Counted from the stretch's first letter, positions 1 through 64,000 are shown. The stretch: DNA of 64,000 nucleotides from Candidatus Dojkabacteria bacterium (GCA_012842045.1 DUTP01000005.1:77430-141429), one strand, 5' to 3'. A program made the numbers and translations. Notes: generated from the sequence alone by a model not told the origin.

Positions 1-1521
1 GATCTTTGTGCTAGCGGGAGAGCTCTCTACAACACTAACTTCAGTCTCCACATCCTCACTTAGAGTTAAAGTTAAATCACCTTCCGTTTCAAAAAGATTC
101 TTTGCTTCAGCCTCTTTTGTTAGGAGCTCAGCTATCTTCTTTTCAAACCCATCTTTCATGTAGAAAGTTGCGGTACTTTTAATCTTAATATCCAGAGTTA
201 CATCAGTTGCTTCTTCTCCAACCTTGACGCTAGTTTTTATACTATCTTTTTCGAATTCGCTTTTAATAGAATCTTCTATTATCTGCCAAGAACCACCAGA
301 CTTATCTTTCAGTTCTTGCTCTCCTTCGTCAAATGAAATCTTCTTTAGTTCCTCCACGGCAGTATTAACATCTCCAGCTGTAAGGACGGTGTATTCCTCC
401 TTTGCTCCTCCTGTAAACGGTTGTGAGGAGATTCCTTTAATTGCTGTAGGGGCATAGTTTTGTACAGAGAATGAAGTCCCGTTTAAGTTGTATTCCTCTC
501 CTATGTCGCTAGCTACAACAGAGACACTTTTCACTCTGTCTTCATCTGAGCATGCAAGTGTTACACTTGCTTCTGTTTTGAAAATCTTACCAGCATCAGA
601 TGTTAATGTGTGTCCTGCTGGCAATGTTACTGGTTCAGAACAGTTTTCGGTGTCGATGTAGTAGATAGAAACAGTTCCCTTAGCTTTTTCACCCTTGTAT
701 GCTTTACCCGTAGCTCTAATGTTTGAGGATCTCTCTTTTTCAACAGTTTCTGTTTTTATAGGAATCTTATCTGCTTCAAAATCTATTTCTTTAATATTCT
801 CATCTCCAGTTAATACTTTTTCGACATTTGCTTCTTTTGATTCTAGATATATTCTAATTCTGACAAATGGAGCTGTTTTGTAGTAGATGAAGAGGATCAA
901 AAATGCTATTAGAGAGAGACCAACCCCTCCTACAATAAAGAACTTTTTGTTTCTTTGCCACCACTCTTTCTTACCCTCTTGCTTTAGAGTAATTCCCCTC
1001 TCTCTCTTTTCAGTCTTATCTTGTTCTTTGTGGATAGTACTAAAATCTTTTGTAGATAAATCTGGTTTGTCTACCGGCATATCCTCGTCTACGACTTCTG
1101 GTATGTCTTCATCAATCATAATTAAACCTTTTCCTTGTTCTCCATCATCTTTTGAGGTACTTTCTTTTTTCTCTACTTTGATTGGTTTTTCTTTTGTTAA
1201 TCTTTCTGCTCTTTTTTCGATTTCTCTTTCCCAAATATCTTCAGTGGGTAAAGCTGTAGTCTCTATTACTGTGATACCAGCTAAATTGGCATTTCTTACC
1301 CCTGTTGGGTTTTTAATAATTTGAGCTATTAAGTATTTCTCCTGTTCATCGGCTGTTTCTAGGATGACTTTTAGATTTATTGGGCTAATCAGCAGATCGG
1401 AATCTTCGGCAAAAGTTAATACAATCCTTTCGTTTTTTGATTCTATAATACTTGTTATGATATCAGTAAGTTCATCTTCCTTACTTATTACCACTTTTGT
1501 AATTTTTTTATTTTCTTCCAT
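1..1521 (-). CDS. Hypothetical membrane protein, C-terminal part truncated by the window edge (over 500 aa): ~190-aa cytoplasmic N-domain, one TM helix (FFIVGGVGLSLIAFLILFIYY), large Thr/Glu-rich ectodomain
   Basis: Reverse-complement reading frame is open from the ATG at 1521-1519 to position 1 (checked at 60-1 and 660-601). It is absent from the ORF track because no stop falls inside the window. Only short antisense ORFs exist on the plus strand here. The start overlaps the stop of the upstream actin-like ATPase gene by 14 nt. Confidence 0.6.
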   Translation of the reverse strand, partial: MEENKKITKVVISKEDELTDIITSIIESKNERIVLTFAEDSDLLISPINLKVILETADEQEKYLIAQIIKNPTGVRNANLAGITVIETTALPTEDIWEREIEKRAERLTKEKPIKVEKKESTSKDDGEQGKGLIMIDEDIPEVVDEDMPVDKPDLSTKDFSTIHKEQDKTEKRERGITLKQEGKKEWWQRNKKFFIVGGVGLSLIAFLILFIYYKTAPFVRIRIYLESKEANVEKVLTGDENIKEIDFEADKIPIKTETVEKERSSNIRATGKAYKGEKAKGTVSIYYIDTENCSEPVTLPAGHTLTSDAGKIFKTEASVTLACSDEDRVKSVSVVASDIGEEYNLNGTSFSVQNYAPTAIKGISSQPFTGGAKEEYTVLTAGDVNTAVEELKKISFDEGEQELKDKSGGSWQIIEDSIKSEFEKDSIKTSVKVGEEATDVTLDIKIKSTATFYMKDGFEKKIAELLTKEAEAKNLFETEGDLTLTLSEDVETEVSVVESSPASTKI

Positions 1522-2755
1522 CTGTTATGTCCTCCTTTTTAATATCATATACGAATTTTGCCAAAGAAGCAGGTGTAATATCAAATACATTTCTTAAATC
1601 TTTACTAGTATCTGTAATATTCTCGAGCTTTTCTGGTGTAAAGAACTCAATTTTAGGAACAACAGCGAAAGGTAAAACCTTTTTCCATGGAAATTCAAGC
1701 ATGACTTCTTTGATTTCTGGCAAGAGAGAACCTCCACCGCATAGATATATTTGAGGGGGGAAGGAAGAGATGCCTTGGCACGATTCCAGTGCTGTTTTTA
1801 CTGTTTTCATCCATAATCTTCCTACAGGGTATACAATTTTTTGTACTTCTCTTGACAGGTCCTTGTTTAATTCTTTTTTAGAATATTTTATCTTTCTCTG
1901 TTCTGCTACTCTGTATTCTAAGTTTAGGATTTTTGCAAGTTCTTTTGTAAATGTTCTACCTCCAAAGGCAAACATTTTCGTCTCTACTACATTACCTTTC
2001 TCTACAATGGCAATATCTGTTGTGCCGCCGCCCACATCCATGAAAATTGCAGAGAAATCTCTGTTAGAAGATCCTGTAAATGCTCTTGCTACTGCAAATG
2101 GTTGCGATACTATACCGATAACATTTAGTTCTAGTTCAGATGCCACTTTTCTTAGAGATTCCACATACGTTTTTGGCGCAAAAGAAGCATAGTAATGAAG
2201 TTTTACATCTTTACCTTTGTATCCGACAAGAGAATCTACGGGCATTCCCCCTATCTCTACTCCAGTTTTTGTTAGATGTAAGAACTCAATATCCTCATTA
2301 ACCAATCCTATCCTCTGCCCTAAATCTTCTTTACCATGAGCTTCTATCTTTGTTTCTATCTGTCCAATAATTTTGGCTTCTTCTCTCTCAGTCACTTCTT
2401 TTTCATAGTTTTCATCTCTTTGATAGTTTACAGAGATGGATACACCTTGGATATATTCACCAGCTATTCCCATTACGATATGTCTAGGATATTCTTCTTC
2501 ATCTAGTCTGTCTGTAAGGGAGGTCATAGTTAACCTACAGTTTGTTAGTACTGTATCTAGGTTTGTAATGATGCCGCTTCTCATGGCATGTTGTTGCTGT
2601 TCTATTCGAGAAACAGTTTTTATATTTGCACCTAATGTATCAATATTAAAAAGGACACCCTTCAACTGTTCTGTCCCGATATCTAAGGCTACAATATTAT
2701 CTTTCTTGTTTAATTTGTTTTTAGAATTTTTGGTTAAAAAAGGCAGGTTAAACAT
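1508..2755 (-). CDS. ftsA: Actin-like ATPase of the FtsA/PilM family (415 aa)
   Basis: N-terminal DIGT phosphate-1 motif (NIVALDIGTEQLKGV), glycine-rich MDVGGGTTDIAIV phosphate-2 motif, overall ASKHA fold and a length matching FtsA. No ftsZ follows, so PilM-like identity is not excluded. Confidence 0.6.
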   Translation of the reverse strand: MFNLPFLTKNSKNKLNKKDNIVALDIGTEQLKGVLFNIDTLGANIKTVSRIEQQQHAMRSGIITNLDTVLTNCRLTMTSLTDRLDEEEYPRHIVMGIAGEYIQGVSISVNYQRDENYEKEVTEREEAKIIGQIETKIEAHGKEDLGQRIGLVNEDIEFLHLTKTGVEIGGMPVDSLVGYKGKDVKLHYYASFAPKTYVESLRKVASELELNVIGIVSQPFAVARAFTGSSNRDFSAIFMDVGGGTTDIAIVEKGNVVETKMFAFGGRTFTKELAKILNLEYRVAEQRKIKYSKKELNKDLSREVQKIVYPVGRLWMKTVKTALESCQGISSFPPQIYLCGGGSLLPEIKEVMLEFPWKKVLPFAVVPKIEFFTPEKLENITDTSKDLRNVFDITPASLAKFVYDIKKEDITDGRK

Positions 2756-2814
2756 ATATGGATTAGTATAGCATATTTTGGCAGAAACAAATAAACTTGC
2801 GGGTTAAATTAACG

Positions 2815-4533
2815 CTAAATGATAGCTACTGTAATTATTGGCTCTCTTTCAGTCTTTTTGTATATTAATTTGCCAACATCTTTTTCTACCATATTCTTTA
2901 GACTCTCCCAATCGTTTTTCTTCTTCGAACCTTTTTGTACATTCTGTTTCTTCCCTTGTGTTTCCAACCAGCCTCTGTGAGTATCAAAAACGACGTTAGT
3001 AATTTCTTTTAGTAGTTCTTGTGAATGTTTGAAGTAGATAAAGCCTCTGGAGAGGTATCGCGGTTTACCAAGAATTTTGTTTGTTTTTGCACTTAGGTTG
3101 AGGATGATGAAAAACATTCCGTATTCAGAAAGTTGTTTTCTATCTTTAAGTACCATGTCTCCAATATCTCCTACACCTAACCCATCTATCATAATCGGCT
3201 TGGATTCTACTTTCTTTCCTCTTTTCCAGTATTTTCCATTGTATTCCCACATCTGCCCATCATCAGTTAAGAAGATATTGTTAGGATTGAAACCTAGTTT
3301 TTCTAACTGTAGTTTATTGAAATATCTAAAGGTTAGAGAACCGTGTATAGGCATTATGTTTCTAGGTTTAATGAACTCAACCATAGCTCTAATATCATCT
3401 TGATTGCCATGTCCAGTGGAATGGATTTTCATGTCTATACTGTCTTTTATCAAATCTGCCCCTAATGCTATTAATCTGTCTGTCATTCTCTCTATGTTTG
3501 ATATATTTTCTGGGATTTCCGAAGAAGACATAATTACTAGGTCTCCCTTTTTAATTTTAATTCTAGGATGTTCGTTTAAAGAAACCCTGTTTAGTACCGC
3601 AAACCTCTCTCCTTGGCTACCTGTACAGAGGATTAAAAGTTTTTCATCTGGGTATTTGTTTATATCTTTTTCTTTAATGAACAAGTCATCTTCTACCCTG
3701 ATGTATCTTCTCTCCCTTGCAATCTTAATTGATTGATCAAGACTTCTTCCTGCAAGTAGAACCTTTCTGTCAGTCTTTTTTGCTATTTCTATTAGCGAGT
3801 AGAGTCTTGTTATTAATGAAGAGAAAGCAGAAACAATTACTCTCCCCTTGTGTTTCGATATTATCTCTTCTAGATTTTTTGAAACTTCACTTTCCGAAGG
3901 AGCTTTTCCTGGTACTGTAGCATTAGTGCTTTCTATTAAGGCTAAATCCACTCTTCCTCTTAACTCTTTTAGTTTTTCGTAGTCTGATTGTGGTTCGTTT
4001 GCAGGTTTTGTATCAAATTTGAAGTCTCCAGAGAAGAAAATATTTCCTTTTGGAGATTCTATGAAGATAGAGAAAGAATCAGGAATACTGTGATTGATAC
4101 CTATGAAGGTTGCTTTGAAATACTTACCAATTCTAATCTTTGATTTTCTGTCAACACCGACAATCTTAACCTTCTTTTCCATCTTGTACTCCTTCATTTT
4201 TGTCTCTATGAGTGCTTTTGCAAAACCTCCTGCATAGATTGGAGGATAGTCTAATTCTGGTAAAATCCATCTTAGAGCTCCTATATGATCTAAGTGCCCG
4301 TGTGTTATGAGGACAGCTTTAATATTCTTTTTTTGTTTTTTAAGATATGAGACATTAGGGATTAGATAGTCTATGCCGTACATCTCTTGTCCTGGGAAGG
4401 AATATCCAGCATCTATCATTACAATCTCATCTTTGTATTGGACAAAATTACTGTTTCTACCAATTTCAGTTGTTCCTGATAATGTGCATAGTTTTAGCAA
4501 ATCCTGACCTCTTGAGTGATTTTTTCTTTTCAT
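2815..4533 (-). CDS. rnj: Ribonuclease J (metallo-beta-lactamase / beta-CASP family)
   Basis: 572 aa. HGHLDHIG zinc motif near the N-terminus, beta-CASP core and a C-terminal domain; overall RNase J architecture. Confidence 0.8.
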   Translation of the reverse strand: MKRKNHSRGQDLLKLCTLSGTTEIGRNSNFVQYKDEIVMIDAGYSFPGQEMYGIDYLIPNVSYLKKQKKNIKAVLITHGHLDHIGALRWILPELDYPPIYAGGFAKALIETKMKEYKMEKKVKIVGVDRKSKIRIGKYFKATFIGINHSIPDSFSIFIESPKGNIFFSGDFKFDTKPANEPQSDYEKLKELRGRVDLALIESTNATVPGKAPSESEVSKNLEEIISKHKGRVIVSAFSSLITRLYSLIEIAKKTDRKVLLAGRSLDQSIKIARERRYIRVEDDLFIKEKDINKYPDEKLLILCTGSQGERFAVLNRVSLNEHPRIKIKKGDLVIMSSSEIPENISNIERMTDRLIALGADLIKDSIDMKIHSTGHGNQDDIRAMVEFIKPRNIMPIHGSLTFRYFNKLQLEKLGFNPNNIFLTDDGQMWEYNGKYWKRGKKVESKPIMIDGLGVGDIGDMVLKDRKQLSEYGMFFIILNLSAKTNKILGKPRYLSRGFIYFKHSQELLKEITNVVFDTHRGWLETQGKKQNVQKGSKKKNDWESLKNMVEKDVGKLIYKKTEREPIITVAII

Positions 4534-4749
4534 ATCTCGGGTATTATATCATGTTCTTCAAGGTGAGGTATGATGCATATGAACATTGCAGAATTGTTTC
4601 AGAATCCATGTAAGGAAAATGGTGGTATAAAGGTGTTTTTTGCAAGTTCGTTTCATGAGAGACTGTTTTTGGCTGAAGAATAAGCTTTTTATAGTTTCGT
4701 GAGAGATAACTGTTGTTTTTAGGTTGTTTTGTACTATAAACAATTTTCT

Positions 4750-4758
4750 TGATATAAT
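4750..4758 (+). promoter_or_regulatory. Extended -10 element TGaTATAAT lying 6 nt upstream of the valS ATG (predicted leaderless transcript)
   Basis: Sequence cttGATATAATccgattATG; seen directly. Confidence 0.45.
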
Positions 4759-4764
4759 CCGATT

Positions 4765-7041
4765 ATGCAAAAAGAAATCTCTAAAACATTTGAATCTGGA
4801 AAGAGGGAGGTTGAGATATACCAGCTCTGGGAAAAATCTGGACTTTCAAACCCAGATATTATGAAGGAATACCTAGAAAAGGAAGGTTTTGAAGTTAAAT
4901 CTCCTTTTACAATAACATTGCCTCCTCCTAATGCGAATGGTACACCCCATCTAGGTCATATGTGTGGCTATGCTTTCCATGATGTTATTGGTAGGTACAA
5001 CAGAATGACTGGTCATCCAACACTTTTACTACCAGGAAAAGACCATGCTGGAATTCAAACGGAAGTTGTATTTACAAAGCACTTGGCATCTCAGGGAATT
5101 GACAAACAGAAGATGGGGCGGGAGGAATTCTACAAAGAATGTTATGAATTCTGTATCGTGAACATGAAAGAGGCCAGAGAATACGAACAGAGGATAGGTC
5201 TTTCTGCAGATTTTTCAAGAGAGATTTTCACGCTAGATGAGAGGTTAACAAAGATAGTGTACGAAACTTTTTACAAGATGTACGAGGATGGTTTGGTGTA
5301 TAGGGATAAAAGGATTGTTAATCAGTGTCCTAATTGTAAAACTGCTTTGGCTGATATTGATACAGAACATGAAGAAAGGAGAGGAATTTTTGCATATATA
5401 ATCTATCCTTTTGTTAATGAAGAGGGTAAAAAGTTAGCGAAGGAAAAGTTCGGAGTAGAAGGCATTACAATTGCAACAACAAGACCTGAAACAATGTTGG
5501 GAGACACTGCTATTGCTGTAAACCCAAATGATGGGAGATACAAGGAATTTATCGGTAAAAAAGTTCTTCTGCCGATTGCAAATAGAGAAATTCCAGTGAT
5601 TGCAGAGGAAGAAACAGATATTGAAACAGGAACAGGTGCTTTGAAGATAACACCAGCTCATTCTCCAATAGACTTTGAGATAGGAAAGAAACATGATTTG
5701 CCAATAGTGAATGTGATAGATGAAGATGCAAGAATGACTGGAGATATTCCAGAGAGGTTTAAGGGAATGGGAACAATTGATTGCTCTAAAGCTTTGGTAA
5801 AAGAGTTAGATGAAATGGGTCTTCTTGTTAAAATTGAGAATATTAAGCATGAGGTTGCTATTTGTGAAAGGTGTAAAACAGCCATTGAACCAATTATCTC
5901 CAATCAGTGGTACTTAAATGTAGAATCTTTGGCGCAAAGGGCGTTAGAGGCTCTTAAAAAGGGTGGTATTAGTGTAATACCACCTGGTCAACAGAAAGCT
6001 TTGGAACATTTTTATGAAAACATCCAACCTTGGTGCATTTCACGACAGTTATGGTGGGGTCAAAGAATACCTGTTTGGTATAGCGGTGGTAAGAAAATGT
6101 TTGATTGGTTAAATGAAAACAAGGGTAAGAGCATTCAGGATTTTGAAAAAGAATTTAATACAAAAGCAACAGGAAGTGGAGAGATATTCTTAGGTGAAGA
6201 TATGCCGGAATCCCAAAATGGTGAGATTTGGGAACAGGAAACAGATGTGTTTGATACTTGGTTTAGTTCGGGTCAGTGGCCGTATACTACTCTTGGAGGA
6301 CCTGATGGAGAGGATTTTAAGAAATACTATCCAACACAGATGATGATTCATGGGAGAGATATTCTTTTCTGGTGGACAGCTAGAATGTTAATGTTTGGTC
6401 TTTACAGAACGGATCAGGTACCGTATTCATTAGCTTTGTTAACAGGGATAATACTTGCACCTGATGGTTCTAAAATGTCTAAATCTAAAGGAAACGGTGT
6501 TGAGCCTAGTGAGGTTTTTGAAAAATATGGTGCGGATGCTTTGAGAATGTGGTATTACTCTGATGCACTACCAGGGTCAAATTCTCCACTGAGAGAAGAG
6601 AAGATCAAAGGAAACAGGAATTTTGTTACAAAGATTTGGAATGCAAGTAGATTTATTTTAATGAATATTGATGATTCTGAAGTTGAAGTGATTGTTAATG
6701 CTAAAGTTAATGAAACCGAGAGAGTTAAATCCACCAAAGCACATGTGAAGAAAGTTAAGAAATATATTGAAAAATGTCAGTTTAACCTAGGTGCTGAAGA
6801 AATAAGGGGGTTCTTCTGGCATCAAGTTTGTGATGTTTGGATTGAGGAAGTTAAAGCTGAAATCAAAGACCACGAGATTGGGAGCAAAGTAAGAATTGAG
6901 AAGCTGACTGAATTGCTTTATATTTTAAAGGAAAATCTTAAGATTATGCATCCTTTTATTCCTTTTGTTACTGAAGGAGTGTGGCAGGAACTTGTCAAAC
7001 TAGGCTTAGCTAAAGGACTTTTGATGTCTCAACAGATATAA
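4765..7041 (+). CDS. valS: Valine--tRNA ligase (class I aaRS, short form, 758 aa)
   Basis: PPPNANGTPHLGH (HIGH-type), KMSKSKGN, DTWFSSGQWP ValRS signature and a CP1 editing region. No C-terminal coiled coil. Confidence 0.8.
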   Translation: MQKEISKTFESGKREVEIYQLWEKSGLSNPDIMKEYLEKEGFEVKSPFTITLPPPNANGTPHLGHMCGYAFHDVIGRYNRMTGHPTLLLPGKDHAGIQTEVVFTKHLASQGIDKQKMGREEFYKECYEFCIVNMKEAREYEQRIGLSADFSREIFTLDERLTKIVYETFYKMYEDGLVYRDKRIVNQCPNCKTALADIDTEHEERRGIFAYIIYPFVNEEGKKLAKEKFGVEGITIATTRPETMLGDTAIAVNPNDGRYKEFIGKKVLLPIANREIPVIAEEETDIETGTGALKITPAHSPIDFEIGKKHDLPIVNVIDEDARMTGDIPERFKGMGTIDCSKALVKELDEMGLLVKIENIKHEVAICERCKTAIEPIISNQWYLNVESLAQRALEALKKGGISVIPPGQQKALEHFYENIQPWCISRQLWWGQRIPVWYSGGKKMFDWLNENKGKSIQDFEKEFNTKATGSGEIFLGEDMPESQNGEIWEQETDVFDTWFSSGQWPYTTLGGPDGEDFKKYYPTQMMIHGRDILFWWTARMLMFGLYRTDQVPYSLALLTGIILAPDGSKMSKSKGNGVEPSEVFEKYGADALRMWYYSDALPGSNSPLREEKIKGNRNFVTKIWNASRFILMNIDDSEVEVIVNAKVNETERVKSTKAHVKKVKKYIEKCQFNLGAEEIRGFFWHQVCDVWIEEVKAEIKDHEIGSKVRIEKLTELLYILKENLKIMHPFIPFVTEGVWQELVKLGLAKGLLMSQQI

Positions 7042-7113
7042 TACTCATATTCTGTTTCACATGCGCCTATAGTCTATTAAATTTTTTAGAAAAATGCTCT
7101 ATAGTCCTTTTAT

Positions 7114-7150
7114 GGCAAGGGTTTCTATGTGAGGTAACCTTGCTCCTTTT
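7114..7150 (+). terminator. Intrinsic terminator downstream of valS
   Basis: GGCAAGG...CCTTGC stem followed by a TCCTTTT run. Confidence 0.4.
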
Positions 7151-7156
7151 CTATTA

Positions 7157-7165
7157 TGGTATAAT
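7157..7165 (+). promoter_or_regulatory. Extended -10 TGGTATAAT lying 7 nt upstream of the metG ATG (leaderless)
   Basis: tatTATGGTATAATcgggaatATG. The ORF-track start at 7140 lies inside this promoter, so the true start is more likely 7173. Confidence 0.5.
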
Positions 7166-7172
7166 CGGGAAT

Positions 7173-8615
7173 ATGAAGAAACTATACATAACAACAACCT
7201 TACCTTATGTTAATGCAGAGCCTCATATTGGTCATGCATTGGAATTTGTTCAGGCAGATGCCATTGCTAGGTATTTTAAAATGAAATTAGGGAATGATAA
7301 TGTTTTTTTTAATGTGGGAACGGATGAGCATGGTCAGAAGATTTGGGAAAAGGCTCAGGAGGAAGGGCTTTCAGTTCAGGATTTTGTAGATAAGTATGCT
7401 CAGAGATTTAAGGATTACTGTAAGCTTTTTTTTGTGGAGTATGATAACTTTTACAGAACTTCAGATAAGGATCATGTAAAAGTAGTTCATGCTTTTTGGA
7501 ATGCATGTAAGAAGTCCGGAGATATATACAAGAAAAGATATATTGGAAAGTACTGTGTAGGTTGTGAAAGATATGTTACAGAGAGAGAACTAGTTGATGG
7601 CAAATGTCCAGACCATGATAAAGTGCCAGAAGAGAGGGATGAGGAAAACTATTTCTTTTCGTTATCTAAGTACAAAAAAGATTTGTTGGAGTGGCTTGAT
7701 GAAAATCCAGATGTATTGAAACCAAAGCAAAAGTTGGGTGAACTCAAAAAGATTATTGACGAGATTGAAGATTTTAGTATTTCGAGATTGAGGAAGAATC
7801 TCTCATGGGGAATAGAAGTTCCTGATGATCCAGAACATGTTGTGTATGTTTGGTTTGATGCTTTAGCAAACTATGTTGCTGCGGTTGGTTATGCTACTGA
7901 TGAGAAGAAATTTAATGAGTGGTGGCCGGCTATCCAAATTTTTGGTCCAGACAACTTAAGATTTCAGGCTGTGATATGGCAAGGTATGTTGAAATCAGCA
8001 GGTCTTGCTCACTCTAGAAAACTTCTTGAGCATGGTATGGTTTTAGCTGCAGATGGTAGGAAAATGGCCAAGACATTGGGGAATGTTGTTTCACCTTTTG
8101 ATCAAGAGAAGAAATATGGTGCAGAGATAGTTAGATTCTATCTCTTGACAGGCATTTCTACATTTGCCGATTCGGCATACAAGGAAGATGACTTGGTCAA
8201 TATGTATAACTCGAGACTTGCAAACAATTTTGGAAACTTACTGAACAGGGTTATTCATCTTGCAAACTCTAAGAATGTAGAAATAAACAAAGAGAAAGCT
8301 GTTGAAAAAGAGTTTAAAGGGATAGTTGATAAATATAGGGAGGATATAGAAGGGTTGTATGATGAATATGAGATTGCTTTGGCCGGTGAAAAGATAGATG
8401 AGCTTGCGGATTGGGGAAATAAATATATTACAGAAAAAGAACCCTGGAGCAAGGATGTGAACTTAGGGGATGCTAAAAAGATTCTAAACAATCTAAGCTA
8501 TCTACTAAAAGTTGTTATACAGCTTTATGTCCCAATAATTCCTGTCAGTGCTGCGAAAGCAGGGGAGGCTCTAAACAAAAAAGAAAAAATCATTCTGTTT
8601 CAAAAGATAGTATAA
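7173..8615 (+). CDS. metG: Methionine--tRNA ligase (core form without C-terminal tRNA-binding domain)
   Basis: Begins MKKLYITTTLPYVNAEPHIGHALE (HIGH motif). Contains CxxC...CPDH zinc knuckle and a KMAKTLGN KMSKS variant. Confidence 0.8.
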   Translation: MKKLYITTTLPYVNAEPHIGHALEFVQADAIARYFKMKLGNDNVFFNVGTDEHGQKIWEKAQEEGLSVQDFVDKYAQRFKDYCKLFFVEYDNFYRTSDKDHVKVVHAFWNACKKSGDIYKKRYIGKYCVGCERYVTERELVDGKCPDHDKVPEERDEENYFFSLSKYKKDLLEWLDENPDVLKPKQKLGELKKIIDEIEDFSISRLRKNLSWGIEVPDDPEHVVYVWFDALANYVAAVGYATDEKKFNEWWPAIQIFGPDNLRFQAVIWQGMLKSAGLAHSRKLLEHGMVLAADGRKMAKTLGNVVSPFDQEKKYGAEIVRFYLLTGISTFADSAYKEDDLVNMYNSRLANNFGNLLNRVIHLANSKNVEINKEKAVEKEFKGIVDKYREDIEGLYDEYEIALAGEKIDELADWGNKYITEKEPWSKDVNLGDAKKILNNLSYLLKVVIQLYVPIIPVSAAKAGEALNKKEKIILFQKIV

Positions 8616-8654
8616 TATGTGCTATACTGAAATCAGATAAACTAAAAGCTGCCC

Positions 8655-9209
8655 ATGCTTAAACGAAGAAAAAAAAGAAAATTTATCAACTTGTTAAATC
8701 CAGTGTATTCTCCTAATGAAGGTTTTGTGAAGGTTTATGAGTGGTTAACATCTGTTGGAAAGTATATGCTGATTGTTGTTGAAATTGTAGCTTTAGCAGT
8801 CTTTATGTCGAGATTTATACTTGATAAAGAAAACAATGATTTAACAGAGGAGATTAATTCGAAGATATCAGTACTTAGTACTGAGCCTTGGAGAAGTAAT
8901 AATATATTTTATGAGAATTATCACAAACTTATTTCTGATGTGTCGGTTGTAAGTAGTAAGCAAGAATTAAATTCTAACGTTGTTAGTGAGATTATTAGCA
9001 GTGTTCCTTTAACTCTTCATTTGCAGACATTTTCTCTGAATGGAGGAAGAGTTTCTCTCACTTTTTCTGCTAGCAATTTGAATGATGTTAGGATATACGA
9101 GTCTGCACTTAAGAGTAATCAACTGTATGATGATGTGACATTTGGTATTTCAAAAGAGGAGTCTGAAATTCAGGTTAACGTAACATTTAATATTAAAGAA
9201 ACTGTATAG
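8655..9209 (+). CDS. pilN: PilN-like type IV pilus assembly protein
   Basis: 184 aa. N-terminal cytoplasmic FINLLNP (the INLLP PilM-binding motif), a single TM helix, then a periplasmic domain. Confidence 0.55.
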   Translation: MLKRRKKRKFINLLNPVYSPNEGFVKVYEWLTSVGKYMLIVVEIVALAVFMSRFILDKENNDLTEEINSKISVLSTEPWRSNNIFYENYHKLISDVSVVSSKQELNSNVVSEIISSVPLTLHLQTFSLNGGRVSLTFSASNLNDVRIYESALKSNQLYDDVTFGISKEESEIQVNVTFNIKETV

Positions 9210-9211
9210 AA

Positions 9212-9826
9212 GTGGCGCAGCAACGAAAGTCTGTTGGACTATTAACAACTATTAGAGAGTCTGCTGAAAAAAGAAATTCATATGCTTCTTTTGCTGTTAG
9301 TTTGTTGATATCAATAGTTTTAATCGTCTTTGCTGTTAAACCGACGATATCTACAATTATTCAGATTAGACAAGGTGTTAAAGAGAAAACGAGAGTGAAT
9401 CAACAGATCCAAGGTAGAATAGATGCTATTTCCAAATTAGATGCGCAGATACAGGAGGAGCAAGAGAAGTTTGAAGCTTTGGAGATGATATTTCCGTCGG
9501 AGAGAGAGTACATTTTACTCCTTGCCAATATAGATGCGGTTATTGCTAGAAATGGGTTTACTTTAATGTCAGTAGGTTTTGACAATCATGATAATGAAAA
9601 TTATAAACTTACAACCCCTATTTTGACTCCGTCAGTTTTGAGATTAAATGTTTCAGGTAAGTATTCTAGTTTTATTAACTTATTGAAAGACTTGGAATCT
9701 CTTCCTATGTGTGCGGTTGTTGAGAATATATCATTTTCTACACAAAAGGATGAAAAGTCTAACTCTTATTTTTCGTTGAGTCTAAGGGTTTATAGTATAG
9801 AGCAAGCTAATTTTTATAAACAGTAG
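9212..9826 (+). CDS. pilO: PilO-like type IV pilus assembly protein
   Basis: 204 aa. TM helix, coiled-coil segment (QQIQGRIDAISKLDAQIQEEQEKFEALE) and a C-terminal domain. Begins 2 nt after the pilN-like gene. Confidence 0.45.
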   Translation: MAQQRKSVGLLTTIRESAEKRNSYASFAVSLLISIVLIVFAVKPTISTIIQIRQGVKEKTRVNQQIQGRIDAISKLDAQIQEEQEKFEALEMIFPSEREYILLLANIDAVIARNGFTLMSVGFDNHDNENYKLTTPILTPSVLRLNVSGKYSSFINLLKDLESLPMCAVVENISFSTQKDEKSNSYFSLSLRVYSIEQANFYKQ

Positions 9827-9827
9827 T

Positions 9828-10064
9828 ATGGAGATACTAAGAAAATATATCTGGGCAATCTTTCTGTTGTTTGCAGTTGTTGTGGTTTGGCTAGGTATAA
9901 CTTTTTTTATTGATGCTAGACAGAAGAGTATTGTTGGAGATATTAATCAGTATACTAGTGTGATTGAAAGTAGTTTTAATATGGATGTTGTTAACTTGGT
10001 ATACGAAAGGTCAGAGAAGACGCTTCCTGAAACACCAAAAGAGTTTTTACTCTCAGTTCAGTAA
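9828..10064 (+). CDS. Small membrane protein (78 aa), third gene of the pilN/pilO-like operon
   Basis: One TM helix (IWAIFLLFAVVVVWLGITFFI). Begins 1 nt after the pilO-like gene. Confidence 0.4.
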   Translation: MEILRKYIWAIFLLFAVVVVWLGITFFIDARQKSIVGDINQYTSVIESSFNMDVVNLVYERSEKTLPETPKEFLLSVQ

Positions 10065-10070
10065 GAGATG

Positions 10071-11150
10071 CTATTCAATATAATCATCAAGTTTTTGTTG
10101 CTCGGATTTCTCTTTGAGTTTTTTTAGTGCTTTTGCTTCTATTTGTCTAATTCTCTCCCTTGTTACACCAAACTCTTTTCCTACCTCTTCTAATGTTCTT
10201 GATACTCCATCTTCTAGTCCAAATCTTAAAGAGAGCACTCTTCTTTCTCTATCTTGTAATCCGTCTAGGATTTCATGTAACTGATTTTTTAGATATTCTG
10301 TTGTGGCATATTCTTCTGGTGATTCTGACCAATCATCTGGGATTAAGTCTTGTAATTTACTATCTTTTTCTTCACCTATTGGTGTTGAGAGAGATGCTGG
10401 ATTTTGGTTAATCTTTTTAATTTCTGCTATTTTTTCTACTTCAACGTCCATTTCTTTGGCAATTTCTTCGTCTGTCGCTGGTCTTCCTAATCTTGTTGCA
10501 AGAATGTTGTTTGTTTTATTGTATTTGTTAATAGTTTCAATCATATGGACAGGGACTCTAATAGTTCTTGCTTGATCTGCAATGGCTCGTGTAATTGCTT
10601 GTCTAATCCACCAAGTAGCATATGTTGAGAATTTGAAACCTTTATTATGGTCAAATTTCTCTACCGCTCTCATTAACCCAATATTTCCCTCTTGTATGAG
10701 GTCTAGAAGCTCTAGATTGGACTTACTATACTTTTTAGCTATACTGACAACCAGTCTTAAATTCGCAGTTGTGAGAAGCTGTACAGCCTCTTCATCCTTG
10801 TTTTCTATCCTCTTGGCTAGAATAACTTCTTCCTCTTTTGTTAAAAGAGGTATTTTTCCAATTTCTGACAAATATGATCTAATGGCATCTGTGGAAAGAG
10901 TAGATTGGATAGATTTAAGTATTTTAATTTTACTCTCAAGAGATAATTCCTCTTGTTCTTGTGGAGGTGCGCTATCCTCTGGTTCTAGCAGTTCTATTTC
11001 ACTTTCCTGTAATTTCACAAAGATTTTATCAAGTAGTTCTATGTTTTCTTCTATTGTTGGAAAAACATCTAAAAGATCTTCCTGTGTAAGAAAACCTTGT
11101 TCTTTTCCTTTTTTTATTAAGAAACTTATTGCTTTCTCGTTACTACCCAT
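10071..11150 (-). CDS. rpoD: RNA polymerase primary sigma factor (sigma-70 family)
   Basis: Region 2 signature [43 protein letters not shown], plus regions 3 and 4. An acidic N-terminal region 1. Confidence 0.9.
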
Positions 11151-11160
11151 TGATTATTTA

Positions 11161-11169
11161 TGGTATAAT
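11161..11169 (+). promoter_or_regulatory. Extended -10 TGGTATAAT lying 6 nt upstream of the ATG at 11176 (leaderless)
   Basis: ttaTGGTATAATttatatATGgac. Confidence 0.45.
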
Positions 11170-11175
11170 TTATAT

Positions 11176-11514
11176 ATGGACAGTGTTAGTAATGCCTTGT
11201 TGCAAAAGAAACAATTTTTTATCGATTCAGTTGCAAAATTTTGTGATAAATGTGGCACCCCTTATACTGTCGATGATCTTAATATCGTCCAGAGCACTGG
11301 AGCTGGGACGATTATACACTTTTCTTGTCAAAATTGTAAGTCTAAACACGTTGCTTCTTTGGTAATGCCTTTGGGATTATCCCAAAGAATGCCTGTTAAT
11401 ATGGATTTGGACAGTTCTGAGATGGAGAAGTTTATGTCACAAAAAGAGTTGACTAAACAGAATATACTTGAAGCTTATGAAGAACTTAAGGATTTGAAAA
11501 CCATAACTCTTTAA
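11176..11514 (+). CDS. Small zinc-ribbon protein (112 aa, CxxC-N24-CxxC), divergent from rpoD
   Basis: The only non-antisense part of the 310-aa track ORF 10582..11514. Sequence MDSVSNALLQKKQFFIDSVAKFCDKCGTPYTVDDLNIVQSTGAGTIIHFSCQNCKSKH. Has its own extended -10. Confidence 0.5.
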   Translation: MDSVSNALLQKKQFFIDSVAKFCDKCGTPYTVDDLNIVQSTGAGTIIHFSCQNCKSKHVASLVMPLGLSQRMPVNMDLDSSEMEKFMSQKELTKQNILEAYEELKDLKTITL

Positions 11515-14500
11515 GATGGTTTGTTCCACATAAGTTTGTATTGCATGTCTCTACTGAGATCAAATCTTCCAGATAGTTGGTTACTAATGGTGTTAAGTCT
11601 TGCTGATTCTACCAGAACCCATGTTGAAGGGAAGATAATATCAAGTTTGTAGGCATGTTTTCTCTCTCCTGCTTGTTTAAATATGTCTAAATCAAAGAAG
11701 ATAGCAGATTCCTCTTCGACTAACGGGAATGTAGAACCCATGTCTCCTCTGTGTAATTGATATGAAATTTCTAATGTGGAGATTTCTCCTACTGGAACAT
11801 TAAACCAACCTCCTATTATCTTAAAACCGCTTTCCCTGTAAATTGAGTGTTTTTCCTCATCCATACCGACGACTTTTAATATTTGTGCTTCAGGAGGAAT
11901 ATACACTCTCTGGTAGTTTTTGTAATCTCCCTGAGGGTATGAATTTGATGTGGAGGTGTTTTCGACAGAAAGTGTGTATTGAAAGGTTATTGTATCTTCG
12001 TCTTTAATATTTACTAAGAGTGCATGACTTTTGTTTAGATATTGATTAGCTTTGTTGCCACCCCAGTTCCAATCAACAAGGACAGGAGCCTCTTTGTATC
12101 TGTTGTCTAAGCTACCGGCCCAATTTCTACTGTTAAAGAAGTTAAATGCTTTGTTGTTTTCAAATGCTACTTGTAGATGTTTTTCATTTAGAGAACTTTC
12201 TAGCACATCGCTAATACTAAGAATCTCTTGGAAGTTCATCGAGAGGAGTTTTTTAATAATTTCATTTGCTAGATTGGCTAAGAAGGTAGTTTTTTGAGTT
12301 GAGCCAGGTGTGAATTCTCTATGCATTTCAAAGACCTTTTCATTAATATTCTGAGCTGTAATTAGCTCGTCCTCACCAGGAACTTCTATCCCTCCCCACT
12401 TGTCTAATAGTTTTTGGAAGAATGCTATGTCAATAGTTATTATCCCATCTATCTTATTTCCTTTTCCTAAATCTGAAATGAATTGCTCTGCTTTGACTCT
12501 TGTTTCTGTTAGATCGGGACTCCAGTTCACTAGTGAGAAAGTCCAATCTCTTAGCTCCAGGGCTTCCATCATAGAGGTTGGTGCTGGGTATTTCTTTCCT
12601 TGTATTTTCAGAGTGCCCTCAGCGTTGTAAATATCATCAACAAAGAGCTCTCTAATCTGTCCTCCTTCTATACCTACAACCCCATAGCTAGTTATCCATC
12701 CTCCGGTAGATCTAATCTCGGACTCGTTTTGTAGGAGAACTAAGTATCTTTTCCTCTCTTCTACACCAAGAATGTCGGGTAGGAATGTAACGGCTTCTTG
12801 ATATGTGACTGTTGCTTCTCCAGCTTTTTTAACAATATCCTTAATTTCTAGTACTTTATCTTGTGCAAATTTAGGAAAAACAGAGGTGTTTACATTTTTC
12901 AATAACTGGTCGGCAAATTGAATTTTATATGCTGCATCTTCTATTTTATGCTTATTTCTATCAATTTCTCTTAGTTGCTCTCTATATTCTCTTGTGGTCG
13001 ATGCGGTACTATCCTGAAATGTCACTGCAGGTTCAAACTCTCTAATATAGGACATTAACGGCGATATCGCCTCTGTGAGTTGTCTCCCTCCCTCTATTGT
13101 ATTTTCTCCTGCAATGAAAACCCGTGAGATGTTACTGTAAACATCTTCTTTCCCGAAGATTGTGAACATCCAAGACATATTGTTAAAGCTATCTGCTGTT
13201 CTAGCTATGCTCTTTTCTAAGCGATCGAAGCTTTTGTTAACATCTGTATCCTGAGCATTGTTTATGGAGTCGAGAATTTTGGTTGCTTTTGATTTAACAG
13301 AGATTAGGCCAAATGTTGTTCCAAGTGTAGGATAGACAACAAAGTATGAGAAAAGTGTTAGAAGGAGTACAATGAAGAGGTTCTTCAAGATGGCTTTGGG
13401 AGTTGGTTTGGAAGTACTTCTGTATGCTTTGATTTTTCTAAAAGGTTCTCCCAATTTATATATTAATGCTCCTAATTCAGTCTTTGTTTCTTTTATATGT
13501 TTTTTGGGCTTTATTCCTATCTTTTTAGGAGATTCTTTCTTAGTAATATCCCAAGATTTGTTGATGTTATCATAATATACTTGTATCTGTTCAATCATTG
13601 CCTTTTCTAGTGTGATTTGTTGAGTCCAACCGTATTTTGTAGCGTGTGGTGCTGGTACATAGAGGTCTTGTATGAGGAAGTTTTCTTCTGGATTGTCTAC
13701 GAATCTAATACTTTGAGCTTCTGTGTTTAATTCCAAGAGTTTATATGCTAACGAGAGCAGTGTGTAATCATTTTTGTTTGCCAAAGATATTACTTCTCCT
13801 TTTGTTTTGTTTGAGAAGGTAAGTTTAAGTATTCCGTATACGGCATCATCTTCGTGTATTAAGTTGTAAATATCTAAACCTTCTCCTCTGATGGTTATCT
13901 GTACATCATCTGTAGCCTCTTTGAAGAGTCGATCTAAAGTAGTATCTTTTATTTTATCAACACCTTTCCCAATTAGTGTTCCAACTCTTAAGATTCTAGC
14001 ATTTATATTAGATTTATCTTTAAATTCTGCAACAAGTGTTTCGCAATATTTTTGTAATTCTATATTAGAATACGGAGTGGGTGTTGCTAGCTTTGTATTA
14101 TTAATCCTGTTCGCTAGTTCCCTGTTAAGTCCTAATGATGTTATTAAAGAGAATTTAGCGTCATTCTTCTTGGCTTGAGTTAGGGCTAATTCTAACTGTT
14201 TTGTTTCTGACAGAAATTCTTTACTATCAAACTCTGTCTGTGAAAGCTTATCTTCCAAGAGGTAGTAAACATAATCGAATCTTTTTATGTTTTTAAATAC
14301 AGAGTCAAAACCTTTAAAGTCAAAGAAATCTACCAAATCAGATCTTTTTAATTCTGAAACATATTTCCTTGTTTCTGAGTTAAATTTATCAATTACTACC
14401 ACATATCCTTTTTGATCGACAAGTGCTTTTGCTAGTTTGTAACCTAACCTATTTCCTCCATGAATGATCAAAGTGATAGGTGTGTTGCTTTTAACTTTAT

Positions 14501-14519
14501 TGAATCTTAAATTACTCAT
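11511..14519 (-). CDS. 1002-aa fusion protein: N-terminal NAD(P)-binding epimerase/dehydratase-like Rossmann domain, one TM helix, ~600-aa extracytoplasmic domain of unknown function
   Basis: TLIIHGGNRLGYKLAKAL glycine-rich dinucleotide-binding loop; TM NLFIVLLLTLFSYFVVY at about residue 380; large C-terminal domain. ATGA 4-nt overlap with the upstream PEGA gene. Confidence 0.55.
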   Translation of the reverse strand: MSNLRFNKVKSNTPITLIIHGGNRLGYKLAKALVDQKGYVVVIDKFNSETRKYVSELKRSDLVDFFDFKGFDSVFKNIKRFDYVYYLLEDKLSQTEFDSKEFLSETKQLELALTQAKKNDAKFSLITSLGLNRELANRINNTKLATPTPYSNIELQKYCETLVAEFKDKSNINARILRVGTLIGKGVDKIKDTTLDRLFKEATDDVQITIRGEGLDIYNLIHEDDAVYGILKLTFSNKTKGEVISLANKNDYTLLSLAYKLLELNTEAQSIRFVDNPEENFLIQDLYVPAPHATKYGWTQQITLEKAMIEQIQVYYDNINKSWDITKKESPKKIGIKPKKHIKETKTELGALIYKLGEPFRKIKAYRSTSKPTPKAILKNLFIVLLLTLFSYFVVYPTLGTTFGLISVKSKATKILDSINNAQDTDVNKSFDRLEKSIARTADSFNNMSWMFTIFGKEDVYSNISRVFIAGENTIEGGRQLTEAISPLMSYIREFEPAVTFQDSTASTTREYREQLREIDRNKHKIEDAAYKIQFADQLLKNVNTSVFPKFAQDKVLEIKDIVKKAGEATVTYQEAVTFLPDILGVEERKRYLVLLQNESEIRSTGGWITSYGVVGIEGGQIRELFVDDIYNAEGTLKIQGKKYPAPTSMMEALELRDWTFSLVNWSPDLTETRVKAEQFISDLGKGNKIDGIITIDIAFFQKLLDKWGGIEVPGEDELITAQNINEKVFEMHREFTPGSTQKTTFLANLANEIIKKLLSMNFQEILSISDVLESSLNEKHLQVAFENNKAFNFFNSRNWAGSLDNRYKEAPVLVDWNWGGNKANQYLNKSHALLVNIKDEDTITFQYTLSVENTSTSNSYPQGDYKNYQRVYIPPEAQILKVVGMDEEKHSIYRESGFKIIGGWFNVPVGEISTLEISYQLHRGDMGSTFPLVEEESAIFFDLDIFKQAGERKHAYKLDIIFPSTWVLVESARLNTISNQLSGRFDLSRDMQYKLMWNKPS

Positions 14520-15166
14520 ACTTCATTTGCTTCCACAATATCCTCGGTTGTTGGGATAGGGAATTGGTAAACCTTTAAGTTTAATTGATATTTTTCTCGT
14601 ACTAGTATTGGAATCTCAATTGGAAGATATCCTTCACTTTCGATTCTTATCTTGTGCTCTCCTTCCGTTAACTCTAAATTTGTGATGGAAGATCTGTTCA
14701 TAAATTCTTTGTCTACATATATTTTAGCATCAGAAGAATTCCCAGTTATTGTTAAAAATCCTTTTTCAGCAGGACTTCTCATTGGTGTATAGTAGAGTAT
14801 TGTCCCATGTAGCAGCTCTTCTGGACCAATCTCTAAATCAATTCTAGCAGATGTGTTTTTTGCAAGTTCTATATTAAAAGAATGTTTTTTGTAGAATGAG
14901 TTCTCTGGAGCAATTCTCTCAAGGTCAACAACATATTTTCCTTCAGGTAAATCTTCTATGGTGACTGGAGTTTCTCCTTCATCTTTTTCGTTGATTTGTA
15001 CTTTTGCTTTGCCATTTTGTACAACGACCTCTAATGTTGTGTTATTGTAGAATCTGTTGAGGAAAGGTAATTTTCCTATTAGTTTGCTGGGTGGGAAGAA
15101 GTAGAAAAGTACAGATAGTACAACGATGGAAACTATTATGATTATGGCAGTTTTTATTTTCTTCAT
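14516..15166 (-). CDS. PEGA-domain membrane-anchored protein
   Basis: N-terminal TM followed by two PEGA-like motifs (LPEGKYVVD; LTEGEHKIRIESEGY). Confidence 0.55.
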   Translation of the reverse strand: MKKIKTAIIIIVSIVVLSVLFYFFPPSKLIGKLPFLNRFYNNTTLEVVVQNGKAKVQINEKDEGETPVTIEDLPEGKYVVDLERIAPENSFYKKHSFNIELAKNTSARIDLEIGPEELLHGTILYYTPMRSPAEKGFLTITGNSSDAKIYVDKEFMNRSSITNLELTEGEHKIRIESEGYLPIEIPILVREKYQLNLKVYQFPIPTTEDIVEANEV

Positions 15167-15198
15167 ACTTTCATTATATGAACAACTCTATCTTTTGT

Positions 15199-15870
15199 CT
15201 ATGGTTGCTTACTAATGAATGAAGAGTATTTAGCTAACTCTTCTCTGAGGTTTCTATCTATGACTAATCCGCTCCACCCATCTTCTTTTCTAACAACATT
15301 TACTACAACAATATCTGCACCGTTGAATAGGGCTGACTGAAGCTCTTTTTGATCTATTCCGCCAGCTGCTCCCACAACAACATTCCATTTACCCTTTATT
15401 TTGGCTATATTTCTGTATTGGATGATTTCACCATAACTGTTTTCTTCATCTCTTCCTCTGTGTATACAGACAACATCAGGGATTATATCTGCTTTCCAGA
15501 GAGATCTTAGAGGATCAGGTGTATTTATCATATCAATCACAGACTTAATATCATTCTTTTTACAAACATCTACAAAAATTCTTAAAGTCTCTTCAGAAGC
15601 ATTGCCTAGAGCAGTAATATAGTCTGCACCAGCTGCTTTTGCCATCTCGACCTCTGCTTTCGCACCATCAACAACTTTGATATCTGCGCATATTAATCCG
15701 CTCCACAGAGATCTCATTCTTCTAACAACATCAATACCTTCCTTTTTGATTAATGGGGTTCCAGCTTCGATTATTATGTTAGGATTCTTTGGAATATATG
15801 GAAGTACAGAAAAAAAGTCTTGAAAAGAAGAGTTAAATGCTAGTTGTAAAAACCTTTTATTTCTTGCCAT
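15199..15870 (-). CDS. 3-hexulose-6-phosphate synthase / KGPDC (OMP-decarboxylase suprafamily) protein
   Basis: IIEAGTPLIKKEG and the DIKVVDGA (DxKxxD) motif. Confidence 0.5.
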   Translation of the reverse strand: MARNKRFLQLAFNSSFQDFFSVLPYIPKNPNIIIEAGTPLIKKEGIDVVRRMRSLWSGLICADIKVVDGAKAEVEMAKAAGADYITALGNASEETLRIFVDVCKKNDIKSVIDMINTPDPLRSLWKADIIPDVVCIHRGRDEENSYGEIIQYRNIAKIKGKWNVVVGAAGGIDQKELQSALFNGADIVVVNVVRKEDGWSGLVIDRNLREELAKYSSFISKQP

Positions 15871-16639
15871 TCCTTACAATACTTTCTACTCCATCAAAAA
15901 AGTTTGTTGGCATTGCAATAATGATTTTTTCTGATGGGTCAGCTGAAATTTCCTTTAGAGTTTGTAATGTTCTTAGAGATAGTGCTCCAGGAGCTTGAGA
16001 GAGTGTCATGGATGCTTCTGCTAGTTTAACAGCAGCTTCTTTTTCACCTTCTGCTTTGATGATTCTTGCTTTTCTATCTCTTTCTGCTTCTGCCTGTTGA
16101 GCCATAGCTCTTTTCATATCTGCAGGAATTTCAATGTTTTGAATTTCAATTGCTGCAATATCTACACCCCATCCTTCTGCTGCACTATCTACGATATTCT
16201 TAATTTCTTCTGCAATTTTAGTTCTTTGAGAAAGTAATGCATCTAATGTAACACTACCGATAATGTCTCTTAGTGCTGTTTGAGATTTAGCAGATATTTG
16301 ATTGATGTAGTGCTGAACTTTAAAAATAGCAACACTAGGATTTACGACTTGGAATCTAACAATACCATCGACCATACATGAGACATTGTCCAAAGTGATA
16401 GCTTCTTGAGTAGGAATGTCCATAACTTGCTCTCGAATATCAACTTTTTGTAGTTTTTCCGCAAATGGGATGATAAAGTTGATACCAGGAGTGACCGTTC
16501 TATTGTATTTCCCAAATCGAACAACCAGTGCATGATATCCTTCTGGAACAATTTTTATAAAAGTTACCAGAACAATTAGAACCAAAACAACAAGAATTAT
16601 AATTCCTTCCATGATATTTAAAAGGTTAATATTAAACAA
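15857..16639 (-). CDS. SPFH/band-7 (stomatin-like) membrane protein
   Basis: N-terminal TM, SPFH core (IVPEGYHALVVRFGKY...), C-terminal AQQAEAERDRKARIIKAEGEKEAA coiled coil. Confidence 0.85.
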   Translation of the reverse strand: MFNINLLNIMEGIIILVVLVLIVLVTFIKIVPEGYHALVVRFGKYNRTVTPGINFIIPFAEKLQKVDIREQVMDIPTQEAITLDNVSCMVDGIVRFQVVNPSVAIFKVQHYINQISAKSQTALRDIIGSVTLDALLSQRTKIAEEIKNIVDSAAEGWGVDIAAIEIQNIEIPADMKRAMAQQAEAERDRKARIIKAEGEKEAAVKLAEASMTLSQAPGALSLRTLQTLKEISADPSEKIIIAMPTNFFDGVESIVRNGKK

Positions 16640-16677
16640 AACTATTGTATTCTAATAACTCAATATTTGCAATTAAT

Positions 16678-17886
16678 CTAGTAGGAAAATCTAGATTCTG
16701 GTGATTCTGTCTTCTTTTTCTCTTTCCTTTTTTTAGATGCTCGAATATTTGTGTAGAGTATTAATCCTATACCTAAAGCAAGGGAAAGAACTAAAGCGAA
16801 ATATCTCACAGCACCAGCAGTAAGAATGGCAAATGATCCAAAGAAGAGAGTGATGATGATCTCAACGAGCACTATCTGAGTTCTTGATAATCCCAGCTTT
16901 ATTAATTGATGATGAAAATGTTCTGGTCCACTAATCCGCATTAAATCTAGTAGGTTTTTAGGCTTATGTATTATATATCTTCTGATAACGACATATGCGA
17001 AATCCAGTAATGGCAGAGTTAAGAGAATTAAGGTGGTTGAGAGTTTAGCATCAGTAACTATTGAAAGCACACAGATTAAAAAGCCGTATACGCTCTTACC
17101 TGCCGAACCAGTCATGATTTTTTGAGGTGGTAGGGCGAAGATAAAGAAGACTAGCATACCTCCTGCTATGAGGATTGATAGTGCTGATGAAAATAGGGAT
17201 TGTGTTCTTACTCCGATAATAAAAATTAGTAAAAAGATAATTAATGAATTTCCTTCGATGATACCAGGAGAGCCAGCTGTCCATTTGAATGCATTTATAC
17301 AAACAATTATCCAAAGTATTAGTATTAAATCTCCTGGGAAAACAAAAGATTGTTGTAATCCAAATATAGAGAAGTTCCAAGTGTATGCATCCAATGGTAG
17401 GTTAATAATGGAAAGATTAGTGAGATTAATTATTGAAAAAGCAATGATGATTGCAGCTATTGTTTGATAGAGAAATTGTATTTTGGCAGGCAAATTAAAA
17501 ATATCATCTAAAGCTGAACCAACTACAAGCACTAGTATTGCTATAAATATTGGAATGGTAAAACTATTCATCTCAAAGAACAGAGGTATTGCTACTAATA
17601 CAGGTATGGTAATAGCTAATCCTCCTAGAGATGGTGTAATACCCTCATGTAAAGCTTTCTTCTCATTCTCAAAATCTTTACCCAACCTTTTCTCTTTGGG
17701 TTTGTAGGTAATATCGTATTTTAGTGCTATATGACCGATTAATGGTGTTAAGATAAGTGAAACTATCGCTCCGATTAAGAATATTGGGAGATATTTTAGA
17801 TAGGCGACCCAAACTTCAGATAATGTGGAAAAATCAATAAGTTCTAGTGTTTTAAGTAAGAGTACTGTACTTCTTGACCAGTCCAT
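16678..17886 (-). CDS. Polyprenyl-phosphate sugar-1-phosphate transferase (MraY/WecA, GT4 family)
   Basis: About ten TM helices, a DDxxN-type cytoplasmic loop (ALDDIFNLPAK) and an HHxxLIKLG loop. Confidence 0.65.
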   Translation of the reverse strand: MDWSRSTVLLLKTLELIDFSTLSEVWVAYLKYLPIFLIGAIVSLILTPLIGHIALKYDITYKPKEKRLGKDFENEKKALHEGITPSLGGLAITIPVLVAIPLFFEMNSFTIPIFIAILVLVVGSALDDIFNLPAKIQFLYQTIAAIIIAFSIINLTNLSIINLPLDAYTWNFSIFGLQQSFVFPGDLILILWIIVCINAFKWTAGSPGIIEGNSLIIFLLIFIIGVRTQSLFSSALSILIAGGMLVFFIFALPPQKIMTGSAGKSVYGFLICVLSIVTDAKLSTTLILLTLPLLDFAYVVIRRYIIHKPKNLLDLMRISGPEHFHHQLIKLGLSRTQIVLVEIIITLFFGSFAILTAGAVRYFALVLSLALGIGLILYTNIRASKKRKEKKKTESPESRFSY

Positions 17887-18357
17887 TTAGTTATTTACTA
17901 AATTAACTAAAATCACAGTCAGCGAGATTATAGCGATTATTATACTTACAAGCAAAAGTTTTGTTAAATGTTTTTCTCTGCTGTAGTTTCTAGATGCAAA
18001 AATAAATGTGGGGACTGAGATAGTAGTTGAGATAATAGGGTATAAGTAAATCATTTCCTTTGGTGTGAGTATATTTTTGGGGTTTATATAAAACTTGAAA
18101 ATAGGAAGAGATGTTGGAAGCGAATTAATATTTGTAGAAATAATATATACTTGATAGAGAGTTAAAATAAGAAAAGCCATTAAAGCAGCCCACACAAGAG
18201 GGTCTTTCAAAAACTTTACAACCTCCAACTTGATAACAACATCATCAAAGTCTTTTTTGATTTTATAGAATCTATTTTTAAAAGGCTCTTCTATCTCTAA
18301 ATCTAATTGTTTATATTGTTCCTCTTCTGTTTTTCCTTTTTTAGAAACTTTTTTCAT
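17887..18357 (-). CDS. Hypothetical membrane protein (156 aa)
   Basis: ORF with several TM helices, directly abutting the transferase gene. Confidence 0.4.
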   Translation of the reverse strand: MKKVSKKGKTEEEQYKQLDLEIEEPFKNRFYKIKKDFDDVVIKLEVVKFLKDPLVWAALMAFLILTLYQVYIISTNINSLPTSLPIFKFYINPKNILTPKEMIYLYPIISTTISVPTFIFASRNYSREKHLTKLLLVSIIIAIISLTVILVNLVNN

Positions 18358-18380
18358 AGCTGTATTATATCAAAAACACA

Positions 18381-19166
18381 TCATTTTGCTCTTTTTGAAA
18401 AAAGAAACAGATAATCTTCTATTGTTAGATGTTGTGGTCGTAAGTTTAAAAGTTCTTTCGCTTTCTCTCCTATTTCGTATGGGAAATAGCTTTTTAAGTT
18501 GTTTTGTAGCTTCTTTCGTGGTTGTTTGTATGCTTGGAGAAGGAAGTTTTCGAAGTTTTCTGCTTCTTCTTTTGATTGAAAGAAAGTTTTCTCCTGAGGT
18601 GTAAACATGATAAATGAGCTCACAACTTTTGGTTTTGGTTTAAATGACTCAGGTGATATATCAAAAAGTTTCTTACATGTAGCATATATTTCGGTTTTTA
18701 AGGAAAGAAAGGTTGTATCTGGTGTGTTTGCTGTGTACTTTTCTGCAACTTCCTTCTGGATTATGAAATATGCTGACATATTGAAGAAGTTTGATTCTAT
18801 TACTTTTGATATAATTCTCTTACTTATATTGTATGGCAGAGAACCAAAGAAAAGAATTTTCTTTCCTTTAAACTTCTCTAATTGAGAGAAATCCCACTCT
18901 AAGAAATCTATATTGACAACTTCTTGTTCAGGGTAATGGTTTAAAAGTCCCTCTGCTAAAGTATTATCTTTCTCTACTAAAAGTAGTTTTTTACCTCCTT
19001 GCTGCAAAAGTGAAGAGAAATATCCATGCCCAGGACCTATCTCAACTATTAGTTCCGGATTTTCTACTAAAACTGTATCAACAATTTTCTTCGCGAGATT
19101 CTCATTAACAAAGAAATTCTGTCCTAGAGATCTTTTAGGTTCTATCATTGTACTCTGAAATCCCAA
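18381..19166 (-). CDS. rsmA: 16S rRNA (adenine1518/1519-N6)-dimethyltransferase
   Basis: SLGQNFFVN...EIGPGHGYFS KsgA motifs. Confidence 0.85.
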   Translation of the reverse strand: MGFQSTMIEPKRSLGQNFFVNENLAKKIVDTVLVENPELIVEIGPGHGYFSSLLQQGGKKLLLVEKDNTLAEGLLNHYPEQEVVNIDFLEWDFSQLEKFKGKKILFFGSLPYNISKRIISKVIESNFFNMSAYFIIQKEVAEKYTANTPDTTFLSLKTEIYATCKKLFDISPESFKPKPKVVSSFIMFTPQEKTFFQSKEEAENFENFLLQAYKQPRKKLQNNLKSYFPYEIGEKAKELLNLRPQHLTIEDYLFLFSKRAK

Positions 19167-20092
19167 ACATTATCTTTTTTCTCAAATGTGATATTACATT
19201 TTTTGCAACTTGCACTATCTTGTTCGATTTCTAGATTCCCTTTACACTGAGGACAACAAAGTATATCTTCAATCTTTGCATATTTTTCTTCCTGTTTATC
19301 TTCTTTCTTAAGTATTGTGTCAAAAACAACACTAGGTGGAATATTTGTCCAAGAGAATATACTTCTTGCAATTTTTTCAAGAAAGAGTAGGGTATCATCA
19401 TTGAAGAGTTTCTTTAAGAGTGGAGATCTAAGGAAAGAACAACCTCTCTTCTTCTTGACAGTAAAACCTTGTTCCATGAGAAGTTTTTTAACATGTTTGG
19501 GGTGGAAGTTGTAGAAAATACCTTCTACATTATCTGATCCTTCGGCCATTGTGAGAGCTGGTTGTGCGTATGGTTCTTGGGAGAAAAACTTAAAGTTTCC
19601 TTTTAACAGAGCTCGAACTGTGGCTTTGATATGTACTTTATTTGCAAATTCCTGTACATATTCAGCATCATTTGTAAGTATTCTTCTTAATTCTTTGTAG
19701 TAACTTTCTGGATGTTCTATATGATGCAGTACTCTCACCATTAATGCCCCATCAAACACATTTTCCTTAAAAGGCATTTTGTATGCATTTGCTGCAATTA
19801 ATTCTGTGTTAGGATACTTATTTTTAATTATTTCCCAATTGTTTCTTAATGTTTTTGCTGAGTAATCAAGAATGATAGGATGTTGGTATTTTGAGTAGTA
19901 GCTGTTGGTTAACCTTCCATATGATCCACCAACATCTAAAAACCAATCACCTCTTTTCCCATCAAAAATATTATCTAACAGTGTTTTTTCAGCTAAGTCT
20001 TCATATCTTCTCTTTTTCCAATATTGAGAGTAGTCATAGCTAAATTGATCATAATCCGAGACATTGTATGTAAACTGTTTTGTATTACTCAT
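19145..20092 (-). CDS. Class I SAM-dependent methyltransferase fused to a C-terminal Trm112-like zinc ribbon
   Basis: Motif I FLDVGGSYG; C-terminal CCPQCKGNL...CKKCN ribbon. 22-nt overlap with rsmA. Confidence 0.6.
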   Translation of the reverse strand: MSNTKQFTYNVSDYDQFSYDYSQYWKKRRYEDLAEKTLLDNIFDGKRGDWFLDVGGSYGRLTNSYYSKYQHPIILDYSAKTLRNNWEIIKNKYPNTELIAANAYKMPFKENVFDGALMVRVLHHIEHPESYYKELRRILTNDAEYVQEFANKVHIKATVRALLKGNFKFFSQEPYAQPALTMAEGSDNVEGIFYNFHPKHVKKLLMEQGFTVKKKRGCSFLRSPLLKKLFNDDTLLFLEKIARSIFSWTNIPPSVVFDTILKKEDKQEEKYAKIEDILCCPQCKGNLEIEQDSASCKKCNITFEKKDNVWDFRVQ

Positions 20093-21818
20093 TTTTGATT
20101 TTTTGTAAAACTTTAGTTACTTCTTGTAGCTTACTTAAAGCATGAGCTTTTTCATCTTCTTTTTCAAGTTCTTCACTTATACTAATTTGAGAAGCTAGGT
20201 TTTTTTGTATACCTTCATAGTAAGTTACCCTAATTCTTTTCATCGTTTGGTGAATATCTTCTGCTATGTCTTGTTGCTCTGTTGGTAGAGTTTTAGCATT
20301 GAAAATCATGTCTTCAAGTAATGGAGCTACATGAGCATCAGTACTTAGTTCTTCAAAAAGTTTTGTTCTATTAATTTTTGGTAAATTCTTCTTTATAGTT
20401 AAATATATTTTCTTAAGATGTTTATCTGTAATGTATTTTGAGTCGAGGATGAAGGAGTCTTCGATTTTTTCTACAAAGAGTAATAGTTGAATGTAACGAG
20501 TTGTTAAGTCTTCAGTTTTAGACCTTTTAATCTTTTTTGTCTCTGTCTTTTTATCTTTATAATTAGGCTTACTATCAATGATTTTTTCATCATCTAGTTG
20601 TATTCCTGTAACTCTGTAAAGCTTTTTCAAGTAGAGGTTTTTAGTATTTCTATCTTTCACAGAGTCAAGAATCGGTTTAATTTCTTTTCTAATTGTATTA
20701 ACATCACTTAATTTGTTCATATCTTTTCCTTTTGTGATCTCTGCAAGTATGTAGGAAAATGCTTCTTTCTTTTCTTTTATTATTTTTTCGAATTTCTCTG
20801 GTTCTTTTTGTAGCAGGTCATCAATATCTTTGTATGGTGCAGTACTTGCTGCATACGGATTCATACTTAGTTCTGAGGCTAAGATGAAACCTCGAATAAG
20901 TGCTTGTTGACCAGCCCTGTCAGAGTCAAAAAGGAAGAGTATATTCTTAGTGAGAGGTATGATGGATTCTAATTGTTTGGATGTGAGACTAGTTCCTAGT
21001 GGAGCTACTACATTTTTAACTCCATGTTGGTGTGCTGAGATAACATCGGTAGAACCTTCGCTTATTATAGCGAGGTCTGATTTTCTCATTTCTTGTCTTG
21101 ATTCGTATTGTGCAAAAAGATTATATGACTTATGAAATATTGGTGTCTCGGGAGAGTTCATATATTTAGGGCCATATTCATTTGTACCACTCTGTCTTGC
21201 TGTAAAAGCTATTACATCTCCTTTTCTAGATCTAATTGGAAACATTATCCTGTCAAAGAACTTCTCTCTTAATACACCATTTTTTTCTACAAATAGTCCT
21301 GTTTGAAGAAGCGTTCCCTTACTGTATGCACCTGATTTTTTAACTTGTTCTAGAAGTTTTGGGTATTTTGGTGAGTATCCAATTGCAAAATTCTTAATTG
21401 ATTCTCTGTTTATACCTCTGTTTAATACATATTCAAGAGCAGTTTTATCTCTTAGTAATGCATTGTAGTAATATTTCGTTGCTATGTAGTGAATATCTTT
21501 TAATTCTTTATACTTTTTGTTTCCTTGGGTCTTTTTTAACTGAACTCCTGCCACTTTTGCTAGCTTTTCTAAAGCTTCTACAAAATCAATATGTTCTATC
21601 TCTTGCAGAAAGTTAAATATGTCTCCAGATTTACCACAACCAAAACACTTGTATCTTTGAATATCTGGACTGACAATGAAAGATGGGGTTTTTTCTTTGT
21701 GAAAAGGGCATAGACCTGAGAAGTTTTTTCCTGCTTGTTTTAAGTGAACATATTTCTGAACAACTTGGACAATATCTACCTTATCTTTAATTTCTTCTAT
21801 CTGATTGTTAGGCTCCAT
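20085..21818 (-). CDS. dnaG: DNA primase
   Basis: CHC2 zinc finger CPFHKEKTPSF...CFGCG, TOPRIM (EGSTDV...DSDRAGQ), C-terminal helicase-interaction region. Confidence 0.85.
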   Translation of the reverse strand: MEPNNQIEEIKDKVDIVQVVQKYVHLKQAGKNFSGLCPFHKEKTPSFIVSPDIQRYKCFGCGKSGDIFNFLQEIEHIDFVEALEKLAKVAGVQLKKTQGNKKYKELKDIHYIATKYYYNALLRDKTALEYVLNRGINRESIKNFAIGYSPKYPKLLEQVKKSGAYSKGTLLQTGLFVEKNGVLREKFFDRIMFPIRSRKGDVIAFTARQSGTNEYGPKYMNSPETPIFHKSYNLFAQYESRQEMRKSDLAIISEGSTDVISAHQHGVKNVVAPLGTSLTSKQLESIIPLTKNILFLFDSDRAGQQALIRGFILASELSMNPYAASTAPYKDIDDLLQKEPEKFEKIIKEKKEAFSYILAEITKGKDMNKLSDVNTIRKEIKPILDSVKDRNTKNLYLKKLYRVTGIQLDDEKIIDSKPNYKDKKTETKKIKRSKTEDLTTRYIQLLLFVEKIEDSFILDSKYITDKHLKKIYLTIKKNLPKINRTKLFEELSTDAHVAPLLEDMIFNAKTLPTEQQDIAEDIHQTMKRIRVTYYEGIQKNLASQISISEELEKEDEKAHALSKLQEVTKVLQKIKNE

Positions 21819-21860
21819 TTGATTGATTATATCATTTAGAGCAGTATTTTCCTCTTTTAA

Positions 21861-22790
21861 CTATTTACACTCTAATGAATTCTCAACGATGACACATTCC
21901 ATATCTACAACACCTTTAGATGAGGATGTAGGTAATTGGATTTCTTTCTCATTAAAATACAGTTTGGTATTACTAATTCTTCCAGATATGATATGCAACT
22001 TGTTTTGAATTTCAAACTCTTTTTTAGTCGGTTCTAATACTTGTGCAATTACATTTACATCGTCAATATCAAGTTTTATCCAAGTAGCTGTCTCAAAAAT
22101 CTCTAAAACCACCTTATTAATCTTCACTTCTTCGGGTTTCTCTTCTTCATTTTTTGGAATATATGTAATATTTAATGTCTCAACAGTTTCAAGAATATTG
22201 TTGTTATTCTTCTGTGCTTTGATAGTAACAAGATTCCTTCCTTCTGTTAGTGTTATCTCTTTTTCAAAATTTCCTTCATCATCTACATCCGTACTGATAT
22301 CATTAATCTGGATAACGATGCCTTTTTCCGTCTTCCCTTTGATTGTAATCTTCTCGTTTTCCACTGTACTTTCCTTAGGTGGTTCAAATATTTCTAGCTT
22401 TGGAGGTGTTTGGAATTTGTATATTTGAGATATTATGTATCCTGCAATGAGTAATGTGAAAAGTGATACTAGAATGATAACAACAGTTTTTGGTGTGATG
22501 ACTAGTTTTTTTCTTTCTATTTTTTGTGGTGTTTTTTGTATCTCTTTCTCTGTACTTACAGGATTAGTTCTTCTGTAGAGTGCTAGGATTTTCTTAATAT
22601 CCAATCCTAGATACTTTGCATATATTTTGATGAAGCCTGTAAGGAAGACTTCTGATTGAAAAGGTGTGAATATGTTTTTTTCAATTGATTGGAGAAATCT
22701 TTTTTGTATTTTAGTATCAGCAGAGGCTTTCTCTAAGCTAATTCTTAATCTTTCTCTTTTGTTTTTTAATACTTCTCCTACTGTTATCAT
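21861..22790 (-). CDS. rodZ: RodZ-like protein (N-terminal HTH, TM, C-terminal beta-rich domain)
   Basis: XRE-type HTH (ITVGEVLKNKRERLRISLEKASADTKI), TM (VVIILVSLFTLLIAGYII), extracytoplasmic C-terminal domain. Confidence 0.55.
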   Translation of the reverse strand: MITVGEVLKNKRERLRISLEKASADTKIQKRFLQSIEKNIFTPFQSEVFLTGFIKIYAKYLGLDIKKILALYRRTNPVSTEKEIQKTPQKIERKKLVITPKTVVIILVSLFTLLIAGYIISQIYKFQTPPKLEIFEPPKESTVENEKITIKGKTEKGIVIQINDISTDVDDEGNFEKEITLTEGRNLVTIKAQKNNNNILETVETLNITYIPKNEEEKPEEVKINKVVLEIFETATWIKLDIDDVNVIAQVLEPTKKEFEIQNKLHIISGRISNTKLYFNEKEIQLPTSSSKGVVDMECVIVENSLECK

Positions 22791-22842
22791 AGTTGTATTC
22801 TACTACTATTTGTTGTTATTAGAAAGGTTGAGGGTTTATGCA

Positions 22843-22866
22843 AGGCTTATAGCGTGGTATGGTATA
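22843..22866 (+). promoter_or_regulatory. Conserved 24-nt promoter-like motif AGGCTTATAGCGTGGTATGGTATA (copy 1), containing extended -10 TGGTATGGT
   Basis: Near-identical to 25297..25320 (22 of 24 nt). Confidence 0.35.
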
Positions 22867-22897
22867 GATAGGGTATAAGGAATTAGAATTTGGGGAA

Positions 22898-22920
22898 GGC
22901 TCTTAAATGAGCCCTTTTTT
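22898..22920 (+). terminator. Hairpin GGCTC-ttaaat-GAGCC followed by CTTTTTT, oriented to terminate a plus-strand transcript; overlaps the ftsK stop codon
   Basis: Seen directly. No T-run follows in the minus-strand orientation. Confidence 0.35.
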
Positions 22921-25180
22921 AATATTCATCCTCTACATCGCCACCTAAGATCTCGGAAACATCTTCTACCAAGACTTTTCTAGGTTTAGAACCATCTTGA
23001 GGGCCAATAGCACCTGCGTCATAGAGCTGGTCTATTAATCTAGCAGCTTTGTTGTACCCAATCTTCATCTTCCTTTGTAGGAATGAAGCAGAAGCTTTTT
23101 GAGTAAGTACTACAACTTCTAATGCTTTCTCAAAATCAGGGTCTCTTTCATTCTCTGAACCTAATGCTCCTCCATCGGTACCTTTTTCAATTGCATCTGT
23201 TAGAGCGGTAGAGTACTCAGGTTCACTATCTTTTACTTGCTCCTTGATTGCATTAACAATGCTTTCTGTGTCTCCAGTTGATGTGTAAGTTCCTTGTATT
23301 CTAATTGGTTTAGGAGTTGTTTGGTCTTTGTAAAGCATATCTCCACTACCTAGTAGTGTTTCTGCACCAGCTTCGTCAAGTATGACTCTGGAGTCCATTA
23401 AGGTTGAAACAGCAAAGGCCATTCTTCCAGGAATGTTTGACTTAATTAGTCCTGTAATGACGTCAACCGTTGGTTTCTGTGTTGCTAGTATTAAGTGGAT
23501 ACCAACGGCTCTTCCCATCTGTGCTAATCTCTGTATCTTAGTTTCAACTTCTATCCCTGAGGTGAGCATAAGGTCTGCCATCTCGTCGATTACTACAACA
23601 ATATATGGCATTGCTACATACCCCATTTTCGCATTGTATTCAGCTAGTTTCTTTGCGTGTACTTGTTTTAGTTGTGTATACCTTTTCATCATTTCTCCAA
23701 TTGTCCATTCCAATGCATTGGTAACAAGAGCAGAATCAGTTATTACAGGTGTAAGTAAGTGTGGAATACCATTATACATACCCATCTCTACACCCATTTT
23801 AGGGTCTACTAGAATGAATTTAACTTCATCTGGTGTTTTTGTCATCAAAAGTCCTGTTAGTAAGGAGTTAATAGCTACAGACTTACCAGTACCTGTTGCT
23901 CCTGCTACCAATAGGTGAGGTATCTTTCCTAAGTCCGTTATCATTGTTTTTCCGGTAATATCTTTCCCTAGTATTAAAGGTAGTTCATACTTATCTACCT
24001 CTGGTCTAAGTTTCTTAATCATATCTCTTGTGTAAACAAAGTTTGGAGTAGGGTTTGGTACTTCAATACCTACATATGGTGTACCTGGTATTGGGGCTTC
24101 AATTCTAATAGATGCTGTTTGAGAAGCTAATGCTAGTGCTAAGTCGTTACTTAAACTCTTTACTCTTGAGACTTTAGTTCCTGTACTTATGCTTAAGGAG
24201 AATCTTAAAACAGTTGGACCTACTGCAATCGAAACTACTTTGGCTTGTATACCGAAGTTCATTAGAGTTCTTTGTATGATTAAAGCCTTCTCTTTGTAAA
24301 GTTTAGCATCTTGTTTATGAACCTCTTTTTCTTGCAACAAGCTTATATCAGGAAAAACCCAGTCTGTGTATTTTGGTTGTTGTGGCTGTTCATCCTTAGT
24401 ATCTTTAACTACTTCCCCCTCAAGTTCAATATCTTCTTCATTCTTCTTCTCTCGATGTAAAATTTCGTCGATTTTCTTCTCTATATCAACAGTTTCTTCC
24501 ATTTCTGGTTCTTCTGGTACGTCACTTACAGCCTCTCCACTTATCTTGATATCATCCTCTTTTTTGCTAATTCTAAGCCTCTCTAGGACTGATTGTAATA
24601 CGGAAGGTTTCTCAGTCAGGTCTTCTTTTTGAGGCTCTGGTATTGATCCTTCAATGAAATCTCTTATTTGCTCAATTGTAGTTCCTGTAATTAAGGAGAA
24701 TGCAAGGATTAAGAAGATAATAACCACAAGGATCTCGATTAGGTTGCCAAGAACACCGTTTAGGGATGTGTGTAGTAATTTGCCTAACTCTCCCCCAGCA
24801 CCTCTTAAAGCGTCAGGGTTTGTGTATTGTTCTGGGTTTTGCCAGAACGACAGAAGAATAGATATGCAGAGTGAAAAGAAGAGTATACCTACAGCTTGTT
24901 TTGCTGATACAAATTTTTTGTTTTTGAATAGTAGGAAGAAAGAAGTATATATTAATAGTATACCCCATGGTATTGCTCCATACCCTAGAAGTAAGGAAAC
25001 TTTGGCAAAAAGAGTTGCTTGGTCTTGAATAAATGGAGATATTAACACAGCTATTCCACCTACAAAAAGTATTGTACCAAAGAGTATTTTGGTCTCACTG
25101 CTTTTAATTGTTAGCTTTTCTTTTTTCTTCTTTGTTGCCATGTATGTAAATATCATAATGGATAGTAGTGGATATTTCAA
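22919..25180 (-). CDS. ftsK: DNA translocase FtsK/SpoIIIE
   Basis: N-terminal 4-5 TM helices, linker, Walker A VAGATGTGKS, C-terminal gamma winged-helix (ASFLQRKMKIGYNKAARLIDQL). Confidence 0.9.
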   Translation of the reverse strand: MKYPLLSIMIFTYMATKKKKEKLTIKSSETKILFGTILFVGGIAVLISPFIQDQATLFAKVSLLLGYGAIPWGILLIYTSFFLLFKNKKFVSAKQAVGILFFSLCISILLSFWQNPEQYTNPDALRGAGGELGKLLHTSLNGVLGNLIEILVVIIFLILAFSLITGTTIEQIRDFIEGSIPEPQKEDLTEKPSVLQSVLERLRISKKEDDIKISGEAVSDVPEEPEMEETVDIEKKIDEILHREKKNEEDIELEGEVVKDTKDEQPQQPKYTDWVFPDISLLQEKEVHKQDAKLYKEKALIIQRTLMNFGIQAKVVSIAVGPTVLRFSLSISTGTKVSRVKSLSNDLALALASQTASIRIEAPIPGTPYVGIEVPNPTPNFVYTRDMIKKLRPEVDKYELPLILGKDITGKTMITDLGKIPHLLVAGATGTGKSVAINSLLTGLLMTKTPDEVKFILVDPKMGVEMGMYNGIPHLLTPVITDSALVTNALEWTIGEMMKRYTQLKQVHAKKLAEYNAKMGYVAMPYIVVVIDEMADLMLTSGIEVETKIQRLAQMGRAVGIHLILATQKPTVDVITGLIKSNIPGRMAFAVSTLMDSRVILDEAGAETLLGSGDMLYKDQTTPKPIRIQGTYTSTGDTESIVNAIKEQVKDSEPEYSTALTDAIEKGTDGGALGSENERDPDFEKALEVVVLTQKASASFLQRKMKIGYNKAARLIDQLYDAGAIGPQDGSKPRKVLVEDVSEILGGDVEDEY

Positions 25181-25296
25181 AGGTTTGATTGTTTAGATAA
25201 TGTCTAAATATTATAATCACACATACTAATTTTAAAAACATCAATCTTAAATGGAGTATATTGCAGCTAGAGCACTGCTTTTCAGTATGGACCGAG

Positions 25297-25320
25297 AGGC
25301 TTATAGTGTGGTATAATATA
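25297..25320 (+). promoter_or_regulatory. Conserved 24-nt motif copy 2 AGGCTTATAGTGTGGTATAATATA (extended -10 TGGTATAAT at 25309-25317)
   Basis: Duplicate of 22843..22866. Lies ~180 nt upstream of the plus-strand gene at 25495. Confidence 0.4.
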
Positions 25321-25395
25321 AGTAGATATCTAGTGATAGATATATTGCTCTTTAAAAAGACAAAGGTTGCATTCTCTTAAATATATTTGTTTTTC

Positions 25396-25446
25396 CTATG
25401 CTACATAGAGTTCTTAATCTAATGTTGAGGGTTGTATGTAGCATAG
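25396..25446 (+). promoter_or_regulatory. Perfect 12-bp stem (CTATGCTACATA / TATGTAGCATAG) with a 27-nt loop in the 5' leader of the gene at 25495
   Basis: Seen directly. The loop contains GTTGAGGGTTG, which also occurs at 22828-22840. Confidence 0.4.
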
Positions 25447-25494
25447 CTATAAAACAAAAAATATATCCCTAATAGGGAGAAAGAGGAAATTAAA

Positions 25495-25977
25495 ATGGAA
25501 GAAAAAAAGAAAGAAAATTATTTTACTAGGTTTGTCAAGGAGCGTTGGAGAGCATCTTGGCAATATATTCTTGTATGTCTCCTCTTCGTTTTGTTGGCAT
25601 GGTTGGAAACGAAAGTTCCCCTAATCGCCTATATACATATGTATATATTTTTTGCAGGAGTAATCCTTTTCGTTTTAGGTTTGTTGTGTGTTTTCGTGCT
25701 TGCCAGGCTTATTGATGCTCACTGGTATTTAGACCAGTCAGTGATTTTGCGATATAGGGAGGATAAAAGTTATGAAAACTACGAGAGGCTTCTGAAGACT
25801 ATATTCATATGGAGCACATATGCTCTAAGTGGTATCCTGGTGATGTGGCAATTCACTAAGTGGTATTGGACCTTCGTTGTAACCGACAAGCCTGTCGTGC
25901 TTGTTGGAATTGTTTGGTTTGCAATTATGTCGTCCTTTCTGGCCTGCCTCATCATCTTATGGTGGAAGGAGAGATAG
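25495..25977 (+). CDS. Hypothetical membrane protein (160 aa, about four TM helices)
   Basis: ORF with hydrophobic helices; Trp-rich. Confidence 0.4.
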   Translation: MEEKKKENYFTRFVKERWRASWQYILVCLLFVLLAWLETKVPLIAYIHMYIFFAGVILFVLGLLCVFVLARLIDAHWYLDQSVILRYREDKSYENYERLLKTIFIWSTYALSGILVMWQFTKWYWTFVVTDKPVVLVGIVWFAIMSSFLACLIILWWKER

Positions 25978-26003
25978 ATAGCTTTTCCTTTGTCTTAGTA
26001 GTG

Positions 26004-26041
26004 GGACTCCTAAATTTGTTTTTTAACACTTAGGAGTCCTG
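26004..26041 (+). promoter_or_regulatory. Perfect 10-bp inverted repeat GGACTCCTAA...TTAGGAGTCC (16-nt T-rich loop) downstream of the 25495 gene and upstream of rpoB
   Basis: Seen directly. No 3' U-tract after the stem. Confidence 0.3.
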
Positions 26042-26235
26042 CTCAAATATTCTAACTCTCTAAAAATCCTAAAATATCCTACTAAATCGTTGACTTTACA
26101 TATATTATGTGGTAAACTTCCGAAAGTCGCTTGATTTTTTGATCAAAAAAGTGGTAACACAAAAGTCTTTTCTTTATGTTTTGTGGTTATCGCTTATCAA
26201 GTAAAATGTTATAACATAACCAAACAATTTACCCT

Positions 26236-29200
26236 ATGTTAAAACCTAAAACTAATCACTCTGGTAGGTTAAATTTGGGTCTTGAGTACTCCGGAGAGTT
26301 TGAGTTCCCAAATTTAATAGAAGCCCAGATTAATTCCTTTGAGGCTTTTAAGAAAGATGGTTTCCAAGAGATCTTTAATGAGATTAGCCCCGTTAAAGAT
26401 AATATGGAAAAGATGTGGACTCTGGAATTTAAAGATTTTAGATATGGAGATCCATATAGAGATATAGATGAGGCGATTAAGAAGGGTCTTTCCTACGAAG
26501 TTCCTGTTTATGCAACAGTCCAGTTAATGAATAATAAAACTGGAGAGATAAAGGAGCAAGAGATTTTTATTGCAGATTTACCAATAATGACAGACGATGG
26601 TGTCTTTGTTTTTAATGGTGTAAGAAGGGTTGTTACCCACCAAATTGTTAGGGCGGAGGGTGTTTTGTATGAAGAGGCAGACAGATTGCCTATGAGGACT
26701 CTTTACAAAGCAAGGTTGATGCCTGGCCAGGGTCCATGGTATGAGATAGATACAAACAGACATAGTGTAATCTCTATGAGAATTCTTCCAAAGAGACCTA
26801 AAGTTTTGATAACAGAGCTTTTAAGGGTGTTTGGTTGGGAAACAGATGAGGAGATTAAAAAGCTGTTTACTGATGTTGATACACATGAAGAGTATAAATA
26901 TATTGAAGCTACACTTGCCAGAGATTTTACAAAGAGTAAAGAAGAAGCAGTGATCAGTATTTACAACAAATTAAGACCAGACGAGTCTGTCACATTAGAA
27001 AGTGCAGAGAGATATGTTAAGAGTAACTTCTTTAATGTGAGAAAGTTTAATCTTGGTAAAATTGGTAGGTACCAATTAAATAGAAAGCTTGGTACCACAT
27101 ATGATGTTAACAATCCAGAACAGGCAGTTTTCTATGCTAGTGATATGGTTTTGATTATTAAGAGGTTAATTCAGCTAAATAATGGAGAAGTACAGCCTGA
27201 TGATATTGATCACCTTTCTAACAGGAGAATTAGGAGCGTAGGTGAGATATTAGCAAGGCAGTTAAATGGTGCTGTCAGGAGATTGGAAAAGAATATTAAA
27301 GATAAGATGAGTTTGTATGGCCAGGATTCAAAAGTCACACCTTCTATGTTGGTAAGTACAAAACCTATTTCAGCATCTATTCAATCATTCTTTGGTTCAA
27401 ACGCCTTGTCTACATTTATGGATCAAGTAAATGTGTTGGCGGAATTGGAGAACAAGAGGAAGGTTACTGCAGGTGGTCCTGGTGGTATTGCAAAGGAAAG
27501 GGCTACTTTCTCAATTAGAGAGGTTCATAACTCACATTATTCTAAGTTTGACCCAGTAACCAGTCCAGAATCTGCAAGTATTGGTGTTGTTGTGCAGTTA
27601 GCAATGTTAGCCAGGATAAATGAATATGGTTTTTTAGAGGCTCCTTACAGAGAAATCCGACATAAGGTTGGTAATAATAAAAAGGAGTTATTGAATAGAA
27701 TTTTATCTGAAGATATCAAGAAAATTGCTAAAGCTGGTGATTTCGTAGATGAAAAGTTAGCAGAAAAGATTATCAAGGAGAAGAGTGTTAAAGAGATTTC
27801 TGTTAAACCTTTTGTTACAGAGAATGTAGAGTATCTTGATGCTATGGATGAGGAGAATTTTAGAATTTCTTCAGCAACAATAGCAAAGGATGAGTATGGA
27901 AATATTACAGATACACTTTTGCCTATTAGGTATAAAGGAGAATTTCTTCTTGAAGATGCTTCTAGTGTAAACTATATAGATGCACTTGCTGGTCAGCAAG
28001 CTGGTCTTGGTATGGCTTTGATTCCTTTTATTTCTCACAATGATGCTATGAGAGCATTGACAGGAGCAAACCAGCAAAGACAGGCAGTTCCTCTTGTTAA
28101 ACAAGAAGCTCCTTTAATAGGAACAGGAATGGAAGAGGTTGTTGCAAGACAGTCTATTTGGGGTGTATTTGCCAAAGAAGCAGGAGAAGTTCTTTCTGTT
28201 GACGCTAACAAAGTGACTGTTAAGTATGAAAAAGAGGGTGTTGAGGATTACAAATTGACCTCTTTCTATAGAAGTAACGATAACACCTGTTTTGTACAGA
28301 AACCCATTTTGAATGTAGGTGATAAATTTAAGAAAGGTGATGCTATTGTTGATGGGCCAACTATGGTGAATGGAGAGATTTCTATTGGTACAAACCTAAG
28401 AGCAGCATTAATGTTCTTTGAAGGTTACAACTATGAAGACTCCGTTATCATTTCAGATAGGATTGTAAAGGATGACCTTTTAACCTCTATTAATATTAGA
28501 GAACATACTGTAGATATTAGAGATACAGAACTTGGACCCGAGATAATTACTGCAGATATTCCACATGTTAATGACAGAATATTACAGAAATTAGATGCAG
28601 AAGGTATTGTAATGTCTGGTACTCAGGTTAAATCAGGAGATATTCTTGTTGGAGTTGTTGCACCTAGAGGAGAGAAAGAGTTGACAGCAGAAGAAAGATT
28701 GTTAAGAGCAATCTTTGGAGAATCTGCAAGTGATGTTAGGGATAACTCACTAAGAGTTCCCCACGGAGAAGGTGGTATTGTAATTAGAAGTATTGTGCTT
28801 TCTGCAGATAAAGGAGATAAATTAGCACCAGGTGTTTTGCATCAGGTGAAAGTTTGGGTTGCAGAAACAAAGAAGATTGGTTTTGGAGATAAGATTGCAG
28901 GTCGACACGGAGATAAGAATACAATTGCAGCTGTCAGACCTGTTGAAGATATGCCTTTCACAGAAGATGGAGAACCTGTTGATATTATCCTAACTCCAAC
29001 ATTCCTTAAAAGAATGAATATGGCACAAGCTACAGAGGTTCATTTTGCTAAATATGCACACGACTTAGGTGTCAAGTTTGCTTTCCCAATATTTGAGGGT
29101 GAAAACATGGAGTGGTTAGAAGCAGAGATGAAGAAGCATGGTAAAAATATGGACCAGAGAGTAGACCTTTACGATGGTAGAACTGGTAAGAAGTTCCCAA

Positions 29201-29601
29201 GTAAGGTTACCGTAGGTATGAAATATGTTCTTAAACTCAAACATATTGCAGATGAGAAGGTACATGCAAGATCTACAGGACCATACACTGCAGTATCTCA
29301 ACAGCCACTTGGTGGGAAAGCACAGATGGGTGGACAGAGATTTGGGGAAATGGAAGTCTGGGCACTAGAAGCTCACAGTGCTCCTTATGCACTACAAGAA
29401 ATGCTTACAATTAAATCAGATGATATCAAGGGAAGATCATCTGCATACAAAGCTATTATCCATGGGGATAAGATAGAGAATGTAAATGTCCCTGAATCAT
29501 TCAAAGTCTTAGTCAAAGAACTAAATGCACTTTGTTTGAATATTGATTTAATTTCAAACCAAACAGAAGAAGAGGAGGTTGTAGAAAATGAGGACAAGTA
29601 A
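26236..29601 (+). CDS. rpoB: DNA-directed RNA polymerase subunit beta
   Basis: 1121 aa with conserved RpoB blocks throughout. Confidence 0.95.
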   Translation: MLKPKTNHSGRLNLGLEYSGEFEFPNLIEAQINSFEAFKKDGFQEIFNEISPVKDNMEKMWTLEFKDFRYGDPYRDIDEAIKKGLSYEVPVYATVQLMNNKTGEIKEQEIFIADLPIMTDDGVFVFNGVRRVVTHQIVRAEGVLYEEADRLPMRTLYKARLMPGQGPWYEIDTNRHSVISMRILPKRPKVLITELLRVFGWETDEEIKKLFTDVDTHEEYKYIEATLARDFTKSKEEAVISIYNKLRPDESVTLESAERYVKSNFFNVRKFNLGKIGRYQLNRKLGTTYDVNNPEQAVFYASDMVLIIKRLIQLNNGEVQPDDIDHLSNRRIRSVGEILARQLNGAVRRLEKNIKDKMSLYGQDSKVTPSMLVSTKPISASIQSFFGSNALSTFMDQVNVLAELENKRKVTAGGPGGIAKERATFSIREVHNSHYSKFDPVTSPESASIGVVVQLAMLARINEYGFLEAPYREIRHKVGNNKKELLNRILSEDIKKIAKAGDFVDEKLAEKIIKEKSVKEISVKPFVTENVEYLDAMDEENFRISSATIAKDEYGNITDTLLPIRYKGEFLLEDASSVNYIDALAGQQAGLGMALIPFISHNDAMRALTGANQQRQAVPLVKQEAPLIGTGMEEVVARQSIWGVFAKEAGEVLSVDANKVTVKYEKEGVEDYKLTSFYRSNDNTCFVQKPILNVGDKFKKGDAIVDGPTMVNGEISIGTNLRAALMFFEGYNYEDSVIISDRIVKDDLLTSINIREHTVDIRDTELGPEIITADIPHVNDRILQKLDAEGIVMSGTQVKSGDILVGVVAPRGEKELTAEERLLRAIFGESASDVRDNSLRVPHGEGGIVIRSIVLSADKGDKLAPGVLHQVKVWVAETKKIGFGDKIAGRHGDKNTIAAVRPVEDMPFTEDGEPVDIILTPTFLKRMNMAQATEVHFAKYAHDLGVKFAFPIFEGENMEWLEAEMKKHGKNMDQRVDLYDGRTGKKFPSKVTVGMKYVLKLKHIADEKVHARSTGPYTAVSQQPLGGKAQMGGQRFGEMEVWALEAHSAPYALQEMLTIKSDDIKGRSSAYKAIIHGDKIENVNVPESFKVLVKELNALCLNIDLISNQTEEEEVVENEDK

Positions 29602-32600
29602 AAATAAATTTGGAGACTTTGATGTCTTAAAAATTACTTTAGCATCTCCTGACCAGATATTAAACTGGTCATATGGTGAGGTTACAAAAGCTGAAACTAT
29701 TAACTACAGAACATTTAGGGCAGAGCCAGATGGTCTCTTCTGTGAAAAGATTTTTGGTCCAACAAAGAACTATGAGTGTTACTGTGGGAAATATAAAAAG
29801 ATTAGATACAAGGGAATTGTTTGTGATAAGTGTGGAGTAGAAGTAACAACCTCTGATGTAAGAAGAGAGAGAATGGGTCATATTGATTTAGCAATTCCTG
29901 TTGCACATGTTTGGTATGCATTTGGGATTCCTAATAAAATGTCTATAACCTTGAATATTCCACATAAGAAAATTCTGTCAGTTGTATATTACACAAGATA
30001 CATGGTAATTACTCTGGATGATGAGAAAAGAAAGGAGACTCTTGAGAAGGTTTTGGCTTTAAAGGATACAGAACTAAAAGATTTGAAAGAAGATTTAGAG
30101 AATGAGTTGGTTTTGGTTGCAGATAGTTTTGAAGATGAAATTAAATCTTTGAAGAAATCAAAAGAAAAGGGTGCTGAACTAAAATTAAGCCAGAGTGAAC
30201 ATAGAAGAAAACAGGCATTAGCAAAAGTTAGGAGAGATTTTGCAGAGAGAGAGGAAGAACTGGAAGCTTTCTATTCAAAACTTTATCAGTTGGTTGAGAA
30301 AATGACTGTTGGTACAGTTCTTTCTGAAGATGAATATTCTGATTTGGTGGATAGAGAGCTAGTATTCTTCGAGGCAATGATGGGTGCAGAAGCTATTGAA
30401 AAGTTATTAGAGAATTTAGATCTTGAAGGAGAACTTAAGGCATTGAAAAAACTTTCAACAAAGGAAAAAGGAGAAAAGAGAATGGCAACTATTAGGAGGA
30501 TTCAATATCTTGAAGGTTTCTTGAAGAATGGTATAAAACCTGGATGGATGGTGCTAAGGACACTACCCGTACTTCCTCCAGAGTTAAGACCAATAATTCC
30601 TCTTTCTGGAGGTAAATTTGCGACTTCAGATCTTAATGACCTTTATAGAAGAATTATTAATAGGAATAATAGATTAAACAGATTAATTGAAATTGGTGCT
30701 CCTGATGTTATTCTTAGAAATGAGAAGAGGATGTTACAGGAGGCTGTTGATGCCTTGATAGATAACTCTCATAGGCCTTCTAAACCTATGATGAACAATA
30801 AGAGATTACCATATCAATCATTGACTGATGATTTAAGAGGCAAGAAAGGTATCTTTAGGAAGAATCTTTTAGGCAAGAGAGTCGACTATTCAGGTAGGGC
30901 TGTCATTGATGGTGATCCAAGTCTTAAGTTTGATCAGTGTGGTATTCCAAAGTCAGTAGCATTAGAGATGTTTAAACCTTTTGTGATTTTTAAACTTTTA
31001 GATAAAGAACTAGCTCCTAATGTAAGAGTTGCAAGGGAGATGATTGAAGAGGAAGAAGATGTCATTTGGGACTTATTAGAAGAAGTAATTAAGAATAAAC
31101 CAGTGTTACTAAATAGAGCACCAACACTACATAAATATAGTGTACAGGCTTTCTATCCTAAACTTGTGGAAGGTGAAGCTATTAGAATCCACCCATTGGT
31201 ATGTAAGGCTTTTAATGCAGACTTCGATGGAGACCAGATGGCTGTTCATGTACTTTTGACAGATGAAGCGATTGAGGAAGCTAAGAAAGAAATGATGAGT
31301 TCTTTGAATATTGTTAACATCTCAAATGGTCAGGTATTAGCATCTCCAGCAAAAGATATGTTGATAGGTTTCTACTTAATGACAGATTTAGTAAAGAGTA
31401 AAAAACCTAAGATATTTGCAACTGAGAACTTAGCTAGAAAGGCTTATGAAAGAGATGAGATTTCTATCAGTGAAGAGATAATTGTTGGAATAGGTGGGAA
31501 AGCTGTAAACACTTCAGTGGGAAGAGTTATATTTAACAGTGTTCTTCCAGAAGGTATTGAGTTTGTAAATGAGAAGATAGGTATTAAGGGGATAAGAAAG
31601 ATAGTTGATAAAGTGAAGAACACTCACGAATTATCAGATTTGGTTGAATTGTTAGATGATATGAAATCTCTTGGGTTTAAGTATGCTACTGATTTAGCCT
31701 TTTCTTTCGCAATGGAAGATTGCAATATAGATTTTGATGCTAAAACTGAGATTAAGAAGATGGAGGAGAAAGATGAACAATTGCAGGAGAACTACATGCA
31801 AGGTTTGATGACAAAACGAGAGATGATTAATATCTCAACGAAGATGTGGGATGATTTCTCAGACGAGTTAGCAGAGCAAGCATGGCAGACATTATCTGAA
31901 GATAATTCAGTATATCAGATGGTAGAATCAGGTGGTAATGGAGGTAAGATTCAAGCAAGACAGGTTTTAACAATCAAAGGTGTTGTTAGAGACTCAAGAG
32001 GTAATCTTGTTGCTATGCCAATTAAGAGTAACTATAGAGATGGTTTAAGTGCATTTGAGTATTTTGTAGCTGCAAACGGTGGTAGGAAAGGTATTGCAGA
32101 TAGATCGCTTAAGACATCTTCTTCTGGTTACTTAACAAGAAAACTTGTTGATGTAGCTCATGATGTGATTATAAGACAAGACGATTGTGGTTATGATGGT
32201 CATGGACTTTCAATAGGAAGGAATGATAATAGAAGAATTGAATTTAAGGATAGAATCTTTGGAAGAGTCTTAGCTCAAGATGTTATTTTGAATAAGGAAG
32301 TTATTGGTAAAAAGAACCAGATTATCGATCAGGAACTATCCGAGAAGATTGATGAGTCAGGTATTGAGGAGGTCTTTGTAAGAAGTCCTCTTACATGTAA
32401 ATCACCTCTTGGTATGTGTAAGAAGTGCTATGGTTTGAATCTTGAAAATAACAAAGAAATTGCAATGGGTAGAGCGGTAGGTGTAATTGCTGCTCAGTCT
32501 ATTGGAGAACCAGGAACACAGATGACAATGCAAACATTCCATAGGGGAGGTGTTGCAAAGGTTGATATTACTCAAGGTCTACCTAGGATAGAAGAATTGT

Positions 32601-33469
32601 TTGAAGCTATGACACCAAAGGCAGAAGCAGAATTAGCTTCCATTGATGGAAAGGTACATATCGAACATGCTGAAGATGATTCTGCAACAATATTCATTTC
32701 TGGGGAGAAGAAGATTACAAGGAAATTTGTTGTTTCTAAAGCAAAGAAGGTATTAGTAGAAGATAAACAGGAAGTTAAGTTAGGACAGGTAATGTATATT
32801 GATTCTGATGAGACAGAGAAACAGGCACCTGTGGATGGAATTGTATCTCTTGAAGGAGGAATTCTAACCGTAATAGGAAGTAGCAAGGCAGAAGAAACAA
32901 TCTCTGTTTTACCAGGTATTGGGATATTAGTAGAGGAAGGTACAACAGTTGTGGCAGGAACTCAACTAACAGAAGGATCTTTAGATCCTAAGAAACTTGC
33001 TGAAGTTACAGAGATGTCGAATGTTCAGAAATACATATTAGATGAAGTTCAGAAGGTGTTTAATGACCAGGGTGTATCTATTGATGATATCCATATAGAG
33101 ATAATCCTAAGACAGATGGTAAGGCTGGGTAGAGTTGTAGATGCGGGAGATTCTGGCTACTTGGTTGGTTCCTATGTAAACAGATTTATAGCAGATCTCA
33201 AGAATGAGATGTTGGTCAAGGAAGGGAAAAACAAGGCTTTGATTCTGCCTAGACTGTATGGTATAAAGAAATCGTCTTTGAATACGGAAAGTTTCCTCTC
33301 TGCGATGTCATTCCAGGAGCAGGTAAGAGTTCTAACACACTCCGCAATCTTGGGTAAAACAGATTATCTAAGAGGTATGAAAGAGAATGTTATCATTGGT
33401 AAATTAATACCATCTGGAGAAGAAGCAGAGATAGAAAATGTATATGAGCTCGAAGAGCTTCAAGTTTAA
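29588..33469 (+). CDS. rpoC: DNA-directed RNA polymerase subunit beta'
   Basis: 1293 aa. Zinc-binding CxxC...CxxC at the N-terminus and the NADFDGD catalytic motif. 14-nt overlap with rpoB. Confidence 0.95.
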   Translation: MRTSKNKFGDFDVLKITLASPDQILNWSYGEVTKAETINYRTFRAEPDGLFCEKIFGPTKNYECYCGKYKKIRYKGIVCDKCGVEVTTSDVRRERMGHIDLAIPVAHVWYAFGIPNKMSITLNIPHKKILSVVYYTRYMVITLDDEKRKETLEKVLALKDTELKDLKEDLENELVLVADSFEDEIKSLKKSKEKGAELKLSQSEHRRKQALAKVRRDFAEREEELEAFYSKLYQLVEKMTVGTVLSEDEYSDLVDRELVFFEAMMGAEAIEKLLENLDLEGELKALKKLSTKEKGEKRMATIRRIQYLEGFLKNGIKPGWMVLRTLPVLPPELRPIIPLSGGKFATSDLNDLYRRIINRNNRLNRLIEIGAPDVILRNEKRMLQEAVDALIDNSHRPSKPMMNNKRLPYQSLTDDLRGKKGIFRKNLLGKRVDYSGRAVIDGDPSLKFDQCGIPKSVALEMFKPFVIFKLLDKELAPNVRVAREMIEEEEDVIWDLLEEVIKNKPVLLNRAPTLHKYSVQAFYPKLVEGEAIRIHPLVCKAFNADFDGDQMAVHVLLTDEAIEEAKKEMMSSLNIVNISNGQVLASPAKDMLIGFYLMTDLVKSKKPKIFATENLARKAYERDEISISEEIIVGIGGKAVNTSVGRVIFNSVLPEGIEFVNEKIGIKGIRKIVDKVKNTHELSDLVELLDDMKSLGFKYATDLAFSFAMEDCNIDFDAKTEIKKMEEKDEQLQENYMQGLMTKREMINISTKMWDDFSDELAEQAWQTLSEDNSVYQMVESGGNGGKIQARQVLTIKGVVRDSRGNLVAMPIKSNYRDGLSAFEYFVAANGGRKGIADRSLKTSSSGYLTRKLVDVAHDVIIRQDDCGYDGHGLSIGRNDNRRIEFKDRIFGRVLAQDVILNKEVIGKKNQIIDQELSEKIDESGIEEVFVRSPLTCKSPLGMCKKCYGLNLENNKEIAMGRAVGVIAAQSIGEPGTQMTMQTFHRGGVAKVDITQGLPRIEELFEAMTPKAEAELASIDGKVHIEHAEDDSATIFISGEKKITRKFVVSKAKKVLVEDKQEVKLGQVMYIDSDETEKQAPVDGIVSLEGGILTVIGSSKAEETISVLPGIGILVEEGTTVVAGTQLTEGSLDPKKLAEVTEMSNVQKYILDEVQKVFNDQGVSIDDIHIEIILRQMVRLGRVVDAGDSGYLVGSYVNRFIADLKNEMLVKEGKNKALILPRLYGIKKSSLNTESFLSAMSFQEQVRVLTHSAILGKTDYLRGMKENVIIGKLIPSGEEAEIENVYELEELQV

Positions 33470-33494
33470 TTGATTTTGTTGTATAATACACACC

Positions 33495-33917
33495 ATGCCA
33501 ACAATAAACCAGTTAGTAAGAAAACCTAGAAAATCTGCAAAGAAGAAGACTAAGCATATTCAACTTGCTAGGAACTTCAATCCTTTGAAGAACAGATATA
33601 AAAGTACATCTAATCCTTTTAAGAGAGGTGTATGTCTTCAGGTAAGAACAATGACACCTAAGAAGCCTAACTCAGCACTTCGAAAGGTTGCTAGGGTAAG
33701 GATATCTAACGGAATGGAAGTAACTGCTTACATTCCAGGAGAAGGTCATAATCTTCAAGAGCACTCCGTTGTTTTACTTAAAGCAGGGAAGAAGAGAGAC
33801 TTACCAGGTGTAAAGTATATTGTAGTACGAGGTAAGTATGATGCTGCAGGTGTTAAGGGGAGGAAGAAAGCAAGATCTAAATATGGAGTTAAAAGAGAGG
33901 AGACAGAGTCTGAATAG
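33495..33917 (+). CDS. rpsL: 30S ribosomal protein S12 (140 aa, with a ~15-aa insertion relative to typical S12)
   Basis: [10 protein letters not shown]...[47 protein letters not shown] box at 33482-33487 lies 7 nt upstream of the ATG. Confidence 0.9.
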
Positions 33918-33938
33918 TTTTAATTATGTATTTTTAAT

Positions 33939-34409
33939 ATGAGAGGAAAAAGAGCTAAAAAAAGAGAGATAAAGTTAGATAGGAAATATTCCAACCCTAT
34001 CATTGCAAGATTTATCAGCAAAGTTATGTTAGATGGAAAGAAGAGTCTTTCAGAGGCTTTGGTGTATGCAGCTATTGAAAGTGGAGCAGAAGCAGTCAAA
34101 GAGAAGGATGTTGTAGCTTTTGTTGATAAAGCTATTGATAATGTAAGACCAGCACTTGAGATTAAAGCAAGAAGGGTAGGTGGTGCTAACTATCAAGTTC
34201 CAGTGCCTGTTTCTCCAAAGAGACAAGAAGTATTGGCTGTTAGATGGATAGTGGATGCTTCTAGAAAGAAGAGTGGTAAATCTTTTGATGAAATATTGAA
34301 AGATTTACTAATAGATTCGTATAAGGGAGAAGGTGATGCTGTTAAGAAGAAAGAAGAAGTTGAGAGAATGGCGGAAGCTAACAAAGCATTTGCACACTTT
34401 AGATGGTAG
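33939..34409 (+). CDS. rpsG: 30S ribosomal protein S7
   Basis: 156 aa with the S7 fold and a conserved C-terminus (...FAHFRW). Confidence 0.9.
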   Translation: MRGKRAKKREIKLDRKYSNPIIARFISKVMLDGKKSLSEALVYAAIESGAEAVKEKDVVAFVDKAIDNVRPALEIKARRVGGANYQVPVPVSPKRQEVLAVRWIVDASRKKSGKSFDEILKDLLIDSYKGEGDAVKKKEEVERMAEANKAFAHFRW

Positions 34410-34435
34410 TATTCATTTTAAATTAGGATTGGGAT

Positions 34436-34464
34436 GGAGAGGTGTAATAGCCTCTCTTTTTTTT
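34436..34464 (+). terminator. Intrinsic terminator after rpsG (GGAGAGG-loop-CCTCTC followed by eight T)
   Basis: Seen directly. Confidence 0.6.
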
Positions 34465-34469
34465 ACAGA

Positions 34470-34498
34470 TTGACAATCGACCGTTATACGACTATAAT
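34470..34498 (+). promoter_or_regulatory. Perfect consensus sigma-70 promoter TTGACA-N17-TATAAT, 6 nt upstream of the Fic gene ATG (leaderless)
   Basis: ttgacaatcgaccgttatacgactataatgcgactATG. Confidence 0.6.
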
Positions 34499-34504
34499 GC
34501 GACT

Positions 34505-35545
34505 ATGTTTAGACCAAAATATACTCTAACTAACTCCCTCTTAATCAACATTCGTAAAGTTGGAGAGTTAATAGGGGAGTTAAATAGTAAACAATTAACA
34601 GAAACCGTATTTTTCAACTTGGAGAAAAAGGCTAGAATACTCTCTTCTTTTACATCTACTAAAATAGAGGGGAATCCATTATCACTCACTGATGTCAAGA
34701 TTATTCTTAAAACAGAACCTAAGAATATTAAAGATACAGAGAAAGAAGTAATTAACTACAATGATGTTGTAGTAATGTTAAACGACGAGATTAAGAATAA
34801 AAAGGATTTAATTCTTTCAGATAAGTTAATTTGTAAGATACAGGGTATTGTTACAAAAGGCTTACTTCCTACTTCATATGGAGGGAAATATAGGAAAGAA
34901 CCAGTGTTTGTAAACAATCCATTAACAGGAGAAACAGTGTATTGGCCTCCTGATGCAAAAGATGTGAAAAAGTTGATGAAAGAGTTGATAGATTTTGTAA
35001 ATAAGTCTGAAGGGAAGATAGATCCTTTGATTTTAGCAGGTATTTTTCACAAACAATCAGTTGTAATTCATCCATTTATGGACGGTAATGGAAGAACTAC
35101 AAGACTGGTTACTAAAACATTACTTGCTAAATTAGGTATAAATACATTTCCTCTCTTTAGTTTTGAAAATTACTACAACAAAGATGTGTCTAAATATTTT
35201 CAAAAAGTAGGAGTAATGGGTAACTATTACGATATAGCTAATGATTTAGACTTTACAGAGTGGTTAGAATATTTTGTTGAAGGGATTTTAGATGAATTAA
35301 ATAGAGTTAAGAAAGATTTACCTAGATACAAGGAGAGATTAGAATCACACGAGAAGAAGATAGTAGAATATCTTAAAGATAATGGCTCAATATCATCTAG
35401 TGAGTATTATGATATTAGTAAGAGGGCTAAATCTACAAGAATTAAAGATTTTAGAACATTAAGAGACAAGGGTATTATTAAACCTGTTGGACAAGGAAAA
35501 GCAACATGCTATGTATTAGATAATGATTATTGGTTTTTGGAGTAA
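34505..35545 (+). CDS. Fic/Doc family protein (class II, N-terminal auto-inhibitory [ST]xxxE[GN] motif), with a C-terminal winged-helix domain
   Basis: Catalytic HPFMDGNGRTTRL; N-terminal STKIEGN inhibitory motif; C-terminal wHTH region. Confidence 0.8.
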   Translation: MFRPKYTLTNSLLINIRKVGELIGELNSKQLTETVFFNLEKKARILSSFTSTKIEGNPLSLTDVKIILKTEPKNIKDTEKEVINYNDVVVMLNDEIKNKKDLILSDKLICKIQGIVTKGLLPTSYGGKYRKEPVFVNNPLTGETVYWPPDAKDVKKLMKELIDFVNKSEGKIDPLILAGIFHKQSVVIHPFMDGNGRTTRLVTKTLLAKLGINTFPLFSFENYYNKDVSKYFQKVGVMGNYYDIANDLDFTEWLEYFVEGILDELNRVKKDLPRYKERLESHEKKIVEYLKDNGSISSSEYYDISKRAKSTRIKDFRTLRDKGIIKPVGQGKATCYVLDNDYWFLE

Positions 35546-36478
35546 TTATTTAGTACTCTCAATCCTCTCCCAACCACTTTTAGGCATATCTTTCTTGAGA
35601 ACTTTTCTTTCCCAGAATATCCTTATCCATGTAATAAGTCTTGCAGGAAAGAGCATTAAAGACCATATGAATTCTTTAAAGTTTTTAGCATATTTCAATA
35701 CAAATCCAGCATATTCTAACTCTATCCAAAAACTTCTAGTTTGTTTGTCCTTTTGAAAAACACCCATCTGTTCAAGTTGAGTAAAACCTCCTACAGATCT
35801 AACTTTCTGTTTAAGGTAATCTTTAAAATTGGCTGGGTATTTAACATAACAGATGGCTTTAGGAGCATATCCAACTTCCAAACCATTGTTTCTAACGGTG
35901 TATGAAATATATGCATCATCGGAGAGTGTATTAGATGGTAATTTAATATTTTTGTTCCTAACTGCCATGATATAGCCACTCATAGGGTAGAATGTCTCAT
36001 CGCTTACATAATAGTCTTTGACTTTTTCTGCAGTATTAATTCTTTTGTCATGTGCTGAGTCAGAGAGTAGGTGTCCCCAATATCCAAACATATTATCTCT
36101 TTTATCTTTTGATACGGGTCTTCCACCAACACCACCAACTTTGCTATCTTCAAATGGTTTGAGTAATTCTTTAACAGCATTCTTTTCAAAATGAGTATCG
36201 CCATCTGTTAGTATTAAGATATCCCCCTTAGCCTTTTTAAAAGCCATTTTTAAAGCATAAGGCTTACCTTTTCTAGGGTCTTTAATTTGGATATATTTCT
36301 TTCCTAGTCTATACTTTTTTGCTTCTCTCAAACCAGCATCTAAGGTTTCTTTATCAGGGGATACTTGTATTATTTCAAACTGTATTGGTATACCTGAGTA
36401 TTTTCGATTCCCTATTGCAGCAATACAGCGTCCAATAGTCTTGGGCTCTTTAAATGAAGTTATTATTACAGAAACCAT
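35546..36478 (-). CDS. Family 2 glycosyltransferase
   Basis: VSVIITSFKE...ILILTDGDTHF (DxD-like) GT-A fold motifs. The stop abuts the Fic gene stop. Confidence 0.7.
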   Translation of the reverse strand: MVSVIITSFKEPKTIGRCIAAIGNRKYSGIPIQFEIIQVSPDKETLDAGLREAKKYRLGKKYIQIKDPRKGKPYALKMAFKKAKGDILILTDGDTHFEKNAVKELLKPFEDSKVGGVGGRPVSKDKRDNMFGYWGHLLSDSAHDKRINTAEKVKDYYVSDETFYPMSGYIMAVRNKNIKLPSNTLSDDAYISYTVRNNGLEVGYAPKAICYVKYPANFKDYLKQKVRSVGGFTQLEQMGVFQKDKQTRSFWIELEYAGFVLKYAKNFKEFIWSLMLFPARLITWIRIFWERKVLKKDMPKSGWERIESTK

Positions 36479-36499
36479 ATTGGCTTGTTATGTAATTAA

Positions 36500-37162
36500 T
36501 TATTCTTCTGCTTTCTCCTCAGTATCTTTCTCTTCTTTTTCTTCTTCTGCACCTTCCTCACCTTCTGCTTCTTCAGTACCTTCTTCTGTTTCTTCGACAA
36601 CGACTTCTTTCTGTAACTCTGTAATTGTTACAACAGTAGCATGTTTGAGTTCTTCATTAACCAAAGTGATAGTATCCGGAATATTTAAATCACTGATAGC
36701 TATTGATTGTCCTGGATGTTCTAACTTTGAGATATCAACCTCTATAAATGGAAGGAGGTCTTTAACTTTACATCTTACCTCAATATCTTGGAGTACTTCG
36801 ACTAAAACACCAAGATTGTTTTTGACTGCTGGTGCAATACCAACAATTTCAAATGGAATAGAGAATACCATATCTTTACTCTCATCTATTTCAAAGAATG
36901 CAATATGTCTTAATTCGTCATTGACAGGATTAATATCAATCTCTTTTACAATAGCTTTAAATGTTTTACCTTCTAATTCTGCATCTAGAATGGTTGTAGA
37001 GGTTGCTTCTCTAGCTATTCTTTTTGCCGTAGTAGAGTCTAACATGATATTTTTGGATTCTGTTTTAGCATTGTATACAACAGCAGGGACGAATCCTTCG
37101 CTTAGCAAAACATTATTCTTTTTCCCATTTATATCTCTTTCGAGTAGTTTGATTGTTTCCAT
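36500..37162 (-). CDS. rplY: 50S ribosomal protein L25 / general stress protein Ctc
   Basis: L25 beta-barrel N-domain plus Ctc C-domain and an acidic tail. The likely start is at METIKLL, not the upstream M at 37201. Confidence 0.75.
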   Translation of the reverse strand: METIKLLERDINGKKNNVLLSEGFVPAVVYNAKTESKNIMLDSTTAKRIAREATSTTILDAELEGKTFKAIVKEIDINPVNDELRHIAFFEIDESKDMVFSIPFEIVGIAPAVKNNLGVLVEVLQDIEVRCKVKDLLPFIEVDISKLEHPGQSIAISDLNIPDTITLVNEELKHATVVTITELQKEVVVEETEEGTEEAEGEEGAEEEKEEKDTEEKAEE

Positions 37163-37303
37163 AATGTGTAGGAGTATAGCAGATAAATAAAGATGTAGCA
37201 ATACTTAGAATAATCTTTTACCTGTATCTACATCTACACTGGTAGCCAATAAAAAGCTATATCTAAGCATGAAGTTGTGAATATGTTAGACCTATATTTT
37301 AAT

Positions 37304-38113
37304 CTAGAGAAGATCTAGTATTTTTTTAGCTTTTTGTTGAGGATCTTGTATTTGCTCTTCTTCTTTCTTCTTTGCTAAAGACTCCTTCTCTTGCTTTTTG
37401 AATCTGTCTGACAGCTCTGACAGTTGTTCTTTAGGCCTATTGCTGAGATCATTACAATTAGCATCGAATATGATGCCAAACTCGCCACGGTCTGTTTTTA
37501 TTATCCCACGATTGTTCTCTGTTGCGTAATTTAATAATTGTGTTAACTCTTGTGATGTCAGATCTTCAACCTTTCCTATGTATGGACAGACACTCTGAAT
37601 ATGGAAATTGCCATTATCTGTGAATAGATAGGCTGGTTCCGTTGGATAATGTGTTATGTCTCCGTCTCGATCTTTATAGTATTCTCTAATAAATGCAGCT
37701 GTTGTACCATCTTCTAATACTATACGTTTAAAAGCATTTGGGTATTTCTCTAAAAGACCTTTTTTAATAGCTCTATTAAACTCTTGTCCTGGTGTCAATC
37801 CTCTCTCTACTTCTCTTTTCAGTGCTTGTTCTCTCTGTATCGCTTTGTCTATACCTTTTCCTTTTGCTACATATGCAATCTCTTCGGCATGTGCAGGATT
37901 TAGAATTTGACCATGCTTATTATAAAAACTTGTCGGTTTTTGTATTTTATCTATTTCTGTTTGAACTTCTGTCTTTGGTTCTCCGTATTCAGGAGTGTCT
38001 AAATCTTCATACTGTGTGACTAGTTTTGGTCCAGCACTTTCATTCTTTGATGGGTAACTAATACCAATATCTAGTCTTTCTCCTCCTGTCTCTAAATCAT
38101 TATCTGATACCAT
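37304..38113 (-). CDS. Hypothetical soluble protein (269 aa); no recognisable family
   Basis: ORF only. C-terminal Lys/Glu-rich tail. Confidence 0.35.
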   Translation of the reverse strand: MVSDNDLETGGERLDIGISYPSKNESAGPKLVTQYEDLDTPEYGEPKTEVQTEIDKIQKPTSFYNKHGQILNPAHAEEIAYVAKGKGIDKAIQREQALKREVERGLTPGQEFNRAIKKGLLEKYPNAFKRIVLEDGTTAAFIREYYKDRDGDITHYPTEPAYLFTDNGNFHIQSVCPYIGKVEDLTSQELTQLLNYATENNRGIIKTDRGEFGIIFDANCNDLSNRPKEQLSELSDRFKKQEKESLAKKKEEEQIQDPQQKAKKILDLL

Positions 38114-38272
38114 AGCAGTAAAAATAAAAACTTAAATTTTTATAAATTATTAAGAAGATTAACCTTCTATATCTGGTCCTTCCATAATTATATGACCATC
38201 AATTTATATACTTAATTATATATAGAATAAAATAGATATTGCAAGTAATAATATTTTATAACATCAAACCAA

Positions 38273-38335
38273 CTAGCACTTGACATACTTCTCTGCTCAC
38301 CGTATACTTTGGCAGATAATCTAATACTCTGCTAA
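38273..38335 (+). promoter_or_regulatory. hrcA promoter TTGACA(38280-85)-N17-TATACT(38303-08) flanked by two degenerate CIRCE-like inverted repeats (CTAGCACTT-N9-CTCTGCTCA; TTGGCAGAT-N9-CTCTGCTAA)
   Basis: Seen directly. The CIRCE consensus is TTAGCACTC-N9-GAGTGCTAA. Confidence 0.45.
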
Positions 38336-38337
38336 AT

Positions 38338-39063
38338 ATGGATATAACGGAAAGACAAAAAGAAATACTTAAAGCCATTATTAAAGAATTTATGGAAGAA
38401 GCAGAGGAGGTAGGTTCTCTATCGCTCGTTCAAAAATATGATTTAGGTGTAAGTCCAGCAACAATTAGAAGTGAGATGGTCAAGCTAATGGATTTAGGAC
38501 TCTTAGAGAAGAGTCACATCTCTTCTGGTAGGTTACCTACAGATCAGGCATTAAGATTTTACATATCTAATGTATTAAGTAAGAGTACTCTTAGTCCTTT
38601 AATTAGTATTGAGATTAGACAGGGGATACACAGAGACAGGTTTGATAAGGATGTTGTAGAGAAAGAAATTCTATCAATATTAGCAAAGGAAACAGAGAGT
38701 CTAGTTTTCTTAGTTACAGATAAAGAGATTAGGTTTTACGGTATTAGTAACTTACTTAAATATCCAGAGTTCAATGATTTAGAGAAGTTGAGGGTAGTAT
38801 TTGACATTTTAGAAGATGAGAACTTTTTAAGAAATCTTGTTTGTCAGTACAACAATTCGGGAACAACTCTACTCATTGGTGAGGAGACTGGTATTGAAAA
38901 CATGGCTGATTGTGCAATTGCTTTTATTAAGGTACCTTTCTGGGGGAGTAATTGTACATATGTTGGTGTTTGGGGAACAAAGAGAATGGATTACTCAGTA
39001 GTAATTCCAGTGCTATCAGAAGTAAGAGATGCTCTTGAGCAAGCTACTTCTGGTTGGAGATAA
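38338..39063 (+). CDS. hrcA: Heat-inducible transcription repressor HrcA (short form)
   Basis: N-terminal wHTH (RQKEILKAIIKEF...SPATIRSEMVKLMDLGLLEK). Confidence 0.75.
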   Translation: MDITERQKEILKAIIKEFMEEAEEVGSLSLVQKYDLGVSPATIRSEMVKLMDLGLLEKSHISSGRLPTDQALRFYISNVLSKSTLSPLISIEIRQGIHRDRFDKDVVEKEILSILAKETESLVFLVTDKEIRFYGISNLLKYPEFNDLEKLRVVFDILEDENFLRNLVCQYNNSGTTLLIGEETGIENMADCAIAFIKVPFWGSNCTYVGVWGTKRMDYSVVIPVLSEVRDALEQATSGWR

Positions 39064-39626
39064 ATTCACAAGTTTTAACGATGGGAGATTTAAAAAAGAA
39101 AAAACAGAATATTGGTGTGCAACAAAATGATGAAAAGTATGAGGAGATGAAGAAACAGATAGAGGAGTTGGCTTTGTCAATTCATAAGGTAGAGGATGAG
39201 AAAATGGTAATACAGAATCAGTTGGTTAAAGCTTTGGCTGACTATCAGAACTTACAAGCAGATATGGAGAAGAGACAGAAGGTGAGGTTCTTTCAGATGA
39301 AAAAGAGTCTCTGTGAAGAATTCATGTCTGTATTAGATGCTATGAAACTATCTCTTGAAAGTGAGAAGACATTGAAATTAGATTCAAAAGAGAAGGCTTG
39401 GTTTGAAGGAGTTGAAAATATATTTGCAGAATTTGAAAAAGTCTTGGGTGGTATAGGTTTGGAAATATATCTTCCCAAAAAGGGAGATGTGTTTGACTCA
39501 ACTATACATGATGCATTGGCTACGGTTGAAGGTGGTAAGGCAGGAGAAATTATGGAAGTAATTCAACCAGGTTATAGATTAGATGGAACAGTAATTCGAG
39601 ATGCTAAAGTGTTAGTGTCAAAATAA
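39054..39626 (+). CDS. grpE: Nucleotide exchange factor GrpE
   Basis: Coiled-coil N-terminus and the GrpE beta-domain (QPGYRLDGTVIRDAKVLVSK). Confidence 0.8.
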   Translation: MEINSQVLTMGDLKKKKQNIGVQQNDEKYEEMKKQIEELALSIHKVEDEKMVIQNQLVKALADYQNLQADMEKRQKVRFFQMKKSLCEEFMSVLDAMKLSLESEKTLKLDSKEKAWFEGVENIFAEFEKVLGGIGLEIYLPKKGDVFDSTIHDALATVEGGKAGEIMEVIQPGYRLDGTVIRDAKVLVSK

Positions 39627-39658
39627 TTAATTAGATTTAAATTTTTAATAATAAATAT

Positions 39659-41569
39659 ATGTCAAAAATAATAGGAATAGACTTAGGTACAACTAACTCT
39701 GTGATGTCTTTCATAGAGGGTGGAAAACCAAACATTATTACTAACACACAAGGAAGTAGACTTACTCCTTCTGTTGTTGCAGAGGATGATAAAGGTGAGG
39801 TTTTAGTTGGTACTCCAGCTAAAAATCAAGCAGTTGTAAATCCTGAGGGTACAATTTACTCTGTAAAGAGATTGATTGGTAGAGACTGGAACGATCCTGA
39901 GGTTAAAAGGGATAAAGACCTTCTACCTTTTGATATGAGAAAGTCTTCAAGTGGAGGTGTTGAAGTTAAGATGGGAGATAAGTGGTATACACCACAAGAG
40001 ATTTCAGCAAAACTGCTTGCAAAGATGAAAAAGGATGCTGAAGAGTATCTGGGACAAGATATTACAGATGCAGTCATTACAGTTCCAGCATATTTTGATG
40101 ACTCTCAGAGACAGGCAACTAAGGATGCTGGTAAGATTGCAGGTTTGAATGTACAAAGAATTGTGAATGAGCCAACAGCAGCTGCTCTTGCATACGGTTT
40201 GGATGATAAGAAGGATCAGAAGGTTGCTGTATTTGACTTGGGTGGTGGTACTTTTGATATCTCAATTTTAGAGATGGGAGATGGTGTCTTTGAAGTGTTA
40301 GCTACAAATGGTGATACCCATCTTGGTGGAGATGACTTTGATCAGAAGATAATTGATTACCTAGCAGATGAGTTTGAGAAGAAAGAGGGAATGGATCTTA
40401 GAGAAGATAGAACTGCACTTCAGCGATTGAGAGAAGCTGCAGAGAAAGCTAAGATAGAGCTTTCAACTTCAGAAGAGACAGAGATTAATGTCCCTTACAT
40501 TACAGCTACAGATAAAGGACCAAAGCACTTGAAAGAAAAATTAACAAGAGCAGAGTTTGAGAAACTAACATCTGATTTGATAGAACAAACAGTTAAACCT
40601 TGTGAGAAAGCAATGAAAGATGCTGGGTTGGACAAGAAGGAGATTGATGAAGTATTGTTAGTTGGTGGAATGACTAGAATGCCAGCTGTTGTTAAAAAGG
40701 TTAAAGAGATATTTGGAAAAGAACCAAATAAGGGAGTTAACCCAGATGAGGTTGTTGCAGAAGGTGCTGCAATTCAGGGTGGTGTCTTAGGTGGAGATGT
40801 TAAAGATATTACTCTTTTGGATGTAACACCTTTGTCATTAGGTCTTGAGACTTTGGGTGGAGTGTTTACAAAGTTGATTGATAGGAATACTACAATTCCT
40901 GTTGAGAAGAAGCAGGTGTTTTCAACGGCTGCAGATAATCAGCCAGGTGTAGAGATACATGTATTACAGGGGGAAAGAGAGATGGCTTCTGATAACAAGA
41001 CATTAGGTAGATTCTTACTGGACGGTATTCTTCCAGCACCAAGAGGAGTTCCTCAAATTGAAGTTACATTCTCCATTGATGCTAATGGTATTTTGAATGT
41101 TACAGCAATAGACCTTGGAACTAAGAAGGAACAGAAGATTACGATTACTGCATCTACAGGTCTTAAGGATGAGGAGATTGAAAAGATGATTGAGGAAGCA
41201 GAGCAGCATGCAGAAGAAGACAAGAAGAAAAAGATGAGAGCAGAGAAGAGGAATGATGCAGATACTTTAGCATTTAGTGCAGAGAAACTAATTGACGAGA
41301 ACAAGGATAAGGTGTCAGAAGAAGAGCAGAAGAGTATAAAGGAGAAAGCAGAAGCTCTCAAAGAGATGATTAAGAAAGATGATTTTGATGTTGATAAGGT
41401 AGAGGAGAAGACAGAGGAACTTTCTAAAGAGATGCAGGAGATTGGTAAGAAGATATATGAGGCAGCTGCAAAGGAATCTGCAGGGAAAGAGGATGAAGAA
41501 AAGAAAGAAGACTCTAAAGAAGAGAAGAAAGATAAGGATGATGTAAAAGAGGGAGAGGTAGTAGAATAA
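39659..41569 (+). CDS. dnaK: Chaperone DnaK (Hsp70)
   Basis: [18 protein letters not shown], and the substrate-binding domain plus lid. Confidence 0.95.
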
Positions 41570-41595
41570 TCTTTCGGCTTCTTTGATTTATCTTG

Positions 41596-41630
41596 AAAGG
41601 AGGGTGTTTTATCCCTCCTTTCTATTTTAT
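41596..41630. terminator. Bidirectional intrinsic terminator between dnaK and comF (AAAGGAGGG-8 nt-CCCTCCTTT, with T-runs on both sides)
   Basis: Seen directly. Confidence 0.6.
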
Positions 41631-42326
41631 ATAGTATGGTCTTCCCCTAAACAAACAAATAGCTCTAACTTTAACATCTTTATTTACCTCCCTAATACAC
41701 TTACAAATATCTTCTAATGTCTTTCCTGTGGTAATAACATCATCTACTATTATAATCTCACTAAGAGTACCTAAAAGTTTCGTATCTTGTACTTCAAAAT
41801 TAGTACTATGTAATATTCTTTCCTCTTTATCTAACAGAGATTGATGTGTACTATCACTATCAACTCTCTTCAACAGAGTGTTGTTGTACTCAATCCCTGT
41901 ATATTCAGAAACAGCTTTTGCAAAAACATCTGCTTGATTAAAACCTCTATCTCTCAATCTCGTAAGTGAGATAGGGGTAGGGACAACAAGACTTTTCTCT
42001 TCTTCCTGAATTCCTCTTACTCCACTTAACCCCTCTTTAACAAACTCTTCAAAAGTACTCTCTAAATCATATACCAAACCATACTTATACTTCTTTAATA
42101 TTTTTGAAGTAATCTCCTCATATTTCCAAAGAACTACTACTGAATCTAAACTGTTTTCTCTTTTACATAAATCATGTGTTTGATAATTAGTGGATAGTTT
42201 TCTACAGATGTAACACTCTGGTAGGTTTCTCTTAAATAACTTTTTACACTTAGAACATAGGTACTCACCATGTTTAGAACATACAGTACAAGTTTTAGGG
42301 AAGAATATATCTAAAATATTTACCAT
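41622..42326 (-). CDS. comF: ComF-family phosphoribosyltransferase with an N-terminal double zinc ribbon
   Basis: Cys-rich N-terminus; PRTase loop [12 protein letters not shown]. Confidence 0.75.
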
Positions 42327-42392
42327 GATAAATTATCTCAAGTAGTTATTAAACTTGGATTAACTCAATTATGAATTGCTAAAAATGGACTA

Positions 42393-44219
42393 ATGCCTTA
42401 TCATATTACCCATATAATTAATAAGTGTTGCACAATGTCGAATAATTCAAAGCAGAAGAACAGTGTCTACATGATGATGGCATTGCTTCTAATCACTAAA
42501 GTATTAGGTTTTCTAAAGCTAAGAATTATTGCCCAGCTCTTTGGAGCTACGCATGAATTAGATATCTTTTGGGCAGCATTCACAATACCAGATACTCTCT
42601 TTATGATAATTGTTGCAGGTTCTCTCAATGCTGCTATCATTCCTCTATTAGCATCAGTATTACATAAAGAAGGAGAGAAGAAGCTGAATGAGTTTTTTAC
42701 CAACCTAATGATTGTCATCAGTTCAATTATTGTTTTCATAGCAGTTCTTCTCTTTATCTTTGCACCTCAACTAACAAGTTTCCTGATTAGATCAGATGTA
42801 TCACAGAGTATTCTTAATTTCTCAAGTAGGATAACACAGGAAGACTTTAAGTTGTTTGTAGATTTGACTAGAATTATGATGATATCTCCTGTACTACTAG
42901 GTATTAGTACAATAGTTACAGGGTACCTTCAAACTAGAAGAGAGTTTTTCATTACATCTCTTGCACCTCTAATGTACAACCTAGCAATGGTTGTAGGACC
43001 AATTATTTTTGTAGTTGGTTTTAAAATGGGTGTGAAGGGAGTTGCAATCTGTGCAGTGCTAGGTTCGTTCCTTCATTTTGCAGTACAAATCCCTACACTT
43101 AGAAAATATTTCAAAGAAAAGGTTAAACTAACTAAGAAAAGCATTGTAAGTGCTGTGAAAGATTCTGCAATCTGGAAAGGTTTAAAGCTAGCTGTGCCAA
43201 AGATGATTTCAACCATAGGGGAACAGATAAATATTGTTGTTAATACATTGATAAGTTTTTCCTTAGCAGCAGGAGCTCTTAGTTCTTACAAGTTTGCACT
43301 TAGTCTCTATCTCTTTCCTGTTAATATAGTAGGAGGCGCTTTTGCACAGTCTGTCTTACCAGAACTGTCTTCTAAAGCAGATAAACAGAAGGAATTTAAA
43401 GATGTTTTTAACAAAACAATCCAATTAGCTCTCTTTTTAGTACTTCCAATAGTTAGTATTCTACTTGTTCTTAGATTGCCAATTGTTAGATTAACTTTTG
43501 GTGTTGGAGAATTTGACTGGAGAGCAACAGTTCTTACATCTTGGTGCTTGGTATTTCTTTCTCTTGCAATATTAAGTCAAACACTCTCACAGATACTTTT
43601 AAGAGCTTTTTATGCACTTAAAGAAACATGGAAACCTCTTCTAGCAGTGGGTGTAGGGATAGTGGTTAATATTGTTTTTGCATTCCTACTAACAAACTTC
43701 TTTAGTCATTACTACGACTGGAGACCGATACTCCAGCAGGTATTAGAACAGATTGCAACTGCGAATGGTAGTGGGGTGGTAGAGGTAATAAAATCATTTT
43801 TTGCAGATATATTTACATGGTGTACTACTCGAGGAACTTCTGATATGGCAGTGGGTGGCTTATCTATGAGTTTGAGTTTAGCTTCTTTTGTCGAATTAAT
43901 CTTGCTTTTCTGTTTACTAAACAAAGAGGTAAAAATCATTACCTACAAGGATACAGTGAAGCCTATGCTTAAGAAGGTTTTGAATGGTATCTTAATGGCG
44001 GTAGGTATGTATCTAGTATTCAAGCTTTTTGATTTCAAATTAGATACTACAAGAACAATTTCAATCATTATTCTTACAATAGTGACTTCTCTCTATGGTC
44101 TGCTTTCTTACTGGCTTGGTTCTAAAGTCTTCGAAATTAAAGAGGTTGGTCGTTTTGAAGAAAAAGTAAAAAGTGTTTGGGAAAAATTGAAGAAGAAAGT
44201 TAAGGTATGGGTAAAGTAA
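42393..44219 (+). CDS. murJ: Lipid II flippase MurJ/MviN
   Basis: 14-TM MOP-superfamily pattern (LGFLKLRIIAQLFGAT...). The true start may be the internal Met at about 42435. Confidence 0.8.
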   Translation: MPYHITHIINKCCTMSNNSKQKNSVYMMMALLLITKVLGFLKLRIIAQLFGATHELDIFWAAFTIPDTLFMIIVAGSLNAAIIPLLASVLHKEGEKKLNEFFTNLMIVISSIIVFIAVLLFIFAPQLTSFLIRSDVSQSILNFSSRITQEDFKLFVDLTRIMMISPVLLGISTIVTGYLQTRREFFITSLAPLMYNLAMVVGPIIFVVGFKMGVKGVAICAVLGSFLHFAVQIPTLRKYFKEKVKLTKKSIVSAVKDSAIWKGLKLAVPKMISTIGEQINIVVNTLISFSLAAGALSSYKFALSLYLFPVNIVGGAFAQSVLPELSSKADKQKEFKDVFNKTIQLALFLVLPIVSILLVLRLPIVRLTFGVGEFDWRATVLTSWCLVFLSLAILSQTLSQILLRAFYALKETWKPLLAVGVGIVVNIVFAFLLTNFFSHYYDWRPILQQVLEQIATANGSGVVEVIKSFFADIFTWCTTRGTSDMAVGGLSMSLSLASFVELILLFCLLNKEVKIITYKDTVKPMLKKVLNGILMAVGMYLVFKLFDFKLDTTRTISIIILTIVTSLYGLLSYWLGSKVFEIKEVGRFEEKVKSVWEKLKKKVKVWVK

Positions 44220-44803
44220 TTAAGTATATATTATTATCACTTTTAGGTTTGTTTCTACTTTTTCTTGGTTATATCGTTTCTCAATATATTTCTTGGGAGA
44301 AGGAGTTTGTGAATAATAGGGGGGAAGGGATTGTTTGTACAAAAGACGAGGAGAAGGTAGAGATGGATTTTAAGGAGAGAATTGAGAATTTCATACTTTC
44401 GGATAGTTATGCGGAATTTTTAACTTTTTCAAAAAGAGAAGCTTTGTATTTGATAGAAGAGTCTATACCAGAGACTGAAGAGTTGAAGATTGAGGAGATG
44501 TGTTTGGAGACGGACAGTGGGAAATGGAAGATATATATACAGAGTAGATTTAAATCTTTTAAACTTCCTTGGATAGCTATTGATGTTGTGAAAGATAAAA
44601 GAGAAACTGCAGAGTTGTATACACCGAGTATGTATATTGGTAATCTGAAAGTACCAGAGAAATTCTCAAAAGGTTTGTTACAGAAGATAAGTAAGGGAGT
44701 TAGTGATGCTTTAATAGTAGTTACAGAGAACAATTTTTTAGGGAAGGAGATTAAGAATATAGATATTCTTAAGGATTCTGTTGTGTTTAAGGGTGGGTTG
44801 TAG
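44207..44803 (+). CDS. Hypothetical membrane-anchored protein (198 aa)
   Basis: N-terminal TM. 13-nt overlap with murJ. Confidence 0.4.
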   Translation: MGKVIKYILLSLLGLFLLFLGYIVSQYISWEKEFVNNRGEGIVCTKDEEKVEMDFKERIENFILSDSYAEFLTFSKREALYLIEESIPETEELKIEEMCLETDSGKWKIYIQSRFKSFKLPWIAIDVVKDKRETAELYTPSMYIGNLKVPEKFSKGLLQKISKGVSDALIVVTENNFLGKEIKNIDILKDSVVFKGGL

Positions 44804-44905
44804 TGTTTTTAAATGTAATATCTTTTTGTTGTATCGTGTGTCATCCTATAGTATAATCAAGGTGTTGAGTGATAGCTCCTTGATAAAAAAAGAAAGGAGG
44901 AGAAG

Positions 44906-45265
44906 GTGAATAAAAGTTTTCTCTTTCTGGCTAAAGAAAATTTTGAGGCAGCACTGCCTCCAGAATTTTCTATTGTATCTAAGGATGAAATCATGAGGGT
45001 GTTTCATCCTATATTGGATACTTGGCTCCCACCAGAAGATCTTGTAGACAAGATTATGTCAGGTTTTCTTGTCTTAAACATCTCTGGACGGAGATACTTT
45101 ATCAGGTTCTTAGAGTGTCTCATTGACACTTTGGAGTTCGAAAATAATGATAAAGAAAAAACTCCCGAACCGGTAAGAAGGTTTCGGAGGTTGTTAACTT
45201 ACAGAAAAGAAATTTTCTGTAAGTCTGATCCAAAGCTATCACTTAGCAAACATAGACACCGTTAA
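44906..45265 (+). CDS. Hypothetical protein (119 aa), GTG start preceded by a strong AGGAGG Shine-Dalgarno sequence
   Basis: aaGAAAGGAGGAGAAGgtg. A canonical SD is otherwise rare in this window. Confidence 0.4.
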   Translation: MNKSFLFLAKENFEAALPPEFSIVSKDEIMRVFHPILDTWLPPEDLVDKIMSGFLVLNISGRRYFIRFLECLIDTLEFENNDKEKTPEPVRRFRRLLTYRKEIFCKSDPKLSLSKHRHR

Positions 45266-45396
45266 AGGTAAGACAATATCTGTTTGTTTTTATAAATACA
45301 AACGTTAGTCAAACCTAGGTGTCTTTTTGCTTTATAACACCTATATATACTCAAACCATGTGCTTTACATCTTAATATGTTACAATTAATTCCAAG

Positions 45397-46878
45397 ATGA
45401 AACTTGGTTTTGACAATGACAAATATATAAAGATACAAAGTCAAAATATTCTCAAAAGAACTAAACTTTTCGATAAACTCTATCTTGAGATAGGTGGAAA
45501 GTTATTTGATGATACTCATGCTTCAAGAGTGTTGCCTGGGTTTCAAGCAGATGTAAAAGTGAAAATGTTCCAGAAATTAAAGGAAGATATCGAAGTGGTA
45601 TTTTGTATAAGTGCTAATGATATAGAGAGGAATAAGGTTAGAGCAGAGTATGGAATAACATATGATACAGAAGTGATTAGGTTGATAGGGAACTTACAAA
45701 AGATGGGGTTCTCCATTAATTCTGTTGTAATAACTTTGTATAAAAATCAACCAACAGTTGATACTTTTATTGCTAAGCTTAAACGATATAAGATTAAGAC
45801 ATATATTCATAGGTATACAAAAGGATATCCTACAGATATAGATACAATTGTTAGTGAAGAGGGGTATGGAGCTAATCCGTATATTGAAACTAAGAAAAAG
45901 ATAATACTGGTTACTGCTCCGGGACCAGCTTCTGGTAAATTAGCAACTTGTCTCTCTCAGCTCTATCATGAACATCAAAGAGGAGTGAATGCAGGATATG
46001 CAAAGTTTGAAACTATGCCAGTATGGAATCTCCCATTGAAACATCCTTTAAATATGGCTTATGAAGCAGCCACTGCAGATCTTGGAGATGTTAGTATGTT
46101 AGACTATTTCCACTTAGAGGAATATGGTGAAAAGGCAGTTAGTTATAATAGGGACTTAGAGGTTTTTCCTGTTCTTAAGACAATATTAAACAGGATTGTA
46201 GGAAAAGATGTATACAAATCTCCAACCGATATGGGTGTGAATATGATAGGGGAGTGTATCAAGGATGATAAGGTTGTGCAGGAGGCATCGAAGAAGGAAA
46301 TTGTTAGGAGGTATTACAATGAGATGTGTAACTACAAATTAGGTATAGCTGAGTATGAAGTTCCTGAAAGGGTGAAGAAATTGATGAATGAGTTAAAGAT
46401 AGATGAGTACTATCTTGATGTTGTTAGACCTGCTTTAAAGAAGGCCAGGCGAATAGATAAACACGTTATTTCTCTTAAATTACCAAGTGGGAATATAATT
46501 ACAGGAAGAGAAACAGATCTGTTGAGTCCGGCTAGTAGCTTAATTTTAAATGCTATTAAAGAATTGTCTAATATCCCTGATAATATAAATCTGTTATCAC
46601 CTACTGTACTTAAACCGATGTTAGAACTTATTCCTAGAACAGAAGAGAGAGATGAAACATTAGGTTTAGAAGAAGTTCTAATAGCCTTAAGTATCTCTTC
46701 TGTGACTAATCCTTCTGTGGAGGAGGCTTTAAGTAGTATGAAAAAATTAGCTGGAAGTGATGCACATGCTACATATATAGTAAGTAATGGTGATCTTAAA
46801 ATGTTGAAAAGATTAAAGATTAATCTTACTTGTCAGCCAGTGTTCTATTCTAACAAAATTTATACACTGTCAAAGTGA
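45397..46878 (+). CDS. DUF1846/UPF0371 family protein
   Basis: N-terminus MKLGFDNDKYIKIQSQNILKR...GGKLFDDTHASRVLPGF resembles UPF0371 proteins as I recall them; ~490 aa is the usual size. Confidence 0.55.
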   Translation: MKLGFDNDKYIKIQSQNILKRTKLFDKLYLEIGGKLFDDTHASRVLPGFQADVKVKMFQKLKEDIEVVFCISANDIERNKVRAEYGITYDTEVIRLIGNLQKMGFSINSVVITLYKNQPTVDTFIAKLKRYKIKTYIHRYTKGYPTDIDTIVSEEGYGANPYIETKKKIILVTAPGPASGKLATCLSQLYHEHQRGVNAGYAKFETMPVWNLPLKHPLNMAYEAATADLGDVSMLDYFHLEEYGEKAVSYNRDLEVFPVLKTILNRIVGKDVYKSPTDMGVNMIGECIKDDKVVQEASKKEIVRRYYNEMCNYKLGIAEYEVPERVKKLMNELKIDEYYLDVVRPALKKARRIDKHVISLKLPSGNIITGRETDLLSPASSLILNAIKELSNIPDNINLLSPTVLKPMLELIPRTEERDETLGLEEVLIALSISSVTNPSVEEALSSMKKLAGSDAHATYIVSNGDLKMLKRLKINLTCQPVFYSNKIYTLSK

Positions 46879-46977
46879 GGTAAAAATATTCTTTCCCATC
46901 TCTGGTTTAAAAAGGCAGTATTACTAGGTGAAAAGTGCTAAAATGATGATATCTATAAATTAAGTTGTAGCACTATC

Positions 46978-47535
46978 ATGAAAAAGATTATTTATGTTAC
47001 GGGTAATGAATTTAAGGTGTTAACTGCCTCGAAAATATTAAACCCCCTGGGGTATCAGGTGGAAGCTAAAAAGATAGACTGCCCAGAGATTCAAGCAGAC
47101 ACGATTGAGGAGGTTGCTGAGTATTCTTCTAAATATGCAAGTGATTTTTTGCAGGAGTCTACATTAAAAAATGATTCTGGACTGATAATCCCCGCTCTCA
47201 AAGGCTTCCCAGGGGTTTACTCTAAATATGTAGAAAGTACAGTAGGAGAAGAGGGAATATTGAAACTTATGTTGGATGTTGAAGATAGAGAAGCTTATTT
47301 CCTTGAAGTTTTGGCGTATACGGAGAAAGGAAAAGACCCTGTTACTTTCTTGTCTAAGACAGAAGGGAGCATATCCACTGAATTATCAGGAGATTTTGGT
47401 TGGGGGTATGACAAGATTTTTATTCCAAAAGGAGAGAAGCAAACATTGGCAAACTTTGAAGATGATGTTAGATGGAAGTTCTGGAATGAGAATGCATATA
47501 AAGACTTGGCAGAGTACTTATCGGGCAGTATTTGA
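46978..47535 (+). CDS. rdgB: Non-canonical purine NTP pyrophosphatase (Ham1/RdgB ITPase family)
   Basis: IYVTGNEFKV...GFPGVYSKY motifs. Confidence 0.75.
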   Translation: MKKIIYVTGNEFKVLTASKILNPLGYQVEAKKIDCPEIQADTIEEVAEYSSKYASDFLQESTLKNDSGLIIPALKGFPGVYSKYVESTVGEEGILKLMLDVEDREAYFLEVLAYTEKGKDPVTFLSKTEGSISTELSGDFGWGYDKIFIPKGEKQTLANFEDDVRWKFWNENAYKDLAEYLSGSI

Positions 47536-47574
47536 TTCTGGCTAGTAATGTTGTTTTTAATCTTGCATAAAAGC

Positions 47575-47603
47575 TTGCACATTTGAAATTGGTATGATAT
47601 ACT
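47575..47603 (+). promoter_or_regulatory. Candidate rRNA operon promoter TTGCAC-N17-TATACT
   Basis: About 280 nt upstream of the 16S 5' end. Confidence 0.4.
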
Positions 47604-47883
47604 CCTTAGCACGAGTTTGGGAGATGTGTTAAAATGTATATGGAGAAACAGGAATCCTCTTAGAGAACTTCTCTAACGAATCCCCTGAGAAGAAATTGCT
47701 TAGTGTAATGCTATGAAGTGTTGTTAGCACCTTAAAAGTTGAAGAGTGACAGGAAGTCTAAATAAAATTTGACTTTCTGTGTGATGAGTCACACAATTCA
47801 TTTAGTCAGATGTTTTTTGATCAATCCGGCAGTGATACTGGTCGGTCACACTTAGGTGTGTTAAGTTAAGTATCTTTTCAATG

Positions 47884-49430
<1,547 letters not shown>

Positions 49431-49511
49431 AAGGAGTAACCAGATCTTCCTGTCACTTTTTAGCTTTTAAGGCTAAGTTCTTTAATTAAATAGATACTAT
49501 GTACCGAAGAG

Positions 49512-49588
49512 GGGCGCATAGCTCAGCTGGCTAGAGCGCAGTCCTGATAAGACTGAGGTCCCAAGTTCGATTCTTGGTGCGCCCACCA
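49512..49588 (+). tRNA. tRNA-Ile (anticodon GAT), CCA encoded
   Basis: Cloverleaf GGGCGCA acceptor stem, anticodon loop cctGATaag. Sits in the 16S-23S spacer. Confidence 0.85.
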
Positions 49589-49599
49589 GAATGAATGCT

Positions 49600-49673
49600 G
49601 GGCCTGTAGTTCAGTTGGCTAGAACGCTTCATTTGCAATGAAGAGGTCAGGAGTTCGACTCTCCTCAGGTCCA
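49600..49673 (+). tRNA. tRNA-Ala (anticodon TGC), CCA not encoded
   Basis: GGGCCTG acceptor stem with a G3:U70 Ala identity pair; anticodon loop ttTGCaa. Confidence 0.85.
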
Positions 49674-50422
49674 TATTGTTATCAGAAAAAGAAGAGAAAT
49701 CTTTAATTTCTGGGTCAGGATATCTGTATATATTTTTACTGTTGAGGTAGGTCGTAATGTTTTACAGTGAAGATTACAGAATCCGTAGTTGCACATTTAA
49801 AACTGAATAGAAAGTAATTTCAATTAAGCAAATTAAGGGCGTATGGTGAATGCCTTGGCACAAAAGATCGATGAAGGACGTAGTAGATTGCGATAAGCTT
49901 CGGGTAGCTGTCAAACGAGCTTTGATCCGAAGATCTCCGAATGGAGTAATCCAACTGGGATTATGCCCAGTTATCATGCAGTGAATTCATAGCTGTATAG
50001 AAGAGCACGCAGGGAAGTGAAACCTCTCAGTACCTGCAGGAAAAGAGAACAAGAGTTTATTCCCCTAGTAGTGGCGAGCGAAAAGGGAAGAGCCTAAACC
50101 TATACTGTGTAAGAGGAATACGAAGCCTGATTCGCGTTGCGATGATGGCGGACTTGAACTCGCAGGTTGCTACTCGTGCAGTATGGGTGTTGTAAGAGTT
50201 AATGGAAGTGGTAGCAAACACTTCGAGGAGTTACAAAATTCCATTTTAGTAGAATATATCTGGAAAGATATGCCATAGAGAGTGATAGCCTCGTATACGA
50301 AAATGTGGAATCTCCTTTTTAATTTCTTAAGTACCACGGAACACGTGAGATTTTGTGGGAATCAGCCGATACCACTCGGCAAGGCTAAATATCTTTTGTG
50401 ACCGATAGCGAATTAGTATAGA

Positions 50423-50466
<44 letters not shown>

Positions 50467-51975
50467 ACTGAAACCATATGCTTACAAACAGTCGTAGCTG
50501 GTATATCCAGTGGCGGCGTGCCTATTGAAGAATGACCCAGTGAGTTCGTTGTGTGTGGCAAGGTTAACCATGTTTATTGGGGAGCCGAAGCGAAAGCGAG
50601 TCCGAATAGGGCACCTTGAGTCACATGCACGAGACCCGAAACCAGGTGATCCAGCCATGAGCAGAGTGAAGTTCTGAGAAATCAGGATGGAGGCTCGAAC
50701 TCGTTAATGTTACAAAATTATGAGATGACTTGTGGCTAGCGGTAACATGCCAAACGAACCTGGTAATAGCTGGTTCTCCCCGAAATAGCTTTAGGGCTAG
50801 CGTTGTGATTTAAGATGTGGGGGTAGAGCACTGATTGAATTTGGGGCCCGAAAGGGTACCCACTTCAGTCAAACTCCGAATACCATATTGAACATCACAG
50901 CAGTTAGAGCTAGGGATCTAAGTTCCTATGCTCAAGAGGGAAACAGCCCAGATCGTCAGATAAGGACCCTAAATTTTACCTTAGTGGGAAAGGAAGTGAA
51001 ATTTCTCAGACAGTTAGGAGGTTGGCTTAGAGGCAGCCATCCTTTAAAAAATGCGTAAAAGCTTACTAATCAAGAGATTTTGCACTTAAAATTAACGGGG
51101 CTGAAGGTAAATTCCGAAGCTGCGAATTTATACATACTTCGGTATGTATGGGTGGTAGGGGAGCGTTCTATACATGACCGACTTAGCAGTCGGTAATTAG
51201 CTGCGAAGGTGGCCCGTAAGGAGTTGCTGGAGCGTATAGAAGTGAGAATGCTGGGATGAGTAACGTAAAGCAGGTGAAAACCCTGCTCGCTGAATGTCTA
51301 AGGTTTCCATGGCTATGTCAGTCAACCATGGGTTAGTCGGTCCTAAGGAGAGGCTGAAAAGCGTATCCGATGGATAACAGGTTAATATTCCTGTACTACT
51401 GATATTTGAAATGGAGTATGAGGATTGAAGATGCAGGCCCCTTATTGGTTTGGGGTGTAAGCAACAAGAGAGCTCTTCTAGGAAAATCCGGAAGAGTGTT
51501 TCCACCTCGGTGGATGAACGCGAGTTGTGATACAAAGGTGACCTTCGGGAAGCCGATTTGTAGTACTTAATTCTCCAGGAAAAACTTCTATCTTTAACTA
51601 CTTCGGTAGTTAATAAAGTATTAGTAACCGTACTGCAATCCGACACCGGTAGACTGGTGTAAAAGCACCAAGGCGTACGAGTTATGCGTTGTTAAGGAAT
51701 TCGGCAAATTGACCCCGTAAGTTCGCAAGAAGGGGGACTCTACATCATAAGTTTTTTATTTGTGGTGATTAGAGTGGCACAGAATAGGGAAGAACGACTA
51801 GTTACCAAAACTACAGGCGCTTGCAAACTCGCAAGAGGATGTATAAGTGCTGACACCTGCCCAATGCCAGAAGGTTAAGATAATTTGTTAGCTCTCTGCT
51901 GGGTGCACTTCGGTGCCCTAGTGGTTGCGAAGCAAAGAGTCGAAGCCCTGGTCAATGGCGGCTGTAACTATTAGA

Positions 51976-53064
51976 CCTGGTGGGGTAGCAATACCCTGCC
52001 AGGAATTGTAGTTGTAAAATTTGGCTATATGCTGGAACGTCTGAGTATTTCTTGCTACTCATTAGATGATATTCAAATTGTAAGAAATTTGTAATCTCTA
52101 GTAGTTAAAATGTAAGAATGCAGATAATCAGCAGGAAAGATTTGTAATGTCAGATCCTATTTTTACAGAACAATTGAAATGGTTTCTCTCTGGATTTATC
52201 GATGGAGAGGGAAGCTTTTGTCTTAATATTAAGAGTAGAAAGGACTCTAGGTATGGTTTGAGAATAGAGCCAGCTTTTTATGTTTATCAACATGAAAAAA
52301 GTGTCCATATACTTGAATTGTTAAGAAAGATGTTTGGATGTGGAAGTATCCATAGAAAAACATCACCGTATAGCGTTTTTACGTATCAGATTTCTGGTAT
52401 AAAACCTTGCTATACCAAAGTTATTCCTTTCTTTGAGAAGTATCCGTTAATCGTAAAGTCTCAGACTTTTGAAATTTTCAAAAGAGCTGTTGATTTTATG
52501 TATAAAAAGCGACATCTAACTAAGGAAGGTTTTCTTTACTTGGTGGATTTAGTATATGAGATAAACCAACAAGGGAAAGGTAAAAAATGGGATAAAGAGA
52601 CAATAATTACAAAAATCCTCAGAGACTATACGCCAAACTCCTGATAGGGAGATGAGATAGTCCGACCTGTATGGCGACATACAGATGTATATAGAAATAT
52701 ATACACGAATCTAACAAACGTTGTTAGAGGGTAACACAAGTGAACGGTGGTAGATATATATCTACTGAGATATTTGCTAATCTCGGTTTGCTATCTAAAG
52801 ATATAGGGCCGTTTTAAAATCTAGCTATATGCTGGAACATCCTAAACGATACAAGTACCAAAGAGTAACAATCTTGTATTTATGGACAATCAGCAGGAAA
52901 GATCCAAGAAATTGGAAATCCTCAGAGGCTACATGCTAGACACAATATAATATTGTGAAGATATAGTCCGACCTCTACAGTGATGTAGAGAGATACACGA
53001 AGGTGTATCCGCCTAAAAATAGGTCTTCTAGTTTAATGAACACTAGATGGAAGTAACAGAAATG
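51976..53064 (+). mobile_element. Intron in 23S rRNA carrying a homing-endonuclease gene, with an internal degenerate endonuclease-less duplicate of the intron unit (boundaries uncertain by a few nt)
   Basis: rRNA homology breaks after ...CTATTAGA and resumes at CCTAAGGTAGCG (E. coli ~1917-1926 hotspot). The repeat blocks listed under the corresponding finding occur twice. Confidence 0.7.
52147..52644 (+). CDS. LAGLIDADG homing endonuclease (single-motif, 165 aa) encoded within the 23S intron
   Basis: LSGFIDGEGSF motif. Confidence 0.85.
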   Translation: MSDPIFTEQLKWFLSGFIDGEGSFCLNIKSRKDSRYGLRIEPAFYVYQHEKSVHILELLRKMFGCGSIHRKTSPYSVFTYQISGIKPCYTKVIPFFEKYPLIVKSQTFEIFKRAVDFMYKKRHLTKEGFLYLVDLVYEINQQGKGKKWDKETIITKILRDYTPNS

Positions 53065-53633
53065 CCTAAGGTAGCGTAATACCTTGTCACTTAATTAGTG
53101 ACTTGCATGAAAGGTGTAACGATTTTTCCTCTGTCTCGACAACGTGCTCGGTGAAATTGAAATGGCTGTGAAGATGCGGCCTACCTATACCAGGACAAAA
53201 AGACCCCGTGGAGCTTTACTTCAGCTTTGCATTGAGATAAGGTCTCGGATGTATAGAATATGTGGGAGACTATGAAGCAGTTTCGTCAGGAATTGCGGAG
53301 TCGACAGTGTAATACCACTCTTTTGATATTTTATTTCTAACAGTGTCCATTATCTGGATTCTAGACAGTGCATGGTGGGAAGTTTGACTGGGGCGGTTGC
53401 TTGCTAAAGAGTACCGCAAGCGCACTAAGGTCTCCTCAACCCGGATGGAAATCGGGTGAAGAGTGCATAAGCATAAGGAGGCTTTACTGTGAGGGAGACA
53501 TCCCGATCAGTTACGAAAGTAGGTTTAAGTGACCCTTTGGTTGCGCGTGGAAGCGCCATTGTTTAACGGAGATAAGCTACCCCGGGGATAACAGGCTAGT
53601 CTTGCCCGATAGTTCATATTGACGGCAAGGTTC

Positions 53634-53665
<32 letters not shown>

Positions 53666-53698
53666 ATTGGATAAGATCCCAAGGGTTGGACTGTTCGT

Positions 53699-53729
<31 letters not shown>

Positions 53730-54186
53730 CCGGCGTAAGCCAGGTCGGTCTCTATCCGGTATAGGCGTTGTATATTTGAGAGAATCATCCCCTAGTACGA
53801 AAGGATCGGGGAATGGTAACCTCTGGTCTACCAGCTGTTCTACCAAGAGCATAGCTGGGTAGCTAAGTTGCTTTCGGATAAGCACTGAAGGCATATAAGT
53901 GCGAAGCCAAACTCAAGATTAAATATACTTGTGTAGCTTGACTACATGGAAGGTCTGTGGAAGACTACCACATTGATAGGCTCTAAGTGTGAGTATAGTG
54001 ATATACTTAGCTGAGGAGTACTAATTGACCAAAAGCTTCTTTGATTTTTTATTACTTTCTGTTCGGTTTTGAGTGTACAATTACACTCTCGCTCTTTAGA
54101 ATTAAGTCCTGAGCTCTTCGAAAGAAGAGGTCAGGCAAAAGGTATTTATATCTATCTATATATATATAGATAGATAGATTCTTTTT

Positions 54187-54305
54187 GCCTGGCGATTGTA
54201 GTGGAGTGGAACTACCTGACTCCATCCCGAACTCAGAAGTAAAACACTCTAACGCCGAAAATACTTAAACCGCAAGGCTTTGGGAAGATAGGTTATTGCC
54301 AGGAC
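54187..54305 (+). rRNA. rrf: 5S ribosomal RNA
   Basis: GCCTGGCGATTGTAGTGGAG...CCGAACTCAGAAGT...TGCCAGGAC. Confidence 0.85.
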
Positions 54306-54321
54306 TTTTTGAATTTGAAAA

Positions 54322-54346
54322 CCCACTAGAAATAGTGGGTTTTTTG
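54322..54346 (+). terminator. rRNA operon terminator (CCCACTA-gaaa-TAGTGGG followed by TTTTTTG)
   Basis: Seen directly. Confidence 0.65.
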
Positions 54347-54393
54347 TTTTAAGTAAAGAGATACTTTTAACGGTTTGACGATATGAAAGATTT

Positions 54394-55125
54394 TTACATC
54401 CTTTTTAAAATTCCTAGCGTTTCTTCTGGGTTTTTAATAATATTGATTTGTATGTCCTTAAGAGATAGAAGGGGATAGTCATTTCCGTATTTATAAAACT
54501 CATCTCCTGTGAAAGTAACATTCGTTAGAGGTATATCTAACATCCTTGCTAGTCTTACTGTATTGTCGGCTTTATTTCTACCCTTAGCTACTATATCGAT
54601 AGTAGCTCTTCCTGTTATAAACATATCAAACCTCCCTTTAAAAATTTCATCAAGATTTCTCCTTATAGATAATCTCTTACTACCGTCAGGATCCCATTTT
54701 TCTCTTACCTCGTTGGAAGCATCTTCTCCTAAACAATCCATTGCGATATACCCTGCTTTCTCTGTGATAATAACTTTCTTCTTTATTCCTTTGAGAGCTT
54801 TGTAAATAATCTCTTTGTCTTTTGGTGGTACCTGCTCTGCCTCGTAGATTAAATTAAGAGTCTTTAGATTATAATTAAATATTTTGTTTCCATAGTAAGG
54901 GCATATAAAAAGGTTGTTGTTTGTAATAGTAATATTTTTTACAAATAATTGATTTAACTGTTTTAAAGTTCTTCCACTCATAATTGCAACGTAGTTCTCT
55001 TTGGTGAGTCTAGCAGTTTCAGAGAGGATATTATCCGATGGAACCGATACAGGTTGGGCGAGTGTGTTGTCATAGTCAAAGATGAATAATTTTTTCATAA
55101 TCAAGTATATCAAAAAAGAACACAC
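54394..55125 (-). CDS. HAD-superfamily (Cof-type, HAD-IIB) phosphatase
   Basis: N-terminal FIFDYDNTL (DxD motif I), a cap domain, and C-terminal GDEFYKYGNDYPL motif IV. Confidence 0.65.
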   Translation of the reverse strand: MCSFLIYLIMKKLFIFDYDNTLAQPVSVPSDNILSETARLTKENYVAIMSGRTLKQLNQLFVKNITITNNNLFICPYYGNKIFNYNLKTLNLIYEAEQVPPKDKEIIYKALKGIKKKVIITEKAGYIAMDCLGEDASNEVREKWDPDGSKRLSIRRNLDEIFKGRFDMFITGRATIDIVAKGRNKADNTVRLARMLDIPLTNVTFTGDEFYKYGNDYPLLSLKDIQINIIKNPEETLGILKRM

Positions 55126-55464
55126 CTAGAGAACCCTAGAGAGAAAACTCTAGGGTTTGGGTTGTTGTGCTAGTGGTAAATAGAAACGTTTACTGTTGGT
55201 TGTCAATCTGTTACGAAACAAGTCTTGTAGAGGACACGAAAAGAAGGGCTTCTTTTAAGAAGTGTAACATTGTGTTTTTCTGTGGCAAAACAGGGTGTTA
55301 TATAGCATGTAAAAAATTTTACATATTTTGACAACGGTGTTCGTTTCCATCGGAAATGTTTTGGCGGCAAGCCTTGAGGTGAGAGTAAAACAATTGTACA
55401 AAACCAGGCAAAGAGAGTGGTGTGATATAATGAAGATGTATAAATTTACAATCTTCTCCTAAAA

Positions 55465-56475
55465 ATGGAAATCAAAAGCTATGGGTCGGTCTGTATTGAG
55501 GGCGGAGATCAGCTTGGTAAGGGTGATGCAACTTCTAGAATAGTTAAAGAACTTGAGGGTCGTAGTGTGAATCTAACATTTTCTTCTTTCCCAATATATG
55601 CAACTCCAATGGGTTCAGTCATACGTTCTCTTTTAAAGGATGGTATCTCAGATGCAAAATTAGAGGGAATAGATACCTTAGATGTAAGGATGGCACTCTT
55701 TGCATTAAATAGATTAGAATTTATGGATGTATATCTAAGTGATAAGAAGTACCAGAATACAATGTTAATTCTTGACAGGAGTCCGTTTAGTAATGCTGTA
55801 TCCATAGGATATTGGCTGTCTTTACAGAAAAATTGGGATGAGAAGGAAGTGACAGGATATATTGACAGAGCAATGGATTTAGAATCTCTAATGATATCAG
55901 AATTGGGGTTGGATAGATGTGTTATTCAATTGAAATCAGAAGAGAGTGAATGGAGAGATATTAGAAAGAGAGAGACAGATCAGCATGAAAAAAAAGAAGT
56001 ACAAGAGAAGAGTAGTAAGGTGTATGAAATGTACAAAAAAACTGTAGGATCTGGTTGGCATCAGGTTGTCACTAAGAGAGATGATGGCTGGCGAGATAGA
56101 GATGATATTTGGAGTGATAATAAAAGAATTCTTAAGGATACATATGGGGATATGGATGATATTAAGGATGGTTTGAGGTACGATATTGGATTTAAAGAGA
56201 TTGTGGAGAATATATATCCTGATGCTGAGTATGATATGAGGCTATATGACACTTACGATGGTGCTATTAAAGAGAATGTAAAAGAGGTGATGTATGAAAG
56301 TGGGTTGAAACTTAGTAGTCAAGTAGCTGGTAGTTGTAGTAGTATCAAATTCTCAAATGGGGAGGTAAAAAGAGAGTTTAGAAGGCTGGTAGGTATAGTC
56401 CCTGATGTGGTGAGAGTGTATGAATATTTCTTAGGTAGGGAATTTATAGGCAAATTAAAGAAAGCATTAGTATGA
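55465..56475 (+). CDS. Thymidylate-kinase-fold protein with a degenerate P-loop and a ~165-aa acidic, Trp-rich C-terminal extension
   Basis: CIEGGDQLGKGDAT (EGxDxxGK, but with G in place of S/T after the Lys) and ILDRSPFSNAVSIGYW (a DRx-type motif). Confidence 0.45.
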   Translation: MEIKSYGSVCIEGGDQLGKGDATSRIVKELEGRSVNLTFSSFPIYATPMGSVIRSLLKDGISDAKLEGIDTLDVRMALFALNRLEFMDVYLSDKKYQNTMLILDRSPFSNAVSIGYWLSLQKNWDEKEVTGYIDRAMDLESLMISELGLDRCVIQLKSEESEWRDIRKRETDQHEKKEVQEKSSKVYEMYKKTVGSGWHQVVTKRDDGWRDRDDIWSDNKRILKDTYGDMDDIKDGLRYDIGFKEIVENIYPDAEYDMRLYDTYDGAIKENVKEVMYESGLKLSSQVAGSCSSIKFSNGEVKREFRRLVGIVPDVVRVYEYFLGREFIGKLKKALV

Positions 56476-57107
56476 TGAGTAGGAGGGATGTGGCTATCAA
56501 ATTACTATCTGAAGTAGAGAAACTCTTTCCAGAGGCTTCTACAGAGCTTGCAAATTGGAAGGATGACTTTCAGTTTTTAGTTGCTGTAATTCTTTCTGCA
56601 CAGACAACTGATATGCAGGTGAATAAGGTTACCCCAAAACTTTTCAGAAAATATCCAAGTGCTAGAAGATTGGCTAGTGCTAATATAAAAGATTTAGAGT
56701 ATACCCTAGGGGGTATTAATTACTTTAGAACAAAATCCAAGAATATTAAGAAGATGGCTAAGATTTTGGTTGAACAGTATGAAGGGCAGCCCCCTAAGTC
56801 GCTGAAGAAGCTTGTTGAACTGCCAGGGGTAGGTTACAAGACTGCAAATGTTTTTCTAAATGAGAGGTATAGAGCTAATGAGGGAATTGCTGTAGATACA
56901 CATGTTTTGAGGGTAGCTAGGGCGTATGGTCTTACTAAGAATATAGATCCAACTAAGGTAGCTCATGATTTAGAGAAACTCTACCCAAAGAAAGATTGGT
57001 ACAAGGTTAATTCGGTGTTTGTTTTGTATGGAAGGTATATCTTAAAGGCTAGAAAACCAGATATGGACAGGGTTGTCCTAAGAGAATATTTGGTGAATGG
57101 AAATTAA
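56472..57107 (+). CDS. nth: HhH-GPD base-excision DNA glycosylase (endonuclease III-like, no C-terminal Fe-S cysteine cluster)
   Basis: LVAVILSAQTTD...LPGVGYKTANVFL HhH-GPD motifs and a catalytic Asp in VDTHV. ATGA overlap with the upstream gene. Confidence 0.7.
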   Translation: MMSRRDVAIKLLSEVEKLFPEASTELANWKDDFQFLVAVILSAQTTDMQVNKVTPKLFRKYPSARRLASANIKDLEYTLGGINYFRTKSKNIKKMAKILVEQYEGQPPKSLKKLVELPGVGYKTANVFLNERYRANEGIAVDTHVLRVARAYGLTKNIDPTKVAHDLEKLYPKKDWYKVNSVFVLYGRYILKARKPDMDRVVLREYLVNGN

Positions 57108-57111
57108 AGCT

Positions 57112-60100
57112 TTATTTGTTCTCTTCTTGTTTTCTCTTGTATATGTTATATCCCAAGAGTATTGTTAATAGGACAATTAGGGCAATCAACCAGTAAACGT
57201 ATGTTGGTATTATTACTTTTTCTAGTTTTACATTTATCTCCATCTCTTCTTCTCCATCGCTGACTAGATTAATTTTCTTTTCAGCCCTATACCCATTATA
57301 TGAAATAATCATTGTATGTAAACCTGTTTCTAGATTTTCAAAATATACCTCTCCATTTTCATCAGTAATTCCTGTTCTAACATCTGAGTGTATTTCAACT
57401 GTTACACCTACAAGAGGTTCTCCAGACTCACTGTATATCTTTATCTTCAGACTCTTAGATTGAGTAGAGGAAGCAGGTTCCTTAGTTATGTCTAAAGTTT
57501 CCTCTGCAGCTTTAGTATTTTCTTCTTTTTCGTTTTCAATGATAGGGTTGATATATTTAGCAAACAGATTCTTTGGTTTTACAACAGGTTTGGGATCTAA
57601 TGGTGTGGGAATAATTGGTTTTGGAGGTTCTTCTTCATCTGGTTGTTCTGGTTCTTCCTCTTCTACAATATATGTCACAGAGTTATCAGTAGAGGTAGAT
57701 GCAACGTTATTATTCCCAGCTAAATCAGTTAATACATCAGCAGGAATAGTTGCTGTTACTGTTTCACCGTTTGTTAGGTTCTCAATCTCAACTTCATACT
57801 CTGTTTCACTAATTTTTGTAATACCTTTTACTTTAGCAGTTGTACTTCCAGATATTAGTATATCTTCATGAGTAAATGTATCTTCTTTTATTGGTTCAGA
57901 AAAGATAACGATGTATTTAATGGAGTTAATATCTGTTGGGTCAGGTTGAGTTGAGGATTGATTAATAGTTACAGAGGGTGGAATATTATCATATGTAATA
58001 GAGTTGTCAGTACTGGTTGATGCAATGTTTTTGTTTCCAGCAAGGTCTTCCACAGTATCAACAGGTAGGATGAGTAAGACTGTTTCTCCAGATACCATAC
58101 CATTTACATATGCTGTATATGTTGTGTCGTTTACATTTGTTAATAGTAATACTTTAGCTGTACTACTACCAGATATATTTAAATCATCTCTTGTAAATGT
58201 ATCTCCATTTATTGGTTCTGAGAAAATAATTGTAAATTTAATTATATCTTCATTAGTAGGATCAGCTTGGTCATCAGCTTGGTTTACTGTAACTGTTGGG
58301 GAAGTAGCATCATATGTTACTGAATTGTCAGTAGAAGTTGAGGCAGTATTCGTATTTCCAGCAGAATCTTCAACTCTATTAGCAGGTAGAGAGAGTGATA
58401 CAGTTTCTCCAGATAGCATACCCGTTACAACTGCAGTATATGTTGTGCTATTTACTGTTTGTAATTGTGATACAGTAGCAGTACTACTACCTGATATGAG
58501 TAGGTCTTCTTTGATAAAAGTGTCTCCATTAATTGGTTTGGAGAAGACAACTGTATATTTAATGGAGTTTATATTGGTAGGATCTACTTGGTCATTAGTT
58601 TGATTTACTGTAACAGTTGGTTTTTCTTTATCAAATGTTACTGCACTTGATTCTACTTCTGCAGTATTCCAGTTACCAAGAACATCTTGGTATGTATGAG
58701 CAGGGGAGAATACTGTAATGCTTGCCTTTTGATTCACTATGCCTGACACAGAGAGGGTATATTTCTTATTATTGATACTTGTTACCTCTGTAACTTTAGC
58801 TGTTGTAATAACACCATCTTCCTTAATCTTAAAACCATTTGCATCTAAGGTATCATCTTTTAGAGGTTCAGAGAATGTTGCATGGAAGATAATAGGTTGT
58901 TGATTAGTTGGATTTGGTTGTCCAGTTGCAGGTGTAATTGAAGTAATGTATGGAGGAGTAATATCAATTATTAGTTGGCCTGTGATTTCACTACTGTTTT
59001 CAGCAGAATCAGTAGCAGTTATTGTTAAATTGTATGTTTTTGTTGTTAGGTTTGTAATGTCTCCAGCAGATACAGTCCAAGTACCATTTTGATTGCTTGC
59101 AGCATTGATTATTTGTCCAGTTTCTACAATTTCAACTGTTACGGTAGCATTTTTATCATTTACCGTACCTGTAAGTTCAGGGGAGGGATTATTTGTACTT
59201 AAATCTTCATATCCTAATACTGGAGCGACGGTGTCTTTCAATAGCTCTTTGGTGTCTTCTCCTTTGTTTCCAACATCATCTGTCTGTGATGCATAGACAA
59301 CGACAGTACCATCGGGTTGTGCTGATAGGTCTAGTTCAGTACTCCAAGTATTATCGTTTTGACATTCTGCTACATATGGTTGTTCTGCTATAACTGTAAT
59401 GATATTGTTGTCTCCAAAAGTACATGTACCTCCTAGGGTATAGTGGGTTCTGTTTGCTCTGTTTATTGGTGCTGTGCTGGTTATGGAAATTGCTGGTGGG
59501 ATCCTGTCTATGATATATCCTTCTTTGGTTTCAGTAATACTGTTTCCTGCTTTGTCCTTGGCTGTTATAGCAAGGTTCCCTGATTCTATGATTGTTATTG
59601 TACAATTAATAATATTTTTATCTCCAGTATCAGCAGTACATTCCAAATTCTCAGCCATTCCTGTTGAACTTGCAGCTATCTCAATATCTGCAGGATATAT
59701 TTCAACAGCATCTGTTACAGTAATTGTAGTATCAGTAATATTATCCTTCTTCTTCTTGGTAGGAGCATTGATAGTTATTACAGGGTCAACAGTATCAATT
59801 GTATACATATGTGAGTTGTATCCTGTTGCTCTATTATTAGTATCTTCTGCTTGTATTATAATTGTTCCACTTTTATTAATATTTCTAATATTACAAGTTA
59901 CGTATGTAGTATATGGAGCATTATGTTCTCCATCTGCATCTGCACAATTTTCAAGAGTAACACCTTCAGATGCTGTTCCTGAGATTTCAATATTATCAAT
60001 CTCATGTCCTGCGATAGGGGCAGTAATTGTTACAGTTGAATCGCTAATTGGTTGGTTACTAAGAACAGTAGGGGCATTGAATACGACTTCTGGAGGGAAA

Positions 60101-63100
60101 ATGGTTTGCTTTTCAGTAGTATTGCCCACTAAGTCGTAGGCGATAACTGTAATGGTGTGTTGATTTTCCCCAGCGTAAAGTTCAAGAGTTCTTTGTATAA
60201 CACCAGGTTTTGTATACTCTATTTCATCAACTTTGTTTAATCCATCACTTCCAACATATTTAATCTCATACTTTTGCATTCCTACAGCATCAGTAGCTTC
60301 AAATTCAATAATTGGTTTGTCTATACCATATGTTAAAGTATCAATACTTGATGTTATAAAGGTTGGGGGAACCTGGTCAACAACATATCCATCTTTGAAA
60401 GCAGTTGAGCTTAGTCCAGCATTATCAGTAGCTTTCAAAACTAATCTTCCAGAAGTTTTTATACGAATAGTACAATTCATTTCTATATGGTTTTCTGGAT
60501 CAGGTGGATCAGCTTCATGTGGGAAGGGTGGAGTACATACAATATTATCCGCAGTAGCTATACTGGATTCATCTACTTCAACAGAAGCGATAGAGAAACG
60601 ATCGCTTACTTTAAATGTAGTATCAGTGATAGGGGCATTGGACATAGTAGTTCCTTGATTAATAGTGATTTCCGGAGGTAAATCATCAACATCAAGTACA
60701 GTAATAACGAAGATTTCTTCGGTATATAGATTAGTTGAGTCCGTAGCTCTTACTCTAATTGTATATTTATTTTTATCATCAGGGTCAGCTGTTCCTGTTG
60801 GATTTTCATAGTCTGGAGGTTCTAGGAAAGCTAAAGCACCAGTAGTAGGATTAAGAGCAAACTTAGAGTTATCTCCACTTCCTTCACCAGATACAAGAGA
60901 GTAGATTATAGCTGTTTCATCAGTTGCAGAGATTGTGCCGACTTCTGTAGTGTTTTCTTCGATTTCATCTGGAAATAGTTTTAAGTTTTGTGGTGGACAG
61001 TTTTGACCAGCATCATTAATTCGCCAATTTTTAGGCGCACTAGTTAAAGTATTCCTAGCATCTCCACCTTGACAATAATAAACACCAACGGCATCAAGAT
61101 ATAAATTTGGTTTTACTGTTTTAGTACTCCAAGAATTTAATAATTTGTCATAATTATATGGATGCAGAGCAGTATAATTAAGAAAATAACTAATTCTTCC
61201 TACATTACCTATATTCCAATTCGAGATATCTTGATCAAAGGAAGTAGCATTGTTGAACATATACATCATATTTGTGACATTAGATGTATCCCAACTACCT
61301 ATTGGTTGATTGAATGAAGTAGCTGCACTGAACATATATGACATATCTTGGACATTACCAGTTTGCCAGCCACTGATATCTTGATTAAATCCAGAAGCAC
61401 GATCAAACATACGCGTCATATTTGTAACACTTGCCGTATTCCAATTGTCACCAAACGGTTGGTTAAACTCATAAGCACGGTCAAACATATATGACATATT
61501 TGAAACTTTAACAGTATTCCAGTTTAATGGCTTACTCTCATCACCAGGCTCAGCGCCATTGTTAAAAACATTGGCATTTTGAAACATATATGCCATGCTT
61601 TCAACATTTGCTGTATTCCAATCACCAATATATTGATTAAAACTTCTTGCCTGTCTAAACATATCTGCCATAGTCTTGACATTTGCTGTAGTCCACTTAG
61701 GCCCAAATGCTTGATTAAAGTCTCTTGCTACAAACATGGCATACATATTATCAACCTTTGATGTATCCAAATCTAATGGATTATTACTGCCTCCGGGAAC
61801 ATCGCCGTTATTAAAAACCGTAGCTCCGTTGAACATGTGCATCATGCTAGTAACTTTTCCGGTATTCCAGCTGTTAAGGTTCTGATTGAAAGAACTAGCA
61901 TTCATAAACATGCCGAGCATACCAGTTACATTGCTCGTATTCCAAGAGCCGATGTTTTGATTAAATGCTTTAGCATTTAAAAACATATATGTTACATACT
62001 TAAGACTTTTAGTGTCCCAATTCATGGTATTGCTACTTTCGCCTGGTGCTTCACCGTTATTGAAAACGGTTGCACCTTGAAACATGTTAGACATATTAGT
62101 AACCACACCAGTATCCCAACCACCAATATATTGATTAAACGCACTAGCCTCTCGAAACATAAGAGACATGCTTTCAACCTTTGTTGTAACCCAATCCATA
62201 GTATTTTGACTTTCACCTGGTGCTTCACCATTATTAAAGGCTGTGGCTTGTCTAAACATGTTAGACATATTAGTAACCGCACCAGTATTCCAACCACCGA
62301 TGTTTTGATTGAAAACTGAGGCCTGATTAAACATAGAGCCCATATTAATAACCTCACTAGTGTTCCATCCACCAATATTCTGATTGAATACAGTCGCACC
62401 AGCAAACATGGCATACATATCTTTAACGCTACCAGTCTGCCAGTTATTTATGTCTTGATTGAATGAAGAAGCTTTATTAAACATCTGTTTCATATTAGTT
62501 ACACTGCTAGTATTCCATTCTAGGGGTTTAGTGCTTGCACCTGGAGTTTCACCATTATTAAATTTATCTGCCTCAAAAAACATGTATGCCATACTTTCAA
62601 CTGCACCAGTTTTCCATTTGCCGATATATTGATTAAAGTTTGTGGCACGGTAAAACATTGAATTCATAGTAGTAACTGCACTTGTATCCCAATTACCGAT
62701 AGGGGCATTAAAATTTGTGGCATCTACAAATGTATTAGCCATATTTTTAACACCACTAGTATTCCAACTATCCATAGATCCATTACCAGTGAAGTTTGTA
62801 GCACCTTGAAAAGTAGAAGACATATCTGTAACTTGTGATAAATCAGGGGCATCAGTAGCAGTTAACTGCATGTTCACCATCCCTTTAAAAGCAGATCCAA
62901 AACTTGACCATGGGATAGTACCCCATTGTTTAATCTCTAATAGTTTAGCTTTTTCATCATCAGCTAAATCAGGGGAATAGAAACGGAGTGGGGCAGTAGA
63001 TCTAACGCAAACATCGTATGTACCTGGTGTCGGATAATTATGTGTAGCTAAGCTAGTGTAAAACAGTTCATAATCATCATCACAATTCCAAGATACTTCA

Positions 63101-63327
63101 TAAGTATCGGTAGCTACTTTCAAAAATCTTAAAGTGACTTTATTTGGTTCAGTTGCTCCATCTACATCAGTTTGCCATGTGGTTACAAATAGGTCGGAAG
63201 AGTAGGCATGAGTTTTAAAACCTTTGTTTTTAACTAAAAAGGTTGTAAAACCTACAACTAACAAAAGAGTACTAATGAAAAAGAAAATTCTCTTTACATG
63301 TGGATATTGGACAGAATTTTTAATCAT
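57112..63327 (-). CDS. Giant surface protein (2071 aa): N-terminal signal/TM, DUF285-type repeats, cadherin-like domain, Ig-like domains, three tandem ~95-aa repeats, C-terminal TM anchor
   Basis: Many FxxA(T/S)xFNQxIGxWNT(S/G)xVTNMxxMF repeats; LDYE...VLDVDD cadherin motif; repeats ...AGNTNTASTSTDNSVTYD...; C-terminus YVYWLIALIVLLTILLGYNIYKRK. Confidence 0.8.
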   Translation of the reverse strand: MIKNSVQYPHVKRIFFFISTLLLVVGFTTFLVKNKGFKTHAYSSDLFVTTWQTDVDGATEPNKVTLRFLKVATDTYEVSWNCDDDYELFYTSLATHNYPTPGTYDVCVRSTAPLRFYSPDLADDEKAKLLEIKQWGTIPWSSFGSAFKGMVNMQLTATDAPDLSQVTDMSSTFQGATNFTGNGSMDSWNTSGVKNMANTFVDATNFNAPIGNWDTSAVTTMNSMFYRATNFNQYIGKWKTGAVESMAYMFFEADKFNNGETPGASTKPLEWNTSSVTNMKQMFNKASSFNQDINNWQTGSVKDMYAMFAGATVFNQNIGGWNTSEVINMGSMFNQASVFNQNIGGWNTGAVTNMSNMFRQATAFNNGEAPGESQNTMDWVTTKVESMSLMFREASAFNQYIGGWDTGVVTNMSNMFQGATVFNNGEAPGESSNTMNWDTKSLKYVTYMFLNAKAFNQNIGSWNTSNVTGMLGMFMNASSFNQNLNSWNTGKVTSMMHMFNGATVFNNGDVPGGSNNPLDLDTSKVDNMYAMFVARDFNQAFGPKWTTANVKTMADMFRQARSFNQYIGDWNTANVESMAYMFQNANVFNNGAEPGDESKPLNWNTVKVSNMSYMFDRAYEFNQPFGDNWNTASVTNMTRMFDRASGFNQDISGWQTGNVQDMSYMFSAATSFNQPIGSWDTSNVTNMMYMFNNATSFDQDISNWNIGNVGRISYFLNYTALHPYNYDKLLNSWSTKTVKPNLYLDAVGVYYCQGGDARNTLTSAPKNWRINDAGQNCPPQNLKLFPDEIEENTTEVGTISATDETAIIYSLVSGEGSGDNSKFALNPTTGALAFLEPPDYENPTGTADPDDKNKYTIRVRATDSTNLYTEEIFVITVLDVDDLPPEITINQGTTMSNAPITDTTFKVSDRFSIASVEVDESSIATADNIVCTPPFPHEADPPDPENHIEMNCTIRIKTSGRLVLKATDNAGLSSTAFKDGYVVDQVPPTFITSSIDTLTYGIDKPIIEFEATDAVGMQKYEIKYVGSDGLNKVDEIEYTKPGVIQRTLELYAGENQHTITVIAYDLVGNTTEKQTIFPPEVVFNAPTVLSNQPISDSTVTITAPIAGHEIDNIEISGTASEGVTLENCADADGEHNAPYTTYVTCNIRNINKSGTIIIQAEDTNNRATGYNSHMYTIDTVDPVITINAPTKKKKDNITDTTITVTDAVEIYPADIEIAASSTGMAENLECTADTGDKNIINCTITIIESGNLAITAKDKAGNSITETKEGYIIDRIPPAISITSTAPINRANRTHYTLGGTCTFGDNNIITVIAEQPYVAECQNDNTWSTELDLSAQPDGTVVVYASQTDDVGNKGEDTKELLKDTVAPVLGYEDLSTNNPSPELTGTVNDKNATVTVEIVETGQIINAASNQNGTWTVSAGDITNLTTKTYNLTITATDSAENSSEITGQLIIDITPPYITSITPATGQPNPTNQQPIIFHATFSEPLKDDTLDANGFKIKEDGVITTAKVTEVTSINNKKYTLSVSGIVNQKASITVFSPAHTYQDVLGNWNTAEVESSAVTFDKEKPTVTVNQTNDQVDPTNINSIKYTVVFSKPINGDTFIKEDLLISGSSTATVSQLQTVNSTTYTAVVTGMLSGETVSLSLPANRVEDSAGNTNTASTSTDNSVTYDATSPTVTVNQADDQADPTNEDIIKFTIIFSEPINGDTFTRDDLNISGSSTAKVLLLTNVNDTTYTAYVNGMVSGETVLLILPVDTVEDLAGNKNIASTSTDNSITYDNIPPSVTINQSSTQPDPTDINSIKYIVIFSEPIKEDTFTHEDILISGSTTAKVKGITKISETEYEVEIENLTNGETVTATIPADVLTDLAGNNNVASTSTDNSVTYIVEEEEPEQPDEEEPPKPIIPTPLDPKPVVKPKNLFAKYINPIIENEKEENTKAAEETLDITKEPASSTQSKSLKIKIYSESGEPLVGVTVEIHSDVRTGITDENGEVYFENLETGLHTMIISYNGYRAEKKINLVSDGEEEMEINVKLEKVIIPTYVYWLIALIVLLTILLGYNIYKRKQEENK
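57690..58600. repeat. Three diverged tandem ~285-bp repeats (Ig-like domain repeats) inside the giant gene
   Basis: Repeated protein segments, and similar antisense ORF translations at 57488..57871 and 58004..58603. Confidence 0.6.
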
Positions 63328-63360
63328 AACCTCAAATTTGTAGCATACTTACTTTATCTA

Positions 63361-64000
63361 TCAGTTTTTATCTTCTTTCTTCTTCTTGTATATGAAGTAT
63401 CCAAAGAGTATTACCAGTAGCACAATCAATACTATCCACCAGTAGTTTGGTTTACTTACTTTTTCTAACTGTACATTAATCTCTATCTCTGCTTCCTCTT
63501 CATTGTCATTGGTTAAGTCAATTGTTCTTTCATCCTTCTGTCCTTTGTATGAGACAATCATGGTATGTGAACCAATATCTACATTCTCAAAGTATGCTTC
63601 TCCATTCTTGTCTGTAATCTCTGTTCTAACTTTAGAATGTATCTCAACAGTTGCACCTTTGATAGGTTTCTTTGATTTGTCATATACCTTTACTCTTAGA
63701 TTTTTGTATAGAGTGGGGTAGGTAGTCTTTTCTACTGTCTTAGAGGCTTCCTCTTCGGTTTGTTCTTCTGTAGTAGTCTCTTCTTCCTCCTCAATTATTG
63801 GATTAAGGAATTTATTATATGGATTTCTTGGTTTTACAATGGGTTTTGAAATAATTGGTTTGGGTGGCTCTGGTACTTCTGGCTCTTTCTCTTCTACAAA
63901 ATACTTCACACTATTATCAGTAGAGGTACTGGCTGGGTTTCTATTTCCTGCTAGGTCTTCTACCATATTAGCGGGTAGGGAAAGTGTTACTGTTTCTCCT
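63361..64000 (-). CDS. Second giant surface-protein paralog; only the C-terminal ~210 aa lie in the window (N-terminus beyond the window end)
   Basis: The C-terminal module aligns with that of the 57112..63327 protein (...STSTDNSV.Y...TVEIHS.VRT.ITD.NGE.YFEN......I.LEKV + TM + KKKE). The frame stays open to position 64000. Confidence 0.7.
   Translation of the reverse strand, partial: GETVTLSLPANMVEDLAGNRNPASTSTDNSVKYFVEEKEPEVPEPPKPIISKPIVKPRNPYNKFLNPIIEEEEETTTEEQTEEEASKTVEKTTYPTLYKNLRVKVYDKSKKPIKGATVEIHSKVRTEITDKNGEAYFENVDIGSHTMIVSYKGQKDERTIDLTNDNEEEAEIEINVQLEKVSKPNYWWIVLIVLLVILFGYFIYKKKKEDKN

Follow-up and report, generated by a model that had tools for sequence, protein, structure and literature searches.

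A giant DUF285 and Ig-like repeat protein, a candidate surface fibre of Candidatus Dojkabacteria

Our analysis of a 64,000-nt stretch of DNA from a Candidatus Dojkabacteria bacterium (hereafter, the window) identified a genuine, intact gene for a 2071-aa protein. We consider it reasonably likely that this protein is a fibrillar, adhesin-like cell-surface protein with a type I membrane anchor, its array evolving by recombination at module boundaries. The surface-protein architecture proposed by an earlier, sequence-only reading of the window (DUF285 repeats, a cadherin-like domain, Ig-like modules and a common anchor) was recovered in our searches. The protein class is already known, and database pipelines label the orthologs; the NCBI name for those in Dojkabacteria is "BspA family leucine-rich repeat surface protein". 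Literature searches returned no paper on Dojkabacteria surface proteins and no known Dojkabacteria host.

The locus and its assembly

The gene and its upstream surroundings are placed as follows.

57112..63327, minus strand: giant DUF285/Ig-like surface protein gene, 2071 codons plus stop, ATG start (ORF list, translation)
63328..63360, minus strand: intergenic spacer of 33 nt, its sequence nearly the same in contigs L009 and L002
63361..64000, minus strand: 3' end of the upstream paralog, 212 codons plus stop, cut by the window end (translation, Pfam)

The sequence-only reading had described two co-oriented genes 33 nt apart, the first complete at 2071 aa, with a common C-terminal module of linker, beta domain, TM segment and K-rich tail, and all of this holds. 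Its description of the second protein as huge goes beyond the 212 codons that the window contains. The part of the upstream paralog in the window encodes the end of a Big_12 repeat, a linker, CarboxypepD_reg, TM and a KKKKEDKN tail. The C-terminal modules of the two window genes share 59% identity over 206 aligned residues, and their DNA matches at 71–80% over 54–131 nt. The encoded part of the upstream paralog has 85% identity to the C-terminus of a 1445-aa DUF285 protein in L002 and 87% to a 1285-aa fusion protein in L009. The spacer ends in GAGGTT before the ATG, with GAGG as ribosome-binding site, and a scan of its 33 nt found no promoter- or terminator-like site; the array paralogs are probably co-transcribed. 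The giant gene closes a tandem array, two to four paralogs long, whose members have a common anchor module; related arrays comprise genes for 971, 1445 and 2024 aa in L002 and four ORFs in L004, which bears out the tandem paralogy claimed earlier. Genes for an HhH-GPD protein and a dTMP-kinase-like protein follow the array in L002, L004 and the source window alike. The loci related to the array belong to Candidatus Dojkabacteria and the 23S rRNA of the source genome contains a group I intron, in agreement with the bacterium being a member of the CPR.

It is extremely improbable that the gene is a pseudogene or an assembly artefact, that is, a long ORF created by collapsed or mis-joined repeats. 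The gene is repeat-rich, and the independent Logan assembly contig L001 stops 162 nt upstream of the gene start, inside the paralogous C-terminal module, which such an origin could explain. However, L001 is 100% identical to window positions 53700–63489 (9790 nt), a match that takes in the whole gene and its downstream flank, so that the inconsistent repeat assembly against which the sequence-only reading had cautioned was not observed. Intact orthologs of 1934–2073 aa with the same neighbours occur in four other contigs, dN/dS values are 0.11–0.27, and the AF2 models are confident. Given the identity of L001 and a 2073-aa ortholog from another sample with 96% identity, we conclude that the gene is not a collapsed-repeat artefact.

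Long antisense ORFs inside the gene (e.g., 59474–60139, 221 aa, kept in L002 and L003) are not taken to be overlapping genes. They had no Pfam match and all lie in one frame, in which a stop requires a Tyr, His or Gln codon after a pyrimidine-ending codon, and the stalk has few such combinations; that the ORFs are conserved is a consequence of the ~95% nt identity in this region.

Domain architecture

From the N-terminus to the C-terminus, the protein is divided into the following segments.

63199..63327, minus strand: N-terminal leader, aa 1–43 (sequence; conserved in orthologs and paralogs)
62917..63198, minus strand: N-terminal beta-sandwich cap, aa 44–137 (AF2: six strands, pLDDT 88–97)
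61144..62916, minus strand: DUF285/PARCEL repeat head, aa 138–728 (PF03382, TIGR02167, unit parse, AF2)
60988..61143, minus strand: head C-terminal cap, aa 729–780 (helices in AF2 secondary structure)
60682..60987, minus strand: cadherin-like domain, aa 781–882 (PF00028, phmmer, Foldseek, alignment A2)
58960..60681, minus strand: six beta-sandwich stalk modules, aa 883–1456 (AF2, Foldseek, Big_13, module similarities)
58627..58959, minus strand: diverged Big_5/Big_12-like module, aa 1457–1567 (Big_5 20.5 bits, sub-threshold)
57673..58626, minus strand: three tandem Big_12 Ig-like repeats, aa 1568–1885 (TRF, repeat families D4/D5, Big_12 match)
57454..57672, minus strand: Pro/Glu/Lys-rich low-complexity linker, aa 1886–1958 (sequence; common to the paralog)
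57211..57453, minus strand: membrane-proximal CarboxypepD_reg beta-sandwich, aa 1959–2039 (PF13620; kept in the paralog)
57115..57210, minus strand: C-terminal TM helix and basic tail, aa 2040–2071 (sequence)

In the leader, a basic n-region (K, H, K, R) is followed by a 19-residue hydrophobic core and a conserved T-H-A-Y-S. It probably acts as a signal anchor or as a Sec signal peptide, putatively cleaved; since the hydrophobic core is long, the N-terminus could stay in the membrane as a second anchor. A lipobox is absent, the first Cys being at aa 82. This residue pairs with Cys107 in the N-terminal cap, which has weak PKD similarity.

The head contains 22 DUF285 units of 25–33 aa, consistent with the more than 20 copies counted earlier; 19 units begin with W-x-T and three are degenerate. 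The base unit is 25 aa long (consensus WnTxxVtnMxxMFxxAtxFNqxigx), and six units extend to 33 aa, each with an 8-residue NNG-x-PG loop; a 75-nt DNA repeat family underlies the region. PF03382 matched in 7 stretches (529.5 bits against a cutoff of 25, E=7.8e-162), and TIGR02167 scored 135.1 bits against 30 (E=3.6e-40). Structure prediction, proposed earlier as a check of the repeat region, gave an AF2 head model with pLDDT 90.5, mostly 85–97 across the DUF285 units. The model resembles predicted viral 'BspA family LRR surface proteins' (E=1.6e-33, 620 columns, TMq 0.55), and viral 'Leucine rich repeat 5' proteins are distantly similar, in predicted fold only. A solved structure for the DUF285 part was not found among the best 50 PDB Foldseek matches of the head model, all of which were cadherin-type, so only its cadherin domain can be matched. 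Below the units, the C-terminal cap has a conserved Cys752-Cys777 pair and invariant Y/C/C/P positions in alignment A2.

The cadherin-like domain named in the sequence-only reading stands as a fold, while its family assignment is borderline. PF00028 Cadherin scored 29.2 bits against a gathering threshold of 28.8 when aa 781–890 were scanned alone, a marginal result, and was missing from the whole-protein Pfam list at E<=0.01. In array gene 1 paralogs in relatives, the same family scored 43–46 bits. The best PDB matches of the head model were protocadherin/cadherin EC domains (Foldseek E 3e-4, probability 1.00), with TMt 0.52–0.58 to single-domain targets, and phmmer searches of PDB sequences gave weak matches of the domain to protocadherins (E about 2e-3). 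The domain's motif reads PDYE...VLDVDD; E, DYE, ATD and DVDDLPP motifs, which appear to be of the Ca2+-binding type (E/DxE/DxD/DxNDN), are conserved in alignment A2.

The six following stalk modules start at aa 883, 986, 1077, 1180, 1276 and 1367. A Cys pair is conserved in four of the six, and the last is a Big_13 domain (E=9.5e-11). The AF2 stalk model is all-beta (pLDDT 87.2), and its Foldseek matches include titin Ig I65-70, the GhpA neck and base, S-layer proteins and adhesin extender repeats. The module at aa 1457–1567 shares about 35% identity with the three repeats after it. These three Big_12 copies confirm the tandem repeats reported earlier, but their period is 321 bp/107 aa by TRF (starts at aa 1568, 1675 and 1782) and not ~285 bp/95 aa; they are 52–69% identical to one another in amino acids and 60–73% in nucleotides. 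With ten Ig-like modules and one cadherin-like domain, the stalk has eleven beta-sandwich modules.

Membrane anchor and its occurrence in other proteins

CarboxypepD_reg (PF13620) scored 50.1 bits against a cutoff of 32.3. The TM helix that follows reads P-x-Y-V-Y-W-LIALIVLLTILLGYNIY and precedes a basic tail, KRKQEENK. Helix and tail are strongly conserved between the two paralogs of the window and among relatives, including a G and a Y inside the helix. No LPXTG, NPXTG or LAXTG motif occurs in the last 46 residues. A hidden sorting signal in the same residues was sought in NCBIfam and rejected: no CTERM-type family matched, and TIGR01167 LPXTG_anchor aligned at model positions 8–33 (the TM plus tail part) in the paralog only. 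All 12 Cys residues of the giant protein fall into six conserved intradomain pairs, which argues for an extracellular location. Together with the leader, the C-terminal TM helix and the basic tail, these pairs are features that point to surface display.

An exhaustive profile search with the C-terminal module returned 1657 proteins at E<=1e-3, many matching at their extreme C-terminus, and fn3-LysM often stands directly before CarboxypepD_reg. The few matches that bear organism names are all from CPR lineages (Dojkabacteria, Woesebacteria, Daviesbacteria). We note that a word-indexed search with the same module gave only three fragment proteins and overlooked obvious full-length relatives; the census is therefore that of the profile search. 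In other CPR proteins the anchor carries glycosidase-like, phosphoesterase, DUF2961 and LamG passengers, i.e., enzymes or lectin-like domains. Because the anchor bears enzymes there, surface display alone does not imply adhesion.

Variation within and between genomes

The sequence-only reading had regarded such repeat-rich paralogs as especially prone to recombination that alters size or antigenicity. Our comparisons agree with this between genomes but not for rapid change within one. The relatives compared are metagenome contigs, and three flanking genes plus part of the 23S rRNA served as the baseline for genome divergence. Orthologs differ in length by 25, 33, 50, 83 and 108 aa, always within the DUF285 region and by whole units. 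The 1285-aa protein of L009 joins residues 1 to about 795 of array gene 1 (99% nt identity) to the last 482 residues of array gene 2, in frame, at a CCACCAG-type Pro-codon microhomology. Comparisons of the window with L009, L002 and L003 gave stalk dS values of 0.19, 0.20 and 0.21 and head dS values of 0.04, 0.64 and 0.98, while dS in flanking genes was 0.7–2.0; the partial 23S rRNA of the window and L002 shares 97.6% identity. Judging from these sequence comparisons, recombination between genomes is evident in the unit indels, the one fusion and the differing dS of head and stalk. The pattern suggests a mosaic history in which parts were swapped between related species and head and stalk had separate histories. 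Positive selection on the head was not supported by its dN/dS of 0.12–0.27, and dN/dS is <=0.27 in every segment.

Repeats and tandem paralogs do exist here, and it could be argued that frequent recombination among DUF285 units, 321-bp repeats and paralogs quickly generates antigenic or size variants within a population. The whole-unit indels and the array-gene fusion in one relative would fit such a process, as would the break of L001 in the paralogous C-terminal module, where the assembler met ambiguity. We nevertheless regard this as quite improbable. The DUF285 units are merely 60–76% identical in nucleotides, and the paralogous C-terminal modules have diverged at the protein and DNA levels given above. 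The longest exact direct repeat in 57112–64000 is 25 nt, followed by one of 19 nt, and rapid intragenomic variation is thus not supported. Repeat scans of the region found no simple-sequence tracts and no inverted repeats >=30 nt, no recombinase lies near the gene, and two independent assemblies gave the same 2071-aa gene. The repeats in the source genome are old and diverged, and a fast switching mechanism is not indicated.

Comparison with known surface proteins

DUF285/PARCEL proteins such as the LppQ/LppC-type lipoproteins of the Mycoplasma mycoides cluster have the same 25-residue amphipathic repeat in variable number and are likewise membrane-targeted. Shuffling and lateral transfer have been proposed for PARCEL repeat proteins (Roske et al. 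2010, PMC2996958), which matches the evolution seen here. For dyad symmetry of the coding DNA, a further PARCEL trait (PMC2996958), the picture is mixed: the region has no long palindromes or inverted repeats >=30 nt, and short inverted k-mers show a weak excess, being 2–4 times commoner than in codon shuffles (at k=10, 11 observed vs 2.7 +/- 2.2). Mycoplasma DUF285 lipoproteins have an N-terminal lipid anchor, whereas the giant protein has a C-terminal TM helix and no lipobox. It is also ~ten times larger than typical mycoplasma members and, unlike them, has a cadherin/Ig-like stalk under the repeat domain. The score for the Mbov_0838 family (NF045896) was 346.8 bits, below its cutoff of 500.

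The BspA-type giants of Bacteroidota (DUF285-PKD-T9SS) follow the same plan, in which an N-terminal solenoid head and Ig-like/PKD spacers lead to a sorting or anchor element at the C-terminus, and the DUF285 head is common to Bacteroidota 'BspA family leucine-rich repeat surface proteins' at 28–47% identity. These giants end in a T9SS Por_Secre_tail (PF18962) and have PKD spacers, whereas the protein studied here ends in CarboxypepD_reg, TM helix and basic tail and has a stalk of Big_12/Big_13 and cadherin-like modules. Tannerella forsythia BspA itself belongs to the LRR_5 (PF13306) family. Neither PF13306 nor PF18962 was among the whole-protein Pfam matches at E<=0.01.

Ca2+-stabilised repeat adhesins and Aureispira GhpA belong to diderms and leave the cell through T1SS or T9SS. 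Both the giant adhesins (extender repeats, PDB 6xi3) and GhpA (PDB 9flp/9fly/9flw) form tandem beta-sandwich rods, as the stalk is predicted to do. The Foldseek matches of the stalk to these rods (E 1e-10 to 1e-11) are generic to Ig-like arrays, and NF033510 Ca_tandemer was sub-threshold (42.5 bits vs cutoff 50).

Fibrillar adhesins, a class defined by Monzon, Lafita and Bateman 2021 (PMC8286594), include Cna/Sdr proteins and internalins. Those of monoderms have an N-terminal adhesive domain, an Ig-like stalk and a C-terminal anchor (PMC8286594), the same polarity as in our protein, in which the head is putative. The repeated rigid-domain stalk that characterizes the class corresponds to the eleven beta-sandwich modules, whose models matched Ig-array folds. 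The DUF285 head lies at the terminus away from the anchor, a position that would suit an adhesive role. In contrast to Gram-positive fibrillar adhesins, the protein lacks an LPXTG or other sortase motif and has a plain TM helix after CarboxypepD_reg. The main text of PMC8286594 makes no mention of DUF285, CarboxypepD_reg or Patescibacteria.

Proposed function

A fibrillar adhesin-like protein of this kind could be built as follows. Guided by the leader, the chain would cross the membrane by Sec, and the C-terminal TM helix and cytoplasmic Lys/Arg tail would hold it as a type I protein, a topology predicted from sequence features. The CarboxypepD_reg beta-sandwich would adjoin the membrane, and the ~70-residue Pro/Glu-rich linker would probably span the wall; that this wall is of peptidoglycan is suggested by MurJ, which is encoded in the window. 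The eleven Ig-like and cadherin-like modules may form a rod, with the 22-unit DUF285 (PARCEL, 'BspA-like LRR') domain, capped on both sides, as a putative ligand-binding head at the distal end. Fully extended, the fibre might measure ~50–60 nm, as roughly estimated from generic domain sizes. Its array would evolve by gain and loss of whole head units, by fusion of neighbouring paralogs at Pro-codon linkers and by swaps of head and stalk segments among related species, under purifying selection. The candidate ligand would most likely be the surface of a partner or host cell.

We think it unlikely that the protein is instead a structural part of the envelope or coat, whether S-layer-like or a spacer fibre, or a feeding device that captures polymers or particles, rather than a host-specific adhesin; its DUF285 head would then bind environmental polysaccharide or protein, or self-associate. 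The passengers of the anchor module in other CPR proteins would suit such a role. The module also has weak similarity (E=8e-6) to a portion of Kustd1514, the anammox S-layer protein, S-layer proteins are among the fold matches of the stalk, and the stalk is very conserved. Yet the Kustd1514-type S-layer glycoprotein family (NF052345) scored 23.4 bits against a cutoff of 1400, with only the CarboxypepD_reg part aligning, and the order of head, stalk and anchor is that of fibrillar adhesins (PMC8286594). Moreover, the head is swapped between lineages while the stalk stays constant, a pattern more in keeping with a specificity determinant than with a lattice subunit.

A bolder version of the adhesin reading, which we consider possible but rather unlikely, is that the locus is a host-specificity cassette exchanged laterally, in which a wholesale-replaced DUF285 head on a near-constant stalk and anchor is displayed via a CPR anchoring cassette. 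The stalk dS of about 0.2 across species, against 0.7–2.0 in neighbouring genes, could reflect such lateral exchange. The anchoring cassette, consisting of fn3-LysM or a Pro-linker, CarboxypepD_reg, TM helix and basic tail, occurs in several CPR lineages and would be so far undescribed. The unusual conservation of its TM helix could mean that it has a dedicated partner or sorting machinery.

CPR bacteria are believed to live on other cells, and the contact molecules are described as largely unknown beyond the type IV pili of Saccharibacteria (bioRxiv 10.1101/2024.11.25.624915). The locus encodes a specific and well-modelled candidate surface fibre of Dojkabacteria, whose putative binding head and stalk appear to have separate evolutionary histories across species. 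The anchor module is common to many CPR surface proteins and could serve to list their displayed proteome. If the exchange of host-specificity cassettes is real, partner or host range would move between species with the exchanged head.

A giant surface-protein gene in a tandem array

The far end of the window carries two co-oriented genes on the minus strand.

57112-63327 (-): complete ORF of 2071 codons (giant gene); product with DUF285 head, Ig-like stalk and C-terminal anchor
63328-63360: spacer of 33 nt, with GAGGTT at its end, immediately 5' of the ATG
63361 to the window end (-): 3' end of the upstream paralog, 212 residues within the window

The ORF list and the spacer sequence bear out the arrangement proposed in the sequence-only reading, i.e., two genes 33 nt apart of which the first is complete at 2071 aa. 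The window end cuts the second gene, so the huge size given for it in that reading, and any DUF285 content, lie outside what the window shows. The two genes are likely co-transcribed, since no promoter-like or terminator-like site was found in the spacer. The repeat region was also found to be consistently assembled. An independent Logan contig (L001; run SRR2420280) matches window positions 53700-63489 with 100% identity over 9790 nt, and a different run yielded a 2073-aa ortholog that is 96% identical to the 2071-aa protein; together these argue that the giant gene is real and its assembly consistent. We note that L001, a short-read assembly, ends at window position 63489, within the upstream paralog's C-terminal module, the sole part of the locus in which the paralogs resemble each other closely enough to mislead an assembler.

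The remaining window genes are housekeeping genes (LeuRS, RNase J, FtsK, DnaK, MurJ), and the presence of MurJ implies a peptidoglycan wall. The window also holds an rRNA operon, whose 23S gene (49822-54044) is 4223 nt long compared with a 2925-nt model and contains a group I intron (78.8 bits, Rfam) and a LAGLIDADG_1 homing endonuclease ORF (E=3e-20); the sub-intervals 52762-52990 and 52147-52644 are listed with these two elements. CPR bacteria commonly carry introns in their rRNA genes.

A back-translated search, taking one genome per species, recovered syntenic contigs of Candidatus Dojkabacteria (L002, JAGPFQ010000002; L003, DATERJ010000006; L004, JBMNHC010000001). In these relatives the giant gene is the last of a tandem array and is followed, as in the window, by genes for an HhH-GPD glycosylase and a dTMP-kinase-like protein. 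The L002 array comprises three genes:

971 aa: Bact_surface_Ig-like, LamG-like, cadherin, anchor
1445 aa: DUF285, Ig-like domains, anchor
2024 aa: ortholog of the giant gene of the window

The upstream fragment of the window shares 85% identity with the C-terminal end of the 1445-aa protein. The L004 array has four ORFs (1012, 452, 2120 and 1946 aa), the first two of which appear to be a single split gene (5406-10001), owing to a frameshift or else to an error in long reads. The closest L004 relative of the giant gene (within 9998-22237) is the 2120-aa gene and not the 1946-aa gene adjacent to HhH-GPD, so that positional orthology is not conserved. The stretch separating the giant gene from HhH-GPD varies as well: it spans 4 nt in the window (57108-57111), a 100-aa ORF that by eye is XRE-type HTH-like in L002 (18803-19105) and L003, and a 281-aa ORF without Pfam match in L009 (16235-17080), a further related contig.

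Domain architecture

The DUF285 family was matched in seven stretches of the complete protein (E=7.8e-162, 529.5 bits, Pfam), and TIGR02167, the PARCEL or 26-residue surface-protein repeat, scored 135 bits (NCBIfam). Parsing the sequence gave 22 units between aa 138 and 728 (consensus WnTxxVtnMxxMFxxAtxFNqxigx), in agreement with the more than 20 copies claimed earlier; 16 are 25-26 aa long and the other six are 33 aa, with an additional loop containing NNG-x-PG. In an AF2 model of the head (aa 44-885; mean pLDDT 90.5), a six-stranded sandwich at the N-terminal end is followed by a long stretch with one very short strand per 10-13 residues (a solenoid-type pattern), a helical cap bearing the invariant Cys pair C752/C777, and a final beta-sandwich whose Foldseek matches are protocadherin EC domains. 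The top 50 Foldseek PDB matches of this model were all cadherin or protocadherin EC domains, with none to the DUF285 part, and a PDB sequence search returned weak protocadherin matches alone. Among predicted viral structures, a 'BspA family LRR surface protein' of a jumbo phage could be aligned with the DUF285 part (620 columns, E=1.6e-33, TMq 0.55, rmsd 4.4 A). Proteins of giant viruses aligned with it too, and the alignment with 'Leucine rich repeat 5' proteins was weaker. The BFVD models closest to the DUF285 head belong to jumbo phages (Aeromonas phage D3, Klebsiella phage N1M2) and to giant viruses (Aureococcus anophagefferens virus, Megaviridae), in keeping with the mobilome distribution that has been proposed for PARCEL repeats.

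The cadherin-like domain noticed earlier has conserved E/DYE/ATD/DVDDLPP motifs and the Foldseek fold match in its favor, but its sequence score is marginal (29.2 vs 28.8 bits); it appeared only when aa 781-890 were scanned alone, and the whole-protein Pfam list lacks it. Big_12 and Big_13 were matched in the complete protein. The three tandem repeats of the stalk are present, but their size is 107 aa (321 bp; starts at aa 1568, 1675 and 1782), not the ~95 aa (285 bp) first given; they share 52-69% amino acid and 60-73% nucleotide identity, and a fourth, diverged copy (35% identical) lies directly ahead of them at aa 1457. An AF2 model of aa 883-1570 is all beta (pLDDT 87.2). Its best matches are to titin Ig I65-I70, to GhpA (neck and base), the grappling-hook protein of Aureispira, to S-layer proteins and to one extender repeat of an adhesin; they point to a generic rod built from Ig-like domains. 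The 12 cysteines all pair within domains, and these six pairs, conserved among homologs, fit an extracellular protein.

Four long antisense ORFs in one shared frame (+) lie within the giant gene (57488-57871, 58004-58603, 59474-60139, 60233-60658), and one of 221 aa is open in L002 and L003 too. They have no Pfam matches and are probably not genes; the scarcity of Tyr, His and Gln codons in the stalk and the high nucleotide identity of the region explain the pattern.

A probable C-terminal surface anchor in several CPR lineages

Both window genes end in a common module of linker, CarboxypepD_reg, TM helix and Lys-rich tail, 59% identical between them. This confirms the shared C-terminus seen in the sequence-only reading and identifies its beta domain as CarboxypepD_reg (aa 1961-2034 of the complete protein, Pfam). 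There is no LPXTG-type motif at the C-terminus, and the LPXTG anchor model matches only the TM-plus-basic part, in the paralog. The giant protein also has neither a lipobox nor a T9SS domain, and no NCBIfam sorting-signal family matches the module.

We searched 1.84 billion representative proteins exhaustively with a profile built from an alignment (A4) of the module, and obtained 1657 proteins at E<=1e-3, of which 458 reach E<=1e-10. Part of these match the Big_12 repeat tail; many others, of 200-2000 aa, carry a single stretch of CarboxypepD_reg, TM helix and tail at the extreme C-terminus (e.g., P0171, P0184, P0195, P0208, P0253). Named proteins with the module belong to Candidatus Dojkabacteria, Woesebacteria and Daviesbacteria, and their passengers are of enzyme or lectin-like type; across the matches examined the passengers include LamG/DUF2341, glycosyl-hydrolase-like, metallophosphoesterase, DUF2961, SdrD_B and disaggregatase repeats. 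The module would seem to serve several CPR lineages as a general anchor for surface display. In several anchor proteins, fn3 and LysM immediately precede CarboxypepD_reg, where the window protein has its Pro/Glu-rich linker; by analogy, this shared position supports placing the linker within the cell wall.

No sign of fast variation within the genome, probable exchange between lineages

The 75-nt DUF285 units are 60-76% identical to one another, the longest exact direct repeats in 57112-64000 are 25 and 19 nt, and the locus contains no inverted repeats of at least 30 nt and no simple-sequence tracts. On these grounds a high-frequency switching mechanism is not indicated, and the repeats inside this genome are, judged from sequence, old.

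Between genomes, the ortholog lengths vary (2071, 2073, 2024, 1934 and 1946 aa), and the gaps of 25, 33, 50, 83 and 108 aa all lie within the DUF285 region and each equal whole units. L009 has only two array genes, one encoding a 1285-aa protein whose first ~795 residues share 99% nucleotide identity with L002 gene 1 and whose last 482 residues share 91% with the end of L002 gene 2. Comparison of L009 6110-9967 with L002 5400-12688 shows ~3.46 kb deleted and a whole DUF285 head lost, with a run of Pro codons (microhomology) at the junction, right after the cadherin domain. The 1285-aa gene is evidently an in-frame fusion of array genes 1 and 2. The upstream fragment matches this fusion protein at 87%, about equal to its match with the 1445-aa protein.

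Synonymous divergence (NG86) was mosaic along the gene, and fourfold-site and blastn segment identities agreed.

Synonymous divergence (dS) between the window and related contigs; flanking genes are HhH-GPD, the kinase-like gene and a hydrolase.
L009: head 0.04; cadherin 0.04; stalk 0.19; linker and anchor 0.45; flanking genes 0.7-2.0
L002: head 0.64; cadherin 0.24; stalk 0.20; linker and anchor 0.35; flanking genes 1.0-1.4
L003: head 0.98; cadherin 0.42; stalk 0.21; linker and anchor 0.35

L009 and L002 share 98.3% nucleotide identity upstream of the array, 91% within it and <78% downstream, and the 23S rRNA of the window is 97.6% identical to that of L002. Since gene and flank have no sequence in common at their boundary, a misjoin falling exactly there is unlikely. 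Read most simply, the data indicate that Dojkabacteria lineages with far more diverged surrounding genes have traded stalk and head segments through homologous recombination; the baseline for this divergence consists of three genes and a partial rRNA, and the relatives are all metagenome contigs. With dN/dS at 0.11-0.27 in every segment, selection has been purifying throughout. As to the recombinational variation suggested earlier, the data support modular exchange between lineages and speak against fast variation within this genome.

Comparison with known surface proteins

The class to which the giant protein belongs is already recognised. Its repeat motif is that of the DUF285/PARCEL group, whose arrays vary in unit number and occur in proteins targeted to the membrane, in a scatter of bacteria, protists and viruses, and for which lateral transfer and intragenomic shuffling were inferred (Roske et al., PMC2996958); of the 'dyad symmetry' described there, the giant gene shows a modest excess of short inverted k-mers alone. 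Its overall design is shared with the fibrillar adhesins of monoderm bacteria, in which the head is distal, the stalk Ig-like and the anchor C-terminal (PMC8286594), whereas its CarboxypepD_reg-TM-basic-tail anchor is absent from the known anchors listed in the methods of that study. For the orthologs in Dojkabacteria, the NCBI pipeline already uses the name 'BspA family leucine-rich repeat surface protein'. By the profile and motif searches applied, the giant protein does not belong to the LRR_5 BspA proteins, LPXTG proteins, Mycoplasma lipoproteins, Ca_tandemer proteins or the anammox S-layer family. Large DUF285 proteins number in the thousands; Bacteroidota are a notable source, and the proteins there terminate in a T9SS domain. 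Three features set the giant protein apart: its anchor type, its place in a CPR bacterium and its apparent modular exchange between species.

We found no literature on the hosts or surface proteins of Dojkabacteria; attachment to host or partner cells is a plausible candidate role for the giant protein. What our analysis adds is a corrected anatomy, evidence that favors modular exchange between lineages over fast variation within the genome, and recognition of a recurrent CPR surface-anchor module.
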